Program-made: the position numbers and the translations under genes
DNA from: Haliotis rufescens
Taxonomy: Eukaryota
DNA: 64,000 nt
NCBI RefSeq assembly: GCF_023055435.1
Contig: NW_025964334.1
Coordinates: 46,190,001-46,254,000, forward strand
Direction of reading: 5' to 3'
Notes under the pieces: model-generated
Database searches by the model: none
What the model was told of the DNA's origin: nothing
The model's input: the letters and a program-made list of their open reading frames with translations, nothing else
Shown here: positions 1 to 64,000 of the stretch, piece by piece
How the letters are laid out: each line of letters starts with the position of its first letter
Position numbering within the stretch: position 1 is the first letter of the stretch

Positions 1-434
1 TTCCACTCTTGGAATTTCTAGGCTCGATTGTAGCGCCCGAGTGACTATTACGAGTTACCGTATGTCCCTACTATGTCCATCCTACTGACCAATCAGATTT
101 CACCTCTCATATCACTTGCATTTGCTTCCAACAAAATGGTCATGCCCAGTCAAGACAATAAAAACATGAAAACATTTGGGAAATATCTGTTGACACTGAG
201 CTGACGGTACACATGCTTTGCAAATCTGCAATTCAACAAAATCTGCACTGTAATTTACAAACCAGATGTTGATTTCGTTAAGCGATTTTGATTGGACAAT
301 GCATAGACTTGTTAGTCCAGCCAAAATATATCTCAGTTTGCCCTACGATCAAACAACAAAATTCCAGCCTACTTCAGCAAGGGTGGAAACCAGACTTTTA
401 TAGTCGGTTAACTCCCTTGCCTCGGGAAGATGGG
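1..434. mobile_element. MITE, partial at the window edge; same family as 24982-25506 in opposite orientation
   Basis: Ends aactcccttgcctcgggaagatggg; 160-325 is the reverse complement of about 25045-25225. Confidence 0.7.
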
Positions 435-1380
435 TTTGTCAGCACCTGACCCATGCTTGAGGGTTTCATGGAAGTGGCAAATATCTACATGTCAGTCCAG
501 CCTGTCCTCACACATTGTGCTGACTCTGTTCAAGGCAACCCCATCACTGTCACTCATCGTCTTGAACTAATGGCCTTGTTGACAACATGTTCCATCTCAA
601 TCCATTCAGTGGTTCTAGCATCCAAAATGTGAAATATTTACTGCTACCAAAATGTTCTTGTAAATGAGGATTATTGAAGTTTTTTCAAAATTTGTTCATG
701 ATCGGCACTCATTGTAGACAATATTCCAAACAAAATATTTCTCCTTTTCATTGTTTAATTCTATTTCTCACCCAATACCGGACAAGTCAACATCTTTTTC
801 GGTTTGAATTTTCACCAAGAAGAGCAAAATGGCATCTGTGAAGAAGAAGTTCACCAAACCAGACTAAACTTCTGTAAATGGAGCCTCCATACCATGTGAA
901 CACTGTCCACAGAGAGTGGGATCACTTCATGACGAGCATGCTGACATGAACAAGCGATCAAAGTTGTTTTTTTTGTTAGAGAGATAAGCAGCTCCTGACA
1001 TTGATAATGTAGGAGCCAAGACTAAGTTTTTAGGAGCCAACCTTTTTTTCCAAGGAGCAAGGCTGAGAATCTGAGATAGGACACATATTTCCAGAGGTTT
1101 CATTGGAGACAGGACACGTGTCATGGAGGGGCTTCACGGTGTGAAGATGGGTATTCAATCGTAATAGACAGATACTTTAAATAATAATGTAAATATTTCC
1201 CTTTGGTACAATATCACTTTTGTTCATGCAAATACAACAGGGTTACAAAATACCCCAGATATCAATGAAACATTGTTTTTAATTATTTATTCAGCATTGG
1301 CCAAACACAACTTGGTAAACTAGATTTTCAATTACTATCTGTTTAGATCTTAAACAAATATTGTCGCAATTTATGTTATA

Positions 1381-1992
1381 GTTACAACACACCAAGACGA
1401 GTTGTTTGGGCAGTAAGAGCACGGTTTGGCTTGGCATTTGATTGACAGACAAAAGGACCGAGGGGCGGAGCCAAACCGTGCTCTTACTGCCCAAACAACG
1501 AGTAGGTGGGTATTGTAAGTGACTTGTAGCACGGGTTGCGACGGTCATTCCAAAATTGTGCGAGTTTGTGTAAAATATAGTGACTTATAATATGACGTTA
1601 AATAAGACGTCATATGCTTTCTGCCTTCGAACCCTTTTTAACTTTTAATCTAATTGTGAAATCAAGTGTAAACTTTGGAATTTTCAAAGGCACATTAGAA
1701 ATTTATGCGTTCTGTGTCCAGTTGTTTTTATGTTTGACAATTACATAGTAATCTTTTAATAAAGTTATAAACATTTCTATTGTTTTTTGTTGTTTATTTA
1801 TGTTATTACTCTTGAACACTGTGTACAACACTAAAGAAACATTGTTGTAAGTTTGAAATTTCTCAAGATAGTAGGCGGGGCTTGCTGATCTTGGCACCAG
1901 CCAATGGTAATAATCTTTAACAAACCGTGCTCTTACTACCATGATACAGCACAGTAAGATCAAAGGTACCGCTCGCAACCCGTGCTACAAGT
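1381..1992 (+). mobile_element. Hairpin-headed non-autonomous element (long hairpin followed by an IR-bounded body)
   Basis: 31-bp perfect inverted repeat 1401-1431/1469-1499 flanked by GA/GA mismatches; body bounded by a 20-bp inverted repeat 1522-1541/1973-1992. Confidence 0.6.
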
Positions 1993-2617
1993 TTATTGAT
2001 AGGTAGCCAAGGGGCGAACAGTAGATAAATTGCATGAACAAGAACACAAATATGCACAGCTTACTGTGAATACTCCAGTAGAGACTGCAATGTGGCTAGA
2101 CTCTGATCTGGTGACAACGAAGGATAGTTGTGTTATATAAATGTACCATTATTGTCTTTAATGCGAAAAACATAACTTTCTGTAAATCATAACACACATA
2201 TTTTCCAAATAATTTCATATAAAATACCAACAGAAGTCATTTCAAACAAAATGTTATTTTATTGATCATAGGTTGGATGTATCTTTTCCAGATCAAAAGC
2301 AAAAAAATAAATATTCTCCATCCTGTGACATAACCTGACAGGCAGACAAACAAACATAAGTAATCAAGCAATGAACCCACTGGTGTGGAACAACGTCAGC
2401 CCACTGCAGTAATCATTCCAACACAATAATGTACCACACACATGGCATAAACACAGATATACCGGTAGTCACGGTCATACATCTGAAGCAAATCTTCACC
2501 ACTTCTTCTGGACCACTTTTTAAGATGCACAAACTATCAAAAGTCTAAAGATTGTGTTGTAAAATTGCAGGAGTAGCTGGCAATGAATATTAAAGGCACT
2601 GTCCACATCAACTGTGT

Positions 2618-2815
2618 CCCGTGAAGATCTGGGTTAGAATTGGTCTTCAGCAACCAATGCTTTTCGTAAGAGGCGTCTAACAGGATCGGGTGGTCCCAAT
2701 TGTGTAAATCGATGCTCATTAGGTAAATCACTGGATTGTCTGGTCCAGATTAGATTATTTCACGACCGCAGGCATATAGCTGGAATATTGCTGAGTGTGG
2801 CATTAAACAACAAAT
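2618..2815 (+). mobile_element. SINE-like interspersed repeat, family 2 ((AAAC)n tail)
   Basis: gtgaagatctgggttagaattggtcttcag...ggattgtctggtccaga...gctggaatattgctgagtgtggcattaaacaac; related copies at 22413-22667 (-), 35997-36229 (+), 49483-49693 (-) and a fragment near 24000-24090. Confidence 0.7.
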
Positions 2816-4217
2816 CACATCAACCGTAAAAAGATTTTGATAGATATGCCATTAACATTTGAGGCTGTAGAAAAGCAAACATAAAGTCTCATGCCTGTAG
2901 AAGTAACCATGTCTCAAAACCTGACAATGACATAAACAGGTTTTACAAACCTTTAAAGCTCACCATGACCATCGACCAGAGCTTCAGATAAGCAGCATAT
3001 TTGCATAAAATACCCCCCCCCCCCCCAAATAAAATATTAAAAACCCAATTACTTTCATTAACTTGTGTACAGAAACCGATGCATTAAATGAAAAACATGA
3101 TGTATAAAAACAGCATGCGTAAATACTCAATGAAGCTTTTTCAGCATGTGTACAATGGAGCTAATTTCTGAAGCACAATTATGAGCTAAGTTACTTTCCA
3201 AGTCAAGCCTTTAGTTAGAACCCTTATATATATCTAAAACATTATTTTATTTATTTTAAAACCCAATAGAGTGATGAATAGATGAGTGAAGAAATAATGA
3301 GAAATGTAATACATGTAACCCAATTAAAATAGAAACCTTCAAGTAAAAACTCAACACTGCTCAAAAAGTTATCTGGAGCCCTGATAGACTTATCTTCACC
3401 AAAACATTTTCAACACAGGAACCCATTCATGTCTTAATCTAGAGACCTTGACATGCCATGAGCCACAAGTCCCTAACATTGGAACATATTCCCTAAAGTC
3501 AATAACATTCGACATGACAGTTGACACGAGATACAACAACCGGGGGGTGGAGGTCAAATTCAGGCTAAACTAATACTAGTCACGTTTCACAGAAAGTGTG
3601 TGGTATGAACAAGTGTTGTCAAGTTAGGAGGAAATAAAATCAGACAAAAATATTTTTTTACACCATTTAATATGAAACAAATAATTAGTCTTAACATGAA
3701 ACTGTGTCCATGACAATGCCATGCCAGGGTTTTCACTCTGTGAACAATAACAAAACAAGCAAAGTATGCGTTCCAAGTGAACTTGATAAAACAAATATGG
3801 TTACAAGCAATGCTGACATGAGAAACAGCATTCTGGCATAAGAATGACAACTGGAAAAAATCCCTCTAGTTTGTGCCTGAAATACTGGCCCCAAACTGAG
3901 CCCAGCATAATGTCTGTCTTTGAAGGACCAGCAATTCTATCCCACAGGGAGAGACACGGACACTAGGCCATTAGTCCAAGACAAATGAAACTCTAGAGGG
4001 ACCAGTGGTTTTATCCTAAAATCTAGTTACTCCACGTTACTCATTTGTGCAAAATGATGTGTGGACCAGTTGGATATGAACAATGGTGTCTACCCCTGTT
4101 CCACATGTTAAATAGCAAAATCTGCTCAAAAATTCATTCTCAAATAAGTAGGAAAGTTTTATATTCTCTAATTGAGGCATATATATATAACACAACAAAA
4201 TAACAAAATGTTCTTGT

Positions 4218-4549
4218 CATGGACAATCCCTGCCTCCAGGCTAGACTGTCGTACATGGACAATCCCTGCCTCCAGGCTAGACTGTCGTACATGGACAATC
4301 CCTGCCTCCAGGCTAGACTGTCGTACATGGACAATCCCTGCCTCCGGGCTAGACTGTCGTACATGGACAATCCCTGCCTCCGGGCTAGACTGTCGTACAT
4401 GGACAATCCCTGCCTCCGGGCTAGACTGTCGTACATGGACAATCCCTGCCTCCGGGCTAGACTGTCGTACATGGACAATCCCTGCCTCCGGGCTAGACTG
4501 TCGTACATGGACAATCCCTGCCTCCAGGCTAGACTGTTGTACATGGACA
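4218..4549. repeat. 36-bp minisatellite, ~9 copies, starting directly after the helicase stop codon (3'UTR)
   Basis: Unit catggacaatccctgcctcc(a/g)ggctagactgtcgta. Confidence 0.95.
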
Positions 4550-5862
4550 TCACTCCTGCACACAATGCTCAGCAGCTTTCATCATGAACTGTTCCCGCCG
4601 AAGAATATTCTGGATCTTGTCTTTCTCATCACTGCTCTTACACAGGATGACAAAGTGGCTGTCCTTCTTCCTGGCCCGTCCCCGCATCTGTACAAGCGTG
4701 GTGACTGTGTTGGGCGGGTTCATGCAGACCACCAGCTCACACTCGGGGATATCCACGCCTTCCTCTGCTACAGATGTGGCTACGATGATGTTATACTTCT
4801 TGCTCTTCACTCCATCAAGCACCTTCTTCTGCTGCTTCACCTTCATGCCACCATCAGCCTGACCAGATCCATGGCCAACCACCGATGTGATCTTCAGACT
4901 GTTGGCTGATGCAAATTGTGTCTGCTTCAGGAAATTGCTCAGTCTGTGTGCATGTGCTCGCTCCCGGACGAGAATCAAGGCCATTGCATTTCTGCCAGCT
5001 TTCCAGTTGATGTATTTATCATTGGTGAGAGTAGTGAGTAACTGTGTGTACAGAGTGATATGAAGAGGGTTGTCATCAAACTCCTGCTGGACATGAGCTG
5101 AGTGAGCAGCTCTTCTCATGGCATCTTGCAGCTCTTCACACTGTATCCCCATCCCCTGAGCGTGCTGGAAGCCACTCTGTGCTGGAGTCTGGTCGAACGT
5201 CTTCAGGTCAGCTACAGCTGTGGGTATCCCAACAACATCCAAATCAGACAGCGCAATTAAAAGTATCTTGCAATGATTGACAAGGAAGTCCATATTCATT
5301 TTGACTTGTGGTTGCTGGGATTTGGCCTGGCAGTTCCCAAGAGCTCGGACAAACCTTTCAGTAGCAGCATTGTCCAATCGCTCTACCAAGTCTTCCAAGT
5401 CTTCTCCCTGCATCCTCTCCACTCCCCACTGACAGTCAGTGTCAATAGTGCACAACTCCGACAGCTTCAAGTAACACTGGTAAATGTACACCAACAGTGT
5501 CTTCCGGAAAGCTCTTTCTTCATCCGAAAACGGCTCATAGTTGATCTTCAGCTTAGCACTTGACTGATAGCGCTTCAGTTCTCCCACACAATCTCCCTGG
5601 ACGATGGCAATGCTGGCTCCCCCAAGGTTATGGAATAACTCGTGCAGCATGCTGACCGTGCTCTCTACACTGTCGCGCCCCGCAGGGGAGGCGGTCAGAC
5701 CTAGCACTTTGGGTCTGTGTTCTGGCTGGCATGGGCGGTGGTACGCCTCCAGGAGGCGATTGAAGGGGTGATTCTTGGCACAGTGATGAGCTTCATCAAA
5801 CACAACCAGTGAGAAGTCTTCCCAGCGCAGCTGCTGCTTCAGTAGTAGATTGTCAGCATAGG
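4550..5862 (-). CDS. Terminal exon of the ZF-helicase: Hel1 motifs II-III, insertion domain, Hel2 motifs IV-VI
   Basis: DEAHH, LGLTASP, ATSVAEEGVDIP and QMRGRAR; TAG acceptor at 5865-5863. Confidence 0.9.
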
Positions 5863-8800
5863 CTACAACACAGATATACAACAGATAGACTACAACAAGG
5901 ATATATAACACTGTTAGGTTACAACACAGATATAACACAGTTAGTCTACAACACGTATATATCACAGTCTACAACACAGATATATCACAGTTAGCCTGCA
6001 ACACAGATATATATCACAGTTAGCCCACAACACAGATATATCAGTTACCCCACAACACAGATATGTCACAGTTACCCTACAACACAGATATATCACAGTT
6101 AGCCCACAACACAGATATATCACAGTTAGCCCAGAACACAGATATATCACAGTTAGGCTACAACAAGTATATATAACACTGTTAGGTTACAACACAGATA
6201 TAACACAGTTAGTCTACAACACGTATATATCACAGTCTACAACACAGATATATCACAGTTAGCCTACAACACAGATATATATCACAGTTAGCCCACAACA
6301 CAGATATATCACAGTTAGGCTACAACACAGATATATCACAGTTAGGCTACAACACAGATATATATATCACAGATAGCCTACAGCACAGATATATCACAGT
6401 TAGCCCACAACACAGATATATCAGTTACCCCACAACACAGATATGTCACAGTTACCCTACAACACAGATATATCACAGTTAGCCCACAACACAGATATAT
6501 CACAGTTACCCTACAACACAGATATATCACAGTTACCCTACAACACAGATATATCACAGTTAGCCCACAACACAGATACATGTATATCACAGTTAGCCCA
6601 CAACACAGATATATCACAGTTAGGCTACAACACAGATATATCACAGTTAGGCTACAACACAGATATATCACAGTTAGCCTACAGCACAGATATATCAGTT
6701 ACCCCACAACACAGATACATGTATATCACAGTTAGCCCACAACACAGATATATCACAGTTACCCTACAACACAGATATATCACAGTTACCCTACAACACA
6801 GATATATCACAGTTAGCCCACAACACAGATACATGTATATCACAGTTAGGCTACAACACAGATATATCACAGTTAGGCTACAACACAGATATATCACAGT
6901 TAGGCTACAACACAGATATGTCACAGTTACCCTACAACACAGATATATCACAGTTAGCCCACAACACAGATATATCACAGTTACCCTACAACACAGATAT
7001 ATCACAGTTACCCTACAACACAGATATATCACAGTTAGCCCACAACACAGATACATGTATATCACAGTTAGCCCACAACACAGATATATCACAGTTACCC
7101 TACAACACAGATATATCACAGTTACCCTACAACACAGATATATCACAGTTAGCCCACAACACAGATACATGTATATCACAGTTAGGCTACAACACAGATA
7201 TATCACAGTTAGGCTACAACACAGATATATCACAGTTAGGCTACAACACAGATATGTCACAGTTACCCTACAACACAGATATATCACAGTTAGCCCACAA
7301 CACAGATATATCACAGTTACCCTACAACACAGATATATCACAGTTACCCTACAACACAGATATATCACAGTTAGCCCACAACACAGATACATGTATATCA
7401 CAGTTAGGCTACAACACAGATATATCACAGTTAGGCTACAACACAGATATATCACAGTTAGGCTACAACACAGATATATCATAGTTAGGCTACAACACAG
7501 ATATATCACAGTTAGGCTACAACACAGATATATCACAGTTAGGCTACAACAAGGATATATAACACTGTTAGGCTACAACACAGATATATCATAGTTAGGC
7601 TACAACACAGATATATCACAGTTAGGCTACAACACAGATATATCACAGTTAGGCTACAACACAGATATATCACAGTTAGGCTACAACACAGATATATCAC
7701 AGTTAGGCTACAACACAGATATATCACAGTTAGGCTACAACACAGATATATTACAGTTAGGCTACAACACAGATATATCACAGTTAGGCTACAACACAGA
7801 TATATCACAGTTAGGCTACAACAAGGATATATAACACTGTTAGGCTACAACACAGATATATCATAGTTAGGCTACAACACAGATATATCACAGTTAGGCT
7901 ACAACACAGATATATCACAGTTAGGCTACAACACAGATATATCATAGTTAGGCTACAACACAGATATATCACAGTTAGGCTACAACACAGATATATCACA
8001 GTTAGGCTACAACACAGATATATCATAGTTAGGCTACAACACAGATATATTACAGTTAGGCTACAACACAGATATATCACAGTTAGGCTACAACACAGAT
8101 ATATCACAGTTAGGCTACAACACAGATATATCACAGTTAGGCTACAACACAGATATATCATAGTTAGGCTACAACAAGGATATATAACACTGTTAGGTTA
8201 CAACACAGATATATATATCACAGATAGCCTACAGCACAGATATATCACAGTTAGCCCACAACACAGATATATCAGTTACCCCACAACACAGATATGTCAC
8301 AGTTACCCTACAACACAGATATATCACAGTTAGCCCACAACACAGATATATCACAGTTAGCCCACAACACAGATATATCACAGTTAGGCTACAACAAGGA
8401 TATATAACACTGTTAGGTTACAACACAGATATAACACAGTTAGTCTACAACACGTATATATCACAGTCTACAACACAGATATATCACAGTTAGCCTACAA
8501 CACAGATATATATCACAGTTAGCCCACAACACAGATATATCAGTTACCCCAAAACACAGATATGTCACAGTTACCCTACAACACAGATATATCACAGTTA
8601 GGCTACAACACAGATATATTACAGTTAGGCTACAACACAGATATATCACAGTTAGGCTACAACACAGATATATCACAGTTAGGCTACAACACAGATATAT
8701 CACAGTTAGGCTACAACACAGATATATCATAGTTAGGCTACAACACAGATATATTACAGTTAGGCTACAACACAGATATATCACAGTTAGGCTACAACAC

Positions 8801-11800
8801 AGATATATCACAGTTAGGCTACAACACAGATATATCACAGTTAGGCTACAACACAGATATATCATAGTTAGGCTACAACACAGATATATCACAGTTAGGC
8901 TACAACACAGATATATCACAGTTAGCCTACAACACAGATATATCACAGTTAGGCTACAACACAGATATATCACAGATAGCCTACAGCACAGATATATCAC
9001 AGTTAGCATAGGTTGATAAGTGTGAAGAAATAGGGGTTTTTAAAAGTTCAAAATTAACAATAGTCGACTAGTAAGTAGAAGGAGACTAGTCAAACTACAA
9101 AATAATTTCTAACACTCCATACATCAAAGAGTTATAGTAAAGTGTTTCCACTTAACAAGTGTGCAGCATGTACCTGCCGTGCTGACGATGACGTCATGCT
9201 TGTAGAGGGGCGTGGTGTCTGGAGGCAGTATGTTCCCACACAGTGTGGCTATCTTCAGCTCACGCTCCTGCTCCTCCCCATCACTTGTCATGCTGGAAGT
9301 AACATGGTATTCTACCATGAATTTGGGAAATACTCAATTCTGATTGGTCAATCAGAGGTATCAAATGACAATTACCACCTCTGATTGAAACGGCTGATTT
9401 TATCGACCACAAATAGTTAAGTACTTCTTTCTCAGTCAATGTCAGCAGGGATTTAAAATAATTATTTGTACAACTATAGCTTATAAAATGCAGGGGCCGT
9501 CGGGTAGCCTTGTGGTTAAAGCATTCGCTCGTCACGCCGAAGACCCGGGTTCGATAACCGACATGGGTACAATGTGTGAAGCACATTTCTGGTGTGCCTT
9601 GCCGTGATATTGCTCGAATATTGCTAAAAGCAGCGTAAAACCATACTCACTCACTCACTTATAAAATGCAGATTTGTGGTAACCACAACATTCAAAGTAT
9701 GTGTAGCAATACATTTTGTGCAGAAAACTCGATAGAAATTGAGAGAGTATCGTTCAGCTTGAAATTTGAGCTTTTCTATAGCTGACTGTGACATATTTTC
9801 TGCATCACAATGAGTGTGACGTCGTAATAGCGACATGGACTGTAGAACAAAACCTTGCAAGACTTGAGTACTCTTCTTTAAAGGTGCCCACTTCATGCTA
9901 ACTTATGTAATAACTGTGCTACACCCTTTTGATGCCTTTCGTATATGCAAATCCTTTTTGGTAAAATAATAATGTTGAAGAACATTAAGTACTAATATTT
10001 GTTTAAAGCAGGGTTAGAACTTAACACTAGCCTGCTAGCCTGGGGCTAGTACAAAGTGCTGTGGGCCAGAACAAATTTCCAAATTTCCACCTCGTTTTAC
10101 CCTTACAAGGGCATATTATCCTTACCTGGGCTAGTAATGCTTTGGAGTTCGGTTCTAACCCTGTAAAGCTGGTATCTGTTACCTCAAACATCAAATATTT
10201 TCTTTTCTGTAGTTACATTTTTTTACATCAAGTTGAAAAGTTGGCATTTGTTATTAAAAGTTTTGTGGTAAAGAGAAACAAGTCTATACCTTTTATGTAG
10301 CCATAGCAACCAGCAAACTAACAACTCTCAGTAGGAAAAGCATTTCAGTTTAGTTAACTGTCTGTGTTTTAGAGTCTACTGTCCCAAACTTTTCTGTCAA
10401 CATCATTTTCAGTACATTGTAATGTTAAAATAGCTAAGCTAAAGATGTTTTACTGAACTCAGGCATTTGACGAGTGGCTAACGCACAGGCGGATTTATGC
10501 TAACAAATTCTATTGCATTGACATGCTGGTACATGTGTACTTTCTAACCCTTAACATGACTTCAGCACTTCAAGCAGGTCTGTATTCTGTTTCTGGAGAT
10601 GTAAACAAAATCGGTAACAGAATTCTTGTGTGGCAATACTGGATTTTCTCCTCAGTTCACTGATCATGTGACAATGGGCATGCAAAAGAACAAAAAAGCT
10701 ACTGTAAAGCATCATTGTCAAGTATATCATGTTGACTTCTTGATAAGTATGCGAAGTCAACGTCCTCCGTGGGCCAGCAGGTTACTGACACAATGGGACT
10801 CAAGCAGGGTGCAGACAAACTGCACTATCTCCAGCGCATCTTCCTTCTACTACAGAATGGAGGCCATTTTGTAAGGATAGCATATCCTGTGTCACATGAT
10901 AGCAACAGGTACAATAGCGGGAGATTTCACTGACCGGAATATGGATGATAACCGATAATACATCAATGTCTGAAGTACCTTTACAATGTATACATTAACT
11001 CTGTTGGGCGTAATTCTGCATTTCTATATTTCAAAGTGCATTATTTCAAGTGGGAAGAAAGCTCCATATGAAGCAGGTAGTAGACGTTTACCCTCAAGCT
11101 TTGGTTACACACCAAAGACATTAATTAGGACAAATTATTGACAACAGCCAACAAATAGCTGGTCCTTGTATGGCTAGGGGACACAACTATTGAGGGTATC
11201 TTACGGCATCAACATTCTGGCAAAATATCATATAAGAAGATATAAGTGTCAGTGCATACTGTGACTTTTGTACACAGAAATATACAGAGACTACTTACCG
11301 CTTGTACTTCCGATTCCCAAGTTCATTGGTGATATACTTTGACTGCTGCAGCACCAACAACACCTTGTCCACCAGGAACAAAACTGGGCGCCGTGGGTTC
11401 CGTTGCAGCATACAGCTCAGCGTCATCACCGACACCAGCGTCTTCCCAGTCCCTGCAGCAGCAAACATGTCATGTTGCATCGTGACATCCGAGAGTATCC
11501 AATATCTTATAGCACGATTAATACTAAAACTAAAGAATGACAGTCTTCTCCTGATTGAAACAATCGTCGATATCACCAATAAATTCCCTCCCCATGTCTG
11601 TTAATGATCAGGCAAACATCTTTCAAGAAGGCTTGGCGGCACACAACGGCCGGGAGATATAACACACTGGACAGCTGATTAGGCCAGCATGGTAGTGCAG
11701 GTCTATCTTTAACATGTTTAAATTAGCATAGTCAAATATTTGTTTCCAATGCATTTGATACAGATACTGGAAAATGGGAATTAAACAGTTTTGCAGTATG

Positions 11801-14800
11801 AGATTTAAAGAAAACAGCAGTGTTAGAAACTTACATTTTTAGTCCACTAGTCCTTATAATGATAACATATAGCAAAACCCTTTAAAATGGCAAATTTCTA
11901 TTTATCCTTATGATGCCTTAATTATTGGGCAGTATGGGCAGTATGGCAAGGAGTACAGGACTAATAGTACCAATTTCTAATGCTGAAGCGTTGAACGAGA
12001 AAACCACTGACTCACCTGTTGGCAAGAAGATGACCTTGTCGCCTTCCATGGTTTTGCAGAACAGATCCACCTGGTAGCTGCGAGGCATGGTGTTGGTCAC
12101 ATGATAGGCTGCTTCCTCCGCATCATCGATACTGAGCACCCTCTGTATCTGTCCCAGGTTCACCCGGGGAGCCTCCACTTCCGCTGCCCGCTGTCGATGA
12201 GCTCGACTCTCCAGGTGAGCCTGGTAGTCTTTATCTGTGTTCATCGGCCGATTACAGATGTCACAGTAAAATTTGTAATATCCACTAAAAGGGTTCTTTG
12301 GTGGCACCTTTGGTATTGCACCTATACCAACATGGCCACTGAGCAGCTCAAAATTAGAGGATGGACAGATACTTGACTCAGCATCTGTCAGGAGAGACAT
12401 GTTTCTATCTTGTCTTGGAGCTATGGAATGGTTGTGATCAGTGGTACTGGAGCCCATAGAAACATGTGGTCCATCATTGAGAATACTGCTAGCATTTGTG
12501 TTGTAACTGATTAAACTGTCAGCCTCACCACCAGGCAGGTCATCATCCAATGGCAATGTCTTACTTCGAGTAGATTCTTCTTCATCTGAATCCAGGTTTT
12601 CAAACACATCAAGAGGAACTTTATTTCCTCTGTTTCGGACAGTGGTCTGGTTTTTTAGCGGGTTGTGAGTGTTGGGTCGCCTACTTCCACCTGATCCCTT
12701 GACATTATCTTGGAAGTCATCAGTGTCTCCAACGTCGGTACATGTCGGTTGAGTGATCGCTGCTGTTCTCATCCTCAGAGGCATCGCATCTGTTGTGGTA
12801 ATGGTTGGGTTGACAATGGTGGATCCCCTGCCCATGCCTAGTTTAGCTAATGTAGTGCTTTTGGGGATAACATTTCTTAAAGGAGTTATTTCTGTGTTAA
12901 TTCTGTTGTCCTTGGAATACGTTTCCTCGGCTGCAGCCGACATTCCTGGGCTTCGTTCTCGCTCCGTGCTAAGTGTTTTGCTGGCACTATTTGTACTTGA
13001 TAACTTTCTCACACCCAAACCAGCTTCACTCACTCTTGTAGACTGTCTCCCATCAGTATTAAGATGTTCCCAGGGTCCGACTAGATCGGAACTGACATTT
13101 GATGCTGTAGTGATAGGAACTCTCCTGGAAACTGAAGAGATTATTTCCTTCACTTCAGTATTTGGAGTTACGCCTTGGACTGCAGTGACTTCTCCTGTAC
13201 GAAGAGCTTCCCAGACATCCTTGTAGCTCCCCTGCTTGGATTCTGTCTTTTCCTGACTATCTTCAACACTAGACTCTCTGCTATTTTCATCACCATAAGC
13301 CGATAGAGCCACAGCGACATATCGCTGCTTCTTTTCCACAGTCTGTAGATGCTTGGGACTTTTCTTATGGATTGACAACTGTTCAAATGAGTTCACTTGG
13401 CACTGGCATACCTCACACACATAGATGTTTTGTGGGGAATGGCCTACCGAGTTCTGTCTGCCTGGTGAGTACAGGCCCCCAGCTTCTATCCCGACCTGAT
13501 CCAAGGAACCCTTGGTCAGCCCTGCCTTGCTTATATGTTTGGCAGAGGCATAATGCTGCGCAGCACTTTCTTGTCCACTGAATGACTTGAGACACACCTT
13601 ACACTGGAGTGACAGTATTCCATTCTGGTTGATCATCTTCCTCTTTTCCTCAGCCCTGGCGTGACTCCGACCCTGAAGGTGCTGGGTGGCGTGCTGTGGA
13701 GATGTGAGCTCTATGTTACAAACAAAGCATCGCCCTCTTCCACCAGTAAACACATACGCTGGCTCCTCCATCGCATCACCAGGCTGGGACACTCCAGAAG
13801 AAGGGTCTCTATGTGCATCAACTGCATCAACCAAATTCAATCTCTGTACAGCCTTTTCATGTGGTTTCCCGGCTAAGTGTTGACTAGCATGTGCCTTAGA
13901 GGTAAGTTCAATGTTACACACATTGCAGAAGCCTCTCATTCCATTGAACTCGTAAAGCCTTCGTTCTGCAGACTCCTTTGATTCCTCATGTCTGTTTGTT
14001 GCTTGCCATCGTGCTAAAGCATTTGTGTGATTCTTACCGTTGAGATGCTGTTGTGCATGTTGAGAAGACGTTAGTTCGATGCTGCAGACGTTACACCATC
14101 CTCTGTTGCCATCAAACCGATATGGTGGATGAGGACTGGTAGATGGTTTGACACCAGCTGTTCTCTCACTGACATCAGGACCATTGTTGACCAAAACATC
14201 ACCAGTACCTGCTGAATGCAAGCCTTTAGCTTTTGCATGCTTCTTACCACTGAGGTGTTGGTTCGCATGTTCACGAGACGTCAGTTCAATTTTGCAGATG
14301 TTACATCGTCCAGTGCTCTCATAAAAAATATATTCCTGTTCTTCTGTTACGTTTTCTTGAGACAAAGGAGTTCTTTGCATTTGTGTATTCTCTGATGAAT
14401 TGTTAGAATTATTACGATCAGTAATGTCGGGGACATGTTGATTGACCATGTTTAGATTTTGTAGACATGAATAGCTACCCAGAATTGGAACATCTGTCAA
14501 AGTTCCTCCATGAACAGATAAACACAGACTACCTTCATTCTGATTACTTACAGTCTGTGGCAAATAGCCTGTTGGCCCAGCTGAATATGTCAGTTTGTTT
14601 TCGGTGGGAAGCATAATTTGAGCTAAACTTGGAGCTTTTGGAAACTGACTCACTTTGGGTTCTGTCAAAGAATTAGACTCCAGCTGGATGTTCATTGGCA
14701 GGCAGGTCTGAACGGTAGCACCTGGAGCTGCAAGTGGGTTATTTACCAAGGTCATTTTCTGGGAAAGCTGCGGTTTCTCCTGCTCCTGAAGTGTGAAATT

Positions 14801-15961
14801 TGTTGTGGGCAGCTGTGACCTCTTCTTGTGTCTATCACTGTCAAAGTGTTGTTGGGCACTCTCAGGGCCGGAGAATACAACATTACACAAGTCACATTTG
14901 AGCACCTCACTGGCAGATTGTCCAAATTTCCATTGCTTCTCTGCTTTCTTATGTCGGGATCCATCAAGATGTTGCTGGGCATTTTGAGGAGATGTAAAAT
15001 CCACATGACAGACATTGCAGTAACCCTCCTTTCCACTGAAAGTATAAGGAACATTGTATTCATTACCATCACCAGAACTAGTTTTCACAGTATCAGATAC
15101 TAACATGTTTCCAACTAGAGTAGAACTAGTTGTCAGTAATGGTGCCATTGTTTGACTTGGTCTAGTTTCAGGCATAGAACTACTGTTGCTGTAAACTGGG
15201 ACATCAGCAAACAGTCCAGTACCTGTCTCTGAGGGGGGTATTCCCAACCTTGTAGGGGCGTTACTTGGCTGTGAGATGTTTGAAACACCATACAGGGGAG
15301 AGCTACTGTTGAAAACATTGTCCTGTCCCTCCATCTCTCTCTTCTTCTTCAAGTGCTTTGCACTTGCAAGATGTTCCTGAGCATTGCCAAGACTGGTAAA
15401 TGGTACATTGCAAATCTGACACTTCAACACATTGGTGTTGTCCTCTCCAGCCTCCATCTGTTTTTGTTTCTTCTGATGTTTGGATCCACTGAGATGTTGC
15501 CGGGCATGTTGTGGAGAGGTCAAGTCAATGTCACAGAGATGGCAATAACCTCTAGAACCATTAAAGTCATATTCCTTTCTCGCGGTTTCACTGGACATCT
15601 TGAAAGGTACTGTCTGGTTAAGCCCCTGTGTGGGACTGCTACCAACATGCTGTACCCTCCCAGAAAGGAGAAGGTTTTGAACTGGTGTTGCAGCTTGGTA
15701 TGCGAAACCTAAACTTCTTCTTACAGTCTCTGTGTGTCTAGGGCTGACAATGTGTTGTTGAAACTGTTCAGCTGTGTTACATTGGACATTGCATGGCTCA
15801 CACCAGTATGGTCTTGTGTTTCCCTGAAACACGGAATTTTTAATCTGGTCTTCTTTTTTCCTGTGCGCTTCACTGATGAAATGCTGCTGAGCTGGTAAAG
15901 CACCACTAAATTGCTTTGAACAAATAACACAGTAAAGTGGAACAACTTGTTGGCTGCTCAT
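4550..15961 (-). CDS. Multi-zinc-finger RIG-I/Dicer-family (RLR-like) DExH-box helicase, ~1843 aa, 4 coding exons
   Basis: Exons 15961-12016, 11452-11299, 9292-9174 and 5862-4550 join in frame through GT-AG introns (phases 1,2,1; 5532 nt). Exon 1 encodes 13 C-x2-C-x12-H-x5-H fingers, then a Q motif (PRSYQ). Walker A LPTG|TGKT is split by intron 1. Further motifs: Ia LFLVDK, DVIVST, motif II VVFDEAHH followed by NHPFN, III LGLTASP, V IIVATSVAEEGVDIPEC, VI QMRGRAR. TGA stop at 4552-4550. Confidence 0.9.
5861..9007. repeat. 27-bp minisatellite, roughly 115 units, filling most of helicase intron 3
   Basis: Unit ggctacaacacagatatatcacagtta, with variants ccctac, gcccac and gcctac and a 33-bp acatgt-insertion variant. 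Confidence 0.97.
9493..9658 (+). mobile_element. tRNA-derived SINE with (TCAC)n tail and 14-bp TSD
   Basis: A-box-like gtagccttgtggttaaagc, B-box ggttcgata, tail actcactcactcac; cttataaaatgcag at both 9480-9493 and 9658-9671. Confidence 0.8.
10009..10163. mobile_element. Short hAT-like MITE
   Basis: 12-bp perfect TIR cagggttagaac / gttctaaccctg; taaag on both flanks. Confidence 0.5.
11818..11985. mobile_element. hAT-like MITE; second copy at ~42079-42237 in inverted orientation
   Basis: cagtgttagaaa ... tttctaatgctg ends; shared core ttttagtccactagtccttataatgataacatatag. Confidence 0.55.
12016..15961 (-). CDS. Exon 1 of the ZF-helicase: 13 matrin/U1-type C2H2 zinc fingers plus start of the helicase
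   Basis: Uninterrupted ORF with repeated CxxC...QH(L/F)xxxxHxK fingers; GTGAG donor at 12015-12011. Confidence 0.92.
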
Positions 15962-16099
15962 CTCTGCTCAACAGATAGCTAAATCATCTAGAAAAGATAT
16001 TCAGTTTAGTACAATTCCTGTTGAAAGTGATTATCCTTTGGGTGTATAGTCCAAAAGCAATATGTTGCACACAGTTGTTCGTTGCGTCGTTAATCACGC

Positions 16100-16340
16100 C
16101 ACGATTTCCAGGAAATCACATTTCTAATTTTAGCATCACCGGGAATACCAACTTACTTTCTTTCGACGTTCGTGTGAGACAATATTCAAAGGGGGTATTT
16201 TTGTCAGGTGATGATAGTCAATGCGTGACATGTGTACAAGGCCTATTCCTGGCAACACGGACAAAACGATGTGAAACTTGAATAGGGGATTCCCCTAGCA
16301 TGACGTCATATCGCGGTAAATCACAAACTGATCACGTGGC
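16100..16340. promoter_or_regulatory. Putative immune-inducible promoter and first-intron elements of the ZF-helicase
   Basis: GAS-like TTCCAGGAA at 16106-16114, palindromic kappaB GGGGATTCCCC at 16285-16295, CRE TGACGTCA at 16301-16308, E-box CACGTG at 16333-16338. Probable 5'UTR intron: donor near 16156, acceptor near 15988. Confidence 0.5.
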
Positions 16341-16970
16341 CGCATCAGAAGAGAGGCACAGGCCAAACCTTCCTCGGGTCTTGCCTCGTCAGTTTTTTTA
16401 CGTAACTTCGTCATAAGGATTGAGAAACATGCACGGCATATACAGATAATTCATTGCATAATACCTATCACTATTTTCATTGCTGTCCTCAGTGCAATCA
16501 ACAAAGGTCGAACTGGACCGAAACTCGGCTCTTGAACAATGAAACACTGCTGATGAAAATTTGTGCTATGATATGACTATATCTGCGTAAGGATGATCTG
16601 CGTCAATTTATCACACGATGTTTGTTTCCAAAATAGTTTTAAAATACTTACAGAAATGGTTACCTCCCTTATGAAAAATATTTGGACTGGGTTCCTGTCT
16701 ACGTAAACCAGTATAAATCGCGCTAAACTTGCGTCGCGTACCAACAAGGGAACCAGTTTAGAAAAAATATGTTAACAAGGGCTTTGGTTTCGAATATTCT
16801 GAATGATTCAATCATGATTACAATTTGTGAAGCTATCAATGTATAGATAGGGGTTTTCATAGTATTGATACCAATACCAGCCTGGGTTTTTGTTTCATAA
16901 ACTGGTAAAAATCAGCAGGGTTTGATCATTTTGTATAAATGCGAAAGTTTCGCAAAATCGCTTTACGTCT

Positions 16971-16984
16971 GTTATTTTAGCAAC
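16971..16984 (+). promoter_or_regulatory. RFX X-box-like site immediately upstream of the LRRC72 ATG
   Basis: GTTATTTTAGCAAC with a strong TAGCAAC half-site; imperfect match. Confidence 0.35.
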
Positions 16985-16991
16985 CAAAAAC

Positions 16992-19900
16992 ATGGCCGCC
17001 AGTGAAAAGGTAAGAGCGGAGCATATGTGTGAAATGCAGATATTTTGCTGGAGACACACGATATTTTGACATTTTCATTTATGTCAGCAACTTTTGGACC
17101 CAACATTTTATAAGAAATTCCTCTTTATCATAGTAATATCATTGGGACAGTTTAGATGGCAGTACATCATTAGGCCTAATATCCATAAACAAAATATTGA
17201 AATGAATGAAAAGGTAAGCTTGGTGATAGCATAGTTTATCAAACAAATGTGTATTTACCGTTCTGTCATTCTGTAGACCTGTTGGCTATTAGTCTTGATC
17301 ATCCGAACCTAATGGCTCTAGCATTCATTACATCTTGTTTATTGATTGTTGATTGTGCATGTAGAATATATGTTGCTGACTAGATGATCCACTTTTTTCA
17401 ACAGGTTTTGAAACAGCTCTTAAGCAATAGAAGGATCAGAAAAGATAAAGATGTAGAAGAGCTCTACCTTTCTGACAAGTGAGATTAATTATTTTCAAAG
17501 ATGCAGAATGGGATTTGCACTGAGAATGTATTTTGTATATGACCCTGTTTTTTTCTTTACTTTGTCTGCCCCTGCCCTTTATAATTACCCTTAGTATCTA
17601 TTATCCAACATAAGAATTAAAAGAGTCTTAAATACCCTTATGCCTCCATTTCACTTCGACCACGAATATCCCAAAACAACCTGAACAGGAAAAGTTTTAT
17701 GTTCGTAGATAAACCTCAATCATTTCTTGAAGTTCTTAAATGAATCTTATTTTTTTCCCAAACATTTGTACAGTTTGCGGGAGTTTGTCGAATCGGGTCC
17801 CCAAATTGCAATTTCGTGGCTGTATCGTAATCCATTCGTAATTAATTCTTATGTTCCGTAACAGCTTTGTAATTGATTCTTTTGCATTCTTGGCTATTCT
17901 TAGCTATTCATGGCTCCCAAAATGTCTTGTCCTCAAACCGAAAACATCCCGAAACAGCCATGAATGTCCCGAGTCAACTACAAATCATGCAAGAATTAAG
18001 TAAGAACAACATTCGGCATATTTGTAACTTAGTCGTAGGTGATTCTTACAATTCGTGCATGATCCGTACATGAATCTTGTAATTCATACATGTTTCTTAA
18101 CCCATTCCTGGCATTCTTCATATTTTTCAACCCGATTAGCCAGAAAGTTTGCATTATTAGCCAATTCATCACGAATTTCAAAAGTTTCCGATTCAGGGTT
18201 ATTCGGGATATTCGTGGTCATAGTGAAAGGGGGGAATGACCCAATATACAACTCGGCTTATGCATCACTGTATTATACTGTCTGCAACCTAGCATGTTTG
18301 TGCATGGCTGATAAATAACAGTGTCAAAATATGAATAATAATGTAATTAAATTAAACAAAGTTACCTGGTAAGACTTCCACGCGTATCCCCCCCCTAAAA
18401 AATATATATGATTAAAAGGAATTAGTGGCAATGCATACATATATTACTTTTGGAGGGGGATACAGGCTTAAGTCTTTACAAAACTATATCTTTATTTATG
18501 AATATGAAAGTAATTTCAATCTGAAATATTTATATATTGTGTTGCAAATCTCTGCCTCTCTGGCCTGATGGACCTGCATAGTGGCAACTTAATCTGTGAG
18601 GACATCCTTAAACATGATTAAACTGATCTTCCATTTGTGCAATTGGCAAAACAAACTTGTAAGAAGGGACTCAGATGACATTGGACTGTCTCTGTGGTCT
18701 AGTGTAGAGCGTCCTTTAGTCCATACATGATATTGTTTTATGGTGTAAGATACCAAGTGATTTCCTGCATGTTAACGATGATCTTATCCAAGGAACTGTG
18801 TATATACCACCAGAGCAAAGTAGATTTCATTCACCGGAAATTTTTACAACACTAGAAAATTATATCATTCGTATGTCAAACTGCTAACAGTACATGTGTA
18901 TTGTTGGTGATATGAATTGTCATACTAAAAATCTACCGGATTTTATCATTTTGGACGAATATTTATGTGACAATGATATTATTGACGAGGAATTATTGTT
19001 TTCAAATGTACAACTTCTAGTGTAAAGTTATATAGAATATCAATGTATACTGAAACAAACTGTAACGGGTATAAACTCCTGGATTTATGTAAAAATAACG
19101 GATTGTATATTGTAAATGGGAAATTAGGCAAAGACAAGGGTATTGGTAAACTGACATGCAGAAATGCCAGTGTTGTCGATTATTGTATTGTATCAGCAGA
19201 AACATTCCCATTATTAATAGATTTTGAGGTGCAGGAGTTTGACCCGATCTCGTCCGATGTACACTGTGGCTTATCGTTAACGTTAGATTGTACAGCATAA
19301 CAACTGTCTCCAGTTGTAGATGATGACAAAGATGTACTTGTACATAAAGTTGTAAAAAGATGGGTTCCTGATAAAAGTGAAACATTTTTATGTAATATCG
19401 ATAAGGTTGCCATTACCCATCAGTTTACAGAATTAGATGCATGTAAAGACCAAATAGAGCCAGATGACATTAACCAAATTGTAAATAAACTCTCTCAGAC
19501 GCTGGTTACTGCGGCTGAAAAAACTCTAGGTACTGTAAAAAATTCTAGACACTCTGTACATAAGCACAAGCATAAACCCTGGTTTGATGAAAAATGTAAA
19601 TCATCACGTAGATTTTACCACAAGCGTAAACGTATATAAGGAAGGACTAAAGACAGTAATATCAAAGCTATGTACATTTCAGCAAGTAAGAATATTTGGG
19701 AAATTTTAAAATCATTTGAACCAAAGAAAACAGCAGAAAAAATCAGTATGGACAAATTTTTAGAATTTTTTAAAGATCTTAATCAAAGTTCTGATGATAA
19801 TGACAATGTTTTTGCCAATAACATAAACAAGTATTTGTCACAAAGTGACGAAATGTCCCCCGCCTGTATATACACCATAGTACCAAATATGAAGACAATC

Positions 19901-22900
19901 CAGCGATTAGTTCTTGAGATATTGCGGCAACACCGTTTTCCAACTCCAAAAACAGATTTGCCTGCTGTGACCTTGAAAATGGGGTCAAGGTCACCAAAAC
20001 CGACTGGTGTATGCGATGTCTGTATATACACCATAGTTCCAAATATGAAGACAATCCAGTGTTTAGTTCTTGAGATATCGCGGCAACAACGTTTTCCAAC
20101 TCCAAAAGCAGATTTGCCTGCTGTGACCTTGAAAATGGGGTCAAGGTCACCAAAACCGACTGGTGTCTGCGGAGTCTGTATATACACCATAGTTCCAAAT
20201 ATGAAGACAATCCAGTGTTTAGTTCTTGAGATATCGCGGCAACATCGTTTTACAACTCCAAAAGCAGATTTGCCTGCTGTGACCTTGAAAATGGGGTCAA
20301 GGTCACCAAAACCGACTGGTGTCTGCGGAATTTGTATATACACCATAGTTCCAAATATGAAGACAATCCAGTGTTTAGTTCTTGAGATATCGCGGCAACA
20401 AACAGGTGGGACGTACGGACGTATGGACGTACGTACGGATGGTCGTGAATACTATATCCCCGCTTCGCGCTTTCGCGCGGCGGGGGACAATTATGATAAT
20501 CATGATGATATTTTAGATTGTAGGATTACAGAAGAAGAAATTATGTCAGCGGTCCGTGCATTGAAGAACAATAAGGCTTGTGGGTTGGATGGTATTTACG
20601 ATGAGCATTAAAAGCTCAATTCATGTCATGCCGGTTTACGTAAGGCTTTTTAACCTCGTTTTGACAAAGGAGTTTAACCTGAAGCTTGGCTTGTTGGCAA
20701 AATAAAACCAATCTACAAAAACAAAGGAAACCAAGCTGACCCAGACAATTACAGAGGCATTCTATCCTAAGCTGTTTAGGTAAATTGTTCACTACACTAT
20801 TGAATAATCGTTTACAAGCTTACTCAGTTCAGACTAATCTAATAAGCGAAGCGCAAGCAGGAGTAAGCTTTCGATACAGTATGGAGGTGTGGTCTGTGGA
20901 CAAAAATGATAAAGTCTAATATCAAAGCAAAATGTTTTAATGTCATATATAATATGTATCAAAATATCAAATCTTGTGTTTCACATAATAACAAGGTGTC
21001 AGGTTTCTTCCCATGTCAAATTGGTGTAAGACAAGGTGAAAATTTGTCACCTTTCCTGTTTGCTTTGTACCTTAATGACCTTGAACAATGATTTTGAAGG
21101 ACTGCATAATGTAATAACCTTTTAATAGATTCACTTGAACTGTACATAAAACTTTTTCTCCTTTTGTATGCCGATGATACTGTTTTAATGGCCGAAAGCC
21201 CAGAAGATTTAAGAAAGTGTCTCACTATATTTGAAGAATATTGCACTATCTGGAAACTTAAAGTCAATCTTGACAAAACGAAAGTTGTTATTTTTGCCAA
21301 GCGCTCCACAAATAGAGTCTTCAATTTTATGTTAAATGCCTCGATTCTTCATGTTGTTAAAGAATATGTTTACCTTGGTATTTTATTTACAAACACTGGT
21401 AGATTTTGTAAGGCCCTAAAAAGACTGACAGATCAAGCATCTAGAGCAATGTACGCTGTATTTCATAAAATTAGAATATTAGAAATTCCTATTGACTCTC
21501 AATTGAAATTATTTGATCAACTTGTTCAGCCAGTATTGTTATATGGATCCGAGGTGTGGGGTTTTGAAAATGCTGTTGTCATTGAACGTGTACATCTTAA
21601 ATTTTGTAAATATATTCTCAAGTTAAAACAGTCAACACCCGATTACATGGTATATGGTGAACTAGGGAGGTATCCTCTCAGCATTTTCATCAAGATAAGA
21701 ATGATTTAATATTGGTGCAAGCTAACATCATCACAAACTAGCCTTTCTAGTATAGTATATAAACTTATGTTTCAAATGTCCATTGCAAATCCAGATTACC
21801 ATTTCCCACTATTAAAAGAAGTAAAATGCATTCTTCAAAATATAGGCTTTAATTACATTTGGTTGTCTCAAACCTTTATTAGTGCCGCATGGTTGAAACA
21901 AAATGTGAAATGTGATAATTTTCTGCAAAGATGGCGAGAATCAAAGGAAAATTAATCTAAAGGTTACTATTAAAACATGTTTAAGGAGTTACCATCCCTA
22001 GAACCTTATTTACTAGAACTACCAATCACCTTACGCATCTCTTGCTCGTTTTAGAACAGCAAATCATAGATTACCCATTGAAACAGGAAGATGGTATAAT
22101 ATTGTAAGAGAGGAAAGAAAATGTACATTGTGTAAAAATTTGATATGTGATGAAATGCACTTTTTATTAGAATGTCCAAAACTCTCAGAAATTAGAAACA
22201 AGTTTTTGCTTCAATACTACTGTATGTATCCTTCTGCCTTCTGCGGATATTGACTTGGTGCTTACTACAAATAACTAAATATTTGAAAGTTTTCTCAAGT
22301 TTTAGTTACATACCTCTATGATAATGAAGGATAAAATTTTGAACTTATTATCAATGACAATGTAGTTGTTTTGTTTTATTTGCAAACATCAGTTAGCGCT
22401 TGTCTGCAGATTTTGTTTGTTTGTTAAACGCCGCACTCAGCAATATTCCAGCAATATGACTGCAGTCTGTAAATAATCAAGCCTGGACCCGACAATCCAG
22501 TGACTGACATGAGCATCGATCCATGCAATTGGGATACAATGATATGCATCAACCAAGTCCGCGAGCCTGACCAACCAATCCCATTAGTCGCCTCTTACGA
22601 CAAGTATAGCCGCCTTTTATGGTAAGCAAGGGTTTCTGAAGACCTATTCTATCCCGGATCTTCACATCTGCAGAAATTATGACATGTAAACATGAGCAGA
22701 TATAGGGTCCTTGCAGACTTTGCTGACGCAGCTGTAACACAAATAATTGATCAGTTGCAAGGTATATATAACTTACTATATAGTACATAAAGATAGGAAC
22801 GTCATTATCTAATAAAAAACATACATTAATGTTTTTGCAAGGAATTTATCTTCCAATACTGAACAAGAAATGAATATACTCAAACCTCAGGTGTTTTCTC

Positions 22901-25900
22901 CTTTAATTGTGCTAATGGTAACATCTTTGTTACAAATGTCATCTTTATGACGAACTTATATGATTCCATAAAATTGAGTGGACCTTTCATGATATTCAAT
23001 GGTATCATTGGCATGCATTAGTACTGACTGATAAGCAGCCATATACATCATATGGCAAGGTAATGCAGGGATTTACATTTGTCGTATAATGATATGGCGA
23101 TACAGTATTACATCGCGATATGGGGCAAAATACATTAATTTTCTACCCCTTTGTCGTGATACATACAATACATGTCATTACAAGTTATATACTGGTTTAA
23201 AAACATGTTAGTAATAACAGAAACTGTTCAACCACCAGCTCATGCAGATTCGCCAGTATTTCATGGTTTCCACAGAAATAGCATAACATTCACTGTGAGC
23301 TCTAGCCAATATGTTTCTGCCCTGCAATATCCCATCTTTGATCACTGAAATGTTATAACAATTGATTCAGGGTTGGAAGAATATCAACTTGGGAAATATA
23401 AGTACTGTATTGGGATATGAATCATATCACACCCATAGTATCCGGATATGTATCATGTCGCTACCCCATCATATCATTACACCTTTAATTTACATAGGGC
23501 GATCTACGTAATACGTATAGCACTGCACATGACATGAAGCCATAATCTAATCATAGCTTTTCTGGTTTGAAACCATACTTTCTGATTTAGGTGGAAAATC
23601 AGCGATGGACTGACTTAACTTTGATTATTTCTGAACAGAATAAAAACATTTTCATTTATATGACCTGATGTTTTGTATCTGGTAAAACCCTGTAGAGATT
23701 TGAGAATGAGTTCCCTTTGATCAGGTTATGGACTGTTTCTGTTTCATAAAGATACTGTATGTGTATCTCAGATTGCAATTGTGATGATGTTTGTTTCAGA
23801 AGTCTCACAGAAGTATGTGATCTGCAGCGTTTCCGTTATTTAAGATGCTTATGGCTGAATGGTAATAAGGTAAGCCATGGCGGCTGGTTGTTGAGATCCA
23901 GTTATAAAACTCAAACATACACAGAGAAGGGGTGAAATTTTGACTCGACAGGCGGGCCATCTACTTTACATTTCAGCAAGCCCTTTGTAATTTTAACTGA
24001 CTTGGTTAACTTGGTTGATGCATTTCATTGTATCCCATTTGTGTAGATCGATGCTCGTGATCGATGCTCGTGTTGGATTGTCTGGTCTGGGTCTTTAAAG
24101 TACTATTGTGACATCATTATTGCTGCATGTTAAAAATTGAAGGAAATGTCTAAATGAGAAAGTGTGTGTCTTTTTGTTAAATTAATAGCACTTTATATGG
24201 AAATTATGTTTCTTAAAGAGTAAGACTTTATACCTATGTGAAAAACACATTGAAATTAGATACTGTTAATGATACTTGTTTGCACAAATGTGGACACGGT
24301 GTGGGATTTCCTTATGTACCTCTAGTCCACCATAGTGAACTGTTGATTTGTGTGCATTCTAAACGAGCAGAAAGCACCCTGACCCAATTTCTTGTATTTC
24401 ATTTGAATAGTTAGATTAAATTATTTTCTAAAATATTTATTTATGTATGTACGTTATGTCATCAATTATGATTTCTGAAGATTCCTTTTACAGCTACGGC
24501 AGCTAAATTGTTTGAGTGAGAACTACCAGCTGTCAGAGCTGTACCTTCACAACAATGAGCTGGTTGATATCACCGGGGCTCTCCATCACTTGACGTGTCT
24601 GCAAGTCCTTATGCTGCACAACAACCAGCTCACAAAGCTTGACCGGATCCTCACCGAGATTAAGAAGATGCAGAGCTTGAAGACACTTAGTGAGTGCTAA
24701 AGCTGACTTAACCTGGGCATTAATCATTTATGTCACAGTACAATAGTATCCCGATATTATACTCCAACACTCGCTTCATGCAATAGTGCCGCTTGACCCT
24801 CATGTACCTCAAGACGTGGGTTTGTGGGCTTTTAGTGGAAAGTGAAAAGCACTGTTCCCTATATATACGCACATAGATATTCTATTCAGTGAGTATTTGG
24901 CTCTCAGATAAAGGACTTGTGACATTACTTCATGAGGATTAAAAGGAACGGTTGCGAGAACAACAGGTCTTGGCTTCTTCCCCCATTTTCCCGAGGCAAG
25001 TCCAGTTTCCACTCTTGCTGAACTAGGATGGAATTATGGAGTTATGTTTTGGCTGGACTAACAAGTCTATGCGTAGTTCAGTCAAAATCACACATCGAAA
25101 TCGACATCCAGTTTATGAAAAACATGACGACTGCTGTGCAGATTTCAGTCGATTGCAGGGTATTAAGAGCATGTGTACCGTCAACTGGGCGTCACCTGAT
25201 ATTTTCCAAATCTTTTCATGTTTTTAATCAAGGTCCTCAAGTGGTTTGATGCACTTCGCGAGGTAAACCTGGTTACCTTGATTATCAATCACTTTGTCTT
25301 GACTGGATGCTGCCATTTTGTTATAAGAACATGTAAGTGATAGGAGAGGTGGAATCTGATCGGTCAATAGCAGGGACATGGAAGGGACATAACTTATAAT
25401 AGCCACAGGTGGCGCTTCCATCAGACCTCAAAATTCCAGCCTAGTTTGGCAGTGTGGAAACTGGACTTGTACTGTCAGTTAACTCCCTTGCCTCAGGAAG
25501 ATGGGCTTCACCTCAGCATTTATTCTCACAACTGTCCCTTTATATCCTGATAAAGTCCTGACACTCATCCTCATATATAGTAAAGTTGTTTTATCAAACA
25601 CTATTGTTTTATACAGTGTTATCTTTACTATGTATATAACACTTTATGTTTGTAATGTCTTTTTATATCACAACACTCTTTCACTTTCTTTTCATTTGTT
25701 CTTCAGACTTATTCAACAATCCAGTGGCTCAAGAAAGTGGTTACAGGCTCTTTGTGGTGCAGTCTGTTCCATCTGTGGATCTCTTGGATAGAAAAGGTAA
25801 TGAGTGTGACAACATGCTGCATTTGTTGCCATTAACATAAACTGGCCACACAATGAGACTACCATGAGACTACCACCAGGTTCATAGAGGTTATCACGCG

Positions 25901-28384
25901 AGTGTGTTTGGGGATGGTAAATATCCTGCATTAGGAATAAACATTGTATTTAGCGAGCCTTGGCGAGCTAAATACATAGTGTTTATTCCTAATACAGGAT
26001 ATTTCCCATCCCCAAACACACAAGCCTGATAACCTCTTTATCATATAATGTCATTCTTTAATTCTGTGCTTTAAAATCGCTTTCCCTCTCTCACAAACAT
26101 TACCGAAACATTGTGACTTTTCCTGGAATGCGTGCATTAATATTTATTACGTCACAGGGTAGGTGATGTGTCAGTCGGACAGTGACAGTAGCCGATATAG
26201 TTCCAACTGAAATCTGTTTTTTATACAGTGGCGAAGCAACATATACGCAAAACAACAGTTGTTTTTAATTGCCTTTCGCGGCATTCCATCGTTCTGTCCG
26301 CTATAGTAACTGCCCTTTGTCAAAGGGAAGCTACTCTTACCCTAGTCTATGAGACGTCACGGCCAGACGTTGTTGACAGTCGGTCTGTCCTGTTATAACG
26401 TTAAGAAGTGTAGTCAGATGTACACACAGCGTCAAATCGAAACAAGGTAACAATTCAGACTTATTTCGGCCAAATCCAACTATTTTAATTTGTGGAGAAG
26501 GTTTCGAGCCGCAGAGGTCTACAAGCACAGATATGGCTACTGATCCCGCTTGGCTAGGCCTCGTGCCCTCGCAAAATTGTTTCGAAATTTATATCTCCAA
26601 AGTTGCCAAAACTTATAAATTGCCTTAGCTACGTCACAGTTAGACACTGATTTTCAGTATATTAGACTGTTCTTTTGATAATGATAGCAATTATCCCTGT
26701 AGTTTATCCAGATTCCCGATGGTTAATTCTGACTCGATCGCCGAATGACGAGGGCGACGCCATGTTTGTTTATAAACAGTGAAAGTAGTCCTACTTGACC
26801 TTTGATATTTGCATCTCTATCCGCATATGATCCCAACGGATATCGTTTTTATCCGTTGGCTTTATCCTGCCGAGAAACCTACCCATTATATGATAAAAAT
26901 CTTTATTTGTATTCTTTGATTGTGTTGTTTGAAGCCTTTAGCCAAAATTAATTTAATGAGAGGTGACATAATATATTCAGAGCAAGTAAATAATTTATGA
27001 GACCAACCATGAGATAAGGGACTTTATAGGTAAAAAATCACGTCTTATGACTAATTTTTATGACTTGTAATTTCTAGTACGCAGACATAAATTTGTGAAT
27101 TCAAGTTTATCTTTGTGTACCGAGATGTGTACAATACCATATGAATGTAGTTAGGTTGGGGTTTTTATGTTGTTGATACTAACCCAGCTAAGTAATTGTC
27201 TTACAAACTAATTTTCACAGAGGTCTTAAAGTCTGAGCGTGATAAGGCGAGGAAGATATATAATCAAGAACAAGAGAAGATCAGCGACACTGTTGCCTTT
27301 GGTCGTAGATCAGGTGGTCCCCCATTGCCGAGCTATAATCCCCTTCACATTCACATCCCAGTCAGAGCAGGTGAGTCCCAGCACTATCACAAACAGAGAT
27401 AGTCTGACCCATACTCAGAACTTATAGCTGGACAAGTAGTTCACCACAGAACAGGATACTCTGAAAAGTATGTGGCATTTGTCATGTTCATACAATATAT
27501 TCTCATATTGACAGTAACAGCTGTTTTGTATAGTTTGCTCATGTCAGTGTGTTGGAGGATGATATGCAATCATGATATAAAAAAAAGTATGAACGAAAAG
27601 CACCAGAATGACTAGTTGTGTTGATGTGTCTAGTTTTCAGTATTACTTGTTACAGAATCTAGCTATCTGATTAGACATAGAAGCCATCAGGCCAGCTTGG
27701 TGGTTGGGAAATCACTTGCTTGACCCTATTCACACTTTGACTTACACACTGAGAGTCTGCTGACAAGATAGATCTAATTGTCACACACAAATGTAACAGA
27801 AAATGAGTATGGACTCTCTGTTTGTGAAGTAATGTAACACTAGCGGAGCGTACAGGATTTCATATCATGATGAATTGTCTACCTTGCAGATCCTGGAGAT
27901 ATTGGCAACAGCTACTTGAGAGACTGGTAGGTGTATTTGGAAAATAGGACATGTTAATATGGTTCTCATAACCCTATGTTATAATATAAATGTGGCAAAT
28001 GGTAATTACTTTTGAAAAACGTGTCCTTGCCTGAAAAGTATGGTAACAGCAATGAATCAGACATTTCTGTATTTTGCGAGACAGCAGAATTAAAGGGCTT
28101 TCAGACAGGATGTTATTGAAGTGATACAGCTTTAATCCTCATTAAAGAAATAATAAGAATGTAAACAGAATCTTTGCTAGACTTGTCAAAATATAAATAT
28201 CCTATTTTCTATTGGCAGCCCGCCTAATGAAGACCCAGAAGAAGCAGTAAATGCACGTCGCCTGAACAAATCAATCACAGTTTACACTAGCTTTGACTGG
28301 TCAAAGGTTCCCCGAATAAAAGCTCGAAGAACAGCTGAAGAGATGTTTGACTCTCCAGAAATCATCACACATGTGTATAGATGA
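16992..28384 (+). CDS. LRRC72: Leucine-rich repeat-containing protein 72, ~266 aa, 8 exons
   Basis: Exons 16992-17009, 17405-17478, 23800-23869, 24494-24689, 25707-25796, 27221-27370, 27890-27926 and 28219-28384 splice in frame. Sequence DVEELYLSD...LRCLWLNGNKL...LSELYLHNNEL...NLFNNPVAQESGYRLFVV...LLDRK (LRRcap)...EDPEEAV...FDWSKVP resembles vertebrate LRRC72 as recalled. Confidence 0.85.
17648..18235. mobile_element. MITE-like element with imperfect TIRs
   Basis: tttcacttcgaccacgaatatcccaaaacaacctgaa ... ttcagggttattcgggatattcgtggtcatagtgaaa. Confidence 0.55.
18745..22290 (+). mobile_element. Decayed non-LTR retrotransposon (APE endonuclease + RT; CR1/L2/Daphne-like group) in LRRC72 intron 2
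   Basis: Fragments GTVYIPPE, VGDMN, NGYKLLDLC, SVVDYCIVS/SDVH (endonuclease); KACGLDGI, DPDNYRGI, GVRQGENLSPFLF, LLYADD, YLG (RT); C-terminal LPIETGRW...CTLC...DEMHFLLEC. Multiple stops and frameshifts. Confidence 0.9.
19826..20490. mobile_element. pearl/HINE-like (Helentron-associated) non-autonomous element with ~3.4 x 156-bp core repeats, inserted in the LINE
   Basis: 156-bp period (19864, 20020, 20176, 20332); GGAC/GTAC microsatellite near 20408-20445; subterminal inverted repeat tgtccccc...gggggaca; 3' hairpin ccccgcttcgcgctttcgcgcggcgggg; AT-rich insertion site. Confidence 0.75.
22413..22667 (-). mobile_element. SINE-like repeat, family 2 copy
   Basis: Reverse complement of the 2618 and 35997 copies. 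Confidence 0.7.
24982..25506. mobile_element. MITE with CCCAT-ended imperfect TIRs
   Basis: cccattttcccgaggcaag ... cttgcctcaggaagatggg, plus inner inverted repeat agtccagtttccac / gtggaaactggact. Confidence 0.7.
25886..26896 (+). mobile_element. Hairpin-headed non-autonomous element
   Basis: ~150-bp foldback at 25886-26037, then a tttatcatataat ... attatatgataaa inverted repeat bounding the body. Confidence 0.65.
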
Positions 28385-30201
28385 AATAAGATGGTGATTA
28401 TGTCTGGAGATACAGGCTACTAGTAAATATTGCGACACTGCTGTGGTTTATGCATTCACTCACCTGCAAGATAACCAGCTGTATTCAAACAGTGCACTCA
28501 AGCCTGCCACAGACCTCAGTATTCAGATGTTGTCTCTTCAAACAGTTCCAATTGAATGTAACTTTTTAGATTTGCACATTCAATTACAATGATCAAAGGG
28601 AGACAACTCCATCTCAGATTTGATAATCATGGTCTTACTTCTCTTCAGTTTGGTTCTTATTGGTAGATCTTACTATGATATTGTTCATTTGTATACAATG
28701 GCCAGTAGGGTGATTTCTCTTTACAAAATCAATAATGTCTTAGAAATCAACAAAGTTATTTTTTACCGTCACTGAACATAATCATGAATGTCTGATTCCA
28801 GTATGATCCTACCTGATTTTGTGCATTTGATACAGTGATTAATTGGTTATTTCCTTTTCTGATTCATTGTTTTAGTATCCACCACGGTTATTGTCTCTGT
28901 TACTGAACAAATCAACACTAGGTTATATGTTTGTTTTGAAGTGTTGGTATTTTGAGTTTGTTACAAGTGAACTTTCACATTTATGTCTTCATTGAACATT
29001 ACATAACATGAGCTACTTCACCAAATTTAAATACAGTACTAGCCAGTATTACACACAGTTTTCCAGTCTGTTTCTCAGTATTATTCAAAGAATCAAAGAA
29101 TGTCAGTATTGGAATACTCTAGCCATTTCATGTGATATATTTTTAACATATGTATATTTGATATTTGTATGATTATTCTAATATGTACAAAAGTCTACAT
29201 ATCCAGTATTAACATTGATGTGATTTGATGCTGTAACAAATCTGTTCCCTACTTACAGTATTTTGTAGTACTTATTGATAATTCAGTTACGTAACATCTA
29301 TAATCTACTGACCAATTATATGTTATTTATCCTTTTATACAAACATTTCTTATAAATTGTATATACATGTATACAGAAATACAGAATTTGCAATATAATT
29401 AACACATAAACATTTATATATTTAGCATGTTTAGAATGACTGCTTCTACAAATGCATTTTGTTTCTACCATTTCTACATGGCTCTTGTCCAATTATTTTA
29501 CACATGGCATTTCTGTAATAAAATATGCATTGCAACACGTCTTCTGAATCTTTTGAAAAGGTTTCCAGTTACATATTTCAACATGTTAAGAAAAAAGAAA
29601 AGAAAGAGATTGTCGATCACAATTACCCAAGCCTCTCACCCTTTTTACTGTTTGTCTCAGTATAGACACAAGAACATATGTAGTGTCATGTGTATGATAG
29701 TCCATTTATTTACACAATTCCAGTCATACAAACACAATTAGTCCTCATACAAGCCATCCACTCCTTACAGTAGAACATAGCATGATTAATACAAGACATT
29801 GTACACACACAAACACCCTTATGAGCTAAAAAAAAACACCTGACTGGTAGGTAATGAAAACAAATAATCTACCAACCAAACTGAGCTGCACCTGCAAGTA
29901 CTGCGGTAAAATGTATGTACACATTTTCACTGTAATAGGACTGATTCCCATCATCAGGTTTCATGGTTATGCTAATGCATCACTTTCTCTGAGAGGCATA
30001 TACAGCCAGAGTACTTCCTTGATGTCACAGACACTATGTTGAAACAACTCGCCAACACCATGGGTAAGTCCTGACGCAGCTGAATCATCCCTCATGTAAT
30101 ATTCATTTATGGCAGTCAAGTTGATCCATTGCGATGCAATCGGAAAGCAGAGGAATCATTCCTCATCCTTGCTGTAAAGTTGAGTAACACAATGTCCATG
30201 T

Positions 30202-33200
30202 TCACACTTCAAGGGCTTTCAATATTGCATCCCTCTCCTTCAAAGCTTTCTGTGCTCCATCTTTTTCCTTTTTTGTTGGTGTTTTCTTCTTCTGTTTAGC
30301 TGCCTGAATCTTTCGGTAGGCTTCCATCACCTAGACAAATGCCATCTGAGATTTTTAGTCAAGTCTCTACGTAATATCCAACCAAAACCCTCCCAGAAAA
30401 TACTACGAGATCAACTCTGATAACTTAGTGTCAAGTACACACAAACACATTCAGTGAGAGTGAATGTAGTTATTCTCAAGTCAGCAATATTCCAGCTACA
30501 TAAAAGTGCAGTCTGTGACTTTAGCCACTTGTCCGAAGCTCATAAAATACAATTTTTTTTAAATTATCCTGCATTGCTCCTTAGACATCATAATGTAGGA
30601 TAAGTATACAAATATATAAAATATTTAGATTTTACTAATATGATAACACTAAAAGTTTGGGCTAGTACACTCCGATGTTTTGGCACAGACTGAAAGTGGC
30701 CTATAAAAAATAGCAAACCAGGAGCCGAAGACTCACAATCCGTCAGGTCATACAGGGTGAGTGAGTGCAGAAGATTGATACCTAGGCAACACAACATGGC
30801 CAGGGATACACCTGGGCATGTTTTTGAGTTCTGGGGACTTATAGGTTTGGGGGGTCCCAACATTAAAACATGATTCATGGGCATGACCTTAACATTTCTC
30901 GCGATATGTGGCACACTTCACTTGACTCGCAATAATTTAATGACATCAGACCAGGTTCTGAAGCCTTATCATGTTTTACTAATCATTGATTGATATTGGA
31001 TTCCTTTGAATGAAGTTTGATTATTGTCCATGAATGCTTTTTTCATTCACTCTGAACTTTTCTTTTCACAATAGGAATGTCAGTTGAAAGTAACATGGAT
31101 GACACAGTTATATTTGTTTTAAGGATTCAAACAGCTGCATCCCAAGGGACTCACGCTGAATAATATTTGCCTCCATTCTCAATAATCTCCAATAATCTTT
31201 TGTGTATAGAAAATAATATATTGTTTCTGAAGAAACGTCGTTCCACTAATATATATGTATCATTTCATGTTGTAAGAAAGATCACAGATGAATGATGTTT
31301 TCAGTGATGGTCACTTGTCCAAAGACGATCCAAACTCTGAATCTGTAGTGGCCAGCTGATCTCAACACGTTATCTCAGCTCTCAATGTAAGTTATGTCGG
31401 CTCTCAATGCAAGTTATGTCGGCTCCCAATGTAAGTTATCTCGGCACACAACACTAAGGGACCAAGGAGGGGAAAGACTTGTACTGACCTCTGCATCAGC
31501 TGCTGACAGCTTCTTTCTCATCTCCTGTCTTGCCATCTCTTCCTTGGCAAGCTTGTACAGTGTTTTGGTGATAGTTACATTTCGCTGGCTCAATGCCTTC
31601 AGTTCCTGTTGCTTGCGACGCAGCTCCGCAAGTATCTCATCATCTGGGTTGTCTTCCACTTTGTCATCTATCTCTATTAAACCTGGAAACGAGACATCCG
31701 TACTGGCAAGCCCTTTGTACATCATTACAAACAAACACATGACTATGATGATGACACAACACACCATCAGCGCACCCAGACACTTAAGACAGAAGGCTTT
31801 AACTGGACTCAAGAATAACATAATTTCACACCAAACCTGTCAATATCTGAGGTTTTGTTGTAGATAAATATTCAAAGTAGATAACATGACTGTATGATCT
31901 AATTCATTGTCGTCATACTGAATAGGTGTGAATCATTGCTCACGCTATCTCACTCACTTGAGTGAATGTGTTCTTGCCCAGCATTCAACAATGTTCCTGC
32001 GTTATCATTGCCGTCTTTATAAGCAGTTGGAAATATTAAATATGATGAGAAGTCCACCCACCTTGTTCCTCTAGTTCTCGTTTAATCCTCCTCTCTAAGT
32101 GGGCTGGGTTGACAATGTTCAGCTGTTTGGCCAGCATGCGTGGGGAGATGGCGGGCGCCTCCTCAGCCGACTCTAAACAGAGGAGTTGCAAACGATCACT
32201 GTTTAATTTCTAGAGTCACAGCAGTTGATTCACATCAAAGAAGTGACCGAATTCACCTGACAACAACAGCAACAGAGCAGCACTGACCTTTGCCCCCTGC
32301 AATGTCCGCCAGGGAGTCATCTATAGGGGTCATGATGTTCTCCTCAATCAGCGCAGCCACCAGGCGCTGGGTCAGGTGTCCGAACGGGGACTCATCCAGG
32401 TTACTGGTCAACAACCACAAGCACATGTTACAATGCCTTAAAATCTCAACAATCACAAGCACATGTTACAACGTATCAAAATCTCAACAATCACAAGCAC
32501 ATGTTACAACGTATCAAAATCTCAACAATCACAAGCTCATGTTACAATGTATCAAAATCTCAACAACCACAAGCACATGTTACAACGTATCAAAATCTCA
32601 ACAACCACAAGCACATGTTACAACGTATCAAAATCTCAACAATCACAAGCTCATGTTACAACGTATCAAAATCTCAACAACCACAAGCACATGTTACAAC
32701 GTATCAAAATCTCAACAACCACAAGCACATGTTACAACGTATCAAAATCTCAACAACCACAAGCACATGTTACAACGTATCAAAATCTCAACAACCACAA
32801 GCACATGTTACAACGTATCAAATTCATTTGGATACATTTACAATCATTCCTTTAAATAAACTGCAGCTTATTGTGTGACATAAATCGCCAGGTAAATTTA
32901 CCACAGGACATAAGGACCCATACAAATCTGAACTGCGGGCCCCACACAAGATCTACCTGCCTACCGGCACGCGCATATTTCAAAGCTGCTTACTTTGCTT
33001 CTGCCTTCTTGAGCAATGTGGCTGTTTCAGTGGGACTCATGACAGAGTTGTTGTGATTGGAGTTGGAGTTTCGCTTCTTGTCATTGATCTTAGCACCTGC
33101 AACACAAACCCACTGACAGTAACAGGGGAAATATTCAACAACACACACAAGAACAGAGACACCACAGAGTGACTTCATCTTCTTTATGTGGTCAGATAAC

Positions 33201-35847
33201 GTACATCTCTAACTATGGTAACCTTCCTGTAACCTAACAATTAGCCAATTATGCGAGCATTATACACCTTCCAAACTGCAAGAATGATGTTCAAGATGGG
33301 AGTCCTAGTGTCATAGGATGAGTCTTGTCCAGCTTACTTTCTATAACACTGAAGTGATTCCCGGACAGGATAGAATAACTCCCTAAGCATATCAGAGCAG
33401 GCTAAACATCCTCCTGGGACCCATCCCCCACCCATCCCCAAGCTGCTGTGATATAGCTACACCCTGGGAATTCCCCCCATTCTGCTCACCATCTCGCTGC
33501 TCCTCCTTGAGGTCCTCCTCCGCCCACTTCTCGGCGTAGTGTTTGCCCAGGGCGGGGATCTTGTAGTATTCACACTCGTCCTCATGTGACTTCAGTATTT
33601 CCTCCAGTAATTTCAAATCCTCATTTGAGATCTCTGCACAGTAAGGCTCAACCGACACCCAGAAGCGGTTCACAGCATCATTCTTTGGCAGTTTGGGCAA
33701 ATCGGCTGGAGAGTCCACAAAATCAAATTCCTGATTCTTGGACTGAAGCAGTATCAAATGTACATTGCATCACACTGACAGTATGTTCTGGCAATAATAC
33801 TATGACAGTTCATTTAATAGGACTTGTTGCTTATACGCATCCCAAAATGAGTAGATATTGTTACATCAGAATCTTTTCATCAACAGATTTCTTGAACTTT
33901 GAGTTTTTGGAAGTACAACTGTTGTTGCTTAAAACAAACATACACAATACCATGATTAAACAATTCCGCCTAGTCTTGCATCCTCATACCTGTGCGACCT
34001 TGCTCTTGGGTCTGCTCGGTGGGGGTGGGGTAACACTTGAACCTTTGCCATTACTGTCTTTGAACTTTTTGCTGGGCTTGTCCTCGCCACCGCCCTTTCC
34101 CCGCTTGCCAGATGTGGGAGTCTCTGGTTGCTGGTGGAGAGGACAAACATCTACATTTGAAACCAGCCACCATCGTCTGTCATTGTTATCATTTCATAAA
34201 CATGTGCTATTACAATTGCAAGTATGATTCAAAACTTAAAGAAAGACATTTTGATATATTAAGATTGGAAGCCCCAAAGTTACGTCAATGAAACTCCCTT
34301 ACAGCTCACAACACCCTTTTTAAAACAATATGTACAGCACTTTGACTTAAACTTGCATTGAAACCCACATGTTCAAATAAACATTCTTGCTATTCCTTAC
34401 AGACTACACACAAACACATCATAGTCAGCCAGTTCATGATTAGCACAACCATGTAGGCCTGTTTTGGGATAAAGAAGTGCTTGGAATGAGCTACTTTAAA
34501 AGATACATGGGGAGAATAATGTGTCCACAAAACAACACATCTCATCCAAGGGTAACAACCATAAAAGAAAATACTAACAGGTATCACATATTTGTCATAA
34601 TCTTCACATTCTTGTAAGCATCAAAGTCTTGAGAGTTGCTGGGTCACAACTCATCTAAAATCTCTGGAAGCCTGATTCATGTTACTGAAACAGTGATTCA
34701 CACGTCTAGATTTTTTTATCTTGTTCAATATAGGAAACACTAACCTTAATTATGCAGAATCAATGTCTGAATTTCAAAGAGGGTACTTATTGCAGTGTTG
34801 CTAGTGTAATGAAACAAATCCACAGACTTAGCCTCTGACAGAAACAATGGCCATTACCTGTTTGCCTGGTGTGGGCTTCTTATCCTTCTTATCCTGCCAG
34901 TTAACCAGGGTCTGTATCTCACTCTCCAATAGCTTCAGCCTCTTGCCTGCAGCCGCCAGCAGTGTTTCCAGGTCAGTCTGGATACTGCTCATCTCATCAA
35001 TATTCACCCCATCCTCCTCACTCCTCTCTAGAACTGTACATGGATACAAATAGGGCATGGTGAGGTGTTGTCATGCCTCTGGAAAAACTGAAGGGGATTA
35101 CCGTATTTGACGTAATAAGCGCCCTCTCTAATAAGCGTGCACAGCAATATTTGCTAATATATTGGTTAGTGAACAATCCCAATTAGCAAACCTTCTGATT
35201 GATCAATGTACACAAGACTTATTTATTCGTGCATAATACGTGTTATATGCATCCTTAATTATGGGAAATTAAATTCTGGAAAAATATATCTGTCGAATAT
35301 ATAAACATTTCAGGCTGTCACCATAAACCACGAAATTTACGATCTTTCAACTCTGTTGTTTTTCACCAAAATAATATTCTTTTAAGAGCTCCCTATTTCT
35401 AATTTTGAGAGCACCCTAGGTGCTTATTATGTCAAATATGGTAATAACAATTCCTGTATTGAGAGAGTGTCTTGAAAGGTTATTTTCAGAATGGATTGAC
35501 ATGTGTTAATGTTATTAGAGGTGAGTGTTCACATTTGAGGCATGAGTTTGGAATGAATAATGAATTTGAAAACAGATCTTTATTTTTATGCTATGCAAAA
35601 CACAAACTCTGGACTTGAAGATGTTGTGGGGTCCTTTGATTAAAAGACTACAGCCAATACTTTAGGAGTCTTTGGGTGATCTATCATCTCTTAACACTGC
35701 TCTAATAATGCAGCTTCTCACTATCAATACTGTACCATTAGTAAGCTTTGGACAGTCTTTAGTATGGTCAACAGGCTGAAGGTCTGGGAATTGTAGAGGA
35801 CAGCAATCTCCCTTTGATTCCTGCATGCCTTTGCCTTTACCTTTCAT
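30202..35847 (-). CDS. TADA3: Transcriptional adapter 3 (SAGA/ATAC subunit Ada3), ~444 aa, 9 coding exons
   Basis: Exons 35847-35736, 35033-34858, 34130-33990, 33742-33490, 33096-32994, 32403-32288, 32172-32062, 31682-31489 and 30330-30202 are in frame. Hallmarks: CPLQFPD, NDAVNRFWVSVEPYC, PFGHLTQRLVAALIEEN, DEILAELRRKQQEL, TPTKKEK. Confidence 0.93.
32409..32822. repeat. 38-bp minisatellite, ~11 copies, abutting a TADA3 acceptor
   Basis: Unit caacaa(c/t)cacaagcacatgttacaacgtatcaaaatct. Confidence 0.95.
35099..35443. mobile_element. Tc1/mariner/pogo-type MITE with TA TSD
   Basis: TA|ccgtatttgacgtaataagcgccc ... ggtgcttattatgtcaaatatgg|TA. Confidence 0.7.
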
Positions 35848-35996
35848 TATATTCTATTGAAACACTGAAATATGAAAATATTATTGGTGTACATAATAAC
35901 TTTACATACTAAAATATTTTCTGAAGCACCATTTAACCTTAAATGATCCCTATGGCACACCTGGTACAGGTAACAATGAAACTACATCAACATTAC

Positions 35997-36229
35997 AGGT
36001 TAGAATTTGTCTTCTACAACCCATGTTTGTCAGAAGGGGCGACTAACAGGATTGGTGGTCAGGCTCACTGACTTAGTTGATGCATTTCATTGTACCCCAA
36101 TTGCATAGATTGATGTTCATGATGTCAATCACTGGATTGTCTTGTCCAGACTCTATTAATATTTACAGACTGCCATGATATAGCTGGAATATTGCTGAGT
36201 GTGGCGTTAAACAACAAACAAACAAACAA
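35997..36229 (+). mobile_element. SINE-like repeat, family 2 copy
   Basis: ggttagaatttgtcttc...gctggaatattgctgagtgtggcgttaaacaacaaacaaacaaac. Confidence 0.7.
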
Positions 36230-36933
36230 CTTCACATCCCTCGCTTCACATGTTAAAGATACACTGGATAATGTTAACATTAAAGATGTGGGTGAAGTTT
36301 CTAATGTGACTTAATTAAAGGGGCATTAGACTCGGGCAAATAGACAATCCTGCCAATTTGTGTCTAATGTGTTCGACTCTTTGTCTTCTAACACAATGTT
36401 TATGATGAGAATATCCATCTGTGAATGAGTAAACTATTTTCATAGAGACAAAGGAGTACTAGCACAAATAGTACAAATTACAAAATCTAGTCCTAGGCTC
36501 TAGACCACATAGCATAGCCCCTCTATTAATAGTACAGAGATTACACTTTAATATTTCATGATCGTCCACTTAATTGTGCATTACAAACGACCTGTTCCTT
36601 TGTTTCATAAGCATATGCTGGCCATAACCATTCACCACATACACTGCATATATGGTATGCTTATATCATATAGGCCTAACTCATGTCTTCTCCTAATGAT
36701 GACAGTCACCATACTCAGAGAACATATCGGTATATAGTCTCTGCTATACTATTTAATTGTGCGTCCAAGCTAATGCATAAAAAACTGTTTTAATAACTAA
36801 CACTTTATCGTACCGCATGTGTCTACTGTCTAGGGAAAGTATTTAGGAAAAACAATGGTGTAATTCCATTTGCAACACGATATACAAATGTTTATTTGTT
36901 ATCAACTCCATTGGGCTTGCCTACATCACTTAC

Positions 36934-37214
36934 CGGAGTTTCACTGTTCACTTTACAGTTAGATCTACTCCATTGCGTTAAATTGTATATGTATCAGGCA
37001 AAATTAACAATTTGTTTATGAATGGAAATATATCTACAGCGTCGATTTCCACTTTCACGAGAAATAATAACAGGAGACATTCTCATGTACGGGTTCATAT
37101 CACGAACAAAGCCGCAGGTGAACTGTCGGCCATTTCCTGCATATAACCAATGACAGTGAAGCTTCTTTAGTTATTCCACCAATCAGCGTTGTGGATGCAA
37201 AGAAAACACCGACA
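36934..37214. promoter_or_regulatory. Bidirectional promoter region TADA3/PIGV
   Basis: Probable TADA3 5'UTR donor (cttac at 36929-36933); CCAAT boxes at 37147 and 37179, 32 bp apart; PIGV ATG at 37215. Confidence 0.45.
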
Positions 37215-40200
37215 ATGGTTTATCTTGTAAGGTTGGAGCAAAAAGTCGAAAGTTTTGCATTGCAAACACGACTGATCATCTTATTTTTTCAGGTGAGTAG
37301 ATTTCTTTCATCCGCATGCACTTTCCTAAAGGATATTACCCATATTTAGTTGTGTTTTGTTGGATAGCAGGTGCTCACTTTGACCGGTGAATGAAGCCCC
37401 AGTACAATCCTGAACATGAACTACCTGTAGAAGTTGTCCTGCCGGGACTGACCATGCACTATGTGTAACATTTCGATATAGTTGACCATGAACTGTTGGA
37501 CCTTCACAGAAACTAAATATCAAAACAGTACTTTGATATCAATAAATATGTATGTGTCTTTTGAAACAATAAGTGTATTCATTCTAGAATAATGATTATT
37601 TTTGTAACCTTTTTTAGGATGGTTCAAAGATGTACATCTTTGGTTGGTTCAGTCACTGGACCATGTAACTAATATTCTATGCCAACAAACTCGCAGACAA
37701 GAAATGTATTCTATCTTTCAGGTGATCTTCAATGCTGTTATTCCTGACCATGATGCTGAAGTGTTCAACCCTCCAACATCCCCAACCCACAACCAGACAG
37801 CAGTGGACAGTATCTTGGACATCGGAGTGGGTGGACTCCGAAGATGGGATGCAGTGTACTTCATCCATGTTGCGGAGCATGGTTACATCTATGAGAATGC
37901 TGTAGCATTCTTCCCCCTATACCCAGTCATGGTGGGAAAAATCGCCGATGTTTTCTACTGCTTCTCATTTGCAGGTCAGATCATGTCCAAGTTAAACCTC
38001 TGCTTAATCATTGGCGTGGCGCTGAATGTCTACTTCTTCACAAAGGCAGCATCAACGCTGTTTCACTTGGGAGTCCAGGTTCTCAAAGATGAGAGATTAG
38101 CATACAAGGCAGCTTTGTTGTTCTGCATCACCCCAGCCAGCATCTTCATGACAGCTCCCTACTCCGAATGTCTTTTTACCTACCTCTTCTTCTCCGGACT
38201 CCTGGCTTTTGCCAGTGGTGACACAATGAAGGCAGCATTTTGGTTTGGACTAAGTGGAACTACACGGTCAAATGGCCTTGTAGCAATCGGGTTCATCTTG
38301 TTCAGGAGAGCTAAGGGGTTTATGTCCAGTATGCAACAAGCGACAAAAGCGAGATTTGAAACCATGATCGAAAAGGGGATGATGATGGCGTCAATGACAC
38401 ATCTGTATCTGACACCAGCCATTGTTGCGGTTGTGTTATGTGCTGGCCCGTTCTGTTTGTATCAATATTACATTTACAGAATATTCTGTTTGTCAAATGA
38501 TGCAGATTTACCAAATCACCTTGTTCGCTATGGCCGCTCCCAGAACTACAAGCTTGTGAGTGATGCTCCATCCCCATGGTGTTCACAGTTACTTCCCTTG
38601 TCCTACAGCTACATCCAGAAGCACCACTGGGGTGTGGGCTTTCTCCAGTACTATGAGCTGAAGCAGGTCCCCAACTTCTTGCTTGCCACCCCCATGCTGG
38701 TGCTGAGTGTGTGTGCATGCGTGTACTACTACAGGCTCAACACAGACTGCTGCCACAGACTCGGCATGGTACAGGAGGGACAGACCGACAAGAAGACAGA
38801 CTTACAGAAAGGAAACTTTGGCTTCAAGAACACCAGACTTTTCATCTATGTTGGTCATCTAGTGTTCATGACTGTCTTTGGAATTTTCTTTGTACACATT
38901 CAGGTGAGGTTTTTTAGGAATCTATTAATGCTCCTTGCATAGTATACATACATCTTTGCACCAAGAAATATGATCATTCCCATCAAAATCGGTGTCCATG
39001 GATTATTATCTCTGTGGCGTTGTTCATACCTGTTTGTTGTATCTACAACATGTACAAGCATGAAGCAAATTAAAATATTACCACCAAAAGATTTTATTAA
39101 GATTTCAAGCTAACTGCCTATGGAAAGGAAATGTGTAAAAGAATTTTTGTCAGTTCTTATATTCTTATAATGGGGTATTCTGACATTACATAAATCTAGA
39201 ATACTAAATGAGCCCCCGTGTAATACCAATTTCATGAAACGAGTGAATAGTTCTGGTATCTGACGAGCGAAAGCGAGTCAGATACCATAACTATTCACGA
39301 GTTTCATAAAATTGGATTTACACGGGAGCGAGTTTAGTATTTTATTTATTACTGGCCATTTATAACGTATTTAGAATTATACTGTTGAGTGTGAATAGGC
39401 TAACACCTACACGATCCACGGCATAATCCAACTGAGTTTAACACAGGTATACTTCAAATACGTCAAAAGTTGAAACGTATGAATTTAATACCATCCAACG
39501 GTCCACCTTTAGAATTCAGGCGTCCGTTCCACAAAATTATCGTAGCGTTAAGGTTATCGCAAATCATATACTTTAACTTAGACCAACGACTGTCGTCGCG
39601 CTACCGTACGATCGCTTTGTGGAACGGGGCCTTGCACCTCAAAGTTTACAATCACGTCACAATACCCGATGACGTAATTTGTGGAATTTTGTTGCAAGAT
39701 CCTTCGGTGAAACAATGCCATGTGACGTCAACCTAGCAACAAGGTTGCTGGGGTCATTCAGTGTGCATAAGCTCCTCTCAGTGATCTATCATCTCCACAC
39801 GCAATGTCGTTGAATAAGCGAAGGGATGTTGAGAGCTTTTAATATTTGTTCGTGAAACGTGTTCCGAGAGTACATAAGCACACGTTTTGGTATTACACAA
39901 TGTGTAATACATCTGTATGTTTATTAAACGGGTGATCTCTTCACGGGCAAGTAATAAATAGAGGATATTATATGAGTGTTCATATCATACTATGTTTAAG
40001 ACACAAGTGTCTGAATACCGGAAATTAAGCACGAGTGTCGTAAACATAGTATGACATGAACTCGAATATAATTTTCTATTTATTACCAAAGAAGATGTCT
40101 ACATACAGAGACAAATTATAGTGTTTACCTATAAGGACAGCAAGTCGCAACAGCAGTGGAAACACAATTTGTCAAATGACGTCAACAATCTCCATCTATC

Positions 40201-41352
40201 ACGTTGTTTCTAGTGTGACGTCATTCCAACTTCACAATAAGATTCAAATGATGTCAACAATGCTGTCCAGATGAATGAAATAATACACTGTTGTCTCGTG
40301 ACGTGATATGACCCTAGGGCACATATGATTTTGATGAACCTCGATATGTTTGCCCTCGTAGGTAATAAAATGCAATTACACAAGGGGTGTCTGAAAAGTG
40401 CTGAGTCTAACTACAATTATGTATAGTACACACTTAATATTTTGCATGTATTAAGTAAAATACTTTCCATGCTTACAGGCTGCATTTATCTGCAGGTATC
40501 AAAGTGACTATTGTTGATGAAAATGTACAAAATTGGCTTCTGTACTGTCATTAAGCATCTCCCACTGAAAGTGCTAACTCCAAACATCAATCCATACAGA
40601 CATAGTGTCCCCATTTGGGAATAATGCTCCTTCCTTTGATACTTGTGAGGTGGGCAGCAGAGTTCAAGAGGCGAAGAAAGAGCCTTGAAGATGGGGATAA
40701 TGTTGAAAAATAATTAGCCGCTAACTCCATCAATGCAGTCCATCATAGTTAGGCTCAGAACTTTTCAGCCACCCCTCGTATCAAACTTAGTCACATATGA
40801 AAATTTATATCACACTTATTTCATTAAAATTTATTATAACTTTTATTGGAATATCTTCATTGCAGACTTAAGGCCGAATATTGACCTCTGACTCTGAGAG
40901 TGCCTAGGTAAATCCCTGACATTGCACTTTGCTGTTGGGTTATTGATGTCAGCAAATATTATTATCGATCATAACCAACTTACATTTATTGATTATTATT
41001 TTTCTCAGCTATTCTTTGGACATTAATTTTATGTATATTTGTCTCTTAGATAATGACCCGTCTCCTTGCGTCCACCTCCCCTGTGATCTACTGGTTTGCT
41101 GCTCGACTCATCACGGAGAGGACCTACCATGACAACTTCTCCTCCAACCAGTACAACATCTTCTCCCCACAGAGAGTCCAGCGCATTGAGAAAGGGGCCA
41201 ACCTGCAGCAGGCTCAGAAGGGGAACCTGCTCATTGACCAGATCTCCGACTTCTGGAAGCAGAGCACCAACACTAAACTTGTGCTGTTCTACTTCATGTT
41301 TTACTTTGTAGTTGGGACAGCAGCTTTTGCCAACTTCCTCCCCTGGACATAA
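37215..41352 (+). CDS. PIGV: GPI mannosyltransferase 2, ~520 aa, 3 exons
   Basis: Exons 37215-37292, 37722-38903 and 41050-41352. Motifs: NAVIPDH, GLRRWDAVYFIHVAEHGY, AFFPLYP, PASIFMTAPYSE, RSNG, YSYIQKHHWGVGFL, QVPNFLLA, HIQ|IMTRLL, NFLPWT*. Confidence 0.95.
39198..39960 (+). mobile_element. Hairpin-headed non-autonomous element
   Basis: Foldback 39198-39343 with apex gacGAgcgaaagcGAgtc; body bounded by atttattact ... agtaataaat. Confidence 0.65.
39957..40370 (+). mobile_element. Second hairpin-headed element directly abutting the previous one
   Basis: Foldback 39958-40079; body bounded by tttattacc ... ggtaataaa. Confidence 0.6.
40379..40780 (+). mobile_element. Internally deleted mariner-like element
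   Basis: ~30-bp TIRs (aaggggtgtctgaaaagtgctgagtctaac / gttaggctcagaacttttcagccacccctcgta); internal remnant ...APSFDT..RWAAEFKRRRKSLED, typical of a mariner transposase N-terminus. Confidence 0.7.
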
Positions 41353-43664
41353 TTACCCAATTACTGCGCTGCCATGTTATCTGCCATGTTATGGCTGCAT
41401 CACAAACACTCATCTGTACTGCTAGAGAGGGTGCTATGTCTTGTCTTAGTATGAACATGCTTTGGGTGGGATGGTTTGTCCCGAGGTCTTGACCTACATG
41501 TGATCTTAGCACAAGTATGCAGTAGTAGGAACTAATTATAATATCTGTACAGGAAAACCTTCCAAAATGAAATACCGGTAGTTTACGCAATATTGATACT
41601 GTATCGTCATATAATAATATCATTCAGCCATAGGACTACTTCCTGATTGTAAGTATGAAATGGTCAGCTGTAGACTTAAGACAGATTATCAATTTATCCA
41701 GTTGTAAATGAAAGTCAATTACCAAAGAAGTGTTAAGCATTGATCTGAGGGTTATAAGTATGATCTCACATGAAAGTATTTGTAAATGGTGTTTATCAAG
41801 CGTAAGGTTCTTAATATTTTTTATACTCTGAAATTATATGATTGAGATAGTGTGACAAAATGTGTGTCAACCACACCGATGATGGCAAGACATCTTTGTG
41901 TAATTCAGACTACTCTTATTAGTACTTCCAGACAAGTATTCCAACAATGAATCTGTTTCATCCCTAGTGTTTTGAGGTACTGATAGTGACAGTGCCAATC
42001 TGTGAGGCACAACTTGCTAGAATTATGCACAGCAATAAGGTGTTCATTGCAGATATGGGCTTTTATCCACGATGTACTAGCAACATTAGAAATTAGCACT
42101 GGTCCTATAGTCCTTGCCAAACTGCCAAACAGTTAAGGTATCATAAGGACTAGTAGAAATTAGCCATTATTAAGGGTTTATTCTATATGTTATCATTATA
42201 AGGACTAGTGGACTAAAACAGATAGTTTCTATCCCTGGTACTAGTAATACCTGGAGACAAAAGAAGTCTTCTGATATTCAGTGTATTGGTACTATGACAT
42301 TTTATGAGTCAATGGTCATTGTTCGAAAGGCAGCTATTATCATGATTGTTTCACTTTTAGATATGAATAGTACCATATTCCTCATTGTGTGTCCATCTGC
42401 ATTATTTCTTGCTGGTTTGATCAGGGAAACTTTGTTGGTGATATCAGGAAAAATGTTGGAATTTTTCACAAGTTTAGATTTTGAAAAAATTAATATTGTT
42501 TCATGTCTAATATTGGCAAACAGATGTGTTTTATTTAACCATTATAACACTTTTAGGTGGTTATGTCCAAAAAATGACCCAGGGAAAATAAGAAATCCCC
42601 CCCACCCCCACACCACACACACACACTCTATTAGGTGGTCCATTATTAGGTCTAGATTTACATAATTTTATGCATAAAGATATGTATTTCCAACAAGAAC
42701 ATATACAAGTGTTTATTCACACAGCAGACAACATGACCTGCTCAGATTTACTCACTCATCAATCTACATGCATGACAAGCTGTGTGATGTATGAAAAGCA
42801 GCCCTGTACTCAAGGCAGGGCAGCGGCCACACACTACCTCACTGTGTGTCTCACGCTGTCAAGTGGAATACTGGAGTGTTTCAAACATTTTAATTTTGAG
42901 ATTGTCATCATTCTAACATTACCATGTTTTTTTAATTACCTGTAGCTTTTTTATGTTTATGTGTGCTGTTGTGTATCTGCTGGCCACTCATGTAGTGAGT
43001 TTTTAGATGGGCAGTTGTGTGATGATAATCACGATTGTCATGCCGCCATATTTAGTTATATGATCATGCTATTAGTGATCAGTATCAAAAAGGGCAAGTA
43101 TACAATCCTTTTAAAATGCCATGAATAATTGGCCTACTTTTAAGGTGCCATCAATATATTTTATAGAATACAAATAAAGAGTTCCATGAACAGTTCTCCA
43201 AGATATTTGTTTTTTGTCACAAAAGCAGAGATTTTATAATTTGACAGCTTTTGAATAGTAGTTATATCAAGGGTATTAGTTGAATATGGGAGAAAATTCA
43301 AATGTGAGAAATTATACCGTCTGTTCTTACCCTTACTAGAGGATCATGTCAATGATCACAAAATTCTAATGAAGAAATTATGTTTTTAGACATGAAATTA
43401 CAAAGCTGGTATTTCTAGTTAGATCAATGATTATAATTCAATAATAACCCATTTTCATTGCATGATCGTGTGTAATGGAAAATAATTGTGTAAAAGCGGG
43501 TTGACAGACTATGGTATTGGTGCAAAATTGATTTGGTGGTTCACACGTCACTATAGAGGCACCTGATCTGTTAATTTCACTCGTCCACACCATGGAAACA
43601 TGGTAAACACCTTTATCCTGCAAGAAGGCACACAAGAGAGAGTGATCTGCGTGTAGACTTAACG

Positions 43665-44094
43665 AGGTAGGCACAATTTTATGGATAACTTCTTGAATAC
43701 TGTAAAAAGCGACGTTTTTTTTATTTCATTATAAGAAAAACTAACAGAAGCAATCCACCGCAACAAGTCATCAATCAACAGAGATCAAGGCTATTTCATC
43801 CCATCCGCCTACTCTGAACTCATCAAGCAATAATCACTTATCCTGTTTAATTGGCTTCCACCTATGTTTTCTGTCCATCGTGTTGTGACAGTATTATCCC
43901 CTTGTTGTCAACACCTTACCTATGTTATCCCACTCATATATGCAATTGTTGTTACTGTTAATCCTGTACCTACTATATATATTCTGTACTAAGTCCCTCA
44001 TTCAGTCCTGCTTGACAACGGTATAAGGATCTATACCAAAAAGTCGCTTTTTACAGTATTAAAGAAGTTGTTATCCATAAAACTGTGTCTACCT
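43665..44094 (+). mobile_element. Penelope-like element 3' remnant with inverted terminal repeat
   Basis: ~50-bp inverted repeats at both ends; internal frame EAIHRNKSSINRDQGYFIPSAYSELIKQ* resembles the C-terminus of PLE GIY-YIG endonucleases. Confidence 0.6.
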
Positions 44095-45555
44095 TGTAAT
44101 CTGTCAACTTCTAAGTAATGCCTATCAAACAATTTGTAGAATTAAATTCAGTGTACCATGTCTGGGTTGAGCTTGGACACATGGTCACAGAAACAATCTT
44201 GTACCATAAGATCTTGGAACTCTGGATAGAGCTCTCATTTGGAAGGGGAATGTCACACCTCAAAAGTATTGTATTGTCAATTACTGAAAATGAGGTTGGT
44301 AATAATTAGAAAGTATTATTTCACCACTGAAAATCAGCCACCAACACTCCAAATATTTTGAATTCATAGTTGATAATAAAATATAACATGTTTGAAACAA
44401 CAAAACAAAGCTGAACATTGTAACAGATTTATTCTGAACATGAGGTCATGTGCAATGATTTATTTTCTTCAGGAATAGCACAACCACACGTCGTAACACC
44501 ACAGTGATGAAAATCTGAACTATGTTACAATCCAATACAAGTTTTCCTGGCATTTGTCCTGAAAATTCATTTTACAATAAACATGGTCACCAGTTCTTAC
44601 ACACCATCTTCACGGCTACCACAAGCATGGCTGACCCTGAGACCACATCACGGGCAAAGAACACAAAACATTTCACCACTGCGGCAATTTACTTGATAAG
44701 TTATCATGATGATAAATGGTTTGTACAGACTGGTGACACAAGGCAGCTAGATATCACTTGCCCAGGTGTCGGGAATACTATTTACAAAAGATTACCAAAA
44801 ACGGCATGTTATGAAGTGATTGATTGGTTAGGGCATCACAAATCCTATTGGCTTATCACAGTCCCATGCAAAAAAACAAGATGTTAGAGATATCTATGTG
44901 CTTACATAGCTAAAAGGGCTACCTACAGGTGCTCTGTACACCTTGACTGCAAGGGGCCTATTTATGTCATGTTTGTATGCAATGTAGTGGATGCATGTCA
45001 TAGAATATGTAATATTTGGACACAAATGTTGACTGGGACAGACAGAAATAATGCCCCTTCTTCATGGAAGACAATGTACAGATGTATTGACCAGTTACTT
45101 TTTCACATACGACCTTCAGCGACAGAAATAGGTTTCTATAAGAAAGCACAAAGTATTACACAAAACCTATGTAAAAGAAAAAATACCCAAAACAAAAACC
45201 ATCAAAAATATTTTTTCTCTTTTCTCACATGTTGATAAGAATCCATAAGGAGATGTCTACGAATCGACCAAATATTCCAGCACTTTCTGTAATGCACATG
45301 TGACTAAAGCACTTAAACTGACATATGACATTACTCTGCAATAACAGTAACCCAGATCCACATTGAGACTCCTATTTGATAAGCAAGCAAAGTTGATCTC
45401 CTGGTGTAGTACATGCGATGTCAACTCGTACCCTGTGCAGAGCAACAATATCAATGTGCTTCACTGCTGCAGGAATGCTGCATTGCATGGTGGGACTGGA
45501 GCTTGGTCACGACGATATCGAGTCACTCAGTCAAGGACTGAACACTGTCTCATGT

Positions 45556-53850
<8,295 letters not shown>

Positions 53851-54202
53851 TCTGGACTTATGGCACCAAACTTTTTGCTCTTCAAATAATTTTCTACCTC
53901 TCAAAAATAAGAAATAATCGCCTCAATCTTCCCCTTGTCACTCTCTGGTCATCGTCATTTCAAATTTGCCTGTTCTCGGTTGTTGTGAGTGCGTCGTAGC
54001 TGATTGGTTGATTCTTGACAAAATGGTTTTGATTGGCTGTGATAACCGCCATTAGAAAGGACAAGAGCAAGCACGTTTCGAACTTTGACCTCAACTTTGA
54101 ACTTTGTAATTGTAACATTCGATTTGATTGGAAAACACACAAGCGGCGGACCAATCCATTTAATCGTTACTTTTGAAGCACGGGAAACTACTTCCGTTCA
54201 AA
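53851..54202. promoter_or_regulatory. Bidirectional promoter PLK1/PINX1 with CHR-like and CCAAT elements
   Basis: 352 bp between the start codons; TTCAAA (CHR TTTGAA on the minus strand) at 53959-53964; ATTGG near 54003, 54032 and 54127; CCAAT at 54151; YY1-like CAAAATGGCG over the PINX1 ATG. Confidence 0.55.
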
Positions 54203-56831
54203 ATGGCGATGTTGGCTGAACCTCGACGTAAACAAAAAATATCGATAAATCCTCAAGGGACAAATTGGAGTAATGGTGTGTAACTACGATCAAATACTGT
54301 TTTTGAGAACTGTTACTTGTATCATGTCTGATGCCACTACCACAAAACACAGATCGAGAAAACTGCCAAAGGCATTTGACCACGTGGCCCAAATCATAAG
54401 GATATCGTTAGGCCTATGTTGTGCAAAGTAAAGGTGCTTCGAGAAGTGTGTGTTTTTGTGATATATGACATCATTAGGGTAATAAATTGAAAATGCTGAA
54501 ATAACGTGACGTCTACGAATGTATGTCTGATTAATACAATGTCTGATTGATACAGCTTCTCATTGTTTATTATCAGCTGTGTCCCAGCAAGTGCAATCAA
54601 CAACAGAGGGTGGGGATAACCGAAGATCGGGTTATGTATCTATAATACTCGAATCGTATCATAAATATAAATACAACTAATTTTCGGTATTTACTTCATT
54701 TATTACTTCGTTTACGATTCGTTCACAACCTGTTCAACATGTCATTTGAGTGTAACATAAAAATATAAAAATATCACTTACATATTATTAGAGACAATTT
54801 CCTCTCATCAGAAATGAATATTACTAAAAAATAATAGTTTTATGAAAATTCAGGCTAAAAAACGATAGGCTGTTTTGGTCATATTTTGAGTTGTTGGGTG
54901 CAGGCTAAGACGTTACCTCAGCAAAACGTCATCTGATCAAATTTACTAATTGTTGAGGGAAAACGGCACCTAATATTTTGAATAACGATAAGGGTGATTT
55001 ATTTAGTAGTATATAAATACACATAATAAATATGTCACTTGTTTATACTAAGTTAGTTCATCAGTCTGGGTTTTTTTATATTCTATTGTAACCCAATGTC
55101 AGAGTTCATGAAATCAATCACCTCTTCTATAACATCTTACACAAAGGAGGGGGAAGTCTTCTTCGATGCTGCTTATTTGGTGCTGGCTTGAGGGTGGTTT
55201 ACTTAGGGTATTTAGTGATGGCAGTGTTCCATGTAGCATAGCACTCTGTCATGAATCTTAAACTCAGTTTCAGCTTGACATTGAGTTAACTTGAGTAAAG
55301 GTACTTAAAACTTCAAAGCATGTGCTGTTTTCAAAATAAAGTAAGTTGCGAATCCCTTGTAGAGTCTGCAAGTAAATTGGAGTAGAGACTAATTTCTAAT
55401 GTTGTAAGGCGACTAACATTTCAGAATTATTTGCAACTGCATGTGAACATGTGTGTTTTGTTTTATTTATTTATTAGTACTGAAAACCAAGTCTTAAGGT
55501 TAAAAAGAAAATAGGTGCCATTTTAGCCTGGCAATAGTAGCCGTTTTTACATCAGTCAAAGTGCTTTTTTCGCCAATTCAGTGGTTGCACAATGTGTAAC
55601 CTGCTTGATTGTGTTTTGTTGTGCCCAAATACTGTAGTCATGGTATCAACCATGGAATTGCCTGTTTGGATTTGATTATTTGCAGACTCTCATTATGTAG
55701 CTGGAATATAGATGAATGTGACATATACCGGTAATAACATTCTCTCACACACTTGATCTTACCTTGCCCAACACAAACCGTCCCTCTTTCTTCTCTGATG
55801 CCTCCTCAGGCCCCTGTGTAGCTGTTGTGTCACTATTGTTGGAAGCTGCTTGGATCAGTGTTGCCAGATTGAAGCTTTTCTTTTCACAGTCCATTATTTT
55901 CATGCTATCTACTGACCATACAGCTCTACAAGGTGATTTTCCTTGTTCTGACTTGGTGTAGCCAAATGATTTAAGTTTCTTTTCAGCATATGGTTGAAGT
56001 TGTATAAAAGGTAACACAGCTTTTGTTTCCTGTCTTCCTGGTTTTACCAGTTGTTCAATCCATGGTGTAAATTGAACAAGGCTCTTGATAAGTGTGATTG
56101 TACCCTCATCAAGATGACCAATTGTTTGAGCTTCAAGCATTGCTTGAATGTGTGTCATGAACAGACCTACTTTCCCCTGTAGCAGAGGAGGATGTGGTAT
56201 GTCTTTTGAAAGTTGAGTAAGAGAAGATTTGAATTGAATGCATTCGGTGAATCCTGTAAGTGATAATGGAGCATCTGGATGAGATATGCTAGGCAGTATG
56301 GCCTCCAGTTGCCAGGCTCCAGAGCAGGCAGTCAGGGGTTGATGTGGGTGAGCCAATGGTGCAGTGAGGGAGACCAGCGTGTAGGGAGAAGCTGTTGCTG
56401 GCTTGGGGAGGAGTTGTTGCTCTGCTCTGAGCATGGCCTGTGTGCTGTGTGATAGTTGCATAATGGTGGTCACCTCAGGAAGGTGTTGAGACAGAACCAA
56501 GACTTGTCTTCCTTGTTTGGCAATACATGTAGTGTGCTGGAACTGACCATCAAGGCAGACTATATGCTGTTGTTGGCTTTCTTTGGTACTCTCTGTAGAG
56601 CAACAACAGCGTTTGATCCCAGTATTACATATTGGTTGGACCTCAGGACTTGGGGAAATATTGGTACATTCTGTAGAGGGTACTTTCTGTTGGACCTCTG
56701 TTTCCAAGGGAGATCTGATGCCATTTATTGGTACTATTTGAGAAGCTTGGTCAGTTTTGTTGCTTGTGTATTGCTTGGCCATGCATGACATTTGAGTGTC
56801 ATCACTTGAACTATTGAATGTTGCTTGAAAG

Positions 56832-56867
<36 letters not shown>

Positions 56868-59800
56868 CTGCTCTTGAGGGAATGTGCAGTGGATATCTGA
56901 ATCTCGGTACTGAGCAAAGGCTGAACAGAACTCGTGAAGCCTTCTCTGGCAGACGAGCTGTGTGTTTCAACTTGAGGGAGTGGCGAGATGTGAGTGATGT
57001 TATTGATGGGATATTCTAGGGGATCACTGTAGGTCTCGACTGCATCATCAGTAGATGGCTTTGTGTATGAGGCCGACTTTCCCTGCCACTCTAGGGGCTG
57101 TGTATAGGTTGTCACACCTCCACACGGTGGCCGTGTGTAGCTGCACAGTGTGTCCTCTGTGATGAAGGTCTGGCTGCAGGCTCGGTCCTCTGTAGACACA
57201 GGAAGCGTGAAGGTGATTGGAGTTTCTTCAGCACTGGCTAGGGGCTGGGAGAAGGTGATGAGAGGTGTGATAGTGTGCCACCAGGAGGACACCGCGCTGC
57301 CCACAGCCTTCATGGACACACTGCTCAGTGACCGCCACAGGGACTCAACCTGTCAACACAAACAATAGAGTTACAGAGTACCTCTGATAAAGAAACTTGT
57401 GGGTATCTGTGAGGTTAATGGTCACACTAGGAGAAACATAAAGGTCGACATGGCAGCATGAAGCTGTGTATTTTAGTTTTTATTTTATTTTGCAGATGGC
57501 AGCAAGTTTGGCCAGAAAATGTTGGAGAGAATGGGTTGGTCAAAGGGAAAGGGCCTGGGAGCTAATGAAGATGGCAGAGTTGAAAATGTGAAAGTCAGCT
57601 TTAAAAATGACCAGAAGGGTATGTGAAAATGATTGATGTAAACATCTGAATATTAGCATGGTAAAAGTAATCATGGTAAAAAAAAATCATAAAATGGGTT
57701 GTGAAGCCCCCCCCCCCCCCCAACCGTGATATTGCTGGAATATTTCTAAGAGCAACATAACAACCTAACTCACTCACTTATAAAATGAGCTTTGTTTGCT
57801 TTGCGAGTTCAGTTGAGGTTTTTCGACATTGCATCAGCAATTGTTTAGCTTTTTTCTAGTGATAATGCAATATAAGTTGTAGTAGGATCACGAGGAGTAA
57901 ATTAGGTTTTATGCATCCAACGTTAGGTTTTATACCACGAGCCGGAGGGATGCAATTCCATATTGATAGAAAACAGCTTGATTGCGGTGTCGAGGCTACA
58001 TCACGTGACTTTCGTTATCCCGGAAAAAGCATGCAGTTTTTTGCTAGTGGGGTTTAAGGGAGTTGCGTCCCTTGGGCACGCCAGAAACCTACGATTGTGG
58101 ATTCGAATCCTGGTTCACCCCGATTATGTTTCTAGGTTTGTCCGCACCATACCCGTACTCGTGGGTTTCACCGAAGTGGTAAACATCAGAGACATGCATC
58201 ACTTCGGGCTTTCCTCCCTCATTAAGCTGACACGCTGCGATATAACTGGAATAATGTTAAAAGCGTCGTTAAACCCAACTCACTCACTCTCACGCTCAGA
58301 CATTTATTCCCCTTACAGGTGGGATACATCATAATTTATCAAGATCACATGAACCAATCAGATCTTGACATTCTGACATTGAGGAATGGTAATAGACATT
58401 GGGGCTACAGTGCTTGGGTCTTTGTTTGTGTTGCAGGAGTTGGGGCTACCAAGAACCAGGCAGATAACTGGATAGCTCACCAGGATGACTTCAACAGCTT
58501 GCTAGAAACACTGAATGAGGGTCACGGAGGAGGGGAGGTCGACTCCCCCACCACTCACCAGGTGGCCAACCTGGAGAAGAAGTCCCAGTCGTCACGAAGC
58601 AGAGTGCAGTATGTAATCAGGGTATCTCCAGCACCCTTCTGGGTGCTTCTGTTAGGGATCACTCAGATGCAGCGATATTGTTGTACTTCAGACTGACTCC
58701 TGACACAAGTGGATGAATGTCTCATGGTTTGAATTTAATATGTAACAGTTAATACAACCTTGTTTTTGAGACAAAAATTAAAAAGCTGCTCAGCTTATTT
58801 CTTTCTCCCCATCTCTATCTCTCTTTTTTCTCCCTCTCCCCCTCCTCCAATCCTTATATTTTATTATTTTAAGGGTAACGGATCTGTAAGCAATGTCTGC
58901 TACTCATGTTTTTGATGTTAGGATGTTGGTACAGGGTTGTCATGAATATACTTTGCAGTTATGGCAAGTTCACTAAAGGCAAAGACTTATCTTCAAGATC
59001 ACATGAAGATCTCAAATGTATATTTGGTAAACGGGCAGTCAAACCTACCTCTGGAAAGGACTCTCCAGCACTGGAATCAGCAGTGAGTTACTACCAATGC
59101 ATAAAACACTTGTTACACAAACAAGTTACATAGAATATGGAAACACGCTCTGTTGGCCTGTCTGACAGGCTTTATGTTCTGAGTATGAGAAAGCATTTAA
59201 TATTTCTTCAGGAATCTTTGTGAACTCCAAGCATTTGCCAAGTGGTGAAGTCACGCCATTTGCAATTTGGTATGTTTCACATTTTCATTCACATTATTAG
59301 GAGAACAAGTTGAACCAAAGACGTCATAAACTTGATTTACATGAAAACAACTTTGACTTGAAATTGAGAGGGGATAATGTGTTATGATTTTTAGCAGAAC
59401 TAAAAAATATTTAATGCTAAGTATCCCAATGTTATGTGTTTTCGGACGCTTAAGAAACATTCATATGTTTCTTGCTAATCACAAGTACAGCTGTAAAACA
59501 TCTCACTCACTTATCACAGACAACTTTATCTTAAAAAACAGGCCATCATCTGAACATTATGGTTATTGCGCGAATAATCGCGATAAACATGGCCATCCGA
59601 AAACCTATGATCCGATGATGGTAATGCCTTATTAACTTTGAGATTAGTGCATAAAATACTTCATGTGTATGCTGTCTGAAGATGAGATGACTATATTTAG
59701 TAAATTCATCAACACTCACAGTAGGTGTGGTGGAGGAAATCATGATTTCTTATCAGTCATGTTTTTCAATGGAAATTCATGTACTAATGATTATGATTAA

Positions 59801-60486
59801 AAAAACTTTTAGACTTAGTGGTCTTACAGTAAGTGAATACTATCGATCTTTTGTAGGAATCCTCAGGGTCCGAAGACTCCAAGGCTGACACGTCACATGG
59901 CTTCAATACCATAAATAGCACCTCTACCATGCAAGAATACTTTGCTAAAAAGATGGCTGCCCTGAAGGGTCAGAGGTCATCACCATCAAGGGAAAATAAC
60001 TCTGTACTAGTATCAGATAATATAGAACAGCCATCAGATAATATAGAACAGCCATCAGAGTCAGCAGCTGACACTCACAGTAGGAAGAAAAATAAGAAAA
60101 AGTCAAAACGAAAAAATAAGGACATAGAAGAAACTGAGAAAAATAATACAGACATGCATATAGAACCAGATAATATAGGCAGTTGTGACGTTGAGCCTCA
60201 GAAGAAGAAAAGTAAAAAGTGTAAAAGGAAACACTCAGAGACTGCAGACTTGGCTGGTGATGAGGAGCAAGTTGTGGACAACACAGATGGTGGTGAGGAG
60301 GAGCAAACACAGAAGAAGAAGGCCAAGAAGAGGAAAAGGGAGGACGAAGAGAATGAGAAAGAAGTAAAGGAACAGGTGACTCAGAAAAGCAAGAAGAAGA
60401 AGAAGAAAAAGAAGAAGTCAGCAGCTAGGCAAGTTGAAGGTGAAATTTGTAGTTATGGAGGTGGTATTGTGTTGCCAAGTGTGTGA
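54203..60486 (+). CDS. PINX1: PIN2/TERF1-interacting telomerase inhibitor 1 (G-patch protein); 3' end uncertain
   Basis: Exons 54203-54275, 57496-57618, 58437-58608, 58959-59082 and 59857-60486 (or spliced earlier at a possible donor near 60439). MAMLAEPRRKQK...WSND, G-patch FGQKMLERMGWSKGKGLG, NWIAHQDDFNSLL, SRSRVHYGKFTKGKDLS, MQEYFAKKM, Lys/Glu-rich tail. Confidence 0.92.
55763..57349 (-). CDS. Orphan antisense exon (529 codons, Ser/Thr/Pro/Gln-rich, poly-Asp) nested in PINX1 intron 1; product unknown
   Basis: Stop-free 1587 nt bounded by a ttgacag acceptor (ending 57350) and an AAG|GTAAG donor (55762), phase 0-0; in-frame ATG at 57313. No recognisable domain. Possible terminal exon 55245-55114. 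Confidence 0.55.
56832..56866. repeat. (TCA)n microsatellite encoding poly-Asp in the nested antisense ORF
   Basis: tcatcatca... about 11 units; protein RDDDDDDDDDDDDF. Confidence 0.9.
57697..57778 (+). mobile_element. 5'-truncated copy of the (TCAC)n-tailed SINE
   Basis: ccgtgatattgctggaatatttctaa...aactcactcact, flanked by ataaaatg on both sides. Confidence 0.6.
58045..58290 (+). mobile_element. tRNA-headed SINE-like element with (TCAC)n tail
   Basis: B-box-like ggattcgaatcc; 3' end gctgcgatataactggaataatgttaaaagcgtcgttaaacccaactcactcactc, similar to the 9493 SINE. Confidence 0.5.
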
Positions 60487-60519
60487 ATGAAACATTCACT
60501 TCCTCACCAATCTTGTGGC

Positions 60520-63500
60520 CAGTCCGCCACCCATCTAGTGTTGTCCCCCGCCTATCTAGTGTTGTCCCCCACCTAGCTTGTTGTCAGTCCCCCGCCCATC
60601 TAGTGTTGTCCCCCACCCATCTAGTGTTGTCCCCCACCTATCTAGTGTTGTCCGCCACCCATCTAGTGTTGTCCCCCACCCATCTAGTGTTGTCCCCCAC
60701 CTAGCTTGTTGTCAGTCCCCCGCCTATCTAGTGTTGTCCCCCACCCATCTAGTGTTGTCCCCCACCTAGCTTGTTGTCAGTCCCCCGCCCATCTAGTGTT
60801 GTCCCCCACCCATCTAGTGTTGTCCCCCACCTAGCTTGTTGTCAGTCCCCCGCCCATCTAGTGTTGTCCCCCACCCATCTAGTGTTGTCCCCCACCTAGC
60901 TTGTTGTCAGTCCCCCACCCATCTAGTGTTGTCCCCCACCCATCTAGTGTTGTCCGCCACCCATCTAGTGTTGTCCCCCACCTAGCTTGTTGTCAGTCCC
61001 CCGCCCATCTAGTGTTGTCCCCCACCTAGCTTGTTGTCAGTCCCCCGCCTATCTAGTGTTGTCCCCCACCTAGCTTGTTGTCAGTCCCCCGCCTATCTAG
61101 TGTTGTCCCCCGCCCATCTAGTGTTGTCCCCCACCCATCTAGTGTTGTCCCCCACCTATCTAGTGTTGTCCGCCACCCATCTAGTGTTGTCCCCCACCCA
61201 TCTAGTGTTGTCCCCCACCTAGCTTGTTGTCAGTCCCCCGCCTATCTAGTGTTGTCCCCCACCCATCTAGTGTTGTCCCCCACCCATCTAGTGTTGTCCC
61301 CCACCCATCTAGTGTTGTCCCCCACCCATCTAGTGTTGTCCCCCACCTAGCTTGTTGTCAGTCCCCCGCCTATCTAGTGTTGTCCCCCACCCATCTAGTG
61401 TTGTCCCCCACCTAGCTTGTTGTCAGTCCCCCACCCATCTAGTGTTGTCCCCCACCCATCTAGTGTTGTCCCCCACCTAGCTTGTTGTCAGTCCCCCACC
61501 CATCTAGTGTTGTCCCCCACCTAGCTTGTTGTCAGTCCCCCACCCATCTAGTGTTGTCCCCCACCTAGCTTGTGGTCAGTCCCCCACCCATCTAGTGTTG
61601 TCCCCCACCTAGCTTGTGGTCAGTCCCCCGCCCATCTAGTGTTGTCCCCCACCTAGCTTGTGGTCAGTCCCCCACCCATCTAGTGTTGTCCCCCACCTAG
61701 CTTGTGGTCAGTCCCCCACCCATCTAGTGTTGTCCCCCACCTAGCTTGTTGTCAGTCCCCCACCCATCTAGTGTTGTCCCCCACCTAGCTTGTTGTCAGT
61801 CCCCCACCCATCTAGTGTTGTCCCCCACCTAGCTTGTTGTCAGTCCCCCGCCCATCTAGTGTTGTCCCCCACCTAGCTTGTTGTCAGTCCCCCGCCCATC
61901 TAGTGTTGTCCCCCACCTAGCTTGTTGTCAGTCCCCCACCCATCTAGTGTTGTCCCCCACCTAGCTTGTGGTCAGTCCCCCGCCTATCTAGTGTTGTCCC
62001 CCACCTAGCTTGTTGTCAGTCCCCCACCCATCTAGTGTTGTCCCCCACCTTGTTGTCCCCCACCTAGCTTGTTGTCAGTCCCCCGCCCATCTAGTGTTGT
62101 CCCCCACCCATCTAGTGTTGTCCCCCACCTAGCTTGTTGTCAGTCCCCCACCCATCTAGTGTTGTCCCCCACCCATCTAGTGTTGTCCCCCACCTAGCTT
62201 GTTGTCAGTCCCCCACCCATCTAGTGTTGTCCCCCGCCTAGCTTGTTGTCAGTCCCCCGCCCATCTAGTGTTGTCCCCCGCCTAGCTTGTTGTCAGTCCC
62301 CCACCCATCTAGTGTTGTCCCCCACCTAGCTTGTGGTCAGTCCCCCACCCATCTAGTGTCGTCCCCCACCCAGCTAGTGTTGTCCCCCACCTAGCTTGTG
62401 GTCAGTCCCCCGCCTATCTAGTGTTGTCCCCCACCTAGCTTGTGGTCAGTCCCCCACCCATCTAGTGTTGTCCCCCACCTAGCTTGTTGTCAGTCCCCCA
62501 CCCATCTAGTGTTGTCCCCCACCCATCTAGTGGCCACAGTCGTCCCCCGCCCATCTAGTGTTGTCCCCCACCTAGCTTGTTGTCAGTCCCCCACCCATCT
62601 AGTGTTGTCCCCCACCCATCTAGTGGCCACAGTCGTCCCCCGCCCATCTAGTGTTGTCCCCCACCCATCTAGTGTTGTCCCCCACCTAGCTTGTTGTCAG
62701 TCCCCCACCCATCTAGTGTTGTCCCCCACCTAGCTTGTGGTCAGTCCCCCGCCCATCTAGTGTTGTCCCCCACCCATCTAGTGGCCACAGTCGTCCCCCG
62801 CCCATCTAGTGTTGTCCCCCACCCATCTAGTGTTGTCCCCCACCTAGCTTGTTGTCAGTCCCCCACCCATCTAGTGTTGTCCCCCACCTAGCTTGTGGTC
62901 AGTCCCCCGCCCATCTAGTGTTGTCCCCCACCCATCTAGTGGCCACAGTCGTCCCCCGCCCATCTAGTGTTGTCCCCCACCTAGCTTGTTGTCAGTCCCC
63001 CACCCATCTAGTGTTGTCCCCCACCTAGCTTGTGGTCAGGCCCCCGCCCATCTAGTGTTGTCCCCCACCCATCTAGTGGCCACAGTCGTCCCCCGCCCAT
63101 CTAGTGTTGTCCCCCACCTAGCTTGTTGTCAGTCCCCCGCCCATCTTGTGTCCCCCACCTAGCTTGTTGTCAGTCCCCCGCCCATCTAGTGTTGTCCCTC
63201 ACCTAGCTTGTGGTCACTCCCCCGCCTATCTAGTGTTGTCCCCCACCTAGCTTGTTGTCAGTCCCCCACCCATCTAGTGTTGTCCCCAACCTATCTTGTG
63301 GTCAGTCCCCCGCCTATCTAGTGTTGTCCCCCACCTAGCTTGTGGTCAGTCCCCCGCCCATCTAGTGTTGTCCCCCACCTAGCTTGTTGTCAGTCCCCCA
63401 CCCATCTAGTGTTGTCCCCAACCTATCTTGTGGTCAGTCCCCCACCCATCTAGTGGTCCCCAACCTATCTAGTGTTGTCCCCTACCCATCTAGTGGCCAC

Positions 63501-64000
63501 AGACGTCCCCCGCCCATCTAGTGTTGTCCCCCACCTAGCTTGTGGTCAGTCCCCCGCCCATCTAGTGTTGTCCCCCACCTAGCTTGTGGTCAGTCCCCCA
63601 CCCATCTAGTGTTGTCCCCCACCCATCTAGTGGCCACAGTCGTCCCCCGCCCATCTAGTGTTGTCCCCCACCTAGCTTGTGGTCAGTCCCCCACCCATCT
63701 AGTGTTGTCCCCCGCCTAGCTTGTGGTCAGTCCCCCACCCATCTAGTGTTGTCCCCCACCTAGCTTGTGGTCAGTCCCCCACCCATCTAGTGTTGTCCCC
63801 GGCCTATCTAGTGTTGTCCCCCGCCCATCTAGTGTTGTCCCCCACCCATCTAGTGGCCACAGTCGTCCCCCGCCCATCTAGTGTTGTCCCCCACCTAGCT
63901 TGTTGTCAGTCCCCCACCCATCTAGTGTTGTCCCCCACCTAGCTTGTGGTCAGTCCCCCGCCCATCTAGTGTTGTCCCCCACCCATCTAGTGGCCACAGT
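60520..64000. repeat. Composite C-rich minisatellite (21-bp and 23-bp subunits, 44-bp higher order, later a 28-bp variant), running past the window end
   Basis: catctagtgttgtcccccacc and tagcttg(t/g)tgtcagtcccccacc; catctagtggccacagtcgtcccccgcc appears from ~62525. Confidence 0.97.

What the first reader, a model, noticed from the sequence alone, without database searches (positions are those of the whole stretch)
4550..15961. Candidate new dsRNA sensor architecture: 13 JAZ/matrin-type zinc fingers fused to a CARD-less, CTD-less RIG-I/Dicer-family helicase
Seen: four exons splice in frame into ~1843 aa, with 13 widely spaced C-x2-C-x12-H-x5-H fingers followed by a complete SF2 helicase (PRSYQ, LPTGTGKT, DEAHH-x3-NHPF, LGLTASP, ATSVAEEGVDIPEC, QMRGRAR). 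The protein ends about 40 aa after motif VI. Known: these motifs are typical of the RLR/Dicer/FANCM clade, and HPF/Y after motif II and GLTASP point to RLR/Dicer. RIG-I and MDA5 signal through N-terminal CARDs and bind RNA through a C-terminal Zn domain; Dicer has PAZ and RNase III domains. None of these is present here. Spaced fingers of this type bind dsRNA or RNA:DNA hybrids in ZNF346/JAZ, ZMAT3/Wig-1 and ZNF385. Inference: the finger array replaces the CTD as a multivalent reader of long dsRNA, feeding an ATP-driven helicase. It could act as an invertebrate antiviral or RNA-silencing effector, or as an LGP2-like regulator. The ORF track hides the fusion by splitting it into four unrelated pieces.
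Basis: partly seen in the sequence, partly recalled or inferred. Interest (0 to 1): 0.92.

Follow-up and report, generated by a model that had tools for sequence, protein, structure and literature searches.

The report
Abalone zinc-finger Dicer-like helicase
Red abalone has a real, single-copy gene that joins 13 double-stranded-RNA-type zinc fingers to a Dicer/RIG-I-type motor with no other domain, and it belongs to an old animal family, from sponges to acorn worms, for which I found no published study.

Summary
Four minus-strand exons with GT/AG borders encode 1843 aa. The product has 13 C-x2-C-x12-H-x5-H fingers and a complete Hel1-Hel2i-Hel2 helicase, and it ends 39 aa after motif VI. The four exon translations match RefSeq XP_046367586.2 exactly (Haliotis rufescens LOC124142913, 'uncharacterized protein'). 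The model is therefore already in databases, but the protein is unstudied.

There is no CARD, RIG-I CTD, PAZ or RNase III domain, and the short C-terminus is conserved in every full-length relative. The helicase is not an RLR. It belongs to a well-supported clade of finger-bearing helicases found in sponges, corals, hemichordates, crinoids, a brachiopod, a nemertean, a flatworm and molluscs. Its nearest kin are amoebozoan dsRBD-helicases (Dictyostelium HelF, an RNAi suppressor) and helicase-RdRP fusions. Dicer comes next, and RLRs branch outside.

Most likely it is a dsRNA-tethered, ATP-driven motor that works on dsRNA or RNA-silencing substrates through partners. A CARD-type signalling sensor is less likely.

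The scan's index lists only this same stretch, with no follow-up. I rate it a new variant of a known kind, interest about 0.6.

The parts
12016..15961 (-). Exon 1: start ATG at 15961, 13 zinc fingers, long Ser/Thr-rich linker, Q motif, first half of motif I (LPTG)
   Evidence: One open frame of 1315 aa. GT donor at 12015-12014. Exact match to P0294 residues 1-1315.
15734..15931 (-). Zinc fingers 1 and 2 (15863-15931, 15734-15802)
   Evidence: C-x2-C-x12-H-x5-H pattern. Pfam zf-met.
15353..15544 (-). Zinc fingers 3 and 4 (15476-15544, 15353-15421), a pair 18 aa apart
   Evidence: Pfam zf-met and zf-C2H2_2.
14828..15019 (-). Zinc fingers 5 and 6 (14951-15019, 14828-14896), a pair 18 aa apart
   Evidence: Finger 5 aligns to ZNF346/JAZ 2mkd.
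13349..14305 (-). Zinc fingers 7 to 12 (14237-14305, 14027-14095, 13859-13927, 13661-13729, 13535-13603, 13349-13417)
   Evidence: Fingers 8 and 9 with their linker align to the two fingers of Xenopus dsRBP-ZFa 1zu1.
12266..13348 (-). Linker of 361 aa between fingers 12 and 13, rich in Ser and Thr
   Evidence: Composition. 70% identical between H. rufescens and H. asinina, against 91% for the finger cores.
12197..12265 (-). Zinc finger 13, which ends 37 aa before the Q motif; a finger at this position is kept across the family
   Evidence: Best zf-C2H2_jaz stretch, residues 1230-1256. Family alignment consensus.
12071..12085 (-). Q motif PRSYQ
   Evidence: Y and Q are invariant in the family alignment.
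11299..11452 (-). Exon 2: second half of motif I (G-TGKT, completed across the intron) and motif Ia (VLFLVDK, 11364-11384)
   Evidence: AG acceptor at 11454-11453 and GT donor at 11298-11297. Pfam ResIII. Exact match to P0294 residues 1317-1366.
9174..9292 (-). Exon 3: Hel1 strand and loop that ends in VIVSTA
   Evidence: AG acceptor at 9294-9293 and GT donor at 9173-9172. Exact match to P0294 residues 1368-1406.
4550..5862 (-). Exon 4: motif II DEAHH (5783-5797), NHPF (5762-5773), motif III LGLTASP (5684-5704), Hel2i (about 5012-5524), motif V (4739-4780), motif VI QMRGRAR (4670-4690), C-terminal helix (about 4556-4633), stop TGA (4550-4552)
   Evidence: AG acceptor at 5864-5863. Motif coordinates. 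Pfam Helicase_C. PDB matches. Domain limits mapped from the model of P0196.
5859..9006 (-). Minisatellite that fills most of intron 3: 27-bp unit, about 115 copies, running up to the exon 4 acceptor
   Evidence: Tandem Repeats Finder; sequence at the acceptor.
4218..4549 (-). 36-bp tandem repeat, 9.2 copies, that begins right after the stop codon (presumed 3' UTR)

Best explanation
This is Haliotis rufescens LOC124142913, a single-copy gene. Its 1843-aa protein has three parts. The first is an array of 13 dsRBP-ZFa/JAZ-type zinc fingers on flexible linkers. The second is a Dicer/RLR-type duplex-RNA-activated SF2 ATPase (Hel1-Hel2i-Hel2) with all ATPase motifs intact. The third is a single C-terminal pincer-like helix, and there is nothing else. 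It belongs to an old, vertically inherited metazoan family of finger-bearing helicases. The nearest relatives of that family are amoebozoan dsRBD-helicases (HelF) and the helicase modules of protist RdRPs. RLRs are more distant.

Inferred mechanism: the fingers hold the protein on long A-form duplex RNA, independent of sequence and with avidity. The helicase then clamps the duplex and uses ATP to move along it, proofread it or remodel it. With no nuclease and no death-fold domain, the output must pass through partners such as Dicer, Argonaute or ADAR-type machinery, or consist of clearing or handing over dsRNA. That would make it a modulator or cofactor of RNA silencing and dsRNA handling, possibly antiviral, and not a CARD-type signalling receptor.

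Shown here: gene structure, domains, fold, clade and conservation. Inferred: RNA binding, ATPase activity and pathway.
For: - Gene model: splice sites; exact identity to RefSeq P0294; the same junctions and end in two other Haliotis species.
- Fingers: 13 regular fingers; Pfam zf-met and jaz; best solved relatives are the dsRNA binders ZFa and ZNF346. Finger cores are 91% identical between H. rufescens and H. asinina, linkers 69% and the helicase 84%.
- Helicase: phmmer against PDB gives ancestral Dicer helicase 7e-28, RIG-I, LGP2 and MDA5 about 1e-22, and FANCM 7e-13. The AF2 model of the H. rubra helicase has pLDDT 88.5 and shows Hel1, a helical insert, Hel2 and one terminal helix. Foldseek aligns about 580 columns to RIG-I, MDA5, LGP2, ancestral Dicer helicase, DRH-1 and DCL4.
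- Clade: finger-helicases 100/100; with HelF-like 81/53; with helicase-RdRP 96/95; with Dicer 90/61; RLR apart 95/90; archaeal Hef root 100/100.
- Domain logic in kin: Z-alpha plus finger plus helicase in corals, and 1 to 4 dsRBDs plus helicase in Amoebozoa. Every front module seen is a duplex reader.
- The short tail of 39-56 aa is conserved in nearly all full-length members.
- HelF knock-out cells are hypersensitive to RNAi (PMC2175303). HelF is dsRBD plus helicase, 837 aa (PMC4894637).
- The abalone genome has at least 9 canonical RLR CTD loci elsewhere, and abalone lack MAVS (PMC11103948). This gene is therefore an extra helicase type and not the species' RLR.
Against: - There is no biochemical, expression or localisation data for any member.
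- Fingers of this type can also bind RNA:DNA hybrids.
- The sister relation to HelF is weakly supported (81/53), and HelF's own mechanism is poorly known.
- Gastropods lack RdRP (one search was blank; preprint 10.64898/2026.07.10.737666 cites Pinzon 2019). Any RdRP-linked role therefore cannot apply here.
- Transcript evidence from this species could not be obtained.
Confidence: 0.55

Rival explanations
1. It is a true pattern-recognition receptor of the RLR kind. The finger array stands in for the CTD as the ligand reader, and activation is passed to an unknown, non-CARD adaptor that switches on an antiviral transcription programme.
For: The fold and motifs match RLRs as well as they match Dicer. 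NCBI's pipeline names some members 'RIG-I-like' or 'DHX58-like'. Lophotrochozoan RLRs are known for swapping domains (PMC8998645). A planarian RIG-I without CARDs is reported to signal, as cited in PMC11103948. Corals add a Z-alpha domain, which is known from immune sensors.
Against: The helicase is not in the CTD-bearing RLR clade, and forcing that union is disfavoured (AU p 0.034). No signalling or oligomerisation domain is detected even at E<=1. The gene is single-copy and inherited much as the species tree predicts. It does not show the tandem expansion of this genome's CTD-bearing RLR loci. Abalone lack MAVS (PMC11103948).
Confidence: 0.17
2. It is a nuclear RNA-processing or R-loop factor. 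The fingers read RNA:DNA hybrids or structured nuclear RNA, and the motor resolves them. It would serve genome maintenance or RNA maturation and not defence or silencing.
For: JAZ/ZFa-type fingers are reported to bind RNA:DNA hybrids as well as dsRNA, and JAZ is nuclear (established knowledge, not tested here). The wider helicase superclade includes the DNA-branch translocases Hef and FANCM. The title of Popova 2006, cited in PMC2175303, calls HelF a nuclear suppressor. Single-copy, slow, vertical evolution suits a housekeeping role.
Against: The helicase is separated from Hef/FANCM by a 100/100 branch and scores much closer to the dsRNA-dependent Dicer and RLR helicases. Related front modules (dsRBD, Z-alpha) are RNA-duplex readers. 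The family appears to be lost in vertebrates, insects and nematodes: none appears among the named hits. That is unusual for a core housekeeping factor.
Confidence: 0.18
3. It is a gene-model artefact: two neighbouring genes (a finger protein and a helicase) wrongly read as one, or a truncated model that lacks 3' exons.
For: No RNA reads from this species could be examined. Many finger-only and helicase-only entries exist in databases.
Against: The 13th finger, the Q motif and half of motif I share one uninterrupted exon. Independent gene models give the same architecture in more than 20 species of 8 phyla, including transcriptome-derived complete ORFs in the sponges Oscarella and Sycon. The end position is conserved in all full-length relatives. 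No CTD exon lies on this contig. The helicase-only and finger-only entries have the sizes expected of single large exons or partial contigs.
Confidence: 0.03

Closest known systems
Dictyostelium discoideum HelF (dsRBD + Dicer-like helicase, 837 aa) and its amoebozoan relatives
   Same: Layout: an N-terminal duplex-RNA reader followed by a Dicer/RLR-type helicase, with no nuclease. It is the nearest named helicase clade in the tree (81/53; 96/95 once RdRP-fused helicases are included). Identity is 37-38% across Hel1 and Hel2, with shared signature stretches. HelF has a genetic link to RNAi: knock-out cells are hypersensitive (PMC2175303).
   Different: HelF-type proteins use 1 to 4 dsRBDs, not zinc fingers, and have a longer tail (130-152 aa) after motif VI. 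They are found in Amoebozoa, not animals. The sister relation is only weakly supported.
RIG-I-like receptors (RIG-I, MDA5, LGP2, C. elegans DRH-1)
   Same: Hel1-Hel2i-Hel2 fold. Motif II followed by x-K-N-H-P-F/Y, motif III TAS, and a first pincer helix. Foldseek E 1e-26 to 1e-23 over about 580 columns.
   Different: No RIG-I_C-RD zinc domain, no CARDs and only one pincer helix. Outside the CTD-bearing clade. The abalone genome has at least 9 separate canonical CTD loci.
Dicer helicase domain (animal and plant Dicers; reconstructed ancestral Dicer helicase, PDB 9mw6)
   Same: Best sequence match among solved structures (7e-28). The tree groups the finger-helicase/HelF/RdRP clade with Dicers (90/61). 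An exclusive union with Dicers is not rejected (AU p 0.118).
   Different: No Dicer dimerisation domain, PAZ, RNase III or dsRBD. It does not lie inside the Dicer clade, which is closed at 100/100.
dsRBP-ZFa / ZNF346 (JAZ) / ZMAT-type dsRNA-binding zinc-finger proteins
   Same: Finger pattern C-x2-C-x12-H-x5-H. Widely spaced fingers on long linkers. Pfam zf-met and zf-C2H2_jaz. Two fingers plus their linker align to ZFa.
   Different: Those proteins are finger-only. Here the array is fused to an ATP-driven motor, and at 13 fingers it is longer than the 2-13 seen across the family.
Helicase-RdRP fusions of protists (for example Plasmopara RdRP1)
   Same: The helicase module belongs to the same 96/95 clade.
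   Different: Those carry a C-terminal eukaryotic RdRP. Abalone shows no RdRP match, and this protein ends after the helicase.

Membership tests
RIG-I-like receptors (RLR) | SF2 helicase core with a Hel2i insertion between Hel1 and Hel2 | tested here: met
   The AF2 model shows a helical insert of about 170 aa. Foldseek aligns about 580 columns to RIG-I, MDA5 and LGP2.
RIG-I-like receptors (RLR) | C-terminal zinc-binding regulatory domain (Pfam RIG-I_C-RD, PF11648) | tested here: not met
   No hit even at E<=1 on the whole protein. The protein ends 39 aa after motif VI. All 9 CTD matches in the genome are on other contigs.
RIG-I-like receptors (RLR) | The helicase groups within the CTD-bearing RLR clade | tested here: not met
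   RLR clade 95/90 excludes it. A forced union gives AU p 0.034, with the caveat that the constrained searches were stopped early.
RIG-I-like receptors (RLR) | N-terminal CARD or other death-fold signalling module (RIG-I and MDA5 types) | tested here: not met
   Pfam finds only zinc fingers upstream of the helicase.
Dicer | Dicer dimerisation domain, PAZ and two RNase III domains after the helicase | tested here: not met
   None detected. The RNase III signature is absent from all family members.
Dicer | The helicase lies inside the Dicer helicase clade | tested here: not met
   The Dicer clade closes at 100/100 without it. A sister-level link is 90/61, and an exclusive union is not rejected at p 0.118.
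FANCM / Hef / Mph1 | The helicase groups with Hef/FANCM; ERCC4-type nuclease or FANCM-specific domains follow it | tested here: not met
   A 100/100 branch separates archaeal Hef from all Dicer/RLR-type helicases, including this one. FANCM scores 7e-13, against 7e-28 to 1e-22 for Dicer and RLRs. No ERCC4 domain. Only archaeal Hef-like sequences were in the tree; no eukaryotic FANCM was included.
HelF-type dsRBD-helicases (Amoebozoa) | N-terminal dsRBD (Pfam dsrm) before the helicase | tested here: not met
   No dsrm hit; zinc fingers take that position.
HelF-type dsRBD-helicases (Amoebozoa) | The helicase is sister to, or lies within, the HelF clade | tested here: inconclusive
   Sister position at 81/53. 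The wider clade that adds helicase-RdRP fusions is 96/95.
dsRBP-ZFa / JAZ (zf-met, U1-like) dsRNA-binding zinc fingers | C-x2-C-x12-H-x5-H fingers that score above the Pfam cut-offs for zf-met and zf-C2H2_jaz | tested here: met
   13 fingers with exact spacing. zf-met 226-232 bits and jaz 150-156 bits. Best PDB matches are ZFa and ZNF346.
dsRBP-ZFa / JAZ (zf-met, U1-like) dsRNA-binding zinc fingers | Binding of A-form dsRNA or RNA:DNA hybrids | not testable with these tools
   Needs a gel-shift or pull-down with recombinant fingers.
Metazoan zinc-finger DRA helicases (the clade defined here) | At least one zf-met finger directly before the Q motif, a Dicer/RLR-type helicase, and an end 39-56 aa after motif VI; monophyletic helicase | tested here: met
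   Clade support 98* with 34 rows and 100/100 with 15 rows. Fingers and tails counted. Alignment consensus.

The most novel reading that the evidence does not exclude
The finger-helicases are a third, pan-metazoan branch of the Dicer/RLR helicase superfamily, alongside Dicer and the RLRs. The branch was present in the animal ancestor and was later lost in vertebrates, insects and nematodes, which would explain why it has never been studied. It would act as a free-standing reader and motor for long dsRNA that gates what enters RNA silencing or editing. In this reading it is the animal counterpart of Dictyostelium HelF, with zinc fingers (plus Z-alpha in corals) as the ligand-capture module.
Probability: 0.4. 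Interest if true: 0.8.

Novelty: new variant of a known kind. Interest (0 to 1): 0.62.

Why it matters
Work on animal dsRNA sensing and RNA silencing rests on two helicase lineages, Dicer and the RLRs, studied in vertebrates, flies and worms. This gene shows that many other animals keep a further conserved lineage, from sponges and corals to molluscs and hemichordates. That lineage pairs the same kind of motor with a different duplex reader and has no nuclease or signalling domain.

If it modulates RNAi or antiviral responses, it would change how immune and silencing repertoires are read in molluscs. That includes farmed abalone and oysters, which suffer herpesvirus losses and, in abalone, lack MAVS. 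It would also give a handle on how RNA-reading modules were swapped onto this motor during evolution.

It is directly testable, because several member species allow RNAi or transgenesis.

Tried and rejected
No read-level check of junctions or the 3' end was possible, and I did not try other routes.
- Spliced protein. I searched them one by one by reference and used the public RefSeq protein P0294, which equals the four translations.
- RdRP co-occurrence. PF05183 gave no match in the genome, and the control rang nowhere, so the blank is weak. A preprint states that gastropods lost RdRP. I dropped an RdRP-cofactor role for abalone.
- Dicer_dimer (PF03368) search of the genome was blank and uninformative.
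- The 99-row careful tree did not finish; the quick tree was used. treekit's AU test made no progress. I ran IQ-TREE by hand under LG+F+G4. The searches were cut at about 20-30 iterations, so the AU values are approximate.
- Literature. Nine searches found no description of the family. They covered domain names, locus and accession numbers, and surveys of RLRs and RNAi genes in molluscs. The lophotrochozoan RLR survey traced RLR phylogeny through the RIG-I_C-RD domain and reports no zinc-finger N-terminal type, so it does not list this gene (PMC8998645). The original HelF paper (PMC1360742) is not held.
- Rejected readings: FANCM-like; hidden 3' CTD exons; a paralogue family in abalone, because the gene is single-copy.

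Full report
**1. Observation**

The minus strand between 15961 and 4550 carries four exons.
- Exon 1 (15961-12016) is a single open frame of 1315 aa starting at an ATG.
- Its donor is G|GTGAG at 12016/12015. Exon 2 follows an AG at 11454-11453 and runs 11452-11299.
- Exon 3 is 9292-9174.
- Exon 4 follows an AG at 5864-5863 and runs 5862-4550, with the stop TGA at 4552-4550.
- The three split codons read G, R and A.

Exon 1 holds 13 fingers, each exactly C-x2-C-x12-H-x5-H. It then holds the Q motif PRSYQ and LPTG, the first half of motif I. Fingers and helicase are therefore joined within one exon, whatever the splicing.

Pfam scores, searched exon by exon:
- zf-met 1e-70 and zf-C2H2_jaz 1e-46 on exon 1.
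- ResIII on exon 2.
- Helicase_C 1e-17, with weaker DEAD/ResIII hits, on exon 4.

Instead I found that the public RefSeq protein P0294 contains the four exon translations exactly and in order, with G, R and A between them, and ends at the same residue. P0294 is XP_046367586.2, 'uncharacterized protein LOC124142913', Haliotis rufescens, 1843 aa. Orthologues in H. cracherodii (96% identical to exon 1) and H. asinina (74%) have the same junction residues and the same C-terminus. The gene is single-copy in this genome.

**2. What is present and what is absent**

On the whole protein, Pfam at E<=1 finds only C2H2/U1-like zinc-finger families, ResIII/DEAD and Helicase_C. It finds no CARD, death-fold, RIG-I_C-RD, Dicer_dimer, PAZ, RNase III or dsRBD. 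The protein ends 39 aa after motif VI.

That short end is not a truncation.
- All 11 full-length mollusc orthologues in the first search end 39-50 aa after motif VI.
- Nearly all family representatives end 41-56 aa after it.
- The genome has at least 9 exons that encode the RIG-I C-terminal domain. All are on other contigs (C24, C57, C190, C290), and three of them sit beside weak helicase matches on C190.

Abalone therefore has ordinary RLRs as well, and no CTD lies downstream of this gene.

**3. The fingers**

The best solved relatives are Xenopus dsRBP-ZFa (1zu1; two fingers plus their linker align, E 4e-5) and human ZNF346/JAZ (2mkd). Both are dsRNA-binding finger proteins.

Two finger flavours occur. 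One has a Y/F-x-F-x-G-x-x-G lead and an L-T-S core (fingers 3, 5, 7-10). The other has an F-S/T-G/S core (fingers 1, 4, 6, 11). They form close pairs 18-19 aa apart (3/4, 5/6, 10/11). A 361-aa Ser/Thr-rich linker separates finger 12 from finger 13. Finger 13 ends 37 aa before the Q motif, and a finger at that position is conserved across the family.

Between H. rufescens and H. asinina, the finger cores are 90.6% identical, the linkers 69% and the helicase 84%. The fingers are the most constrained part.

**4. The helicase**

phmmer of exon 4 against PDB sequences gives:
- the reconstructed ancestral Dicer helicase, 7e-28;
- RIG-I, LGP2 and MDA5, about 1e-22;
- plant DCL4, 1e-21;
- archaeal Hef, 3e-20;
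- FANCM, 7e-13.

The tail after motif VI aligns with the start of the RIG-I pincer.

An AlphaFold2 model of P0196, built with a 46-row family alignment, has mean pLDDT 88.5 and pTM 0.81. P0196 is a 603-aa helicase-only public model from H. rubra, 84% identical to H. cracherodii and 90% to H. asinina over the helicase. The model shows two RecA-like domains, an all-helical insert of about 170 aa, and one long terminal helix. Foldseek aligns about 580 columns to RIG-I, MDA5, LGP2, ancestral Dicer helicase, DRH-1 and DCL4, with E 1e-26 to 1e-22. Motifs Q, I, Ia, II, III, V and VI are intact.

**5. Relatives**

A profile-free search of 1.84 billion representatives with exon 4 found 74 at E<1e-30. 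These match the whole exon, including Hel2i, always at the protein's C-terminus, and carry zinc fingers whenever the N-terminus is present.

Named members:
- gastropods: Haliotis, Lottia, Batillaria, Biomphalaria, Physella, Plakobranchus, Candidula, Babylonia, Nucella;
- bivalves: Sinanodonta, Potamilus, Mercenaria, Mactra, Argopecten, Ylistrum, Saccostrea, Mytilus, Pinctada;
- cephalopods: Octopus, Argonauta;
- a brachiopod (Lingula), a nemertean (Lineus) and a flatworm (Macrostomum);
- hemichordates (Ptychodera, Glandiceps) and crinoids (Anneissia, Antedon);
- corals (Montipora, Oculina);
- sponges (Oscarella, Sycon, Corticium).

Their database names are inconsistent: 'uncharacterized', 'dicer-like protein 1', 'Dicer 2-1', 'DCL2-like', 'RIG-I-like', 'DHX58-like'. 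The Oscarella entry is a transcriptome ORF marked complete, and the Sycon entry also comes from the EukProt set; both contain fingers and helicase in one ORF. No vertebrate, insect or nematode member appeared among the named hits. This is not a formal absence test.

Finger number ranges from 2-6 in sponges, corals, crinoids and hemichordates to 8-13 in bivalves and gastropods. Coral members add a Z-alpha domain in front of the finger.

**6. Phylogeny**

I cut helicase cores by phmmer envelopes and built three trees:
- a 134-row FastTree;
- a 99-row IQ-TREE quick tree under LG+C20+F+G4 PMSF;
- a 50-row careful tree.

Groups were labelled by domain content. In the careful tree, rooted on archaeal Hef (100/100):
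- the finger-helicases are one clade (100/100) whose internal order broadly follows the animal tree;
- they join the amoebozoan dsRBD-helicases (81/53);
- together these join the helicase-RdRP fusions (96/95);
- that clade joins the Dicers (90/61);
- the CTD-bearing RLRs form a separate clade (95/90).

I ran an AU test by hand under LG+F+G4. The constrained searches were stopped early, so the values are approximate. An exclusive finger-helicase plus RLR clade is disfavoured (delta lnL 16.8, p 0.034). An exclusive clade with Dicers is not rejected (p 0.118).

The Dictyostelium member P0220 (844 aa, dsRBD plus helicase) fits the published description of HelF (837 aa; dsRBD 2-76, helicase 228-687) (PMC4894637). 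It is 37-38% identical to the abalone helicase over Hel1 and Hel2. helF knock-out cells are hypersensitive to RNAi (PMC2175303). The title of the original paper, cited there, calls HelF a nuclear suppressor of RNAi.

**7. Mechanism**

Shown here: a real, conserved, single-copy gene; a constrained array of dsRNA-type fingers; an intact Dicer/RLR-type ATPase; no nuclease or signalling domain; and membership of a distinct old clade whose relatives all place a duplex-RNA reader (fingers, Z-alpha or dsRBD) in front of the same motor.

Inferred: the fingers tether the protein to long duplex RNA with avidity, and the helicase clamps the duplex and spends ATP to translocate or remodel. The effect is then exerted through partners or by clearing or handing over dsRNA. 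That makes it most likely a modulator or cofactor of RNA silencing and dsRNA handling, as in HelF, possibly with antiviral use.

An RdRP-linked role does not fit abalone. No RdRP was found (a weak blank), and gastropods are reported to have lost RdRP (preprint 10.64898/2026.07.10.737666, citing Pinzon 2019).

The RLR-type sensor reading remains possible, but it lacks any output domain and abalone lack MAVS (PMC11103948). A nuclear RNA:DNA-hybrid role is a second rival.

**8. Novelty**

The lophotrochozoan RLR survey traced RLR phylogeny through the RIG-I_C-RD domain. It reports CARD, Death, DED, IG, SAM and CASc N-termini and no zinc fingers (PMC8998645). Abalone, Aplysia and snail immune or RNAi surveys do not mention this gene. 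Searches by domain names and by locus or accession numbers found nothing.

The architecture is therefore public as sequence but, as far as this library shows, undescribed and uncharacterised. I class it as a new variant of a known kind, the Dicer/RLR duplex-RNA-activated ATPases.

**9. Limits**

- No RNA reads were available.
- Reference sequences in the trees were labelled by domain content, not by curated names.
- No eukaryotic FANCM was included in the trees.
- The AU test is approximate.
- Loss of the family in some phyla is inferred only from hit lists.

Noticed in passing
window 5859-9006: Intron 3 is almost filled by a 27-bp minisatellite of about 115 copies (88% matches). Each unit carries a TGTTGTAG-like polypyrimidine-AG string, and the array runs straight into the real exon 4 acceptor at 5864-5863. 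Many look-alike acceptors therefore sit upstream of the one in use.
   Followed up: partly
window 4218-4549: A 36-bp tandem repeat (9.2 copies, 98% matches) starts right after the stop codon, in the presumed 3' UTR. It produces long spurious ORFs on both strands.
   Followed up: partly
G000 contigs C190 (2.26-2.37 Mb), C57 (15.76-16.04 Mb and 10.55 Mb), C24, C290: At least 9 exons encode the RIG-I C-terminal domain. They include a three-gene tandem group on C190 and another on C57, so canonical RLRs are expanded in red abalone. One copy (C290) has an in-frame stop.
   Followed up: no
window 37644-38942 (+) and 19670-20611 (+): Neighbouring open frames match PIG-V mannosyltransferase (1e-83) and, weakly, the AP-5 beta-1 barrel. 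These are ordinary housekeeping neighbours with no immune-gene clustering around the helicase gene.
   Followed up: partly
proteins P0075, P0200, P0213, P0215, P0216, P0218 (corals such as Montipora; several are unnamed contigs): Coral members of the same helicase family carry a Z-alpha (Z-RNA/Z-DNA binding) domain in front of the zinc finger. I have not seen this domain combination described.
   Followed up: partly
protein P0070 (1093 aa, unnamed ENA contig): A protein with two complete Dicer/RLR-type helicase modules in tandem. The first module has a Pfam RIG-I_C (Hel2i) match.
   Followed up: no
window 60000-64000: G+C rises to 53-60% with a strong negative GC skew, unlike the rest of the window (35-45%). 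I did not examine it.
   Followed up: no
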